Shown here: one piece after another, positions 1 through 64,000 of the stretch
Position numbering within the stretch: position 1 is the first letter of the stretch
Layout of the letters: every line of letters begins with the position of its first letter
Assembly (NCBI RefSeq): GCF_006345805.1
Contig: NC_043001.1
Coordinates: forward strand, 37,820,001 to 37,884,000
DNA from: Octopus sinensis
Lineage: Eukaryota
Direction: 5' to 3'
Length of the DNA stretch: 64,000 bases
Notes under the pieces: model-generated
What the model was told of the DNA's origin: nothing
The model's input: the letters and a program-made list of their open reading frames with translations, nothing else
Databases searched by the model: none
Position numbers and translations under genes: made by a program

Positions 1-253
1 CGGGGACGTAAACACACCAGCATCAGTTGTCAAGTGATGTTGTGGGGACAAACACAGACACAAAAACACACACATATACATATATATATGCATATATATG
101 ACGGGCTTCTTTCAGTTTCCGTCTACCAAATCCACTCACAAGGCTTTGGTTGGCCTGAGGCTATAGCAGAAGACACTTGCCCAAGGTGCCACGCAGTGGG
201 ACTGAACCCGGAGCCATGTGGTTTGTAAGCAAGCTACTTACCACACAGCCACT
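1..253 (-). mobile_element. tRNA-derived SINE (family 1)
   Basis: Reverse strand begins AGTGGCTGTGTGGTAAG (A-box-like) ... GGTTCAGTCCC (B-box-like), followed by CCTTGGGCAAGTGTCTT central motif and a CA/TA simple-repeat tail. Confidence 0.75.
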
Positions 254-569
254 CAAAACTTAGCTGATGAAAACATACATTAATATATTTTCTGTGAAAC
301 TATCATACAAAAACATTTGTTGTGTGAAAACATCTTTATACATTTACTTTCATATGCATGAACACATGCAAAAATGTAATTATTCCTTATGTTAAAAAAT
401 AAAGGTGTTTTATTCAAACAATATATATAGATATATATATATACAGACATATCACACACACATACATGCATGCATGCATGCACACATGCATACACCCACA
501 TACACACACACACCTGTATATATATATATATACTCCAACCTCTATTTGAACTATATATAGTTCAAATAG

Positions 570-868
570 AGGCTTAGTGTTTAGGGTATTCGGCTCATGA
601 TCAGAAGGTCATGAGTTCAAGTCCGACGTGTTGAGTCCTTGAGCAAGACACTTTATTTCACATTGATCCAGTCCACTCAGCTGGCAAAAATGAGTCGTAC
701 CTGTATTTCAAAGGGGACAGCCTTGTCACACTTTATGTCATGCTGAATCTCCCGTAGATCTACGTTAAGTGTGCACGTGTCTGTGGAGTAATCAGCCACT
801 TGCATGTTACTTTCACAAGCAGTCTCTTCATATCAGCTGGGAACCTTGTCGTAACCGACGGAGTGCTC
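570..868 (+). mobile_element. tRNA-derived SINE (family 2), head abutting a 34-bp palindrome
   Basis: Collinear with the fuller copy at 12406-12724 (GGCTTAGTG..., GTCCTTGAGCAAGACACTTTATTTCAC, CCAGTCCACTCAGCTGGCAAAAATGAG). Confidence 0.8.
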
Positions 869-959
869 CTATACATACATATAACTTGAAACATCCTACA
901 AAAGGACCATGATAGGATTCCAAATATACGTCCAAAGTAACATTGATTGGATGATACAG

Positions 960-1935
960 CTGGTACAGTGTAAAAAACTGCACTCAATCTCAAAGGAGAC
1001 ATTATGAATACAGACAAGAGCTTGACCTCCCTCATTAAGATAATAATGAGGACATACCACCAACTAAGGCAGATAAAAGTGTAAGACGAATGTCAAACAA
1101 GGAAAGCTCGAAGAAAATGTCAAGACACTGGTTAGGAAAACCATTGCATGAGAAATAGTCCAAACAAGCTGGGGAAGCCAGTGTAGATATGAAAATAATT
1201 CATCAGTGGCTGCAGAGCACTGGTCTGAAAACCAAAACAGAAGGATTTATCCTAGCAGCAAACGATCAGAGTCTCCTCATCTGGAACTATCAAGCTAATG
1301 TTATGCACAATGAAGGAGACACAAAATGCAGACTCTGTAATGACAATCGCCACAGCATTGACCACATTGATGCTGGTTGCATAGTCCTCGCCCCTACAGA
1401 ATTTAAAACCAAACTTGATTGAGTTGGCTGCTACATGCACTGGAGCATATGCCTTTGCTACAATGTCCCACACCCTAAGAACTGGCATGAACACTATCCA
1501 GAGCTAGTCACTGAAGGAGAGAATATTACTATCCTATAGAATTATGGGATACATACAGGCAAGCAAATAATTGCTAAGAGGCCAGACACTATTATCAAAG
1601 ATCTAAGTAAAAAAATGGACAGTGCATACTAATAGAAACATGTTAGCAAAGGAATTTGAAAAACTGTTGAAAAACAAGAACCTTGAGATTGAGATATCTA
1701 GGAGATGCCATTTAAAAAGCAAAACCATCCCTGTTGTTGTAGGTACCATGGGAATGATCAAGAAAGGTACTGACAAATTTTTCAACCAGATCCCAAGGAA
1801 ACAAGCAATCTATGAGGCTCAAAAAATCATATTGACATCAACTGATTACCTTCTCAAGAAGTTTCTTTCCATCTAATATATATGTGCCTTAGGTCTCTGT
1901 TTGAGACCTGGTCAGAAGATTAAATAAAGTGCAAG
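960..1935 (+). mobile_element. Degenerate R4/Dong-clade LINE 3' fragment (CCHC finger + restriction-like endonuclease)
   Basis: ORF pieces QWLQSTGLKTKTEGFILAANDQ, CRLC...HIDAGC, RPD..IKD and IPVVVGTMG; stops and frameshifts; followed by (TAA)n. Confidence 0.8.
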
Positions 1936-1944
1936 CCAAATGGA

Positions 1945-1961
1945 AAATAATAATAATAATG

Positions 1962-2015
<54 letters not shown>

Positions 2016-2083
2016 GTAATAGTAATAATAATAACAATAATAATAATAATAATAATAATATAATAATAATAATAATAATAATA

Positions 2084-2130
<47 letters not shown>

Positions 2131-2150
2131 TATAATAATAACAATAATAA
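1945..2150 (+). repeat. (TAA)n microsatellite
   Basis: About 200 bp of TAA/AAT repeats between LINE fragments. Confidence 0.97.
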
Positions 2151-2326
2151 TGTGGAACAAATAGGGGCTGCAATAAGGGTGGAGCACTTGCAGAAAAACA
2201 GCACTGCTTGGAACCATTCGAATACTCTGGAAGGTGCTCGAAAAATAAGAGGTGTTACCTTAATTCACTGGTAGTGAACAGCTGACACTGTAGTGCATCT
2301 CTGGCATTAGAAGCTGTGCAAAGGCA
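2151..2326 (+). mobile_element. Short R4/Dong LINE 3' end
   Basis: EQIGAAIRVEHLQKTALLG... C-terminus plus 3' UTR, nearly identical to 31646-31828; TAA repeats on both sides. Confidence 0.75.
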
Positions 2327-2345
2327 ATAATAATAATAATAATAA

Positions 2346-3660
2346 TCAGTTGATGTCAGATAGGAAAACAAGAAAAAGATAGGAAAACAAGAAAATCAGA
2401 TAGGAAAACAAGAAAAATAATGACAGGATCTAGGATGCATCACACAAAATCTGACACAGAAAGGCTATTCATACAACATATAGAAGGTGGTAGAGGCCTT
2501 ATAAAGCAGGAAAACTACTATAAAATAACCACCATAGGACTGCAAAAATACCTACTTCAGAAGCAAGAAAAACTGATACAAATAGCGGCAAAACACGAGT
2601 AAAACAAAAAATTGTTCTCAGTATTTAAGGAAGCTGACAAACACAAACAAGAAATCATACCACCTAACAAATATTAAGAAGAAGAAGAAGAACAAGAACA
2701 AGAAGAACAAGAAGAACGAGAAGAAGAAGAAAACACAACAAAAGAAATGAAATCAAAACTAAAACGAGAACAGCAACGGACCATGACAAAACGATGGCAG
2801 GAAAAGCCCCTTCATGGCAAGTATTGGACTAAACTAAATACAAAAGAAATAGACAAAGAAAAATCCCAGCAATGGTTGAGAAGCTCAGGACTCAAAGCAG
2901 AGCCAGAGGGATTTTTAATTGCAGCACAAGACCAAAGCCTCCCCACCAGAAATTACCAAAAACATGTAATGAAAAGAAATATAACAAGTAACTGCAGAAT
3001 ATGTGGAGATAGACAAGAAACAATAAATCAAATTATCTCTGGCTGCCCAGTCCTAGCTAAGAAGGAATATATTCACAGACACGACAGAGTTGGGACCTAC
3101 ATACACTTTAAGCTATGCCAACATTATGGAATAACAACAGAAAAAAGATGGTATAGACACACACCATAAAAGGTCACAGAAAACGAGAAAGCAACCATAC
3201 TCTGGGATATGCCAATACACACAGATAGAGAAATTAAGGCCAACAGACCAGATATAGTTGTCAGAGATCATGAAGAAAAAAAATGCTTTCTAATTGATGT
3301 ATCAATACCAGCAGATGACAAGGTATCTCTAAAAGAAATGGAGAAACTTTCAAAATACAAAGACCTGGAAATAGAGGTAACTAGAATGTGGAATCTAAAA
3401 ACAGAAACAATTCCTATCATAGTAGGTGCATTAGGCATGATAAAAAAATATTCAGACAAATACATAACAAAAACACCAGGACTTACAAACACATATAACA
3501 TACAGAAAATTGCACTACTAGGCACTGCACACATCCTACGCAGAACACTTTCAATACAGTAACCATAAGAGCATCACAACAAATCACAGCACATACCTAA
3601 GGCACACAGAGCTGCACTCGGTAGTGAAGTGAAAGCACGTTATAAAAATAAAACTACTGA
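2346..3660 (+). mobile_element. 5'-truncated young R4/Dong LINE (thumb, poly-Glu tract, CCHC, RLE endonuclease)
   Basis: ORFs 2420-2602, 2747-3169, 3209-3562 with CRICG...SGC and RPDIVV...IDVSIP motifs; high identity to 37670-39026; TAA flanks. Confidence 0.9.
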
Positions 3661-3680
3661 ATGATAATAATCATAATAAT

Positions 3681-4239
3681 AAATGCCCTGATGCAGTACC
3701 AGGCAGTGGCTCTCATGGCTACTAATCTTAACTGATTGGAAGTGTTATTACGTACATTGTTTTATCTTGGTATAAAAGATAGGCTACAGCAAATATTCTG
3801 CTCAATATGACAGATTTGCTTGTCAGTTGTTTGACCTTAACCAATTGATCATGTCCCTTAGTGGCTGACGATATGTGCATCTCTGATCATGAGCAGAAGT
3901 AGTGGGGGAGCATGATAGCCATGTGTGGAGAGGGATTCTTTGGGGTTTGAATAATTCACCTCTGGAAACATGGGTGTTTTATTCAACATCCTTAAACAAC
4001 ACTTATTCAGGAACCTTTTGAGTGAGATGGGTTACTTGACCAGAAGAAAATTCTAACTGGGCCCCACCTGCAAGGTCATATGCTGTTTATCTTGATATGA
4101 GATCACCATGTTGCACACATATGGTTGTGATGCATGTGCCTAGTGTACCCTTATCAGACGGGTAGTCATGATGGGTATACTGGGCTTTGTATATTTTACC
4201 CAAGTGTCACTTTGATGGCATGCACTGTTCTCTCACTCA
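3681..4239 (+). mobile_element. ~560-bp non-coding interspersed repeat flanked by (TAA)n (copy 1 of 3)
   Basis: Same sequence and same ends as 34831-35379 (+) and 62035-62714 (-). Confidence 0.8.
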
Positions 4240-4280
4240 ATAATAATAATAGTAATTATAATGATAATAATAATAATAAC

Positions 4281-4760
4281 CGAGTTGAAAGAGTACTGGA
4301 ATCAGATAAATATAAGATTTTGTGAGACTTTCCTATTCAAACAGACAAGAAGTTAGAAAACAATAGACCAGACACAAGGACTATAGATGAAGAAAAGTGA
4401 AGTTGCATACTAATTTACCTGTCAAGTCCGTTTTATTCCAGGATCTTAAAGAAAGAGGAGGAAAAACAAAAAAATACAAAATAGGAAGAAATTGGAGCAT
4501 GGAAACTGTTAAGGTCATCCTATAATAATCAGTGTGTTGGTAAGAGTAAGCAAAGATATAGACAAATGGCCAAAAGAGATTGGAACAGAATGCCCTGCAC
4601 AGCTCCTACAGAGAGTTTTTCTCTTAGGGACAGTAAGGATTATCAGGAGGGTTCTGAACACTTGAAAGACTACTGAAAACTTGTGGATAGCTAAGGTTAC
4701 AGGTAGTAACCTGCTACCCGTATAAATCCTACCAGGAATAAGACCGAACCTGAGTCAAAC
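4281..4760 (+). mobile_element. Old R4/Dong RLE-domain 3' fragment
   Basis: Reads RVERVLESDKYKIL.DFPIQTDKKLENNRPD; ends in (TAA)n. Confidence 0.7.
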
Positions 4761-4762
4761 CA

Positions 4763-4809
<47 letters not shown>

Positions 4810-4907
4810 TAATAATAATAATCCTTTCTACTATAGGCACAAGGCCTGAAATTTGACTGGTACTTAAAAAATAATGTTTTCTTTATTAACCACTAAAGTG
4901 TTCACAG

Positions 4908-4939
<32 letters not shown>

Positions 4940-4961
4940 GTGGTGGTAGTGGTGGTGGTGG

Positions 4962-5004
<43 letters not shown>

Positions 5005-5005
5005 A
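4908..5005 (+). repeat. (GAT)n/(GGT)n microsatellite
   Basis: Direct reading. Confidence 0.95.
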
Positions 5006-5284
5006 ACTAGTACTGATAACTGTAATGCATAATGTGAAACGCATCTCAGTTGCAGCTGCTTGATAAAGGAGAATGATAACAACAGTTACCACTAAAGACA
5101 AAATAGACTCCTTACTAATAGAAACAGAAATTTTTATCAGTAATGATGGTGGTGGTGGGCAGGATCACGATGATAACAAAATCTTCTATATGATAATTTA
5201 TTATCAAAACATTTGAAAAAGGAATTGCATGTTCTACTTGTATTTATAAAATCATTGTAACTGAGAGACTTAATTGCAAGCAGA

Positions 5285-5351
5285 ATGTCTATATTACAAG
5301 TCACAAAAATTAGTTGCTTTTTACTGATTGGAATCCTTCCATACGCATTCG
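5285..5351 (+). CDS. MAM-domain gene exon 1 (signal peptide MSILQVTKISCFLLIGILPYAF-G)
   Basis: ATG, hydrophobic core, AFG cleavage-like site, strong phase-1 donor G|GTAAGA that matches the phase of the next exon. Confidence 0.75.
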
Positions 5352-5628
5352 GTAAGACATTAATAGATTCATTTTCAAATAACAAATACTTTATATTAGC
5401 CTATTTGATATCTGTATACCTAGGACATTGTGTGGAAAAAAACTGTGCGGTTGTATATCAATCACTCTTAAAGCTCTCAGGTACACAGGTACACACACAC
5501 ACAAACGCGCAAACACACAAATAAACAAACACACAAACACATTCACATGCTGAAACTCATAACACATGTACATGCACACACTGTACATACATTACATACA
5601 TTCAAATACATGCATGCACAGTCACATA

Positions 5629-6891
5629 TCAGATCATATCATAAGTAATGTCTGGATTTTAAATAAGGAAAACAAGCGATCGAATCTTACATTTTAATGA
5701 AACTTAATCATCAATATCGTTTCCATGATTATCTATGACGTCTTTCCATCTACTTGTAAACTTTTTAATCCCATGAGTAAAATGCTATTTCAGTTTCGAA
5801 GAGAAGAACTCTAAAAGGTTAGTTTTGACTTACTCAGTTGTTTCGAGAGTTAATCTAACCAAAATATTCTGTAAACTACGGAATAAATGGTAATCGGAAG
5901 GTCTGGGGAATAATGCGGCTGAACAATTTTCTTCCAGCCAAGTTCCTTGATCTTCAGTGATGTGATCTTTACAGAGTGGAGGTCTTGCTTTGTCCTGATG
6001 AAACAACACACCCTCTCGGTTCACTATAGCAGGACTTTTTTTCTTCAAAGCAGCATGCAAATGCTCTAACTGCTGACAGTAGATTTGAGCATTGATTGTT
6101 GCATTAGTTGGTAGCAACTCAAAGTGGATGCTTCCTTTGGAATCCCACCAAACAGAGAGAGAAAAGCCTTCTTCACATGGAGTTCCCATTCTGGTTGTGG
6201 TTGGGCCCTCTCCCCCTCACCAAGCCAATGTCTAGAACTCTTAACATTTTGGTGGTGGACCCATTTTTCATCACCAGTCACCTCTCTATCCCACGGGAAT
6301 GAAGAGAAGAGCTGAAGTCCATTCGGGATTTACGGCTGGCTTCTGACACTTCATAAGGCACCCATTTGTGAGTTTAAGGGCCTTCCCAAGCTCTTGAAGA
6401 TGGTAGTGAACAGTTGTATGACATGAGCAAAGCTTGTTTCCCAATTATTCAACTAAAACTGTATGATCTTTTTCAAGTTCTTCCAAAATGAGCTAGTCAT
6501 CATACTCAATTGGACGTTCTGGTCTGGCCTCATCTTCAAGCGTGAAATTTCCAAATCTGAATTTTACAAAACATCTTCTGCAAGTTCTTTTATTCATGCA
6601 TTCTTGTCCATAATCTGGGTGAATATTTCAACTCATTTCAGTTACTGAGTTCCCTTTTGTAAACTCATAATGTATTATGTGCTTCAAATGCTCCTTAGAC
6701 TATTTCATGTTTAAAGAGCTCTGATTAATGAAATTTCAATTACATTATCCTGCAAAATGAAATCTAATTAGTTGAAATATGCTCAAATACATATAAATGT
6801 TACTTGATGTCATTAGACATTCTAAAATACTGTTAAAGCATTTAGAAATTGACAATAAAGAAGTCTGGACATTACTTATGGGGTGACCTAA
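5629..6891 (-). mobile_element. Full-length degenerate mariner transposon
   Basis: TA-flanked imperfect TIRs (TCAGATCATATCATAAGTAATGTC / TTAGGTCACCCCATAAGTAATGTC), ~1.26 kb, transposase motifs TGDEKWV, VWWDSKG, LFHQD.ARP, PSDYHLFRSL in broken frames. Confidence 0.88.
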
Positions 6892-7099
6892 TATTTATGT
6901 GCACGTGATTATACCCATAAATATATACATGCATTTATATGCACACATATATGCAGTACTGCAGTAATCATTTTTATGAGCACTATTATATTCATGTCTT
7001 GAGCAAAACTTGTTCTCTGCTGCAACTGCTGCCCAGGTGACAAGATCGTTTTTAGTCAGTCACATGTCATGCCTGCACGTATCTTTGTATCTCAAGAAC

Positions 7100-8200
7100 A
7101 GGTGACCTTTACCTTTTTGTTCAAATGTTGATTGCAGTATTTTCTTCCTTTTTTACCAGAATACATCTCCCTGATATTATTTGTGTCTTAGGTTTGTAAG
7201 AGAGAGTTGGAGAGGAGTGAATCATTATTAATGCTTATTCTGAATATTTTCTAAATTCTGATTTTAGCTGTAACAACTGTTTGGTTGTCCTCTGTAGAAG
7301 GCAAGATTTTGTAGGCTTCGAGAGTCTATATTTTGCAGCATCAAAGTGATCAAAACTTTCTAAATAGAATGAGTGCCAATTATTTTTCTACACGCATTGC
7401 TTGCTCTCAAAACATTCTATTGCAACAGTGTGAAAGACTGTTTTGAGTTTGTTCAAGGGTTGTATGTCATTTAATGTTCTACAGTTTCCCTAGAAGACTT
7501 CTAAGAGCAATGTGCTGAAGTGGGCAGACCTTTCTGGCTTTGTTACATTCAGGAATATCAACCCTTCTGTCTTTGATCAATGAACTGTCTTGGTTACAGC
7601 TTGATCTTGGTAAAAATTATCAAGATTCTTTTTCTAGGAAATATGTGATGTGACTGTCCAGTTGACTGTACAACTTAACATTAATGTCATCAACAGCAGT
7701 AAATCTAGTGTCATATATACAAAGAAGATCAAATCTTGTATAGGGAAAGCATACACTTTGTATCTGAGCCAAAAGGCTTCAAGAAATGTATTCAAGACAA
7801 CAAACAAAACACTGAGTTCATGAGTTTCATAGTTCCTCTTGCCTTACCAGAAGACTGAGTAGTCAGCTCCTCTTAGATTCTGACTGACAGATAACTTGGA
7901 GAGCGATTGTGCATATGAAAATCTAACCAGGAGATTTGAATATAGATTTACAATGTGAACACTAATCAATTGTACTGATACCTTAAGCTAAATTAGTTGA
8001 TGTTAAATAACTTATTCATAACTGCTTAGTTGGGTACAACAAGATAAATTGATTAAAAGAATAAAATATAAAAGTGTAAAAAATAAAGTTAAAGGCAATC
8101 GAAATTTTAAGGTGATCATTGAAACAACAATGCCAGAATTACCTCAAACAAGGAAGCAAAGAAAATGAGATAGGGAATTAAGCCTCAAAAGAAGGTGGGT
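7100..8200 (-). mobile_element. Possible highly decayed hAT-type transposase remnant
   Basis: Minus-strand fragments resembling the hAT dimerisation region (VT..ERS..FSTL, SL.LLAIE); no termini found. Confidence 0.3.
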
Positions 8201-8637
8201 TGTGGAGAGAGTAACTAACTGTACACTGCAGTCTAAACAATGTGTTCAACTGTGCCTTGCGGACATAATAGCAAAGGGATTGCCATGGGGAATGCATAGT
8301 TGTGTCATGTTATGATTTCAAATATAGACACAGACCAAACATTTGAGTGAAGAGAACGTAAAAGGTAAGAATTCTATTCTAAATGAAGGAATGTAAGCTA
8401 TTAAAACTGAGTCACTTGTTTAACATGAAGTCTAAAATATAACAATTTTAATTCACTTACTCAATTAACTCTTTTGAGAGGCATGAGCATCACAGAATCT
8501 CATTTCTCCTTCCGTATTAAATTTAATACTTTGAGTATATATGAAAAAACATTGATATTAAAAATAAATAAATAAAATTATTCTTGTACACAAAACTTTC
8601 AGGAAGCTAATAGTGTTTGTATTTTCATAATATAAAG

Positions 8638-8739
8638 GTTCCTGGGAATGTAGTTTCCAAAAGGGAAAGTGTCATTGGTCTACTGGAAAGGAATATTGCA
8701 ACTGGAAATGGACAAACAAGCAACTTGATGGAGTTAAAG
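8638..8739 (+). CDS. MAM-domain gene exon 2 (SWECSFQKGKCHWSTGKEYCNWKWTNKQLDGVK)
   Basis: AAG acceptor, G|GTGAGA donor, phase 1-1, and the C-x-F-x-x-G-x-C-x-W...W-x-W start typical of MAM domains. Confidence 0.78.
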
Positions 8740-9249
8740 GTGAGATTTTTTTCCCTTTTTTTCTCTGTAAGCTTGAGAAATGTTAGTATTACAAAGTCGT
8801 CTTTTTTCTTCGTTTTCACACATCTTATTTTTACCTTCTTATTAATAGAACAGACAAAAATGTCTGAGTGAATATGAAGGAATCTTTACTTAGTTGATGA
8901 TATCCTAGAAATAGCAGCCAAATTATTCTTAAATCACATACTGGTAGCTTAAAAGAGGAATGATACATCAGACTAAATAAAGCAACTATATACAAACAGA
9001 TGAGATGGTCATGGTTGGAATTCACAAGCAGGTCAAGCAGAACTCAGCACCTTCTCTTTTGATTCATCAGTCATAATTTTCTCCTGTTACTTATATAAGT
9101 GAAATATATGCCCTCATGGTACTGGCTTGAAACCAGGTGAACTGACAGTTGTTGAGAGTTAAGTGATTTTGCACAAAGCAAGCTCTCAGCCAATTACAAG
9201 TCTCATAATGAACATACCCTCAACAGAAATGATATTCTAGGTTTTAGCA

Positions 9250-9555
9250 CTTTTGATGCCAGTACCCACTGACTGGACCCTGTGCAGGTGGCACATAAAA
9301 AGCACTATCTGAATGTGATCAATACCAGGTCCACCTGACTGGCCCCTGTGCTGGTGCCACATAAAAAGCACCCACTACACTCTTGGAGTGGTTGGCATTA
9401 GGAAGGGCATCCAGCTGTAGAAACATTGCCAGATCAGATTGGAGCCTGGTGCAGCCACTGGCTCTCAGTCAAACCATCCAACTCATGCCAGCATGGAAAA
9501 CAGACGTTAAATGATGATGATGATGATGATGATGATGATAGAGGTGATGATGATG
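9250..9555 (+). mobile_element. RTE LINE 3' UTR fragment with (GAT)n tail
   Basis: GGTGGCACATAAAAAGCAC repeats, TTGGCATTAGGAAGGGCATCCAGCTGTAGAAAC motif, GAT tail. Confidence 0.85.
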
Positions 9556-9923
9556 AAAGGGCTGTAACCAAAACCTTTGCAGACCCTGTAGGAGTTTACA
9601 TATATGTATATGCCCATACATATATACCATCAGCAGCAGCATCAACATTGTTTAATGCCCACATTTTCATGCTTGCATCACTTGGATGGAATTTTTGGCA
9701 GGGTATATTTTCTACAAGCAGATGCCCTTCCTGAAGAGCAGGCATGTTTTCATGGAAGATTGGAAATGAAGGACACCCCTTGCATGACAGTGACATTCAT
9801 TTAATCACATGAAGTCAAGGCAAAGAAACAGTAATGCACACGTACACACACACACACATAGATATATATATATATATATATCTTTTACTTGTATTACTCA
9901 TTAGACTGTGGCCATATATATAT

Positions 9924-9925
<2 letters not shown>

Positions 9926-9998
<73 letters not shown>

Positions 9999-12066
9999 GT
10001 TTAACGTCCATTTTCCATGCTGGCATGTGTTGGACAGTTTGACTGAGGTCTGGAGAGCCAGCAACTGCACCAGGCTCCAATATGATCTGGCAATGTTTCT
10101 ACAGCTGGATGCCCTTCCTAACCTCAACCACTCCGAGAATGCAGTGGGTGCTTTTTACATGCCACTAGCACAGGAGCCAGTCAGGTGGGGGTACTGGCAT
10201 TGGCCACATTTGGTTAGGGCTTTTTTGTGTGCCCCCAGCATGGGAACCAGTCAGGGGACAATGGCCACAGTTATGATATTGGTTTTACTTGACTCAACAG
10301 GTCTTCTCAATCATATCATATTGCCCGACACATCAGGAACATTCTTAACAGGGCCAGACATGCATGGCTTCTATCTCACTTTAGATGCCTGGTCTTCTTA
10401 AACACAGCATATCTCCAAAGGTCTTGGTCTCCTGTCATTCCCTCTGTGAGGCCCAATGTTCGAAAATCATGCTTCATCACCTCATCCCATATCTTTCTGG
10501 ATTTACCGCTTCCACAGGTTCCTTCCACAGTTAGAGAGTGGCAGTTCCTCACACAGTTCTGCTCATCCATGCATAACACATGACCATACCAGCGCAGTGG
10601 CCTCTCTTGCACACCACATCTGATGCTTCTTACACCCAACTTTTCTCTCAGGGCACTTACTCTGTTGTGTATGCACAATAAGATTACATATCCAGCGGAT
10701 CATAGTAGCTTCATTTCTTTCAAGCCAACGCATGTCCTCAGCATTCATGGTCAATGTTTCATTGCCATGTAGTATAGTAGTTCGCACACATGCATCATAC
10801 AGTCTACCTTTCATCCTGAGTGAGAGGCCCTTAGTGGCCAGCAGAGGTAGGGGCCACCTGAGCTTTGCCTAGGCTATTCTTACTCTAGTTGCTGCACTCT
10901 CAGAGCAACTACCACCACTACAGACTTGGTCGCCTAGGTAGCAGAGGCTATTTACTACTTGTAGTTTCTCTCCTTGGAATGTGACAGAAGCTGTTTTCTG
11001 TACATCTTTAGTGTTTATTTCCCTGTGCATCTGCAACACAAAAAAACTATTTGCCTGGTTAACGTCCTTTGATATTGCTGCACCTTTTATGTGTTCATTG
11101 ATTATACCAGATACATCGTATGGAGTTTCTACCCATGCCTTTTCTACAGATCGAGCAGGGCTATCTACCTGAAAGGGATTGTGATTTGACAGCCTTCCTA
11201 CTTACTAGAACTTTGGTTTTTGCTAGGTTAACCCTAAAACCCTTCGATTCTAGACCTTGCTTCCACTCCCTAAACTTCGTCTCTGGTTCTGTCAGTGACT
11301 TGGCTATTAGAGCAAGGTCATCAGCATAGATATAGTCCTCTGCTATTACCTGGAGGACTATAATGAATAAGAGGGGCTGAGGATAGATCCTTGGTGAACT
11401 CCTACTTCTACTCAGAATTCTTCACTATACTCGTTGACAACCCTCACCTTACTGACAGCATCCCTGTACAGGGCTTGTACAGCTCTAATCAGCCACTCAT
11501 CTATCCCCAGTTTCTGCATTGACCATCAGATAAGAGATCAGGGGACCCTGTCAAAGGCTTTCCCCAAGTCAACAAAAGCCAAGTACAGAGGTTTATCTTT
11601 GGGTAGATATTTTTCCTGCAGTTGCCTTACAAAAACTATAGCATCAGTGGTGCTTCTGCCTGGTACAAAACCAAACTGCATCTCATGTAGGCTAACTCTC
11701 TCCCTAATTAGTTGGGCTATGATTCTCTCTGTAACTTTCATCACCTGATCCAATAATTTGATACCCCTGTAGTTATTTCTGTCTAAAGCATCACCTTTAA
11801 CTTTGTAGCAGTTGACTATGGTGCTGCTTTACCAGTCATTGGGTATGACTCCTTCATGAACCACCTGATTTACTATGCGGGTGACATGACCATAACCCAC
11901 ACCATCCGATATTTTAAGCATCCCACAAGTGATTCCTGATGGGCCAGGTGCTTTCCCTGTCTTCATATCCTCAATTGCTTTATCTACCAGGGTACTGTTG
12001 ATTTGGGGAGCTGGTCTCTCAACTGGGTCAACCTTTGGCAGACTCTCCTCCTCCCATTTATTCTCC
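9926..12066 (-). mobile_element. 5'-truncated, degenerate RTE LINE (RT, C-terminus, 3' UTR, tail)
   Basis: Minus ORFs (KTGKAPGPSGIT, QFGFVPGRSTTDA, FVDLGKAFDRVP, KGRLYDACVRT) collinear with the 54.4-57.7 kb element; (CAT)n on + strand is the tail. Confidence 0.92.
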
Positions 12067-12172
12067 ACATCTGAAAGACTGGTGAAGAGATACCACCACG
12101 CTAGAGATAGCAGTCAAAACTTGAATCTAAAACTACTTCATAAATTCATACAGCACAAGGTGAAAAGACAAA

Positions 12173-12174
<2 letters not shown>

Positions 12175-12210
<36 letters not shown>

Positions 12211-12213
12211 TAA

Positions 12214-12245
<32 letters not shown>

Positions 12246-12312
12246 TTAGATAGATAGATAGATGGATGGATATATAGATAGATAGATAAATAGATAGATA
12301 TATAGATAGATG

Positions 12313-12379
<67 letters not shown>

Positions 12380-12404
12380 ATATATATGTATATATATATA
12401 TGTG
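12175..12404. repeat. Compound (TA)n/(GATA)n/(TG)n microsatellite
   Basis: Direct reading. Confidence 0.95.
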
Positions 12405-12405
12405 A

Positions 12406-12724
12406 GGGCGCGTGGCTTAGTGGTTAGGGCATTCGGCTCATGATCGTAAGGTTGTGAGTTTGATTCCCGGCGACGCGTTGTGTCCTTGAGCAAGACACTT
12501 TATTTCACGTTGCTCCAGTCCACTCAGCTGGCAAAAATGAGTTGTACTTGTATTTCAAAGGGTCAGCCTTGTCACTCTCTGTGTCACGTTGATTATCCCC
12601 GAGAACTACGTTAAGGGTACACGTGTCTGTGGAATGCTCAGCCATTTGCACGTTAATTTCACGAGCAAGCTGTTCCGTTGATCGTATCAGCTGGGACCCT
12701 CGTCGTCGTAACCGGCGGAGTCTT
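12406..12724 (+). mobile_element. tRNA-derived SINE (family 2), near full length
   Basis: GGGCGCGTGGCTTAGTGGTTAGG A box, GAGTTTGATTCCC B box, TGTGTCCTTGAGCAAGACACTT central domain, TA tail. Confidence 0.85.
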
Positions 12725-12728
12725 TAAA

Positions 12729-12759
<31 letters not shown>

Positions 12760-12794
12760 ATATATATATATATATATAATATATATATATATAA

Positions 12795-13350
12795 TCAAAA
12801 TAAGCAAGAAGTATAACCGAAGTAATGTGGTACGATCGTTTCATGCTACTTCATTTTATTAAACACTGTAAGTATTACATCAATTTTAAAATGTTGAGCA
12901 ATCTTCAGCCACTTATAGAAATTTTCCAATCAAACGGACAATGCACATTCTTATCTCTATTTCATTTGCCAACATTATAAAGAGGGTAGATATACAGACA
13001 GAGAGGTTGATTTCATTCTTAAGAACATGGTAGTATTAAATTTACTCTCTGACTGTAGATTTTTTCACTTTGTTAATTAGATCTGTTAGTGGGGAGGGGG
13101 GTTCTATTTTGGGTTGGATGGAGACAAAGAATTTTTTCTATTTATAGATATAGGAAGGGGTAGAAACAAATGTCAAAACCAATAAACCTATTCCTATTCT
13201 GAGGAACCCAGCCTAGATACATTTGAATGCACTAAGCAAAAGGCTAGTATGTTGAAGTTAGAGGGGTAGGGGAAGATAGACTATTAGTGTTCCAGAGGTT
13301 TTAATGTCTACTACCATTTGACATCTAGATTTCATATTAAGAAATTTAAG
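12795..13350 (-). mobile_element. Penelope-like element 3' remnant (GIY-YIG C-terminus-like sequence + pLTR)
   Basis: Minus strand has decayed NFNILA..C...RL..E-like text and a hammerhead-like motif next to (TA)n. Confidence 0.55.
12823..12915 (-). ncRNA. Type I hammerhead ribozyme-like motif (degenerate)
   Basis: GUGG-CUGAAGA-(U)UGCU...AGCA(U)-GAAA-CGAUCG-UA-CCAC: intact core, palindromic stem III, GUA cleavage triplet; U.U mismatch at the base of stem II. Confidence 0.55.
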
Positions 13351-13460
13351 TCAATATTCCTTAGACAATTTCCTAAATGATTTCAGTAAACATTAGTATC
13401 TTATATATGGATAGAAAATATAGAAACCATTTCATATTTATATAAATATATATATATATA

Positions 13461-13912
13461 TCCATTACCATTAATATATAATCATAATTAGCTAGTAAGT
13501 GGTGATTATTTTAATGAGTTGAATTAAAAGAAAATGTTAGACATAATATTTACTAACCGTGGAAAAAACATTAATTTAGTACATATATTAAGAGTCAATA
13601 AGATATATTAAAAAATAATGGAAGGGAAGTAATCAAGATGAACCAGGTAATTTCTCAAGATATATAGAATTATTTGCGATTATTTCATATTTATATATCC
13701 CCATTTCCATTAATATAGAATCACAATTAGTAAATGGTGATTTATTTTATTAATGAGTTGAATTAAAAGAATATGTTAGACATAATATTTACTACCCGTG
13801 GAGAAAAACTTTATCAATTAAGTAAATATATCAGGAGTCAATAATATATATTAAAAAGTAATGGAAGGGAGGTAATCAAAATGAACCAAGTAATTTCCCT
13901 AGATATATAGAA
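13461..13912. repeat. Diverged ~240-bp tandem duplication
   Basis: CCATTAATATA...GATATATAGAATT block present twice (from 13461 and 13701). Confidence 0.8.
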
Positions 13913-14439
13913 TTTTTTCTTTCCAATATAGGAGAGTAAAAAAAAAAAATTCGAATTTCATATATTCAGATTTATATATATAATGAAACTTCTTAAATCT
14001 TTGCAGGTTGAATAAAAGCTAGTATGGTATATTAATTTTTATTTGGTTATAACATATTAGGATTTGAAAATTTAGGAATGATCAGAATGTTATTATTTAA
14101 AATACTTAAACATACGGGTAGCACAATGTATACAAGATGCTCCCAGTTCGAAACGGTTATTCAATAAGTTTGTATTATTCCTATGTTTTAAAATTTCATA
14201 TGTCTCCATAGAACAAAGTTCACATCCATCTCTACTATTTTTATAAGGCTGTGCCTTTCATATTATATCCCATTTTAGGTTACATTCGATATATTTTTCT
14301 TTCAGTTCCCAAATTTTACTGGACAGCGTTGTGCAACCCGCCTTATGTTTAAGTCTAAAAGAGGAAAAATAATTGTTCAAACATTTTTTTAGATCTTTCA
14401 AACATCCGAAATAAAGATGACTTTAAATAATAGCTATCT

Positions 14440-15235
14440 TTTTATAGTAGGGTCAGTTAGGCACCGTCTGTGAGGAAAACAGTGCAATGACACAATTCAC
14501 TCTGTCAGAAATTTGGAAATGACATGCTGTACATCTTGGCATTCACACTGGAAGCTCCAATATGAACATTTCAGAATGTTTGGGTGTCAATCTGAGGACA
14601 GTACAGAAGGTTTGGAGTGAGTTGGATGAGTCTAATGGTGATTATAAAGGTATGGCAGCTCAGAAAACCCATTCTGATTGTTCTGATAAAAAAAGAACTC
14701 TTGAATTTGTTGGTGAGATGAAGACCATGATTAACAACAATCCCTCCAAGTCAATCAGGTCCACCGCCAGAGATATGGGGGTGTCTGAGTTTCTGATCAG
14801 GTAGGTAGTGAATGAAGATATTCGGTATTTGTCATACAAGGTGAGAAAGGGTGAATCTTTACCCCAAGCCATCAAGGACAAGAGGAAAGACTACACTACG
14901 AAGCTTTTGAACAAGCTCAAGCATCCCTGCCAACCAAACATGCTTTGGCTTTCCTCAGATGAGAAAAATTTCGGCCAGGATGAAAACTCCTTGTAACACC
15001 AAAGATGAACTGAAGGTAAGGATTATGACAGTATTCACCACCTTAAACAAAGAGTTACAGGAGATTCTGATGTCGTCTGGAGGTCCTGGTTGAAGCCAGT
15101 AGCGATTTTATTGAAAACATTTACCCATTAGTATTTCAAGATATTTTTATGTAATTTTGGTAAATATATCTGTTATAATGAGATGACGGTGTTATTTTCA
15201 ATTTTGCATAATTTAGATGACAATTTATTCATTGC
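14440..15235 (+). mobile_element. Internally deleted Tc1/mariner-superfamily transposon
   Basis: HTH-like KSIRSTARDMGVSEFLIR and first catalytic motif SSDEKNF.QD, then an abrupt jump to the C-terminus. Confidence 0.7.
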
Positions 15236-15314
15236 AGATAGAGATATATATACGTGTCTCTCTCTCTCTCTCTCAACATATATATATATATATATATATA
15301 TTTGTCACATGTTT

Positions 15315-15572
15315 AACTTTCCTTGTTTTTACCCCTCTGCGAAGTAATTTTATTTAATTCCTTCACAGGAAGGACTAGTACCACGAGTCGTGTTCTGTCC
15401 TCACCTTCGAAACACGCTGGAGTTGAACTAGGGACAGCTGATGAAGGGGATTTTTCCTTGTGTAGTTTGTCTTGTACTCTGTTTTTTCGTTTAGGTCCGT
15501 TTCCACGTTTGTTTTTATGTTTTCGTTTCTCGTTGAGTTCTACATCTATTTGTGGTGTCCTGTACTCACGTA
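15315..15572 (+). repeat. (TA)n-flanked interspersed repeat, unclassified
   Basis: Shares CTGATGAAGGG...GGTGTCCTGTAC-(TA)n with reverse-strand copies near 23290-23520 and 24030-24215. Confidence 0.55.
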
Positions 15573-15650
15573 TATATATTTATATATGCATGTATATAAA
15601 CATGTAGATGTAGGTACGTACATATATGTATGCATATATTTTATTTATTA

Positions 15651-15690
<40 letters not shown>

Positions 15691-15986
15691 TCCACTGAAT
15701 ATATATATATTCTCCTGAATTTCGGTAAATAATCCTTCAAACACATGGTCAATAGCAATGCCTGCTGCATTTGGCTACTCTGCATTGATAAAGGACAAAT
15801 ACCCTGAAACTAGTCTGCAGATGCCAGACCAGCAAGGGGAAGTGGCTGACCTCCCTTGTTTGAAGGTTATAATGAACACAGGTTCGTGTGTCACATAGCT
15901 AGCTAGAGGCAATGGCCTCTTGGAGCTAATCAATGGCAGCTTTTGTCCTATATTCATGGACTGCCATATTACCTTGGTGATAACTA

Positions 15987-16245
<259 letters not shown>

Positions 16246-16842
16246 CACTCAATAGGTTTCTTTTAGTATCCATCTACCATACAATTTCACAAGGCTATGT
16301 TAAGCCTAGTATTATTGGGAAGCAAGCTTTTTACTGCACAGCCATACCTGTACACACACACACATACATACACAAAAAAGGACACATGAATTCATATATA
16401 CATCTGAATACACGGATACACAAATGAACACATAGGCATGTAGCTCTGAGCTAGTTGGTAATGTACATGAGGCTGTTTGTAACGGAGACAAGAATACCAG
16501 TCAAATATGTCTGGCAAGTAATTTGATCCCAGTCTGTATGCTGAAAATAAAAGAAAATTACAGCATGGAAAGTGTATATTAACTATTCAAAACACGCACA
16601 AAGTTTGTTAACTTCATTTAAACATTTATTATTTGGTGTCAACTGTGAACTGGTCACTGACAAGGTCCCACAGCATTTAGTTTGGGATGTGGTTGTTGTC
16701 AGTATATATTGTTTTCAGGGTTATGAATATGCTTTGTTTATTTGTGAAGGTCAGTTGTTCTGATTCTCATTGCTTAGTACCAGTAGTTAATCAATACATT
16801 ATACGGTTATAATTCACAAGTTTCGTGTTTCCTCATCCTTTT

Positions 16843-17237
16843 CATCATCATCATCATCATCATCATCATCGTTTAGTGTCCGCTTTCCATGCTAGCATGG
16901 GTTGGATGGTTCAACTGGGGTCTGGGAAACCAGAAGGATGCACCAGGCCCAGTCTGATCTGGCAATGTTTCTACGGCTGGATGCTCTTCCTAACGCCAAC
17001 CACTCTGTGAGTGTAGTGGGTGCCACGATTGGATGGTGCTTTTTACATGCCACCGGCATGGGGGCCGGCAAGGCTGACAATGGCCATGATCGGATGGTGC
17101 TTTTTACGTGCCACCAGCACGAGGCCAGTCGGGGTGGTGCTGGCAACGGCTACGTTCGGATGGTTTTCTTACATACCACCGGCACTGGTATCACAGCTGC
17201 AATTTCCATTGATGTTGATCGATTTCGATTTCGATTT
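16843..17237 (-). mobile_element. RTE LINE 3' UTR fragment
   Basis: Reverse complement of the RTE terminal motif and (GAT)n tail. Confidence 0.85.
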
Positions 17238-17704
17238 TAAGCAGCAAATCTGAAATATCCTCAAAGAAAATAATCTTTCAGTCTATAACCACTGGTTGGC
17301 ACAAATTCTATAAGTTATGGTGAGAAGCAAGAATAAATATGAAACAAAATCTTAATATTCTCCACATGTTAAATTTACTGAAAACAGAAAAATAAAATGC
17401 TCTTTATGATAGAATTTTATATAAAAATGTAATAGTTATTATCTCCCAGCTTTAGTGTTTTTAAAGATACGAGTATGTAATTAATGATGTTATAACTTCA
17501 AGGTTTCACATAAAGAGATGTTGACTGTATCAGAGGAAGTACATAAATACATGTGTTCATATGGTGTAAATTAGTATCATACAGTAAGTCATAATCTGAG
17601 GTATTTTCATAAAAATTGTTTGTCTGCATGCAAATATTTGCTTATCTGTCCGTTCATCTGTATATTCATCTATCCATCCATCCATCTTGCATTGTTTTAC
17701 CTAG

Positions 17705-17949
17705 GTTACATGGTTTCCACTGGACAAAGCAGGTGTACATCAAGAATGACATGGCAAGCGGCTCAGTGGGGAGAAAATGGGAAGCCTTTTTCCTTTTTAT
17801 ATCAAATAAATGGAAATGGTAAAGTTATCTTAACAGTATTTTGTGTTGAATATGGTCTCCTTAGTAGTACTTATCATCAAAGATGGGCTTGTAATGCATC
17901 TCCAGCTCATGAATGGACAAAGGCTCATATTGATTGTCCTTATAATCTG
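17705..17949 (+). CDS. MAM-domain gene exon 3 (YMVSTGQSRCTSRMTW...FSFLYQINGNGKVILTVF...EWTKAHIDCPYNL)
   Basis: TTTTACCTAG acceptor, open phase-1 frame, CTG|GTAAGA phase-0 donor; spacing resembles MAM GYYM..ARL..F.Y..G.L.V..W..W motifs. Confidence 0.75.
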
Positions 17950-19251
17950 GTAAGAATTCTGATTATCAAAATTCTTCTGCTGATATACCCTTCCCCACTC
18001 TCTCTTTCATACTCACACATGCGAACACACACACACACATGAACACTTACACACATCAGAATGCATGGATACACAAATGGACACATAGGCATGTAGCTTT
18101 GAGTGTGTGTAGCTGGTTGGTTATGCACATGAGGCTGCATGTAATGGACACAAAAAAAAAAACACCATTCCAACAGTTAAATATGACTTTATTTACACCA
18201 TACAAGTCATACTGATGTTGGTCAGGCATTCCAGAAATATTCACATAGAGTCAACACAGGGGTTGGATTAAACACAAGAAATTATGTACACATCACATCA
18301 TATCTGCCATCATATAAAGCATACGAGGGTGAGCATGCAATCATTAGAATGACTATGTAAGCAATGAAGGTGTGTGTATCAGACCACAACTTCACTTACA
18401 CTGCAGTTTGGTGCTTAAAACAGACAATATTTATAGACTTATTACCATGAAGAATCTGGAAGGGTCTGGAAAAACTATCATGTGAAAACAGGCCACTGGT
18501 TGGCTAATAACTTGGCTTGAAGTGCATAATGTGACAATTCAAGTCCAAGACACACTACAGACACACGTAAACTCACATGCAAATACATGTGAATGCACTC
18601 ACATGCATATACGAAACATATGTAATGGCACACATAAACACACATTCACACAGATACACATGCATACATAAACACACATACACACAAGGATACACAGATA
18701 CACAAATGGACTACACATACACACAAAAACACAAACACACACACACACGGACATATGATCACACACACATTAACATACACACACATACAAATATACACAC
18801 AACCAGTTCCATTGTATATGATCTCTATTGACCATTTGTGAATCACTGTTCTTGCCTGAATAAATGGGAAGATGAGTGAGTTTAGGAAGATCAATACACT
18901 TCCCAAAGTGATGAGTGCTTTGCCTCATTTTCTCATATTAAGCAATAACGGGACAGTCATAATATGAACTGAGCTGTGATTCAACAAGTTTTGCTACTAA
19001 ATGTATGATGGGAGTGATAAGTAGAAAATACAGATGTGTCTGCTCTTATTGATCGCCACAGTTCATTGGGCTGAAGCTTACACTTGGTTTCTGAGGTATC
19101 AAGACAATGACAATTGAAAAACTAGCTTTGAATAACATAACAGACGTTTGCAGTCACTTCCCATAGGAGATGATTATAGAAATGCATGCTGTAATCACTA
19201 GGCAATTTGAGGTACAAATACAGCTTATAATAATAATCCTTTAGAACTAGG

Positions 19252-19351
19252 TCAGACTGGAGCCTGGCGCAGCCTCCTGGCTTCCCAGACCCTGGTCAAA
19301 CCGTCCAACCCATGCTAGCATGGAAAACGGACGTTGAACGATGATGATGAT
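19252..19351 (+). mobile_element. 100-bp RTE 3' end insertion with 8-bp target-site duplication
   Basis: GAACTAGG at 19244-19251 and 19352-19359 flanking the RTE terminus and GAT tail. Confidence 0.85.
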
Positions 19352-20060
19352 GAACTAGGACGTCTCAGCCATTGAAAGTCACATGATATTCAGGTAAATC
19401 TTTTATTTGATTTCATACTAAATAGAATAAACATAAAATCCTTTTAAAAATTTATATTAACCTCTCATTTGGCGAGAAAAGAAAAACGAAATTTACCTGC
19501 AATTACTAGCAATTCACAGAGACGAGGGGAGATAATTTATAGAACACTTAATGCAATTTTAAATTCTTATACATCAAGGAGAAAATGATATTTACTATCT
19601 AGGACAGTGACAGTAACACATGTTTCAGGCTTATAGGACAAAAGATTTTGCGTAGCAATAATTTGCATGGTATTTAATAAAACTGAATCAACAGCAATAA
19701 CTCAAATTTGCCAATGGATTAATATAAACCATGTGGGTAATGTATTGAGTTGAAACTCTCTACAGGATGAGTAGATAGCCGGAGAAATCTTCAGGAGAAC
19801 TCTTGGCAAATAAGTGTTTGGCCCATTAATAATATTATGGTAACAGCATGTGTTATCAAACTCTTGACTAGTTTTCCAGTACTCTGTCACTCTAACAGAA
19901 AATAAAAACAATAATTATTTTTAATAATGTTGGAAAGGAGCTTAAGTCGATACAGAAGATTAAGGTTTGCTGTTATTTGGCAGATGGAAGATTATTCAAT
20001 GTCTTCAAGATAACTCAGCTTAGTGGAGCCAATTTTCTCTCAACCAAGGGTGTATGTTAG

Positions 20061-22070
20061 AGTGACTGGACAATTTTCCGTAAACAAATTCTCTGTAGGA
20101 CAATTGGCCACAGAACTTTTTGTGATAAGACAATTCACCATATGGATATTTCGCTGCAAAGACATTTTACCATATAGCTTAAAAACTTGAGATTGTGTTG
20201 TTAATTAAATAAGGAATATTATTTACAGCAGTCATTTTTGGTAATTGCTGAAATGATAATTTGAAAACAGAAAGGTCGTCTAAATTTGAAACTGCATCAT
20301 TACTTGCTGCAATGAGAATTTAAAAGCAGAAAAGTCATTTAACATTTATTAAAAAATAACAAGCTTATCTTGAAAATTCAAAAGCAAATAGCTTGTTTTG
20401 AGAGGTTACCTAGACAGTTTATACTATTTATATTATTTTTCTTTAGAATTTGAAATTTAAACCCTTATGATGGTGTACACTATTAAAAGCAGCTGAGGTT
20501 GTGATAAGCTTGTAGACGACTTTAACTTTATTTATAGGCAAGAAAGAAAATGTGGGGGCAAGGTCCATTGGAAGTGGTTTGATACAAACTGTAAAGCAAG
20601 GGTTCATACAAAACTAAATAGTGAAGTGATTTCTATTTGTAAAATTGTAAGTAATCATACACATCCATCGAATCCTAGCCAACCAAAAATGCAAGAAGCA
20701 ATAGCAAATCTGAAAGAAAATACACTTAAATCCCAGTTAGCTTCAAAAAATCTTTGATTAGTTCTGCATATGGGAAAGTAGAGGATGAAGGATGCTCTCT
20801 TATGCCATCAACTTCAAGTTTATCAAGAAACATTAGAAGATGGAGACAAAAGGACAAATAAGTCCCTCCTCTACCTAAATCAAGAATTGGTTGTATAATT
20901 CCTGAAGAATTTATGTGTCTACAGAACAGAGAAATATTTTTACTCTACAATAGTGGGATGGAAGACGAAAACAGAATGTTGATTTTTAGTATGACTGCAG
21001 GGTTGCACGATCTAGAAATACATAAGAATTGAACATGCGATGTCCAGTTGGAACAGTTAAGGTTTGTCCTGAAATTTATAATCAGTTATATACTCTACAT
21101 GTCAACATAGAACAGGCATGCATTCCACGAATTTACAGTTTCCCCGTCTCCTCCTGAATATGACTCTTGACACAATAGGTTTTTTTCAAAAGGATAAAGA
21201 TCTGCTCGAGTCCCTAAGACCAGAAAATCTAGTGATTGATTTTGAACAAGCTAGTTTTCTAAGTTTTTCTGACAATCTTCTATCTGCAAATGTAACTGGT
21301 TGTTTCTTCCATTTCTGTAAAAATGTTTACAGAAAGGTGACAGATAATGGTACGATATCAAACTGATTGTGATTTTAACACAAAATTAAAGTGCCTTATG
21401 GCACTTGCATTTATCCCACCTCCAGACACCATTGATGCATTTATAGCACTTGTGAATGATGACGACTTGCCACAAGAACTTGTGGCATGTTTTGAAACAC
21501 ATTACATTGGTGGGGAGAGAGGTTGGGGAGCTCTCAGATATAGAGTTCCTCCTACTTTTCCCATTAGTCTTTCAAATATTCATGAAAAAAACATAAATCA
21601 GTTGGCTAACACCAACAATGGAGTAGAAGGTCTTCATAATGTGCTGCAAACATCTGTTACAAATACTCATCCAAATTTATGGAAACTTCTCAATGTCTTG
21701 AGAAATGAAGAATCCCTTTCTAAAAAGAAGGTAAACAATGCAGCAAGAGGAGAAACCGCAACCAAGAAAAAATACAAAGATGTTTATAAGCGTATACTAA
21801 GCATTGTCAGAGGTTATGATCAAAACCAAAAACAAACATTATTTGTATGCAATTGCAATGAACTCACATGATTTTTAGTTTCTTAGTTTTTTAGCTTTAC
21901 TTTTTAAATAAAGTGTACAACCTTCATTATTTTTATTCTTAATTTTTTTTTATCCTTCCCTTCATATACTTCAATACAAAATGTCCTTGTGGCGAAATAT
22001 CTGTACAGTGAATTGTCTTATGGCGAATAGTCCTACGGTGACATGCCTTGCATCGGATTGTCCTAGATTC
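20061..22070 (+). mobile_element. Mutator-like (MULE) DNA transposon with decayed FLYWCH-MULE transposase
   Basis: 9-bp TSD GTATGTTAG (20052-20060, 22071-22079), ~100-bp imperfect TIRs, motifs CKARVHT...HTHP, DFEQA...GCFFH, TNNGVEGLHN, HPNLWKLL. Confidence 0.9.
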
Positions 22071-22219
22071 GTATGTTAGCTCTGCAAATTTTCAGTTATG
22101 CAAGACATTTGATACATCATTAAACTGTACTTTTAGATAAACTTACAGATAAATGGATGAAGCCATTGAGTGTTAATTTTGGAAGTTTTTAATCTCATTC
22201 TATTTTTATTCTGTCCTAG

Positions 22220-22286
22220 GATAACATCATTATTGAAGCTGAGTTTTTGGGCAAAGCTAATGTTACGATTGGTAAAATATGGAACG
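22220..22286 (+). CDS. MAM-domain gene exon 4 (DNIIIEAEFLGKANVTIGKIWN)
   Basis: TTTTTATTCTGTCCTAG acceptor, G|GTAAGT donor, phase 0-1; matches the MAM C-terminal I.FEA...G.IAIDDI strands. Confidence 0.78.
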
Positions 22287-22676
22287 GTAAGTAATTTAAT
22301 TGATATTGATATGTGAGACTCAGAGGTTAGAGATAAACTTACGAAACATGGGTTACAAATTCAGACTTTAGCTGAAGCACTGAACTGTATTGTTGTTACC
22401 AAGTTGTAACGGAAGTATTAGTATCATTTTGGTATAGTTAGAGCATGCAACTATAAAATAATTCTAAGTATTTATTTAAACATCTAAATTCATATATTTC
22501 TGCATCTGTTGTTGACTTTGAAATGTGGATGTAAAAATGACATGCTGGAGAGAGAGAGAATGAGAAACAGAGGGAGAGAGATATATTTTCCTCAGCTGTC
22601 AGGAATTTCTAATCAAATAAATATTTATTGCACTGCATGCTCTTTCAGCAAAAAACAAAACAAAACAAAGAGGAAC

Positions 22677-22682
<6 letters not shown>

Positions 22683-22727
<45 letters not shown>

Positions 22728-22737
22728 TATATATATG

Positions 22738-22824
<87 letters not shown>

Positions 22825-22881
22825 GCTTGTCTGTCTGCCTGCCTGCCTGCCAGTCTGTCTGTCTCTCTCTCTCTCTCTTCC

Positions 22882-22921
<40 letters not shown>
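22683..22921. repeat. Compound (TA)/(TCTA)/(TCTG)/(CT) microsatellite
   Basis: Direct reading. Confidence 0.95.
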
Positions 22922-22925
<4 letters not shown>

Positions 22926-23022
22926 CAATTAGTCAATTTAGGGTAGCAAAAAATTCAATAGAAATTTATCGCTACCAGCGGCCTAGTGGAAAAGAGAAAA
23001 TAGTCAAAGACTAAATATATAA

Positions 23023-23263
23023 ATATAACAATTTAGGAGTGACCCGTAACAGGCCATTCGTCCACCAGAAAGAGCAGCCATAACTCACACCGCCAAGTAG
23101 TAGTAATTCAGAAATTAGGTGAAAATTTAGGGTAGTTGAATTAGGGTAAATGTTTTTAAATTTTCACCTAATTTCTGAATTACTACTACTTGGCGGTGTG
23201 AGTTATGGCTGCTCTTTCTGGTGGACGAATGGCCTGTTAAGGGTCACTCCTAAATTGTTATAT
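23023..23263. repeat. Long inverted repeat, 107-bp arms, 27-bp spacer
   Basis: 23023-23129 is the reverse complement of 23157-23263 with one mismatch. Confidence 0.92.
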
Positions 23264-23817
23264 ATATATATATTATATATATATATATATAATATATATA
23301 TATATATATGCATATATGGGTACAGGACGTTACAAACTGTGAACAACATGAAGTACAAAAACAAGCAAGTTAAATATGCAAACAACGAGAGAGAAAAAAT
23401 TGTAAACAGGACAAGTAAAACAAAGAATGACTCTTTGTCAGTTGTTGGCTGTCTATCTACTCCTCATATTGAGCATCCAATGAGAATATGAGTTTTCGAA
23501 GACAGTTGCTCCCATAACTTCCAAAATAAATTTTAGATTTTATGGAGGGTCAAAGTTGGGAACAAAAACAGGACAATAGAGACATATAAGGAAACCAAAC
23601 AGAAACAAACATGGAATGTCATTAGACCAGAACGAGGGGGAAAATACTGAACTCTGGAAGAAATATTATCTTTGAAAAGAGAAGAAATAGAAGAGATAGA
23701 TAGATGTCCAGTCCTTAGAATGTCATGTAGCAAAAGAAAGATGTTCACATGAGGAAAAGAAAGATGGACGATGTTCACATGTGAGCAACAAGAGAGAGAA
23801 AAGGAGAAAGAAGGGGG

Positions 23818-23859
<42 letters not shown>

Positions 23860-24929
23860 TAGGAGACAGTGAAGGGGAGAAAAAGGGAATTAGAGAAAGA
23901 TGGAGGAGAAAACAGTATAGAATAGAGTTGCATCAAAAAGGTTAAGATAAATTTACTTGGAAATGGATGTGTGCTGTTCAACTAAATAATAATATATATG
24001 TGTATATATATATATATATATATAAATATATATATATATATGGGTACAGGACACCACCAACTGTAAACTACATAAAGTGCGAAAACAAGTGAGTTAAATA
24101 TGCAAACAACAAGAGAAAAAAGTTGAAAACAGGGCAAGTCGCACAAAGAACAACCCTTCATCAGTTGTTGGCTGTCTATCTACTCCTCATTTTGAGCATG
24201 CAGTGACAATAATATATATATATAGTTAATTTAAATAAACAAATAATTCAAATAAATGAATAAAAAACAAAAAACAACAAACATGAGGACATGCACAAGA
24301 AGTGCATGAAAGAGAAGAAGAAATCACCGATGACCCATGTGTAGCTACATTGGTTTAGATGAAGTATAGGACACTGGTAACCAGTAGTTAGAATTCATTA
24401 TACTTGTACTTTATAGTAAATACTTATATCAGTATAGAGTGATATCAAGTTATATATCAAGTAACGAATCACCTTCATTAGCTTACAACTGTTTCTACTA
24501 CAAGGAAGCTCTCAGAGCTGCTCGCTCATGCATACGTATGTGTGTGTGTGTGTGTGTGCATACGTGTATGTGAAAACTATCTAATAAGAATCCAGATTTA
24601 TAAAAACAATGCACAGACCTACTAAAGAAGTATACTCACAATACTCACAAATGGTCATAGGTAATCTTCATTATCAGTCTAATAATAGCAACATCATTCA
24701 ACATTAGTTAATTTTCAATATATATGTTAAGGAGAACTTCTGTTTAGTGCACTTGGCAATTTTTTTATAAGGTGAATAACAAAGGATTTGGTAGAACAAC
24801 ATATTTCTGTGAAGTTCTTTATCGCCCTGGGTGAAAAATTTTATGCTGTTGAAACAGGCCTATAGGAGGATTGTTTGAGATATATATGATACAATATTGA
24901 AAATAGTACCTGCATTGCAAGTCAAGAAT

Positions 24930-25560
24930 ATCCACTGGTGACGATTGCAAATTGGTTGATTTCTAATTCTGTAGTTCACCAACAGATGGCATGACCTGTA
25001 GTGCACCAACAGATGAGCAATCTGGAGAACCAGCTATGAGCATCACCCTCAGAAATGTGGAGAAAATTCATCAGCTTATGCATGAGGATCATTGGAGGAC
25101 AATCATCAACATTTTGCAGCATTTGAGGGAGAACATTCAGTGAAAGCAACTGGATCTGTGGAATGTGAAGAATTGGATTCTTCATGCTGACAAATGCATA
25201 CTGTGACAGAGCCCTCCTCACTCATGAGTTTCTAAACAAAAACAACATTGTATCACTTCCACACCTGCACTATTCACCAGATTTAGCACCTGCAGTCTTC
25301 CATCTCTTCCCCAAGGGGAAAATGCAGCTCAAAGGTTGCTGTTTTAAAACTGTTGTTGAGATCAAGAGTGAATCGCAGGTCCTTAACTTGCTTACAGAAA
25401 ACAACTTCCATGCTGAATTTCAAATATGATAAGAACACTGTGACTGGTGTATTGCTGTGCAAGGTGACTATTTCGAAGGAGGTGATGCTAAAACTTGGGT
25501 AAATAAGTTATTTTTTATTAAACAAAACAAATCAGGGAACTTTTTGATACCACATCACAT
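24930..25560 (+). mobile_element. Mariner fragment (internally deleted)
   Basis: HFxFLNKNNIVSLPHLHYSPDLAPA.FHLFPK motif and a TIR-like 3' end. Confidence 0.78.
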
Positions 25561-26235
25561 ACAAAAACATGTCAGTGTGTTGGAGAGTCCCTATAAAGCC
25601 ATGCAGAATAAGTGCAGATTCTCTTTTAGAATCCAGAATAAGTCTAATGTTATATGGCAATTAAAAGAGAAAGTAATGCCCTGCAATATCAAATGGAAGT
25701 TGCTGGAATGGCTTGGGCAATAGCTGAATGGATGTTGACATTGCAGGTCCTACTTTGCAGAAAGGAGAATCATTCTTAAAGATTTGCACACACCAGGTGC
25801 TTCACTACACAAAAAATGAAATATTCCAATGCTGCCCTCATAAACAGAAGTTCATTTTAGTGGTGTGATCATTTTTGAACTAGGGAATGAGGTGTGTATA
25901 TACACACTCACTTAGACAAACATAAATTATACGCTTCACCCATGGCAAACATCAATTCTAGTTAGAGTGTCTAAAGAGTTGTCAATATTGCACAAGTGTA
26001 ATAGCTGATGCAAAACTAATAGTATCATTCTGACCATTTATATGCTATAATCAGTAATATACTACTCAAATATATATAAAAATATGACCACTCTGTTATT
26101 TGTATCAAGTGCGCTTTCATTTGACATGGGCAACTGACTGATAGTTTCATGTCTGATAGGTAGGTAGGCAGGTAGGTAGGTAGATAGGTAGGGAGGTTTT
26201 GAGTGTGTATGTATGTATGTATGTATGTATGTATG

Positions 26236-26267
<32 letters not shown>

Positions 26268-26286
26268 TGTATGTATGTATGTATGT

Positions 26287-27830
26287 ACCAGCTCATAGCA
26301 TTATCTACCTAGTGCCTATGACCAAAGAGGAGATAGCTACTCCGAAATGCCAGCAACTCACAATCTAGATAGGTTGCACTGTGAGCTGATCTAGTTGTAT
26401 ACACACCATTTGTCAACAAGTGAGATATATTCTCCGTGACAAAACGCATTGAGTAGCTTGTTCCCCAGTTTGAATGTGCATCCAGCATATTCGGACTGAT
26501 AATAATATTGCAATTTTACTTATCACTGCTTTGCACTCCCCCTCCATAATTTATTTATGGTGAGCCACTGTATAGCACTACCAGTCACCATATGATGACT
26601 GGAAAAGCATAAGAGAGTCAATCTCATCAGTCAGCTCATAGCATCATCTGCCTAGTGTCTGTGACCAAAGAGGTGAGAACTACTCCAAAATGCTGGCATC
26701 TCACTGTCTAGTTAGGTGAAGCTGTGAGCTGATCTTGGTGTGTACACACCATTTGTCAACAAGCAAGATATATTCTCTGTGACAAAGCTTGGTGAATAGC
26801 TTGTTCCCCAGTTTGAACGTGCATCAAGCATATTTGGACTGATAATAACATTACATTTTATACTGTCTGTGGAAAAAAAGGACTGAGTCTAAGGGCAGCA
26901 GTTAAAGAAATTAATGATGTGGAAGACCTGGGAACAGTTAATGAACAGTTCTCAAGCCTTAATGTGGCACAAAATTGGGTCAAACACTTTGAGGAAAGTG
27001 ACACTAGCCTTGAAGACAAACCACAGTCAGGGAGACACTCTGTAGTGAAAGATGAGGTCTTACTTGAAATGGCTGAATAATGGCCAAGCATAAGCACTTG
27101 TACATTATCAGCAGAACTTGATTCTTCATAAAGCACCATCAATCAACAGCTCCATAAGCTTGGCCTTGTGAACAAGTGCCATCAAGAAGTTTTTCATGGA
27201 CTGATCAGTGACCAGACTCAACAATAGGGGAACATTTGCAAACAACTGCTGACACATCCTTGTGTTGATCGTTTTTGGTGAATTGGAACTAGGTATGAAA
27301 AAGAGATCTATTTTTGTTATCGTAACATGAGAAATCAGTGGTTTCATTTTAACCCGGGTTCAGAACCTGTTGTCAAACAAGCACAGTTTGAATAGAAGGC
27401 CATGTGTGTTTGGTGGGATTTCAAAAATGGGTGTTTTAATCTGAGCTTGTCCCTGGTGGTCTTGCTGTGACTACAAACCTTTATACTCAACAAATGCAGC
27501 AATGAGATACCTTGAAAGCCTGCTACCCAGCATTGGTCAGTTGAAGACATACACTCCTACAGCAGAGCCACTGTGACCAAGTACAAACTTGAGAAGCTTG
27601 AGAGGCTGGAAGTGCTGCCTCATCCTACCTACAGTCCAGACCTTGCACCATCATATTGCCACATATCCTGAATCATGGTTCATTTCCTGCACTGAAGAGG
27701 TGCAACAACGTGGATGAGGTTGAAAATTGGTGCAGGGAATTATTTGCTTCTAAACCAGCCAAAAGGTGTAAGTGTGGACTTGAGCTTCTGGCTCAATATA
27801 TGCAATATACTCTGAGGAATAAACACTTTT
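26287..27830 (+). mobile_element. Decayed mariner with a duplicated ~230-bp 5' segment
   Basis: Two diverged copies (from about 26287 and 26630) precede transposase remnants W.KHFEE.D.SLEDKP.SGR and HPTYSPDLAPS. Confidence 0.65.
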
Positions 27831-27834
<4 letters not shown>

Positions 27835-27896
<62 letters not shown>

Positions 27897-27936
27897 GGCT
27901 ATTTATTAAAATTTGAAATACAAAAAAACTTTGTGT

Positions 27937-27995
<59 letters not shown>
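27835..27995. repeat. (TA)n and (TG)n microsatellites
   Basis: Direct reading. Confidence 0.95.
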
Positions 27996-27997
<2 letters not shown>

Positions 27998-28147
27998 TTA
28001 CTGTTTGCTTTTATGTTGTAACAAAATCAATTCTACATTTAATTGAAGGATTACTCAATACATTTGGTAGAGTACAAATTTATTATTCTTTAACAAGAAT
28101 AGTATTGAGAGTAACTTTGAAGTTTTGACTAGCTATGCTATCACTGG

Positions 28148-28215
<68 letters not shown>

Positions 28216-28588
28216 AAATAAATTTGTTGAGCAGAGAGTGTTTACAATTCTTGTCTCTTTGTAACATCAAATGATTCTTTTTCTTTAGGGGTTGTGTGCT
28301 ACTTTTTCATGTCACAGACCAGAGTCCAATGATCCACTCTGCTAGCCTTACCGATTGATTTATTAACTTTGGTTTCTATTTCAGTCTATGGATGAGACTT
28401 TTATTCTTATCTTACATAGACATCCACCCCTACATATAGTTCCTGAGCCCACAGGTGAAATCCACCATATAAGAGAGAAAATTGTAAGAGATAATGACTA
28501 TAACGAATATGAGGATGTAAGGGACAGAGAATATTCCCATTTTCATTCATGGAATTAAATTTAATTTCAATTTCTGTTTTTGTTTCAG

Positions 28589-28683
28589 AACATGGGCGCC
28601 AAACAGAATATTCTTGTCCAACGATTCCATACACACTGCCACCAACTATACAACCACAAACACACGGGCACCAACAACACTAA
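28589..28683 (+). CDS. MAM-domain gene exon 5, coding part as assembled (E-HGRQTEYSCPTIPYTLPPTIQPQTHGHQQH*)
   Basis: TTTCTGTTTTTGTTTCAG acceptor, phase 1 matching exon 4; supplies the terminal MAM Cys (8 Cys total in the ectodomain); stop at 28681-28683; ~191-aa product. Confidence 0.62.
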
Positions 28684-29557
28684 TTACAACCACATCCCCA
28701 CTGACCACCACCACTTCACCAACAACTACATCTACACTAACTACAACTACCCCACAACCCTCAACCACACCAGCACAAACTACAACTGCAACCACAGCAC
28801 CAGTGACTACCACCACCACTACCACTACCACTATACCACAAACTACAATCACACCCCTAACAACAACCACTGCAACCACACCTCCAACAACTACCACCAC
28901 AACCACACCACCACAAATTACAACCACACCCCTAACACTATAACTACAACATTACCAGCCACTACTAAACCAGAACTAACAACAACTACAATACTAACTA
29001 CACCAACCATCAAAACAACCCTTTCACCAAGGACATCAACAAAAGGTACAAACCTCCCAAGCTCAATAATGAGTTCAACAATGGAATATTTTTTAAGCAA
29101 AACTATTTCAAAATTATTTGCGACTTTCCATCCTGGTAAAGATATTTCAACAGTTTCAATATTGGACATTATAAAGAACAATACAAAGATGTTTAATACC
29201 AATACTCCTATGCACTAATCGTTTATAGCATCTACAATTAACAATATACAACCAACAACTTTGTTTAATAATAGCACAAATGAACAGAAACAGACTAAGA
29301 CAACACCTGTAGCAAATCAAGTTACTAACCCAAGCAATGGTTTTACTGTTTACCCATCAGGAAGGGTTAATATCATATCTTATTCCACCACTGAGAGTAG
29401 CAGTAATAAATTTGATGAACTGAAAAGCTATCTTCGCAAAAAAATAATAATTATTCTTGCTTCCATTTTTGATATTGCATGCATTTAGGCAATTATCTAC
29501 TTGATTATGTGGAGTATACAAAGGTCAGATTTGCTAAATGAAGGGAGATTAGTCTAA
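28650..29557 (+). pseudogene. Disrupted Thr/Pro-rich mucin stalk + transmembrane helix + short tail continuing exon 5
   Basis: Thr-rich frames switch by -1 near 28650 and 28938; in-frame stops at 29216 and 29486; LRKK-IIIILASIFDIACI*AIIYLIMWS-IQRSDLLNEGRLV*. Confidence 0.65.
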
Positions 29558-30062
29558 CAAGTTTTGATCATAGACAGAGCTGCTTAATAGATCTTACATA
29601 AAATTCTGTCTGCTAACACACACCCACATACAGACACACTCACACAGTTTGTCCATAAACTATTGATTATGCTAAGCAATGAATTTTGGTAATAGAAATG
29701 TAGAATAAAGTATACAGTATATAGAATAGCACTAGTCTTTTTGAATTTAATTGATTATACAAAATAAAAAGATATCTGTTAACATTTGTCCAATGTTCTT
29801 TGATTACACTTGAATTCCAAAGCTAAAATTCTGTATTGCTAGCATAAGGTATACCTTGTATATTTCCAGTTCCCCAAATACAATGCAAAGTACACCCCTA
29901 ATTTATTAATCTCAGCATCATCAAGTCACTCAAAATGTGCTTGGACATTTACTGCATTTATTCCTCTATAACACATGCTCATGTGTTATGAAAATATTCA
30001 TTTTTATTACCTTGCAACTGAAATAAAATGAATAAAAAATTAAATATTTATACATACATATA

Positions 30063-30922
30063 CAAGGGAATACCCAAAAATAACTGGAAGACTTCACTGT
30101 AGGACAAGCCCGTAATAGTTCATGCTTCTACCACTAGAAGCCACTTGATGTGACCCTCAGGCATCAGTCTGCCAATCAGTGGTGGCTGGTGGGATCATAC
30201 TGCCACATGGTGTGTCTCTGTTTTGTGGTGTTTCTCCTCTGTTCATTGACTTTTGTGATGGCTGTAATAACGGAACAGTGTGCTTCCATGAAATTTTGTT
30301 TTCTGCTGGGGAAAAACGGCAGCTGAAACAGTTGTCAGGCTCCAATCAGCTTACATGGATGCTGCCATGAACAAAACACAAGTTAATGAGTGGTTTCCAC
30401 ACTTTAGGAATGTTTACTTGTTGCTTGAAGACCAACCTCATTCAGGATGAGCATCAACCTCCTGAATGAATGAAAACATCATGAAAATTCATGAACTGAC
30501 CTTGGAGGATTGTCACCAAACAACTGACAAACTTGTTGATATGACTGATGTGTTTGGAGCTCCTGCCAACGAATTTTGAGTGAGGAATTGCAAATAAAAA
30601 GAGTTTATGCCTTGCTTGTTCACAGAAGATCAAAAGCAGTCACAACTACATGCATGTTGCAAACGGAGCCCTTTTTGTCAAAAGTCATTACTGGTGATGA
30701 AAGTTGGTGCTATGGAATTTTCAGATGTGGCAGAGTTGAAGAAAAAACGACATAGGCATTAAAAGGCATCACTTCTCAAGAGTTCCAGCACTACTTTGAA
30801 TGGTAGAAAATGCGTATTGCTTCAAATGGAGAATATTTTGAAGGTGATAAAAGAGTAAGCATATAAATCTTAGTGAATAAAATAATACTGCAAAATTCTA
30901 GTTTCTTTTGGGTACTCCCTCC
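30063..30922 (+). mobile_element. Internally deleted mariner
   Basis: TA-flanked TIRs (AGGGAATACCCAAAAATAACT / AGGGAGTACCCAAAAGAAACT), motifs LEDQPHSG and VITGDESWCY. Confidence 0.85.
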
Positions 30923-30974
30923 TATATATATATATAATATATATATATATATATAATATATATATATATATAAA

Positions 30975-31312
30975 TCAAATGGAAATTGTAGTAGTGATCC
31001 CCGTGACAATGGCACTTAAAAAGCACCATTCAAACATGGCCGATGCCAGCGCCACCTTGACTGGCTTCTGTGCTGGGGGCACGTAAAAAACACCAACTGA
31101 TCATGGTCGTTGCCAGCCTCCTCTGGCCCCTTTGCCAGTAGTACATAAAAAGCACCCACTATATTCTCAGAGTGGTTAGTGTTAGGAAGAGCATCCAGCA
31201 GTAGAAGCACTGCCAGATCAGACTGGAGCCTGGTACAGCCTCTTGGCTTCCCAGACCCCAGTCAAACCCATGCCAGCATGGAAAACAGACGTTAAACAAT
31301 GATGAAGATGAT
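30975..31312 (+). mobile_element. RTE 3' UTR fragment
   Basis: GGCAC.TAAAAAGCACC repeats, terminal motif, GAT tail. Confidence 0.82.
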
Positions 31313-31614
31313 ATAGGCTGACAATATGTGTATGTGTGTGTGTGTATGTGTGTGTACATATATATATGACGGCTGGCCAGATAGCAAGACACCACCAGCT
31401 ACTTGTGCAGCCACACAATCCAAGAAATTCTCTTTTTTAATGTATCTGGTGTCCTAGAATGTCAATCTCACTTCTAACAATACCATGTAGTCTGCATTGA
31501 CCACTAACAGCCCAGTTTTTGGTAACTATCTTGGTCTTCCTGCTTCTCTCCAGCTATCTCTCTCTAAGAATCTCATGAAACCCTAAGTCACATGGGGCTG
31601 AATAAAACTGTTTT

Positions 31615-31828
31615 AAGTAATGGGAACAGTGAGCAAAAATCTCAAGAAGTACATGGAACAAATAGGGGCTGCAATAAGGGTGGAGCACTTGCAGAAAACA
31701 GCACTGTTTGGGACCACTCAGATACTCCAGAAGGTGCTCGAAAAACAAGAGGTGTTACTTAAGTTCACTAGTAGTGAATAGCTGACACTGTAGTACATCT
31801 CCAGCATTAGAAGCTGTGCAAAGGCAAT
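31615..31828 (+). mobile_element. R4/Dong LINE 3' end
   Basis: Same family as 2151-2326; followed by (TAA)n/(GAT)n. Confidence 0.75.
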
Positions 31829-31829
31829 C

Positions 31830-31899
<70 letters not shown>

Positions 31900-31949
31900 T
31901 GATGATGATGATGATGATAACGACGATGACGACGACGATGATGATGACA

Positions 31950-32500
31950 TAGTATGTTAGTCTTAAAGAGAGGAAAAATCAAATGTATGGACAAGCTAAC
32001 GATACCGTCGGGGCAGGTTATGAAGCAGATAGAAGAGACAGGCTATAAGTACTTGAGGATTTTGGAAATGAATAAACTGATGGAGAAAGAAATGACAGAA
32101 AAATTTGAGGTAGAGTACTTGTGCAGACTGAGAATGATACTTAAGTCGTAACTAAATGGATGAAAGATTGCAAAGATAAAGGACTGTACAAGCAATTGAA
32201 AATGAATGAAACTGAAAATAGGTGAGTAAAGAAAAGAATGCATGGTCAATTTCATAGGGATGTTGAAGATAAGACAGACAGTGAAAAAAGATGGCTGTGG
32301 ATGACTAAAAGTGATTTAAAACCAGAAACGGAGGCTCTAATCTGTGCTGCCCAAGAGCAAGCACTAAGAACAAACTACATAAAATACAGAATAGACAACA
32401 CATCAGAAAGTGGTAAGTGCAGAATCTGTGGACAAAATGGTGAAACTGTATGGCATATTACCAGCCAATGTACACCACTAGCCCAGAAGGATGTAAACGT
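31950..32500 (+). mobile_element. R4/Dong-type LINE fragment (RT end joined to CCHC region)
   Basis: LKRGK...YKYL.ILE and HGQFHR...ETEALICAAQEQALRTN...CRICG..ET..HITSQC. Confidence 0.8.
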
Positions 32501-32504
32501 ATAA

Positions 32505-34670
32505 GTGGGTAAAGTGCCTAACTGGAAAGCCCCTAGACCAGATGGGATTCATGGCTTCTGGTTAAAGAGATGCCACACGGTGCATGAAAGACTAGCAGCT
32601 CAATTGAATGAGTGTGTGCAAAAAGGTTCAGTCTCCCCGTGGATAGTGACTGGGAGCACAACACTTGTAATGAAAGGAGAAAGGGGAATATCGTGGGAAA
32701 CTACCATCCCATAGCATGCCTACACATAATCTGGAAGATATTCACTGGAATATGTGCAGCAAAGACAGGAAGAAATACTACCAAGGGAACAAAAAGGATG
32801 TAGGAAGAGTTCTCAGAGTACCAAAGATCACCTGGTCATCGATAAGACAGTTTTGAGGCATTGTAAAAAACATCATACAAACATGTCTATGGCTTGGATT
32901 GACTTTACGAAGGCATATGATATGGTGCCTCATCCTTGGATCGTCGAATGCATGCAGATGTTTGGGATTGCTGACAACATCACAAATTTTCTGATGCATA
33001 GCTTGAAAGAGTGGAAAACCAATTGTACTCAAGTAATGTATTCTTTGGAGAAGTTAGTATTAAAAGAGGAATCTTCCAAGGTGACTTGTTTTCGCCGTTA
33101 CTTTTTTTAATTGCACTAATACCCATAATAATGACACTTAAGAAAGTTAATATGGGATACCGATGTGGGAAGAAAGGCCCATCATTGAACCATTTTCTGT
33201 TTATGGATGACCTGAAATTGTTTGGGAAATCTAAAAAACAGATAGATCCCTTAACCAAAACAGTCTAGAAGTGTGGTAGGGACATCGGTATGGAACTTGG
33301 GATTACTGAATGCTCAGTACTTAATATGAAATTAGGGAAAAAAGCAGCCTGTAGTATATTGCAGTTATCATCAGGAGATACCATGGGTGAACCCAATGGT
33401 AGTGAGTATAGATATTTAGGGATTTGGGAGCTGGATGACATTCTACACAGAGAAATGAAAGTCAAGGTCAGCAAAAAAAGGGTGAAGATGGTGGTGAAAT
33501 CCAACATGAATGCCAAAAATTTGATTACCGCAATGAATATCTGGGTAATTGTGGTGGTCAGATATAGTGTATCCATCCTCAAATGGATTAAGGAGGAAAT
33601 ATCAATACTGGATAGAAGGTCAAGAAAGTTGATGACGCTGCATGGGGCACTACACCCTAAAGCAAATGTAAACAGATTGTATATGAAAAGTTAGAATGAT
33701 GGCAGAGGACTAATTAGTATAGACCATTGTATAAGGAGTGAAAGGAGAATGCTTGCCAAGTATTTGATAAATAGTGATGAAGACCTGCTGCAATATGCTG
33801 CAAAAGATATGGGTGTAAATGCTGATGAAATGATGGGCAAGGAAGAGTTTAACCAAAGAGCTGAGGAGAAGAGAAAAGAAGACCTTCTTGAAATGAGAAC
33901 TCATGGGCAGTTTGAAAGGAATACACAAGACGTTAAGGATAATAGAGCATCATGGGCATGGCTTGAGTGAGGTGATTTGAAGCGTGCAACCGAAAGCCTG
34001 ATCATTGCTGCACAAGACCAGGATCTCTCTACCAATTCAGTGAAGTATAAATAACATCTATAAAACTTCTGACACCCAGAAATGCAGACTCTGTGGAAAA
34101 TGTGATCCACTTGGAAAGTGGATGTGATAGCCTTGCACTAAAAAAAATACAAGCACCGCCATGATAAAGTGTGTGTGTATCTTCATTGGCTCTTATGCTG
34201 TAAATACCAATATGAAGTGACAGAGAATTGGTATGAGCATGTACCAAGTAAAGTTATGCAGGAGGATAGAAAAGTAACGATACTCTGGGACTATGATTTT
34301 CAGACGGATCATGTAATCAAACACTGTTGGCCGAATATTGTCATATTGAATAAGAGAGACAAATACTGTCAGATCATTGATGTAGCCATACCAAATGATA
34401 TGAATGTAGTGAGTAAAGAAGTTGAAAAAATCACCAAGTACTCCAAATTGAAAGTGGAAATGGCATGACTGTATGGAATGCGAGAGGGTAATGTAAAAGT
34501 GATACCACTGGTGATCGGAGCACTGGGCTTAATCCCATTGAAACTTCAAAATTTCTTAAGGTAACTGGAAATCTCATGCAAGATTGATGTCTTACAAAAA
34601 GCAGTCTTATTGGGCACAGTGCACATCTTATGGAAAGTATTATCTGTTTGAAGTCCTTCTTGGGACTTGA
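32505..34670 (+). mobile_element. Degenerate 5'-truncated R4/Dong LINE (third subfamily)
   Basis: [62 protein letters not shown]...IIDVAIP; many stops; TAA tail. Confidence 0.88.
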
Positions 34671-34719
34671 CAGATGACTAAAGACTCCGGTGCATTTTTA
34701 CATACACTGTGTTACAAAG

Positions 34720-34782
<63 letters not shown>

Positions 34783-34830
34783 CAACAACAACAATAACAA
34801 CAACAACAACAATAATAATAAATAATAATA

Positions 34831-35379
34831 ATGCCCTGATGCCAAACAGTGGCTCTCGTGGCTTCTGATCTTAACTGACTGGAAGTTGTATCATGTATAT
34901 AGTTTTGTCTTGGTATAAAAGATGGGCTACAACAAATATTCTGCTCAATATGACAGATTTGCTTGTCAATTGTTTTACCTTAACCATTTGAGTATGTCCC
35001 ATGGTAGCAAATAATATGTGCATCTCTGATCATGAGCAGAAATAGTGGAGAAACATCATAGCTATGTGTTGAGAAGAATTCTTTGGGCTTTGGATAATTC
35101 ACCTCTGGAAACATGGGTGTTTCATTCAACAACCTTAAACAAACCTTATTCAGAGCCCTTTTGAGCAGGATGGGCTACTCGACCTGAAGAAAATTCTAAC
35201 TGGGCCTCACCTGCAACGTCATATGCTGTTTATCTTGATATGAGATCACCATGTCATGCATATATGGTTGTGTTGCATGTGCCTGGTGTACCCTTATCAG
35301 ACATGATAGGTATGATGGGTATACTGGGTTTCATATATTTTACCCCAATATCACTTTGATCGCATGCACTGCTCTCTCA
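34831..35379 (+). mobile_element. ~560-bp TAA-flanked non-coding repeat (copy 2 of 3)
   Basis: Same ends as 3681-4239. Confidence 0.8.
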
Positions 35380-35405
35380 ATAATAACAATAATAATAGTA
35401 ACAAT

Positions 35406-35615
35406 CTTTTCTACTGGAAGTACAAGGCCTCAAATTTAGGGGAAGGGATTAAGTTGATTACATCGATCCCAGTTTGTAACTGGTGCTTGATTTATTGACC
35501 CCGAAAGGATTAAAGGCAAAGTTGACCTTGGTGGAATTTGAACTCAGAACATACTGACAAGCAATACTGCTAATCATTTTGCCCGGAGTGCTAACAATTC
35601 TGCCAGCTCACTGCC

Positions 35616-35617
<2 letters not shown>
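35406..35617 (-). mobile_element. tRNA-derived SINE (family 3)
   Basis: Minus strand GGCAGTGAGCTGGCAGAA...GAGTTCAAATTCC (A/B-box-like) then CTTTAATCCTTTCGGGGTCAATAAA; its tail also occurs at about 4822-4856. Confidence 0.7.
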
Positions 35618-35680
<63 letters not shown>

Positions 35681-35686
<6 letters not shown>

Positions 35687-38600
35687 CAACAAACCCAGAC
35701 TGTAAGACAAACAGCAAGCCAAAACACGGCAAACAAACATATAAATAAGAAAGAAAGCGACACAAAGCTAAAACCTGGAAACAACGAAGGGGAGCCTAAT
35801 GATTATGATAATATAAAAAGTAAAATAATCAAAGAACTGAAAACCACAGAGCTCAAAATGGACCACTGACCATACCTCCCAAGAATCAAAATAGACAAAA
35901 CAACAACACCAATTATAAACAGCATAAACCTAGCCGTCATGGAACTAATAGCCACTGAAACAAAAAGCGATATCACTGAGCTAAATGACTTAGTATACGC
36001 AGCAGCCACTGCAGCCACAAAAGAAGCTGGATACTCACTCAAACCCATCCAAACAGGAGTACCACCACCCAAACAAACCCTGTGGATAAATAACATCCGA
36101 AACAAAATACAAAAAAATGAGAAAAGATCTGTTGATTCTTAATGAAATCAGTAGACAATCAACGCTACTGAGCAGCAAAAAGAAAACAAAAATACTCCCC
36201 AAATATAACATCACAGAAAAAGATTTACCTGAGATAAAAGAAAAGCTGAAGCAAGATATCCTTGCTAAAGCACAAAGGATCCGCCGGCACAAGAAACGCC
36301 GGCGCTTCTTTGAACAAAATAAAAAGTTCAACTCCAACCCCAAAAAGTTCTACCAAGAACTTGGCAAAAATAAAATAGAAATCACTGCAGCACCAACGGC
36401 AGAAGAAGTGGAAGAATTCTGGAGAGAAATATGGTCGGCGAACGAACAACCAAAAACAGGGAGTATCAAAACAACAAACTCAGCATCTGAGCAACTTTGG
36501 ACCCCCATAACAACTGAAGAGGTTACCCAGGCACTGCAAAGACTAAGCAACTGGAAGGCACCTGGGCATGACAAGATCCCCAACTTCTGGTTGAAATATC
36601 TAACAGGAATGCACAAAAAGCTTTAACAACATACTAGCAGAGCCAGAGACAATGCCTGAATGGCTCACGAAGGGGAAAACCATCTTAATTCCCAAATCAA
36701 ATGAGACAGCAAAACCAGAAAACTACAGACCAATAACCTGTCTCCCTACAATGTACAAGGCATTTACTGCAGTGATATCGCAAAGGTTGAACAAGCACCT
36801 GGACGAAAACAACCTGTTCCCAGAAGAGCAGAAAAGATGCCGCAAAGGCTCATATGGCTGTAAAGATCAACTAATGATTAATAAAGCCATAACTGAAGAC
36901 AGCCGCAGAAAGAAGAAAGGCCTCAGTATGGCCTGGATCGACTACAAAAAGGCGTTTGATAGCATCCCCCACACATGGATCCTCGAAACACTAGCCATTA
37001 ACAAAGTAGCACCAACAATCATAAAATTCATAGGGCACTCTATGAATAAATGGCAAACAGTGCTACAGCTCCAAACAAAAGAGGGACTCATGAAAACCAA
37101 AGCCATCCCCATTAGAAGAGGAATATTCCAGGGAGACACGCTCTCTCCACTCCTTTTCTGCTTGGCACTGTCACCTCTATCTGATATGCTAAATAGAACT
37201 GGATGCGGATATAAATGTTACGGCAAAACGATCAGCCACCTTTTATATATGGATGACCTAAAACTATACACTGCAAATGACAAACAGCTGGAAACACTAT
37301 TAAAGACAGTTCATGGATTTACCAAAGAAATAGATATGAAATTTGGATTAGAAAAATGCGCCAAAGTAACCATGAAAAGAGGAAAACTAGTTAAGAGTAG
37401 CAACATCACACTAGATAAAATCAATGAAATAAAAAAATTAGAACGAAGCCAAACTTACAAATACTTAGGAATCCATGAACTAGATAAGACACAACACACA
37501 CAAATGAAAGAGAAAATAAAAAAAGAATATTATAGACGAGTTAGATCAATACTAAAAACAGAGCTCAATGCTAAAAACAAGATAATAGGTATTAACACTT
37601 TAGCTGTCCCAGTTATAAGTTACAGCTACAATATCCTTAACTGGACACTAAATGAACTGACCAAAATAGATAGGAAAACAAGAAAAATAATGACAGGATC
37701 TAGGATGCATCACCCAAAATCTGACATAGAAAGACTATATATACAACGTATAGAAGGTGGTAGAGGCCTTATACAACTGGAAAACTACTATAAAATAACT
37801 ACCATAGGACTGCAAAAATATCTACTTCAGAAGGAAGGAAAACTGATACAAATAGCGGCAAAACACAGCAAAACAAAAACTTTTCTCAGTATTTAAGGAA
37901 GCTGACAAATACAAACAAGAAATCATACCACCTAATAAATATGAAGAAGAAGAAGAAGAAGAAGAGAAGAAGAAGAAGAAGAAGAGAATGAAGAAGAAGA
38001 AGAAGAAGAAGAAGAAGAAGAAGAAGAAGAGAAGAAGAAGAATAAGAGAAGAAAGAAGAAAGAAGAAAAGAAGAAGAAGAAGAAAAGAAGAAGAAGAAGA
38101 AACGGAACAAAAGCTATAAAACAAATGAAATCCAAACTAAAAATAGAACAGCAAACGAACCATGATAAAACAATGGCAAGAAAAGCCCCTTCATGGTAAA
38201 TACTGGACTGAACTAAACGCAAAAGAATAGACAAAGAAAAATCCCAGCAATGTTGAGAAGCTCAGGACTCAAAGCAGAGACAGAGGGATTTTTAATTGCA
38301 GCACAAGACCAAAGCCTCGCCATCAGAAATTACCAAAAACATGTAATGAAAAGAATATAACAAGTAACTGCAGAATGTGGAGATGGACGAGAAACAATAA
38401 ATCATATTATCTCTAGCTGCCCAGTCCTGGCTAAGAAGGAATATTTCACAGACATGACAGAGTTGGAACCTACTACACTTGAAGCTATGCCAACATTATG
38501 GAATAACAACAGAAAAAAGATGGTATAGGCACACACCAGAAAGGTCACAGAAAACGAGAAAGCAACCATACTCTGGGATATGCCGATACACACAGATAGA

Positions 38601-39026
38601 GAAATTAAGACCAAGACCAGATATAGTTGTCAGAGATCATGAAGAAAAAAAATGCTTTCTAATTGATGTCATCATACCGCAGATGACAACGTGTCTCTAA
38701 AAGAAATGGAGAAACTCTCAAAATACAAAGACCTGGAAATAGAGGTAACCAGAATGGGAATCTAAAAACAGAAACAATTCCTATCATAGTAGGTGCATTA
38801 GGCATGATAAAAAAATATTCAGACAAATACATAACAAAAACACCAGGACTTACAAACACATAAACATACAGAAAATTGCACTACTAGGCACTGCACCCAA
38901 CTCTACGCAAACACTTTCCATACAATAACCATCAGAGCATCACAACCAATCACAGCACATACCTAAGGCACACAGTGCTGCGCTCGGTAGTGAAGTGAAA
39001 GCACTCTATAAAAATAAAACTAGTGA
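35681..39026 (+). mobile_element. Long young R4/Dong LINE (RT + poly-Glu + CCHC + RLE), 5'-truncated, frameshifted
   Basis: 414-aa RT ORF 36652-37896 (WIDYKKAFDSIPH, GIFQGDTLSPLLF, YMDDLKLY), RPDIVV...IDV endonuclease motif; (TAA)n on both sides. Confidence 0.93.
37942..38101 (+). repeat. (GAA)n tract inside the LINE coding region
   Basis: About 160 bp here versus about 55 bp at the orthologous position (2677-2731). Confidence 0.9.
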
Positions 39027-39084
39027 ATAATAATAATAATAATTACATGAGTGTTTTGTTCATCACCCTTAAACAAACTTTATT

Positions 39085-39353
39085 CAGAGACCAATGCCAG
39101 TACCCCCTGACTAGCTCTCATGCCAGTGGCATTTAAAAAGTACCATCCAAAAGGGATCAATGCCAGGCCCACCAGACTGGCTCCTGTGCTGGTGGTACAT
39201 AAAAAGCACCCACTACACTCTCAGGAAGTGATCCAGCTGTAGAAACATTGCCAGATCAGAGTGGAGCCTGGTGCAGCTGCTGGCTCTCCAGACCTCAGTC
39301 AAACTGTCCAACCCATGCCAGCATGGAAAACAGGTTTTAAAGATGATGATGAT
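39085..39353 (+). mobile_element. Older RTE 3' UTR fragment
   Basis: Terminal motif and GAT tail immediately upstream of the (AT)n that precedes the array. Confidence 0.8.
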
Positions 39354-39396
39354 GGTATATACATATATATATACAAATATATATATATATATATAT

Positions 39397-42300
39397 GGTG
39401 GGCCACGACCCCCCCGTTCCTCTTCAATTGTCTTATATCTCTTTCGATCGCCATTCGGCCCCTTTCTCCGCCACCCTATATGCATATAAACCAGCGACTG
39501 ATTTCAACGGCCTCACTTGAATTCAGACTGGTATCCGACTCCCTACGAAAATACGAAATACGAAATATGAATCCAAGCTAAGCATCTATATTTAATTTCA
39601 ACCCGTGTACCTACTTAACTATCTGCAACTGATCTGATCTTTTAGTTAGCCCTGTTTTATCTCTATTAGTATTATTGTTATGACTTGTGAAATTTAGCCT
39701 CACGCCTTGTGTCTTTTTTATATGTACATATAATTCTATAGTTCATCTTAATTATATATCGTTGTCTCATGTCTTGTGTTAAATATATATTTAATCTTAA
39801 AGCTTGCCCCTAATTTTATTTTATTTTATCGATCAGTCTCACGCCTCGTAGATATAGAATAAATGTATTTATAATTTATAGCTCCTTATCGTCCACGCTT
39901 CTCCCATAGATTAGGCAAAATTTAGGTATTTATTTATAGCTACTAATAACTATTTCTCTCCCAAGAAGGGATGGCTGCCGGCCGATTCTTGGTGGGCCAC
40001 GACCCCCCCGTTCCTCTTCAATTGTCTTATATCTCTTTCGATCGCCATTCGGCCCCTTCTCTCCGCCACCCTATCCATCCTCCCTATACGCATATAAACC
40101 AGCGACTGATTTCAACGGCCTCACTTGAATTCAGACTGGTATCCGACTCCCTACGAAAATACGAAATACGAAATATGAATCCAAGCTAAGCAATCTATAT
40201 TTAATTTCAACCCGTGTACCTACTTAACTATCTGCAACTGATCTGATCTTTTAGTTAGCCCTGTTTTATCTCTATTAGTATTATTGTTATGACTTGTGAA
40301 ATTTAGCCTCACGCCTTGTGTCTTTTTTTATATGTACATATAATTCTATAGTTCATCTTAATTATATATCGTTGTCTCATGTCTTGTGTTAAATATATAT
40401 TTAATCTTAAAGCTTGCCCCTAATTTTATTTTATTTTATCGATCAGTCTCACGCCTCGTAGATATAGAATAAATGTATTTATAATTTATAGCTCCTTATC
40501 GTCCACGCTTCTCCCATAGATTAGGCAAAATTTAGGTATTTATTTATAGCTACTAATAACTATTTCTCTCCCAAGGAAAGGAAGAATGGCTGCCGGCCGA
40601 TTCTTGGTGGGCCACGACCCCCCCGTTCCTCTTCAATGTCTTATATCTCTTTCGATCGCCATTCGGCCCCTTTCTCCCGCCCCTCTCCGCCACCCTATGC
40701 ATATAAACCAGCGACTGATTTCAACGGCCTCACTTGAATTCAGACTGGTATCCGACTCCCTACGAAAATACGAAATACGAAATATGAATCCAAGCTAAGC
40801 AATCTATATTTAATTTCAACCCGTGTACCTACTTAACTATCTGCAACTGATCTGATCTTTTAGTTAGCCCTGTTTTATCTCTATTAGTATTATTGTTATG
40901 ACTTGTGAAATTTAGCCTCACGCCTTGTGTCTTTTTTATATGTACATATAATTCTATAGTTCATCTTAATTATATATCGTTGTCTCATGTCTTGTGTTAA
41001 ATATATATTTAATCTTAAAGCTTGCCCCTAATTTTATTTTATTTTATCGATCAGTCTCACGCCTCGTAGATATAGAATAAATGTATTTATAATTTATAGC
41101 TCCTTATCGTCCACGCTTCTCCCATAGATTAGGCAAAATTAGGTATTTATTTATAGCTACTAATAACTATTTCTCTCCCAAGAAGGAGAATGGCTGCCGG
41201 CCGATTCTTGGTGGGCCACGACCCCCCGTTCCTCTTCAATTGTCTTATATCTCTTTCGATCGCCATTCGGCCCCTTTCTCTCCGCCACCCTATATGCATA
41301 TAAACAGCGACTGATTTCAACGGCCTCACTTGAATTCAGACTGGTATCCGACTCCCTACGAAATACGAAATACGAAATATGAATCCAAGCTAAGCAATCT
41401 ATATTTAATTTCAACCCGTGTACCTACTTAACTATCTGCAACTGATCTGATCTTTTAGTTAGCCCTGTTTTATCTCTATTAGTATTATTGTTATGACTTG
41501 TGAAATTTAGCCTCACGCCTTGTGTCTTTTTTATATGTACATATAATTCTATAGTTCATCTTAATTATATATCGTTGTCTCATGTCTTGTGTTAAATATA
41601 TATTTAATCTTAAAGCTTGCCCCTAATTTTATTTTATTTTATCGATCAGTCTCACGCCTCGTAGATATAGAATAAATGTATTTATAATTTATAGCTCCTT
41701 ATCGTCCACGCTTCTCCCATAGATTAGGCAAAATTTAGGTATTTATTTATAGCTACTAATAACTATTTCTCTCCTAAGAAAGGAATGGCTGCCGGCCGAT
41801 TCTTGGTGGGCCACGACCCCCCCGTTCCTCTTCAATTGTCTTATATCTCTTTCGATCGCCATTCGGCCCCTTCTCTCCGCCACCCTATATGCATATAAAC
41901 CAGCGACTGATTTCAACGGCCTCACTTGAATTCAGACTGGTATCCGACTCCCTACGAAATACGAAAAACGAAATATGAATCCAAGCTAAGCAATCTATAT
42001 TTAATTTCAACCCGTGTACCTACTTAACTATCTGCAACTGATCTGATCTTTTAGTTAGCCCTGTTTTATCTCTATTAGTATTATTGTTATGACTTGTGAA
42101 ATTTAGCCTCACGCCTTGTGTCTTTTTTTATATGTACATATAATTCTATAGTTCATCTTAATTATATATATCGTTGTCTCATGTCTTGTGTTAAATATAT
42201 ATTTAATCTTAAAGCTTGCCCCTAATTTTATTTTATTTTATCGATCAGTCTCACGCCTCGTAGATATAGAATAAATGTATTTATAATTTATAGCTCCTTA

Positions 42301-45300
42301 TCGTCCACGCTTCTCCCATAGATTAGCAAAATTTAGGTATTTATTTATAGCTACTAATAACTATTTCTCCCAAGAAAGAATGGCTGCCGGCCGATTCTTG
42401 GTGGGCCACGACCCCCCCCCGTTTTCTCTTCAATTGTCTTATATCTCTTTCGATCGCCATTCGGCCCCTTTCTCCGCCACCCTATATGCATATAACCAGC
42501 GACTGATTTCAACGGCCTCACTTGAATTCAGACTGGTATCCGACTCCCTACGAAAATACGAAATACGAAATATGAATCCAAGCTAAGCAATCTATATTTA
42601 ATTTCAACCCGTGTACCTACTTAACTATCTGCAACTGATCTGATCTTTTAGTTAGCCCTGTTTTATCTCTATTAGTATTATTGTTATGACTTGTGAAATT
42701 TAGCCTCACGCCTTGTGTCTTTTTTATATGTACATATAATTCTATAGTTCATCTTAATTATATATCGTTGTCTCATGTCTTGTGTTAAATATATATTTAA
42801 TCTTAAAGCTTGCCCCTAATTTTATTTTATTTTATCGATCAGTCTCACGCCTCGTAGATATAGAATAAATGTATTTATAATTTATAGCTCCTTATCGTCC
42901 ACGCTTCTCCCATAGATTAGGCAAAATTTAGGTATTTATTTATAGCTACTAATAACTATTTCTCTCCCAAGAAGGAAGAATGGCTGCCGGCCGATTCTTG
43001 GTGGGCCACGACCCCCCCCGTTCCTCTTCAATTGTCTTATCTCTTTCGATCGCCATTCGGCCCCTTTCTCCGCCACCCTATATGCATATAAACCAGCGAC
43101 TGATTTCAACGGCCTCACTTGAATTCAGACTGGTATCCGACTCCCTACGAAAATACGAAATACGAAATATGAATCCAAGCTAAGCAATCTATATTTAATT
43201 TCAACCCGTGTACCTACTTAACTATCTGCAACTGATCTGATCTTTTAGTTAGCCCTGTTTATCTCTATTAGTATTATTGTTATGACTTGTGAAATTTAGC
43301 CTCACGCCTTGTGTCTTTTTTATATGTACATATAATTCTATAGTTCATCTTAATTATATCGTTGTCTCATGTCTTGTGTTAAATATATATTTAATCTTAA
43401 AGCTTGCCCCTAATTTTATTTTATTTTATCGATCAGTCTCACGCCTCGTAGATATAGAATAAATGTATTTATAATTTATAGCTCCTTATCGTCCACGCTT
43501 CTCCATAGATTAGGCAAAATTTAGGTATTTATTTATAGCTACTAATAACTATTTCTCTCCCAGGAAGGAAGAATGGCTGCCGGCCGATTCTTGGTGGGCC
43601 ACGACCCCCCCCGTTCCTCTTCAATTGTCTTATATCTCTTTCGATCGCCATTCGGCCCCTTTCTCCGCCACCCTATATGCATATAAACCAGCGACTGATT
43701 TCAACGGCCTCACTTGAATTCAGACTGGTATCCGACTCCCTACGAAAATACGAAATACGAAATATGAATCCAAGCTAAGCAATCTATATTTAATTTCAAC
43801 CCGTGTACCTACTTAACTATCTGCAACTGATCTGATCTTTTAGTTAGCCCTGTTTTATCTCTATTAGTATTATTGTTATGACTTGTGAAATTTAGCCTCA
43901 CGCCTTGTGTCTTTTTTTATATGTACATATAATTCTATAGTTCATCTTAATTATATATCGTGTCTCATGTCTTGTGTTAAATATATATTTAATCTTAAAG
44001 CTTGCCCCTAATTTTATTTTATTTTATCGATCAGTCTCACGCCTCGTAGATATAGAATAAATGTATATAATTTTTTATAGCTCCTTATCGTCCACGCTTC
44101 TCCCATAGATTAGGCAAAATTTAGGTATTTATTTATAGCTACTAATAACTATTTCTCTCCTAAGGAAGGAAGAATGGCTGCCGGCCGATTCTTGGTGGGC
44201 CACGACCCCCCGTTCCTCTTCAATTGTCTTATATCTCTTTCGATCGCCATTCGGCCCCTTTCTCCGCCACCCTATATGCATATAAACCAGACTGATTTCA
44301 ACGGCCTCACTTGAATTCAGACTGGTATCCGACTCCCTACGAAAATACGAAATACGAAATATGAATCCAAGCTAAGCAATCTATATTTAATTTCAACCCG
44401 TGTACCTACTTAACTATCTGCAACTGATCTGATCTTTTAGTTAGCCCTGTTTTATCTCTATTAGTATTATTGTTATGACTTGTGAAATTTAGCCTCACGC
44501 CTTGTGTCTTTTTTATATGTACATATAATTCTATAGTTCATCTTAATTATATATCGTTGTCTCATGTCTTGTGTTAAATATATATTTAATCTTAAAGCTT
44601 GCCCCTAATTTTATTTTATTTTATCGATCAGTCTCACGCCTCGTAGATATAGAATAAATGTATTTATAATTTATAGCTCCTTATCGTCCACGCTTCTCCC
44701 ATAGATTAGGCAAAATTTAGGTATTTATTTATAGCTACTAATAACTATTTCTCTCCCAAGGAAGGAAGAATGGCTGCCGGCCGATTCTTGGTGGGCCACG
44801 ACCCCCCTTCCTCTTCAATTGTCTTATATCTCTTTCGATCGCCATTCGGCCCCTTTCTCCCTCCGCCACCCTATATGCATATAAACCAGCGACTGATTTC
44901 AACGGCCTCACTTGAATTCAGACTGGTATCCGACTCCCTACGAAAATACGAAATACGAAATATGAATCCAAGCTAAGCAATCTATATTTAATTTCAACCC
45001 GTGTACCTACTTAACTATCTGCAACTGATCTGATCTTTTAGTTAGCCCTGTTTTATCTCTATTAGTATTATTGTTATGACTTGTGAAATTTAGCCTCACG
45101 CCTTGTGTCTTTTTTTATATGTACATATAATTCTATAGTTCATCTTAATTATATATCGTTGTCTCATGTCTTGTGTTAAATATATATTTAATCTTAAAGC
45201 TTGCCCCTAATTTTATTTTATTTTATCGATCAGTCTCACGCCTCGTAGATATAGAATAAATGTATTTATAATTTATAGCTCCTTATCGTCCACGCTTCTC

Positions 45301-48300
45301 CCATAGATTAGGCAAAATTTAGGTATTTATTTATAGCTACTAATAACTATTTCTCTCCCAAGGAAGGAAGAATGGCTGCCGGCCGATTCTTGGTGGGCCA
45401 CGACCCCCCCCGTTCCTCTTCAATTGTCTTATATCTCTTTCGATCGCCATTCGGCCCCTTTCTCCGCCACCCTATATGCATATAAACCAGCGACTGATTT
45501 CAACGGCCTCACTTGAATTCAGACTGGTATCCGACTCCCTACGAAAATACGAAATACGAAATATGAATCCAAGCTAAGCAATCTATATTTAATTTCAACC
45601 CGTGTACCTACTTAACTATCTGCAACTGATCTGATCTTTTAGTTAGCCCTGTTTTATCTCTATTAGTATTATTGTTATGACTTGTGAAATTTAGCCTCAC
45701 GCCTTGTGTCTTTTTTTAATGTACATATAATTCTATAGTTCATCTTAATTATATATCGTTGTCTCATGTCTTGTGTTAAATATATATTTAATCTTAAAGC
45801 TTGCCCCTAATTTTATTTTATTTTATCGATCAGTCTCACGCCTCGTAGATATAGAATAAATGTATTTATAATTTATAGCTCCTTATCGTCCACGCTTCTC
45901 CCATAGATTAGGCAAAATTTAGGTATTTATTTATAGCTACTAATAACTATTTCTCTCCCAAGGAAGGAAGAATGGCTGCCGGCCGATTCTTGGTGGGCCA
46001 CGACCCCCCCGTTCCTCTTCAATTGTCTTATATCTCTTTCGATCGCCATTCGGCCCTTTCTCCGCCACCCTATATGCATATAAACCAGCGACTGATTTCA
46101 ACGGCCTCACTTGAATTCAGACTGGTATCCGACTCCCTACACGAAAATACGAAATACGAAATATGAATCCAAGCTAAGCAATCTATATTTAATTTCAACC
46201 CGTGTACCTACTTAACTATCTGCAACTGATCTGATCTTTTAGTTAGCCCTGTTTTATCTCTATTAGTATTATTGTTATGACTTGTGAAATTTAGCCTCAC
46301 GCCTTGTGTCTTTTTTTATATGTACATATAATTCTATAGTTCATCTTATTATATATATCGTTGTCTCATGTCTTGTGTTAAATATATATTTAATCTTAAA
46401 GCTTGCCCCTAATTTTATTTTATTTTATCGATCAGTCTCACGCCTCGTAGATATAGAATAAATGTATTTATAATTTATAGCTCCTTATCGTCCACGCTTC
46501 TCCCATAGATTAGGCAAAATTTAGGTATTTATTTATAGCTACTAATAACTATTTCTCTCCCAAGGAAGGAAGAATGGCTGCCGGCCGATTCTTGGTGGGC
46601 CACGACCCCCCCGTTTCCTCTTCAATTGTCTTATATCTCTTTCGATCGCCATTCGGCCCCTTTCTCTCCGCCACCCTATATGCATATAAACCAGCGACTG
46701 ATTTCAACGGCCTCACTTGAATTCAGACTGGTATCCGACTCCCTACGAAAATACGAAATACGAAATATGAATCCAAGCTAAGCAATCTATATTTAATTTC
46801 AACCCGTGTACCTACTTAACTATCTGCAACTGATCTGATCTTTTAGTTAGCCCTGTTTTATCTCTATTAGTATTATTGTTATGACTTGTGAAATTTAGCC
46901 TCACGCCTTGTGTTTTTTTATATGTACATATAATTCTATAGTTCATCTTAATTATATATCGTTGTCTCATGTCTTGTGTTAAATATATATTTAATCTTAA
47001 AGCTTGCCCCTAATTTTATTTTATTTTATCGATCAGTCTCACGCCTCGTAGATATAGAATAAATGTATTTATAATTTATAGCTCCTTATCGTCCACGCTT
47101 CTCCCATAGATTAGGCAAAATTTAGGTATTTATTTATAGCTACTAATAACTATTTCTCTCCCAAGGAAGGAAGAATGGCTGCCGGCCGATTCTTGGTGGG
47201 CCACGACCCCCCCGTTCCTCTTCAATTGTCTTATATCTCTTTCGATCGCCATTCGGCCCCTCTCTCTCGCCACCCTATATGCATATAAACCAGCGACTGA
47301 TTTCAACGGCCTCACTTGAATTCAGACTGGTATCCGACTCCCTACGAAAATACGAAATACGAAATATGAATCCAAGCTAAGCAATCTATATTTAATTTCA
47401 ACCCGTGTACCTACTTAACTATCTGCAACTGATCTGATCTTTTAGTTAGCCCTGTTTTATCTCTATTAGTATTATTGTTATGACTTGTGAAATTTAGCCT
47501 CACGCCTTGTGTCTTTTTTATATGTACATATAATTCTATAGTTCATCTTAATTATATATCGTTGTCTCATGTCTTGTGTTAAATATATATTTAATCTTAA
47601 AGCTTGCCCCTAATTTTATTTATTTTATCGATCAGTCTCACGCCTCGTAGATATAGAATAAATGTATTTATAATTTATAGCTCCTTATCGTCCACGCTTC
47701 TCCCATAGATTAGGCAAAATTTAGGTATTTATTTATAGCTACTAATAACTATTTCTCTCCCAAGGAAGGAAGAATGGCTGCCGGCCGATTCTTGGTGGGC
47801 CACGACCCCCCCCGTTCCTCTTCAATTGTCTTATATCTCTTTCGATCGCCATTCGGCCCCTCTTCTCCGCCACCCTATATGCATATAAACCAGCGACTGA
47901 TTTCAACGGCCTCACTTGAATTCAGACTGGTATCCGACTCCCTACGAAAATACGAAATACGAAATATGAATCCAAGCTAAGCAATCTATATTTTTCAACC
48001 CGTGTACCTACTTAACTATCTGCAACTGATCTGATCTTTTAGTTAGCCCTGTTTTATCTCTATTAGTATTATTGTTATGACTTGTGAAATTTAGCCTCAC
48101 GCCTTGTGTCTTTTTTATATGTACATATAATTCTATAGTTCATCTTAATTATATATCGTTGTCTCATGTCTTGTGTTAAATATATATTTAATCTTAAAGC
48201 TTGCCCCTAATTTTATTTTATTTTATCGATCAGTCTCACGCCTCGTAGATATAGAATAAATGTATTTATAATTTATAGCTCCTTATCGTCCACGCTTCTC

Positions 48301-51300
48301 CCATAGATTAGGCAAAATTTAGGTATTTATTTATAGCTACTAATAACTATTTCTCTCCCAAGAAGGAAGAATGGCTGCCGGCCGATTCTTGGTGGGCCAC
48401 GACCCCCCCGTTCCTCTTCAATTGTCTTATATCTCTTTCGATCGCCATTCGGCCCCTTTCTCCGCCACCTATATGCATATAAAACCAGCGACTGATTTCA
48501 ACGGCCTCACTTGAATTCAGACTGGTATCCGACTCCCTACGAAAATACGAAATACGAAATATGAATCCAAGCTAAGCAATCTATATTTAATTTCAACCCG
48601 TGTACCTACTTAACTATCTGCAACTGATCTGATCTTTTAGTTAGCCCTGTTTTATCTCTATTAGTATTATTGTTATGACTTGTGAAATTTAGCCTCACGC
48701 CTTGTGTCTTTTTTATATGTACATATAATTCTATAGTTCATCTTAATTATATATCGTTGTCTCATGTCTTGTGTTAAATATATATTTAATCTTAAAGCTT
48801 GCCCCTAATTTTATTTTATTTTATCGATCAGTCTCACGCCTCGTAGATATAGAATAAATGTATTTAATTTTATAGCTCCTTATCGTCCACGCTTCTCCCA
48901 TAGATTAGGCAAAATTTAGGTATTTATTTATAGCTACTAATAACTATTTCTCTCCCAAGGAAGGAAGAATGGCTGCCGGCCGATTCTTGGTGGGCCACGA
49001 CCCCCCCGTTCCTCTTCAATTGTCTTATATCTCTTTCGATCGCCATTCGGCCCCTTTCTCCCGCCACCCTATATGCATATAAACCAGCGACTGATTTCAA
49101 CGGCCTCACTTGAATTCAGACTGGTATCCGACTCCCTACGAAAATACGAAATACGAAATATGAATCCAAGCTAAGCAATCTATATTTAATTTCAACCCGT
49201 GTACCTACTTAACTATCTGCAACTGATCTGATCTTTTAGTTAGCCCTGTTTTATCTCTATTAGTATTATTGTTATGACTTGTGAAATTTAGCCTCACGCC
49301 TTGTGTCTTTTTTTATATGTACATATAATTCTATAGTTCATCTTAATTATATATCGTTGTCTCATGTCTTGTGTTAAATATATATTTAATCTTAAAGCTT
49401 GCCCCTAATTTTATTTTATTTTATCGATCAGTCTCACGCCTCGTAGATATAGAATAAATGTATTTATAATTTATAGCTCCTTATCGTCCACGCTTCTCCC
49501 ATAGATTAGGCAAAATTTAGGTATTTATTTATAGCTACTAATAACTATTTCTCTCCCAAGGAAGGAAGAATGGCTGCCGGCCGATTCTTGGTGGGCCACG
49601 ACCCCCCCCCGTTCCTCTTCAATTGTCTTATCTCTTTCGATCGCCATTCGCCCCCTCCCTTTCTCCGCCACCCTATATGCATATAAACCAGCGACTGATT
49701 TCAACGGCCTCACTTGAATTCAGACTGGTATCCGACTCCCTACGAAAATACGAAATACGAAATATGAATCCAAGCTAAGCAATCTATATTTAATTTCAAC
49801 CCGTGTACCTACTTAACTATCTGCAACTGATCTGATCTTTTAGTTAGCCCTGTTTTATCTCTATTAGTATTATTGTTATGACTTGTGAAATTTAGCCTCA
49901 CGCCTTGTGTCTTTTTTTATATGTACATATAATTCTATAGTTCATCTTAATTATATATCGTTGTCTCATGTCTTGTGTTAAATATATATTTAATCTTAAA
50001 GCTTGCCCCTAATTTTATTTTATTTTATCGATCAGTCTCACGCCTCGTAGATATAGAATAAATGTATTTATAATTTATAGCTCCTTATCGTCCACGCTTC
50101 TCCCATAGATTAGGCAAAATTTAGGTATTTATTTATAGCTACTAATAACTATTTCTCTCCAAGGAAGGAAGAATGGCTGCCGGCCGATTCTTGGTGGGCC
50201 ACGACCCCCCGTTCCTCTTCAATTGTCTTATATCTCTTTCGATCGCCATTCGGCCCCTTTCTCCGCCACCCTATATGCATATAAACCAGCGACTGATTTC
50301 ATTCAACGGCCTCACTTGAATTCAGACTGGTATCCGACTCCCTACGAAAATACGAAATACGAAATATGAATCCAAGCTAAGCAATCTATATTTAATTTCA
50401 ACCCGTGTACCTACTTAACTATCTGCAACTGATCTGATCTTTTAGTTAGCCCTGTTTTATCTCTATTAGTATTATTGTTATGACTTGTGAAATTTAGCCT
50501 CACGCCTTGTGTCTTTTTATATGTACATATAATTCTATAGTTCATCTTAATTATATATCGTTGTCTCATGTCTTGTGTTAAATATATATTTAATCTTAAA
50601 GCTTGCCCCTAATTTTATTTTATTTTATCGATCAGTCTCACGCCTCGTAGATATAGAATAAATGTATTTATAATTTATAGCTCCTTATCGTCCACGCTTC
50701 TCCCATAGATTAGGCAAAATTTAGGTATTTATTTATAGCTACTAATAACTATTTCTCTCCCAAGGAAGGAAGAATGGCTGCCGGCCGATTCTTGGTGGGC
50801 CACGACCCCCCCGTTCCTCTTCAATTGTCTTATATCTCTTTCGATCGCCATTCGGCCCCTTTCTCCGCCACCCTATATGCATATAAACCAGCGACTGATT
50901 TCAACGGCCTCACTTGAATTCAGACTGGTATCCGACTCCCTACGAAAATACGAAATACGAAATATGAATCCAAGCTAAGCAATCTATATTTAATTTCAAC
51001 CCGTGTACCTACTTAACTATCTGCAACTGATCTGATCTTTTAGTTAGCCCTGTTTTATCTCTATTAGTATTATTGTTATGACTTGTGAAATTTAGCCTCA
51101 CGCCTTGTGTCTTTTTTTATATGTACATATAATTCTATAGTTCATCTTAATTATATATCGTTGTCTCATGTCTTGTGTTAAATATATATTTAATCTTAAA
51201 GCTTGCCCCTAATTTTATTTTATTTTATCGATCAGTCTCACGCCTCGTAGATATAGAATAAATGTATTTATAATTTATAGCTCCTTATCGTCCACGCTTC

Positions 51301-54300
51301 TCCCATAGATTAGGCAAAATTTAGGTATTTATTTATAGCTACTAATAACTATTTCTCTCCCAAGGAAGGAAGAATGGCTGCCGGCCGATTCTTGGTGGGC
51401 CACGACCCCCCCGTTCCTCTTCAATTGTCTTATATCTCTTTCGATCGCCATTCGGCCCCTTTCTCCGCCACCCTATATGCATATAAACCAGCGACTGATT
51501 TCAACGGCCTCACTTGAATTCAGACTGGTATCCGACTCCCTACGAAAATACGAAATACGAAATATGAATCCAAGCTAAGCATCTATATTTAATTTCAACC
51601 CGTGTACCTACTTAACTATCTGCAACTGATCTGATCTTTTAGTTAGCCCTGTTTTATCTCTATTAGTATTATTGTTATGACTTGTGAAATTTAGCCTCAC
51701 GCCTTGTGTCTTTTTTTTATGTACATATAATTCTATAGTTCATCTTAATTATATATCGTTGTCTCATGTCTTGTGTTAAATATATATTTAATCTTAAAGC
51801 TTGCCCCTAATTTTATTTTATTTTATCGATCAGTCTCACGCCTCGTAGATATAGAATAAATGTATTTATAATTTATAGCTCCTTATCGTCCACGCTTCTC
51901 CCATAGATTAGGCAAAATTTAGGTATTTATTTATAGCTACTAATAACTATTTCTCTCCCAAGGAAGGAAGAATGGCTGCCGGCCGATTCTTGGTGGGCCA
52001 CGACCCCCCCCGTTCCTCTTCAATTGTCTTATCTCTTTCGATCGCCATTCGGCCCCTTTCTCCGCCACCCTATATGCATATAAACCAGCGACTGATTTCA
52101 ACGGCCTCACTTGAATTCAGACTGGTATCCGACTCCCTACGAAAATACGAAATACGAAATATGAATCCAAGCTAAGCAATCTATATTTAATTTCAACCCG
52201 TGTACCTACTTAACTATCTGCAACTGATCTGATCTTTTAGTTAGCCCTGTTTTATCTCTATTAGTATTATTGTTATGACTTGTGAAATTTAGCCTCACGC
52301 CTTGTGTCTTTTTTTATATGTACATATAATTCTATAGTTCATCTTAATTATATATCGTTGTCTCATGTCTTGTGTTAAATATATATTTAATCTTAAAGCT
52401 TGCCCCTAATTTTATTTTATTTTATCGATCAGTCTCACGCCTCGTAGATATAGAATAAATGTATTTATAATTTATAGCTCCTTATCGTCCACGCTTCTCC
52501 CATAGATTAGGCAAAATTTAGGTATTTATTTATAGCTACTAATAACTATTCTCTCTCCCAGGAAGGAAGAATGGCTGCCGGCCGATTCTTGGTGGGCCAC
52601 GACCCCCCCGTTCCTCTTCAATTGTCTTATATCTCTTTCGATCGCCATTCGGCCCCCTTTCTCCGCCACCCTATATGCATATAAACCAGCGACTGATTTC
52701 AACGGCCTCACTTGAATTCAGACTGGTATCCGACTCCCTACGAAAATACGAAATACGAAATATGAATCCAAGCTAAGCAATCTATATTTAATTTCAACCC
52801 GTGTACCTACTTAACTATCTGCAACTGATCTGATCTTTTAGTTAGCCCTGTTTTATCTCTATTAGTATTATTGTTATGACTTGTGAAATTTAGCCTCACG
52901 CCTTGTGTCTTTTTTTTATGTACATATAATTCTATAGTTCATCTTAATTATATATCGTTGTCTCATGTCTTGTGTTAAATATATATTTAATCTTAAAGCT
53001 TGCCCCTAATTTTATTTTATTTTATCGATCAGTCTCACGCCTCGTAGATATAGAATAAATGTATTTATAATTTATAGCTCCTTATCGTCCACGCTTCTCC
53101 CATAGATTAGGCAAAATTTAGGTATTTATTTATAGCTACTAATAACTATTTCTCTCCCAAGGAAGGAAGAATGGCTGCCGGCCGATTCTTGGTGGGCCAC
53201 GACCCCCCCGTTCCTCTTCAATTGTCTTATATCTCTTTCGATCGCCATTCGGCCCCTTTCTCCGCCACCCTATATGCATATAAACCAGCGACTGATTTCA
53301 ACGGCCTCACTTGAATTCAGACTGGTATCCGACTCCCTACGAAAATACGAAATACGAAATATGAATCCAAGCTAAGCAATCTATATTTATTTTCAACCCG
53401 TGTACCTACTTAACTATCTGCAACTGATCTGATCTTTTAGTTAGCCCTGTTTTATCTCTATTAGTATTATTGTTATGACTTGTGAAATTTAGCCTCACGC
53501 CTTGTGTCTTTTTTATATGTACATATAATTCTATAGTTCATCTTAATTATATATCGTTGTCTCATGTCTTGTGTTAAATATATATTTAATCTTAAAGCTT
53601 GCCCCTAATTTTATTTTATTTTATCGATCAGTCTCACGCCTCGTAGATATAGAATAAATGTATTTATAATTTATAGCTCCTTATCGTCCACGCTTCTCCC
53701 ATAGATTAGGCAAAATTTAGGTATTATTTATTTATAGCTACTAATAACTATTTCTCTCCCAGGAAGGAAGAATGGCTGCCGGCCGATTCTTGGTGGGCCA
53801 CGACCCCCCCGTTCCTCTTCAATTGTCTTATATCTCTTTCGATCGCCATTCGGCCCCCTTTCTCCGCCACCCTATATGCATAAAACCAGCGACTGATTTC
53901 AACGGCCTCACTTGAATTCAGACTGGTATCCGACTCCCTACGAAAATACGAAATACGAAATATGAATCCAAGCTAAGCAATCTATATTTAATTTCAACCC
54001 GTGTACCTACTTAACTATCTGCAACTGATCTGATCTTTTAGTTAGCCCTGTTTTATCTCTATTAGTATTATTGTTATGACTTGTGAAATTTAGCCTCACG
54101 CCTTGTGTCTTTTTTTTATGTACATATAATTCTATAGTTCATCTTAATTATATATCGTTGTCTCATGTCTTGTGTTAAATATATATTTAATCTTAAAGCT
54201 TGCCCCTAATTTTATTTTATTTTATCGATCAGTCTCACGCCTCGTAGATATAGAATAAATGTATTTATATTTATAGCTCCTTATCGTCCACGCTTCTCCC

Positions 54301-54365
54301 ATAGGTTAGGCAAAATTTATTATTTATTTATAGCTACTAATAACTATTTCTCTCCTAAGAAAGGA
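39397..54365 (+). repeat. Tandem array of ~25 near-identical ~600-bp monomers
   Basis: ATGGCTGCCG recurs 25 times from 39971 to 54366 at about 595-615 bp spacing; the first unit lacks its first ~20 nt; differences are mostly homopolymer lengths. Confidence 0.97.
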
Positions 54366-54506
54366 ATGGCTGCCGCCCGGTTTTCGCTGTGCACCCGCCC
54401 TCCCACCCCCACCACCGGTACAGGAAGTCCTAAATTTTTCTCATCCTTGTCTCCCTATACACTCAAAGTCTTACGCGCCACCCCCACCTCCTTCCATAAA
54501 AGGTAG
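54366..54506 (+). CDS. Short upstream ORF of the RTE element (46 aa, MAAARFSLCTRPP...HKR*)
   Basis: Open from ATG 54366 to TAG 54504-54506; the stop overlaps the GTG that opens the main frame (TAGTG). Confidence 0.55.
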   Translation: MAAARFSLCTRPPTPTTGTGSPKFFSSLSPYTLKVLRATPTSFHKR

Positions 54507-57500
54507 TGTTCAGTCATTGCAAGATATGTTTAGTGTTGTATACGAGGTTTGAACTTAAGTTCCATTGTTTGTCTATGAATACTGCCAAACGCGAGTTTTC
54601 TTTTCAGGTACATGACGCTATTAGGACCAATACCACTTCCACCCCCACCCACAGCCTCAGGGTTGGCACCCTCAACGTCGGCACACTGAAAGGCAGATCT
54701 GGCGAGATAGTTGAATTGCTTGAACGGAGGTGGGTTGATATATGCTGCATTCAAGAAGTGAGGTGGAGAGGAGGTTCTGCTAGGTTCCTCACAGGCAAAG
54801 GACAGAGGTACAAGATTTTCTGGGCTGGGAATACTGACGGAGTCGGGGGTGTGGGCATGCTTATCGCCGAAAAATGGGTAGATAAGGTAATCGAGGTAGT
54901 CAGAGTAAGTGACAGAATAATTAAGATTAGATTAGTGCTCCACCATAGTTTAGCAACTATTATATCGGCCTATGCCCCTCAGCCAGGGCTACCTGATGGA
55001 CAGAAAGACTGTTTCTATGACACCCTACTGCAGACCACATCATTGACGAACGACAGGGACCTTCTCTTTGTGGCTGGTGACTTCAATGGGCATGTTGGAC
55101 GACGTGCTGGGGGCTTCCATGGCGTGCATGGAGGCTACGGTTATGGTTCCCGCAACGAGGAGGGAACCAGGCTGCTGGAGTTCTGCGATGCGAATAGTCT
55201 TATGATTTGCAACACTAACTTCAGGAAACCGACAAGCCACCTGGTCACCTACCGATCGGGCCGGCATACTAGCCAAATCGACTACATCCTTGCCAGAAAA
55301 AGGGAAAGATGGCTGCTTATAAATGCCAAAACCTTCCCAAGTGAAGAATGCACCCCACAACATAGACTGGTAGTTAGTGACTTTAGGATCAGGACTAAGA
55401 GGGCGACTAGAAGACGACCAACATGGAGAAGAAGGGTCTGGAAGCTTAAAGACCCTGCGAATGGACAGAGATTTAGAGATATGTTATTTGAAGCTTTAGA
55501 CGAAATGGAAGGGAGTATAGCTACGCATGGGGTAGAAGACAACTGGACGCTTCTGAGGGACAACCTGCTGAAAGCCGCTGACCAGATCTGTGGCTGGTGC
55601 AAAGTCCCCTTAAGACCCAAAATAACGTGGTGGTGGAACAATATTGTTGACAGGGCTATTAGACAAAAGAAACAGGCTTGGAAGGCCTGGAAGAACGGTG
55701 GTAGCAGGGAAGTGTATCAGTCTGCCAGAAGGGAAGCCAGGAGACAGGTCTATCTAGCCAGAGGGAAGCAGAGAAGGAAAATTTGCCAATGTCCTGCGTC
55801 GTGAGGATGAAAGACTTGAGGTCTTTCGTGTTGCAAGCCAGTGTGTGAGAGAGAATCGCGACGTGGTAGGAGAGAAATGTGTTCGCAAGGAGGACGGTTC
55901 ACTTGCACTTAATGAGGGTGCAAAGAGAGAGACTTGGAGACGCCACTATGATAGGTTGCTGAATGAAGAAAATGAATGGGATAAAGAGAGTCTGCCGAAT
56001 GTCGACCCAACAGAGGGACCAGCAATCCGAGTTAACAGTTCCTTAGTAGATAAGGCAATTAGAAGCATGAAAACAGGGAAAGCCCCAGGCCCATCAGGAA
56101 TTACTGCAGAGATGCTCAAAATATCTGGTGGTGTCGGCTATAGCTTAGTCACCCCGTATAGTTAACCAGGTGATACACGAGGGGGTCATACCCAATGACT
56201 GGTGTAGCAGCATAATAGTCAACTGCTACAAAGGTAAAGGCGACGCCCTAGAGACAAATAACTACAGGGGCATCAAGCTGCTGGATCAGGTAATGAAGGT
56301 TACGGAGAGGGTTGTAGCCCAACTAATTAGAGAGAGAGTTACCTTAGATGATATGCAGTTTGGGTTCGTGCCAGGGAAAAGTACTACTGATGCTATATTC
56401 CTGGTAAGACAGCTGCAGGAGAAATACCTAGCCAAAGATAAGCCCTTGTACCTGGCTTTTGTTGACTTGGAGAAAGCCTTTAACAGGGTCCCCCGGTCCC
56501 TTATCTGGTGGTCAATGAGGAAACTAGGGATAGAAGAATGGTTGGTGAGAGCTGTGCAAGCCATGTACAGAGACGCTGCTAGTAAGGTGAGGGTGGGCAA
56601 CGAGTACAGTGAAGAATTCCGGGTAGAGGTTGGGGTCCACCAAGGTTCAGTCCTCAGTCCCCTCCTATTTATCATAGTCCTCCAGGCAATAACGGAGGAA
56701 TTCAAGACAGGTTGCCCCTGGGAGCTCCTCTATGCTGATGACCTTGCTCTAATTGCTGAGTCACTATCAGAACTGGAGGAGAAGTTCCAGGTGTGGAAAC
56801 AAGGATTAGAATCGAAGGGCCTTAGAATCAACCTAGCCAAAACCAAAGTTCTAATAAGTAGGAAGGTAGATCAATCACAAACGCCTTCAGGTAGATGGCC
56901 CTGCTCGATCTGTAAAAAGGTGTAGGTAGAAACTCTATAAGATGCACCAAGTGTAAGCTATGGACACATAAGAGGTGCAGCAATGTCAAAGGAAGGCTAA
57001 CTAGGAAAATAGTTTTTGTCTGTGGCAAATGCTCAGGAGCAATAAACACTGGAAATATGCAGAGACCAACTTCTGCCACGTTCCAGGGAGACAAACTAGA
57101 AGTAGTTGATAGCTTCCGCTACCTAGGAGACCAAGTCAGTAGCGGGGGTGGGTGTGCTGAAAGTGTAACTGCTAGAGTAAGAATAGCCTGGGCAAAGTTT
57201 AGAGAGCTCTTACCCCTGCTGGTGACAAAAGGCCTCTCGCTCAGAGTAAAAGGCAGACTGTATGATGCATGTGTACGTACAGCCATGCTACATGGTAGTG
57301 AAACATGGGCCGTGACTGCTGAGGATATGCGTAAGCTCGCAAGAAATGAAGCCAGTATGCTCCGATGGATGTGTAATGTCAGTGTTCATAATCGTCAGAG
57401 TGTAAGTTCCTTGAGAGAAAAGCTGAACCTAAGAAGCGTCAGTTGTGGCGTGCAAGAGAGACGGCTGCGCTGGTATGGTCATGTGACAAGAAAGGCTGAA

Positions 57501-57683
57501 GATAGTTGTGTGCAAAAGTGCTACACCCTAGCAGTGGAGGGAACCTGTGGAAGAGGTAGACCCAGGAAAACCTGGGACGAGGTGGTGAAGCACGACCTTC
57601 GAACTTTAGGTCTCACTAAGGAAATGTCTAGAGACCGAGACCTATGGAAGTATGCTGTGCATGAGAAGACCCGGCAAGACTAG
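54506..57683 (+). CDS. RTE LINE polyprotein: AP endonuclease, reverse transcriptase, PHD-like finger, C-terminal domain (three frameshift sites)
   Basis: APE motifs TLNVG, IQEVRW, SAYAPQ, AGDFNGH, QIDYIL; RT motifs FVDLEKAF, GVHQGSVLSPLLF, YADD; frame breaks near 55765, 56155 and 56918 all fall in homopolymer runs; no in-frame stops once corrected (~1,040 aa from ATG 54575). Confidence 0.93.
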
Positions 57684-57699
57684 TCAGGCCATAACCCGT

Positions 57700-59165
57700 G
57701 GCCCCGACCTGGGACGTAGTCAGTCCTGTGCATACCTTCCTTCTTGTGACACTTATGAAGACCTGTTGAGGCAAGTGAAAATCAAATCAAATCAAAACAA
57801 ATCAAAATAGATGAACATCAGTGGAATTGTATTCTTTGGGTACCAGTGCCGGTGGCACACAAGAAAACCACCCAAACGTGGCCGTAACCAGTACCGCATC
57901 GACTGGCCTCCGTGCTGTGGGCACAACAAACACCATCCGATCGTGGCCGTTCGCCAGCCTCATCTGGCACCTGTGCCGGTGGCACATAAAGACACCATCC
58001 GAAGACCCGGCGACGTAGTCAGTCCACCTGTGCATACCTTCCCTCTTATGACACTTGTGAAGACCTGTTGAGGCAAGTGTGTGACACTTGTGAAGACCTG
58101 TTGAGGCAGAGGCAAGTGTGTGACACTTGTGGAGACCTGTTGAGGCAAGTGTGTGACCCTTGTGAAGACCTGTTGAGGCAAGTGAAAATCAAACCAAATC
58201 AAAATAGATGATATCAATGGAATTTGTATCTTTGTGGTTCCAGTACCGGTGGCACACAAGAAAACCATCCGAACGTGGCCGTAGCTGGTACCCATCGACT
58301 GGCCTCCGTGCTGTGGGCACAACAAACACCATCTGATCGTGGCCGTTCGCCAGCCTCACCTGGCCATGTGTCGGTGGCACATAAAAACACCATCCAAAGA
58401 CCCGGCGACGTAGTCAGTCCACCTGTGCATACCTTCCCTCTTATGACACTTGTGAAGACCTGTTGAGGCAGAGGCAAGTGTGTGACACTTTGTGAAGACC
58501 TGTTGAGGCAGAGGCAAGTGTGTGACACTTGTGGAGACCTGTTGAGGCAAGTGTGTGACACGCGTGACACTTGTGAAGACCTGTTGAGGCAAGTGAAAAT
58601 CAAACCAAATCAAAATAGATGAACATCAATGGAATTTGTATCTTTGTGGTTCCAGTACCGGTGGCACACAAGAAAACCATCCGATCGTGGCCGTTCGCCA
58701 GCCACATCTGGCACCTGTGTCGGTGGCACATAAAGACACCATCCGAAGACCCGGCGACGTAGACAGTCCACCTGTGCATACCTTCCTTCTTGTGACACTT
58801 GTGAAAACCTGTTGAGGCAAGTGAAAATCAAATCAAATCAAATCAAAACAAATCAAAATAGATGAACATAAATGGAATTTGTATCTTTGTGGTACCAGTG
58901 CCGGTGGCACACAAGAAAATCATCCGAACGTGGCCGTAGCCAGTACCGCATAGACTGGCCTCCGTGCTTTGGGGACGTAACAAACACCATCCGATCGTGG
59001 CCGTCCGCCAGCCTCATCTGGCACCTGTGTCGGTGGCACATAAAAACACCATCCGAGCGTGGCCGTCTGCCAGCCTCGTCTGGCACCTGTGTCGGTGGCA
59101 CATAAAAACACACATCCGAGCGTGGCCGTTCGCCAGCCTCGTCTGGCACCTGTGTCGGTGGCACA
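57700..59165 (+). repeat. Hierarchical tandem duplications in the RTE 3' UTR
   Basis: Four ~300-420-bp blocks starting GACGTAG(T/A)CAGTCC, containing 22-30-bp GTGACACTTGTGAAGACCTGTTGAGGCAAGT subrepeats and ~55-bp GGTGGCACATAAA subrepeats. Confidence 0.88.
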
Positions 59166-59341
59166 TAAAATCACCCACTACACTCTCGGAGTGGTTGGCG
59201 TTAGGAAGGGCATCCAGCTGTAGAAACACTGCCAGATCTGACTGGCCTGGTGCAGCCTTCGGGCTCCCCAGACCCCAGTTGAACCGTCCAACCCATGCTA
59301 GCATGGAAAACGGACGCTAAATGATGATGATGATGATGATG

Positions 59342-59374
<33 letters not shown>

Positions 59375-59376
59375 TG

Positions 59377-60393
59377 TCGGTGGCACATAAAAAGCACCAT
59401 CCGAATGTGGGATCCCGGAACATCTCGCTGTGCTTGAGGAGACCTGTTGAGTCAAGTGCATGTACATGTACATGAGAATCGAACCAAATATCAATGGAAA
59501 CAGTAGTAGTTGTGATACCTGTGCTGGTGACACATAAAAAGCACCATCCGAACATGGCCATTGCCAGTGCAGCCTCCACTGGCTTCTGGGCCGGTGGCAC
59601 ATAAAAAGCTCCATCCGAACGTGACCGATGCCAACCCCGCCAGCACCATCCGAACGTGGCTGTTGCCAGTGCAGCCTCCACCTCATTCTACCTTCTGTGC
59701 CGGTGGCACATAAAAATCTCCATCCGAACGTGACCGATGCCAACCCTGCCTCGAATGGCTTCTGTGCCGGTAGCACATAAAAAGCACCATCCGAACGTGG
59801 CCGATGCCAGCACCGCCCCGACTGGCTTCCTGTGCCGGTGGCACATAAAAAGCACCAAGCACCATCCGAGCGTGGCTGACGCCAGCACCGCCTCGACTGG
59901 CTTCTGTGCAGGTGGCACATCGCTGTGCTTGAGGAGACCAGTTGAGTCAAGTGCATGTACATGAACATCGAACCAAATATCAATGAAAACAGTAGTTGTG
60001 ATACCTGTGCCGGTGACACATAAAAAGCACCATCCGAACGTGACCGATGCCAACCCTGCCTCGAATGGCTTCTGTGCTGGTGGCACATAAAAAGCACCAT
60101 CCAAACGTGGCCGATGCCAGCACCGCCTTGACTGGCTTCTGTGCCGGTAGCACATAAAAAAAGCACCAACCGATCGTGGCCGATGCCAGACCCCTCTGGC
60201 ACCTGTGCAGGTGGCACGTAAAAAGCACCCACTACACTCGCGGAGTGGTTGGCGTTAGGAAGGGCATCCAGCTGTAGAAACACTGCCAGACCAGACTGGA
60301 CCCTGGGGCAGCCCCTGGCTCCCCTGACCCCGGTCGAACCGTCCAACCCGTGCTAGCGCGGAGAACAGACGTTAAACGATGATGATGATGATG
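59377..60393 (+). mobile_element. Second RTE 3' UTR-derived fragment (other subfamily) with internal duplication and GAT tail
   Basis: Multiple GGTGGCACATAAAAAGCACCATCCGAAC units; block CGCTGTGCTTGAGGAGACC..TGAGTCAAGTGCATG at ~59426 and ~59921; terminal motif and tail. Confidence 0.85.
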
Positions 60394-60413
60394 ATATATA
60401 TATATACATAATA

Positions 60414-60455
<42 letters not shown>

Positions 60456-60457
<2 letters not shown>

Positions 60458-60701
60458 AATTGAGATAGGGGTTGCAAATTCAACCCTCCATGGGATAACA
60501 TATATCCAATATACTGCTAGTGAATTACCCAACAAAGTTAATACATAAATGTTAAGAATTGCGATGCAATTAATTCATTTACTGTATTACATGGGCAAAG
60601 GTAAAATTATTTTTACCATAAATTAATAATACAAAATCAGAAAATGGAGAAATACATCTAAATCATTAATCAACTATCAGATAATACCCAATCACATAAA
60701 A

Positions 60702-60758
<57 letters not shown>

Positions 60759-60998
60759 AATTGAGATAGGGGTTGCAAATTCAACCCTCCATGGGATAAC
60801 ATATATCCAATATACTGCTAGTGAATTACCCAACAAAGTTAATACATAAATGTTAAGAATTGCGATGCAATTAATTCATTTACTGTATTACATGGGCAAA
60901 GGTAAAATTATTTTTACCATAAATTAATAATACAAAATCAGAAAATGGAGAAATACATCTAAATCATTAATCAACTATCAGATAATACCCAATCACAT
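60456..60998. repeat. 301-bp-period direct tandem duplication of a (TA)n-flanked repeat
   Basis: CAAATTGAGATAGGGG...CCCAATCACATA at 60456 and 60757; a diverged relative follows at about 61321-61555. Confidence 0.9.
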
Positions 60999-61267
60999 AC
61001 TTTATTGAACCACTACATAAGAACATTAAGATTAAACAAAACAGCGTTCTTTGAATGTGTAATACAATACAATAGGTACAATCATTACAAGAGGATATAA
61101 ATAAATATCCTCTTGTAATGATTGTACCTATTGTATTGTATTACTCATTCATGTACGCTGTTTTGTTTAATCTTAATGTTCTTATGTAGTGGTTCAATAA
61201 AGTATGTGATTGGGTATTATCTGATAGTTGATTAATGATTTAGATGTATTTCTCCATTTTCTAATTT

Positions 61268-61272
<5 letters not shown>
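60930..61272. repeat. Long palindrome, ~168-bp arms, 6-nt loop
   Basis: 60930-61098 pairs with 61105-61272 with only a few mismatches. Confidence 0.92.
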
Positions 61273-61322
<50 letters not shown>

Positions 61323-62034
61323 CAAGAAAGTTAGAGGTTGTGAATCCAACCAACTAAGGAATAATATCTATCCAATATACTGCTGGTAGAATACCCAATT
61401 ATTAATACACAAGTGTCTTTTATTGCATTGCAATTACATTACCGAGTGTGCTAAATGGGTGAGGGTAAAGAGATATTTTACCATTAATTTATAGAGCAAT
61501 AAGAAAATGGAGGGGATCAATAGGTGGTTCATCAACTTTTAGATATCATATTATGTCAACTTATTTATTTATTTACTAAAATGACAATTACAAGAATATA
61601 CATACATGTATAACATATTATGCTTTACATATATTAATATATAAAGATACCAGTAATTATTAAAATATGACATGCAGGAATAAAAATTGAGAAAATATCT
61701 TACAGCTGTTTCAGCCAAGAGGCAAAAACACCTCATTCTACCTTTATTCCTCAAGTAGACTGAAGTAATTAGTAGATGAAATTGAGGTACTTGGGTGTTT
61801 CTGTAGGCTTCGTCAGACATTTTAGAAAGTACATAAGGTTAAATTATAAATATAAATAAATATAAATATAAATAAATACACACACATTTACAGACTTATA
61901 CATATACATATACATATGCATACATATATAAATATTCATAAATACATATACCCACATTTAAAATGTACATATATATTTACATTTATAAGCGTACACAATA
62001 ATGAATTATTATTATTATTATTATTATTATTATT

Positions 62035-62710
62035 GAGTGAGAGAGCAGTTCATGCCATCAAAGTGACACTGGGGTAAAATATACGAAGCCCAATATACCC
62101 ATCATGACTACCCGTCTGATAAAGGTACACCAGGCACATGCATCACAACCATATGTGCGCGACATGGTGATCTCATATTAAGATAAACAGCACATGACCT
62201 TGCAGGTGGGGCCCAGTTAGAATTTTCTTCAGGTTGAGTAGCCCATCCCGCTCAAACGGTCCCTGAATAAGGGTTGTTTAAGGATGTTGAAAGAACCACC
62301 CATGTTTCCAGAGGTGAACTATTCAAACCCCAAAGAATCCCTCTCAACACATGGCTATGATGCTCCCCCACTACTTCTGCTCGTGATCAGAAGGGTTGTT
62401 TAAGGATGTTGAAAGAACCACCCATGTTTCCAGAGGTGAACTATTCAAACCCCAAAGAATCCCTCTCAACACATGGCTATGATGCTCCCCCACTACTTCT
62501 GCTCGTGATCAGAGATGCACATATCGTCAGCCACTAAGGGACATGCTCAACTGGTTAAGGTCAAACAACTGACAAGCAAATCTGTGGTATTGAGCAGAAT
62601 ATTTGCTGTAGCCCATCTTTTATACCAAGACAAAACAATGTACATGATAACACTTCCAATCAGTTAAGATCAGAAGCCATGAGAGCCACTGCCTGGTACT
62701 GCATCAGGGC

Positions 62711-62714
<4 letters not shown>
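62035..62714 (-). mobile_element. ~560-bp TAA-flanked non-coding repeat (copy 3) with an internal 122-bp tandem duplication
   Basis: Reverse complement of 3681-4239, (TTA)n flanks; 62269-62390 repeated from 62391. Confidence 0.85.
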
Positions 62715-62743
<29 letters not shown>

Positions 62744-63674
62744 CATTATTATTATTAGATGTATTATATTATTCATCTCTCATGATAAAAGGCAGATTTT
62801 CTCTGCCTGTGACTATGTTTCTTTTTAATACAATTGTACAATATAGAATTTCTTCAATTGGAATTTACCTATGATTTTCGAAGTAGATTCGATTGGGTCA
62901 TGGCATATACATTTTTTTTCAATTTCACCCCCAATTAAGCAAAAATTCGAGAAAACTCAATATTTTACGATTTGCCTCTCTCATTTCAAATGCTTTACTC
63001 CTGCTATTACCACACTTTCTCCTACTTTCTCTTTGCAAGTGTATACCACTATCATATCCTCTTTCTGCAACTCTTATTCAACATCACACATTCTGCTACT
63101 TTCTCTTATTAATGCTTAAACCAATCCTCAAAAAAAAAAAAAAGGAAACAGAGAAAAAAATAAATACATAACGATTTACTCCTCACACACACACACACAT
63201 AGACACGCAAACATATACATCGACTTTCACTTTGCAAACCACTCATCAAAAAAAAAGATCAAACAGGAAACAGAAAAAAATAAATACATAACGATTTACT
63301 CCTCACACACACACATAGACACCCAAACATATACATATATGACAGTGACAAACACAAACGTTTTAAACAACTACATACAAACACTCGCTAACTTTTGGTA
63401 GTATTCATTGGCGAGCGTACTTCAGTTGTCAATTGTTGAAAGAAAGAAATTGTAAGCTAAGAAGGTGTGTGTGTGTATGTGTGCGTGCGTGTGTATGTGT
63501 GTGTGAGTTTGTGTGTGTGTGTGTGTGTGTGAGTGTGTGTGTGTGTGTGTAGGAAGTGAAGGATAAAAATATGGCAAGAAGTGGACAGATGTAATACATC
63601 CATACATACATCCATACATAGATACATGTGTGTGTGTGTGTATGTATGTGTATTAATGTGTGTGTATTATCTCT

Positions 63675-64000
63675 CTCTATATAAAGCTGAAGTTGTCTGT
63701 GTGCGGCAGGTTTGGTAGCCTTCAACTAACACTATCTCCTCCGAGACCCTGCGGCGCAAGTTGACCAAAATTGAGAGTATGATAGAAGGATTGCTCTTCC
63801 TTCCGTAGAAGAAAAAAAATTCAAATCGGACCATGTTAACACCAAAAATTATTTACATCTAAAAGGTGCTTTTTTCTATGAAAATCCCTATGTTTTACGA
63901 TTTTTTCACTGCTGTGTCGCCACTTTTCGGTGTATTTCAACCAGAAAAATGTTCACTTGAAGAGAACAAGCTACATAATGCAAAATTTTTACTTTTCAAA
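63675..64000 (+). mobile_element. Possible Helitron-like non-autonomous element 5' end (runs off window)
   Basis: TCTATATAAAGCTGAAGTTGTCTGTGTG start resembles the TC...ATAAAGCTGAAG.TTGT 5' ends I recall for animal Helitron derivatives; 3' CTAG/hairpin not in window. Confidence 0.4.

What the first reader, a model, noticed from the sequence alone, without database searches (positions are those of the whole stretch)
39397..59343. RTE LINE carrying a 15-kb head of ~25 tandem 600-bp monomers homologous to its own 5' end
Seen: the array starts just after (AT)10 and runs without a spacer into the RTE element, which ends in (GAT)n followed by (AT)8, so both flanks could be a target duplication in an AT microsatellite. 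The first 35 nt of the LINE (ATGGCTGCCGCCCGGTTTTCGCTGTGCACCCGCCC) match the monomer start (ATGGCTGCCGGCCGATTCTTGGTGGGCCACGACCC) at about 25/35 positions without gaps. Known: rodent L1 uses tandem ~200-bp 5' monomers as additive promoters; I know of no equivalent for RTE. Inference: this is either an RTE lineage with a monomeric, expandable promoter or a satellite being born from a LINE 5' end. A 20-kb retrotransposition is unlikely, so most expansion probably happened after insertion.
Basis: partly seen in the sequence, partly recalled or inferred. Interest (0 to 1): 0.88.

Follow-up and report, generated by a model that had tools for sequence, protein, structure and literature searches.

The report
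Octopus LINE with 25-unit repeated head
A young jumping gene (an RTE-type LINE) in an octopus genome is joined directly at its front end to 25 near-identical 600-bp tandem copies, most likely its own leader sequence amplified on the spot; this is a snapshot of a satellite repeat forming from a transposon, but a promoter role like that of mouse L1 monomers is unproven.

Summary
Bases 39397-54375 are 25 head-to-tail units of 593-615 bp, all on the + strand and 97-100% identical. They run without a spacer into an APE-RT(-PHD) LINE that ends in (GAT)8 at 59343. The host is an octopus. The reported 25/35 match is correct, but 10 of the matches are run-on from the last unit. The next 25 nt match 15/25, which is weak but real (best of 599 registers, P about 0.002). 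Beyond that there is no similarity.

Core units carry 0-1 substitutions and edge units 3-11, so most copies arose recently and in place. The ORF has no in-frame stop, only three 1-nt frameshifts at homopolymers.

The closest reachable relative (O. bimaculoides, about 85% nt identity) shares the 5' UTR only from 54383 onward and has no monomer. No other copy of the unit could be found. The AT-microsatellite "target duplication" is not specific: 4 of 8 tails of this family are followed by (AT)n.

Best reading: the unit is this lineage's distal 5' UTR in a monomer-plus-tether layout, expanded locally after insertion. Promoter function and family-wide monomers remain untested. I rate it a new variant of known kinds, of moderate interest.

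The parts
39091..39354 (+). Upstream short non-autonomous (SINE-like) element with the same ~175-nt RTE tail, ending in (GAT)4
   Evidence: blastn to the LINE tail/3'UTR and to element G, 74-78% identity; sequence
39355..39396 (.). Imperfect (TA)n microsatellite between the upstream tail and the array; the candidate left half of the insertion target
   Evidence: TRF period 2, 20.5 copies; sequence
39397..54375 (+). Tandem array of 25 units of about 600 bp. It starts at monomer position 20. Each unit has a GC/CpG-rich head of about 100 nt and an AT-rich body of about 500 nt. Core units m08-m22 are nearly identical; edge units are more diverged.
54366..54400 (+). Array/LINE junction: a 10-nt run-on of the last unit (ATGGCTGCCG), then 25 nt that are a degenerate copy of the monomer start (15/25)
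54376..54577 (+). Non-repeated 5' UTR ('tether'). It is conserved at about 69% with the O. bimaculoides relative from 54383 onward. A 46-codon upstream ORF runs from the ATG at 54366 to 54506.
54578..57683 (+). LINE ORF: APE endonuclease, reverse transcriptase and a partial PHD finger. The frame is open from 54500; the first in-frame ATG is at 54578. There are three 1-nt frameshifts, within 55758-55802, 56149-56163 and 56916-56923, and no in-frame stop.
   Evidence: Pfam PF03372, PF00078, PF00628; tblastn frame map; stop map
57684..59165 (+). 3' UTR built from about 4 copies of a 350-400-nt higher-order repeat, itself made of 33/40-nt and 62-nt sub-repeats
59166..59343 (+). Conserved RTE tail of about 150 nt plus the (GAT)8 terminus, shared with 7 other copies in the window
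59344..59376 (.). (AT)7-8 followed by T19; the candidate right half of the insertion target
59377..60395 (+). Downstream non-autonomous element G with 67-nt repeats, the same tail and (GAT)6, again followed by (AT)n

Best explanation
This is a young RTE-clade LINE copy in an octopus genome. The ~600-bp unit is the distal part of its own 5' UTR.

The source element probably already had a monomer-plus-tether layout: at least one full unit, followed by a non-repeated 5' UTR that begins with a decayed copy of the unit's first ~35 nt. The element probably inserted into an (AT)n microsatellite beside older elements of the same tail family. Afterwards the units were multiplied in place by unequal exchange or replication slippage, with one variant recently amplified about 15-fold. 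The result is a 15-kb array, i.e. a macrosatellite forming from a LINE 5' UTR.

Shown: the anatomy, the in-register short homology, the homogenised core with diverged edges, and the near-intact ORF. Inferred: that the unit is LINE-derived rather than foreign, that two or more units predate this copy, and that the expansion followed insertion. By analogy only: that units act as promoter modules as in mouse L1.
For: (1) The array and LINE are collinear, in the same orientation and without a spacer. Chance abutment of a 15-kb array within about 10 nt of the 5' end of the only full-length LINE in the 64-kb window is very unlikely.

(2) The tether's first 25 nt match the monomer in register at 15/25, the unique maximum of 599 registers, P about 0.002.

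(3) The unit-to-unit junction (GCCGATTCT) differs from the terminal junction (CCCGGTTTTCGC), although the units are 97-100% identical. The unit-to-unit junction is therefore older than the present array.

(4) Three boundaries fall within about 10 nt of the same phase: the array starts at monomer position 20, identity ends at position 10, and conservation with the O. bimaculoides relative starts at tether position 18. This is expected if units were stacked upstream of an ancestral 5' terminus and carry a copy of it.

(5) Core units have 0-1 substitutions, edge units 3-11. Unit m14 carries the m05/m06/m23 haplotype inside the core. This is the signature of in-place unequal exchange.

(6) The ORF has no in-frame stop in about 1,060 codons and only three 1-nt frameshifts at homopolymers, so the copy is young.

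(7) AT repeats lie outside the array+LINE unit on both sides and not between array and LINE.

(8) The element and its relatives are prone to tandem repeats: the 3' UTR has higher-order repeats, and L003 has 5' 33-nt repeats.
Against: No second copy of the unit was found, so LINE ownership of the unit rests on this single locus.

The nearest relative with a 5' end has no detectable monomer homology upstream of the shared UTR.

Of the unit's 600 nt, 565 match nothing in the LINE.

The 15/25 match is short and lies in C-rich sequence.

Each unit carries an AATAAA on the sense strand, which would hinder transcription through many units.

The AT flanks are not specific.

Copy number and the many 1-nt indels could include long-read consensus errors: 76 indel events against 98 substitutions.
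Confidence: 0.5

Rival explanations
1. Functional monomeric promoter, the strong form of the reader's first option. This RTE family generally carries a variable number of 600-bp monomers. Each monomer is a promoter module with its own start site near position 20, as in mouse L1 A/Tf/Gf. The 25-unit array is an extreme allele of that system. This reading overlaps with the best explanation and adds function and family-wide variability.
For: The monomer-tether layout with a degenerate monomer start in the tether. The 5'-most unit is truncated at position 20, as expected if transcription starts inside a unit. The GC/CpG-rich head has 8 CpG in 100 nt, and there is a TATAAA at position 109. The mouse L1 precedent has an average of 2.3-3.7 monomers plus a tether (PMC11602158).
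Against: No other copy was seen. The closest relative lacks monomers. Variation among units is concentrated in the GC-rich head, so there is no sign of constraint there. There is an AATAAA in every unit. Twenty-five units and a 20-kb RNA are far beyond anything known to retrotranspose. There are no transcript data.
Confidence: 0.25
2. Single-unit 5' UTR or flank, amplified purely locally. The inserted LINE had one copy of the 585-nt stretch, either as its own 5' UTR or as non-LINE DNA lying upstream. One illegitimate tandem duplication had its left breakpoint at the fragile (TA)n and its right breakpoint 10-19 nt into the conserved LINE 5' end, with a 9-nt junction filler. Unequal exchange then did the rest. 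The array says nothing about LINE biology.
For: The array is almost exactly an integral number of units, starting at position 20 and ending at position 10, as a simple (a..b)n duplication predicts. Conservation with the relative starts right at the boundary. The core/edge pattern shows local growth. No other monomer copy was found.
Against: It needs a breakpoint to fall within about 10-20 nt of the LINE's conserved 5' boundary by chance. It leaves the in-register 15/25 match (P about 0.002) and the distinct 9-nt junction unexplained, unless filler DNA happened to resemble the tether. If the 585 nt were plain flank, the LINE's (AT)n target should also be seen just 5' of the LINE, and it is not.
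Confidence: 0.2
3. Unrelated satellite. The LINE either landed at the edge of a pre-existing 600-bp satellite, or copied satellite units from its source locus by 5' transduction (read-through from an upstream promoter).
For: Of the unit's 600 nt, 565 have no similarity to the LINE, and the relative lacks the unit. 5' transduction of flanking DNA, including satellite DNA, by LINEs is documented for L1 (review PMC6947457).
Against: No unit lies downstream of the LINE, so the LINE did not insert inside an array. Landing exactly at an array edge, in the same orientation, with the array's two end phases only 10 nt apart and a P of about 0.002 in-register match to the LINE's first bases, would all have to be coincidences. 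The array edges are no older than the LINE: about 1-2% divergence against an ORF with no in-frame stop.
Confidence: 0.1
4. Assembly artefact. The junction, or much of the copy number, comes from mis-assembly of long noisy reads across a repeat.
For: Indel events (76) are nearly as frequent as substitutions (98) and sit mostly in homopolymers. All three ORF frameshifts are at homopolymers. Two 100%-identical tandem duplications occur nearby, at 60422-60999 and 62269-62513.
Against: The units carry structured, shared substitution variants with an edge/core gradient, which is not what collapse or spurious expansion gives. Both array ends are unique junctions read through cleanly. Assemblers usually collapse arrays rather than inflate them.
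Confidence: 0.07

Closest known systems
Mouse/rat L1 monomeric 5' UTR (A, Tf, Gf monomers plus tether)
   Same: Sense-oriented tandem units lie directly upstream of a non-repeated tether and the ORF. The tether begins with a decayed unit start. The 5'-most unit is truncated. The LINE is autonomous, with APE and RT.
   Different: It belongs to a different clade (RTE, with no gag-like ORF1). Units are about 600 bp rather than about 200 bp. There are 25 units against an average of 2.3-3.7 (PMC11602158). Promoter activity and family-wide variability are shown for L1 and are untested here. The nearest relative lacks the units.
Satellites derived from tandem repeats inside retrotransposon UTRs (e.g. 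Ogre LTR elements in Lathyrus sativus, PMC7004042)
   Same: A short tandem array that belongs to a retroelement's non-coding region occasionally expands in place into a long array.
   Different: Those cases are LTR elements in plants, and the short arrays are documented in many dispersed copies. Here the element is a LINE 5' UTR in a mollusc, and only one locus has been seen.
Octopus RTE elements (RTE-2_OV of O. vulgaris; RTE of O. bimaculoides; PMC9115989)
   Same: The same host genus and clade; an APE+RT ORF of about 1,000-1,100 aa; a simple-repeat 3' end; RTE-2_OV is reported with a 5' UTR of about 600 nt.
   Different: [quoted passage not shown] This copy has a 1.66-kb 3' UTR of minisatellites plus a conserved tail.
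Satellite-like arrays carried by Helentron/MITE elements in bivalves (PMC7492417)
   Same: Molluscan mobile elements that carry and spread tandem repeats.
   Different: Those are DNA transposons with internal arrays of short units, dispersed at many loci. They are not a LINE 5' end.

Membership tests
RTE clade of non-LTR retrotransposons | One large ORF with an N-terminal APE endonuclease followed by a reverse transcriptase | tested here: met
   PF03372 (E 4.7e-8) and PF00078 (E 1.3e-32) in order. They are collinear with relatives across three frames.
RTE clade of non-LTR retrotransposons | No gag-like ORF1; at most a very short upstream ORF | tested here: met
   Only a 46-codon upstream ORF (54366-54506) precedes the main frame. 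There is no long ORF in the units or the 5' UTR.
RTE clade of non-LTR retrotransposons | The 3' end finishes in a short simple repeat instead of poly(A), and the tail is shared with SINE-like derivatives | tested here: met
   The (GAT)8 terminus. The same ~175-nt tail plus (GAT)n is found on 7 other short or truncated copies.
RTE clade of non-LTR retrotransposons | The RT groups with RTE references in a phylogeny | not tested
   Indirect only. The best named hits are 'craniofacial development protein 2-like', an annotation that, from my own knowledge, derives from a BovB/RTE endonuclease. Octopus RTEs are described in PMC9115989. No reference tree was built.
L1-type monomeric 5' UTR (monomers plus tether promoter) | Two or more sense-oriented tandem units directly upstream of a non-repeated tether and the ORF | tested here: met
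   25 units, no spacer, tether 54376-54577
L1-type monomeric 5' UTR (monomers plus tether promoter) | The feature belongs to the family: many copies, with a variable number of units | tested here: inconclusive
   No other copy of the family could be reached. The relative at about 85% nt identity (L001) has no unit. All external searches for the unit were empty, but none of them covers octopus genomes as DNA.
L1-type monomeric 5' UTR (monomers plus tether promoter) | Units have promoter activity and transcription starts inside a unit | not testable with these tools
   The only indirect hints are the 5'-most unit starting at position 20, the CpG-rich head and a TATAAA at position 109.
TE-derived satellite / macrosatellite | A long head-to-tail array with a homogenised core and more diverged edges | tested here: met
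   15 kb. Core units have 0-1 substitutions and edge units 3-11. Shared variants are shuffled between units.
TE-derived satellite / macrosatellite | The unit is demonstrably derived from the parent element's sequence | tested here: inconclusive
   Only about 35 nt show homology to the LINE: 10 identical plus 15/25, P about 0.002. The remaining 565 nt have no match in the LINE or in relatives.
TE-derived satellite / macrosatellite | The same unit also forms arrays detached from the element elsewhere in the genome | not testable with these tools
   No whole-genome octopus DNA search is available. There are no other copies in the 64-kb window or in 44 kb of related loci.

The most novel reading that the evidence does not exclude
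An RTE lineage in octopus has independently evolved a mouse-L1-like modular 5' end. The 600-bp monomers each carry a copy of the ancestral 5'-terminal initiator, with transcription starting near monomer position 20. They are stacked upstream of a tether, vary in number among copies, and set promoter strength. The same modules seed macrosatellites when they over-expand. This would be the first monomeric-promoter LINE outside L1, in a genus where RTE activity in the brain is under debate.
Probability: 0.25. Interest if true: 0.75.

Novelty: new variant of a known kind. Interest (0 to 1): 0.5.

Why it matters
If the unit really is this RTE lineage's 5' UTR, the locus captures an early step in making a satellite from a LINE leader. 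The parent element is still almost intact and the array's history is readable in its edge and core units. It would also show that the monomer-plus-tether solution to the 5'-truncation and promoter problem of LINEs, so far a textbook peculiarity of rodent L1, has arisen in a different clade and phylum. In octopus this touches current work on RTE expression in the brain (PMC9115989, PMC13282606), because monomer number could govern which copies are transcribed. If instead it is a one-off local duplication, it is an ordinary macrosatellite and of little wider interest.

Tried and rejected
(1) TRF found no array because its longest period is 500. I used the repeat finder and an anchor search instead.

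(2) By eye, L001's upstream region seemed to share CATATAAAC...GAATCCAG and CATAGATTGGC with the monomer. Local alignment, global alignment and anchored leftward extension were all no better than shuffles, so I rejected it.

(3) The monomer-ORF translation searched against 5.8 billion proteins gave 0 hits. Exact look-ups of the two most recurrent monomer ORFs found nothing on record.

(4) Exact 24-mer scans of JGI metagenomes and GTDB genomes gave 0 hits. Protein-seeded locus searches in both collections found no relatives.

(5) The RT-domain search for closer family members found nothing above 81% identity, and the best hits were on short contaminated 'bacterial' contigs.

(6) K-mer searches of the supplements of Petrosino 2022 and of the 2026 O. 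vulgaris repeat paper gave 0 hits, but only 0.4 MB and 6 kB of text are held.

(7) Rfam and tRNA scans of the units and junction found nothing relevant, so the unit is not a known RNA gene, SINE head or ribozyme.

(8) I considered RTE-2_OV (5' UTR of about 600 nt) as the same element. This is probably not so, because the ORF length and 3' UTR architecture differ.

(9) YY1-like ATGGC/GCCAT cores at the unit junction are too short to count as evidence. I note them only as a lead.

(10) I tested AT repeats on both sides as a family-wide insertion signature. It holds for copy G but not for copy B, so it is not decisive.


Full report
OBSERVATION

TRF lists no array between 39.4 and 54.4 kb, but only because its longest period is 500. 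The repeat finder gives 25 copies spaced 594-610 nt apart. The anchor ATGGCTGCCG occurs 25 times on the + strand and never on the - strand. A 39-nt probe matches 25 times against 0 expected. The units are 593-615 nt; the first is 574 nt. At aligned bases they are 97-100% identical. No unit occurs elsewhere in the window.

The array begins directly after an imperfect (TA)n at 39355-39396. It continues without a spacer into a sequence encoding an APE endonuclease (PF03372), a reverse transcriptase (PF00078) and a partial PHD finger. After that come a 1.66-kb 3' UTR, a conserved tail and (GAT)8 ending at 59343, then (AT)7-8 and T19.

HOST AND ELEMENT

The best named protein hits are from Octopus bimaculoides (82% aa identity) and O. 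sinensis (65%), annotated 'craniofacial development protein 2-like'. The 3' UTR and tail are 93-94% identical to a copy in O. sinensis. The following all fit the RTE clade already described in octopus (PMC9115989):
- a single APE+RT ORF;
- only a 46-codon upstream ORF in front of it;
- a simple-repeat terminus;
- a tail shared with seven short or truncated copies in the window.

I did not build a phylogeny.

The ORF has no in-frame stop in about 1,060 codons. It has three 1-nt frameshifts, each confined to a window that contains a homopolymer: 55758-55802, 56149-56163 and 56916-56923. The array itself shows 76 indel events against 98 substitutions, mostly in homopolymers. Some of these indels may therefore be long-read consensus errors. 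Either way, the copy is young.

THE CLAIMED HOMOLOGY

The 25/35 count is right. The first 10 matches are simply the last unit running on. The next 25 nt match 15/25. This is the best of all 599 possible registers (next best 13), with shuffle P = 0.0014 and binomial P = 0.0019. Beyond position 35 the similarity is random. A local alignment of the next 1.5 kb of the LINE against the unit scores below shuffles. So about 35 nt of the LINE's non-repeated 5' UTR are a decayed copy of the unit's start, and the other 565 nt of the unit match nothing in the LINE.

RELATIVES

I could reach three related loci:
- L001 (O. bimaculoides chromosome) carries a copy about 85% identical in the ORF. Its 5' UTR aligns with the window from 54383 onward at 69%. 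Upstream of that anchor there is no similarity to the unit by local alignment, global alignment or anchored extension.
- L002 (O. sinensis) and L003 hold more distant relatives, also without the unit.
- L003 has unrelated 33-nt tandem repeats in front of its ORF.

Every route to other copies of the unit came back empty:
- a translated-ORF search;
- exact ORF look-ups;
- pattern scans of metagenomes and prokaryote genomes;
- protein-seeded locus searches;
- an RT search for closer family members;
- two paper supplements.

None of these resources covers octopus genomes as searchable DNA. The negatives are therefore weak, and the family-level question stays open.

ARRAY HISTORY

Units m08-m22 carry 0-1 substitutions against the consensus, apart from m13 and m15 (3-4 each) and the outliers m14 and m21 (9 and 7). 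Units m01-m07 and m23-m24 carry 3-11. Unit m14 carries the haplotype of m05, m06 and m23 inside the core. This is the pattern expected from unequal exchange in place, with one variant recently amplified about 15-fold. Most of the 15 kb was therefore made at this locus or, less likely, at a source locus. It was not carried by a 20-kb RNA. Edge-unit divergence of about 0.5-1.8% is of the same order as the LINE's own decay.

BOUNDARIES

Three boundaries fall within about 10 nt of the same phase of the 600-nt period:
- the array starts at unit position 20;
- unit identity ends at position 10 of the would-be 26th unit;
- conservation with the O. bimaculoides relative starts at position 18.

In addition, the unit-to-unit junction (GCCGATTCT) differs from the terminal junction (CCCGGTTTTCGC), although the units are nearly identical. 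The unit-to-unit junction is therefore older than the present array.

The simplest model has units stacked upstream of an ancestral 5' terminus, each carrying a copy of that terminus. The source element already had at least one unit plus the tether, and the inserted copy begins where transcription started inside a unit. This is the layout of rodent L1 (PMC11602158).

A competing model is one illegitimate duplication with breakpoints at the (TA)n and just inside the LINE. It explains the integral unit number. It does not explain the P of about 0.002 match or the distinct junction, and it needs a breakpoint coincidence.

A foreign satellite, whether the LINE inserted at its edge or copied it by 5' transduction, needs several coincidences, and no unit lies downstream of the LINE.

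FLANKS

The upstream (TA)n directly follows the (GAT)4 tail of another element of the same tail family (39091-39354). (AT)n follows (GAT)n in 4 of 8 tails. The family evidently likes AT microsatellites, or creates them. AT repeats do lie outside the array+LINE unit on both sides and not between array and LINE, which mildly favours one insertion unit. Copy G shows the same pattern, but copy B does not.

FUNCTION

Nothing here tests promoter activity. The unit has a CpG-rich head of about 100 nt, a TATAAA at position 109 and an AATAAA at position 483 on the sense strand. The AATAAA would hinder transcription through many units. Variation among units is concentrated in the head, so this array shows no constraint there. 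There is no Rfam or tRNA signal.

COMPARISON AND NOVELTY

Tandem 5' monomers with a tether are known for rodent L1. Expansion of retroelement UTR repeats into satellites is known, for example for Ogre elements (PMC7004042). Molluscan transposons that carry tandem repeats are also known (PMC7492417). Four full-text searches found no RTE with a monomeric 5' end and no octopus satellite of this kind (a fifth returned nothing because of its term choice). That is absence in one library, not proof. I rate the locus a new variant of known kinds.

VERDICT

The anatomy is real and unusual. The most likely reading (about 0.5) is a LINE 5' UTR unit, already in a monomer-plus-tether layout, blown up locally into a nascent macrosatellite. 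The stronger claim of a family-wide, functional monomeric promoter has a probability of about 0.25. A single genome-wide BLAST of the unit would settle most of this. Interest: 0.5.

Noticed in passing
window 9924-12065 (- strand): A second RTE copy, 78% identical to the main LINE over ORF positions 1358-3066. It is 5'-truncated and has the same tail and a (GAT) run of more than 25 units.
   Followed up: partly
window 9364-9533(+), 16850-17022(-), 19249-19353(+), 31148-31312(+), 39091-39354(+), 59377-60395(+): Short non-autonomous or truncated elements that share the LINE's ~175-nt tail and (GAT)n end. In 4 of the 8 tails, (AT)n follows directly, which suggests an insertion preference for AT microsatellites or tail-seeded microsatellites.
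   Followed up: partly
window 57684-59165: The LINE's 3' UTR is itself about 4 copies of a 350-400-nt higher-order repeat, made of 33/40-nt and 62-nt sub-repeats. Element G (59377-60395) has matching 67-nt repeats. Both ends of this element family are prone to tandem repeats.
   Followed up: partly
window 60422-60999 and 62269-62513: Two perfectly identical tandem duplications (301 nt x1.9 and 122 nt x2.0). They are either very recent events or assembly artefacts.
   Followed up: no
L003 100-843: A 66%-identical RTE relative from another assembly (GCA_024449705.1) has about 13 copies of an unrelated 33-nt tandem repeat directly upstream of its APE ORF. The public collection calls this repeat a 232-aa 'gene'.
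   Followed up: partly
window 54366-54506; L001 9767-9880: A short upstream ORF (46 codons; 37 in the O. bimaculoides relative) reads through the conserved 5' UTR block in the same frame in both copies and ends where the main frame opens. This is reminiscent of the tiny ORF1 described for some RTEs (my own knowledge).
   Followed up: partly
window 56916-57030: A partial PHD finger after the RT (PF00628, 20.7 bits, below the cut-off of 24, cut by a frameshift). Many relatives carry PF00628.
   Followed up: partly
protein hits P0013, P0030, P0084, P0121, P0138: RTE fragments 35-81% identical to this LINE (the closest, P0121 and P0138, at 80-81%) are deposited on short contigs labelled as bacteria (Thiodiazotropha MAG, Salmonella, Wolbachia, Herbaspirillum MAG, E. 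coli). This is almost certainly animal DNA contamination in those records.
   Followed up: no
monomer consensus positions 321-429 vs 460-566: A weak internal sub-repeat (63% over 113 nt, E = 0.003) hints that the unit itself grew by an older duplication of about 140 nt.
   Followed up: no
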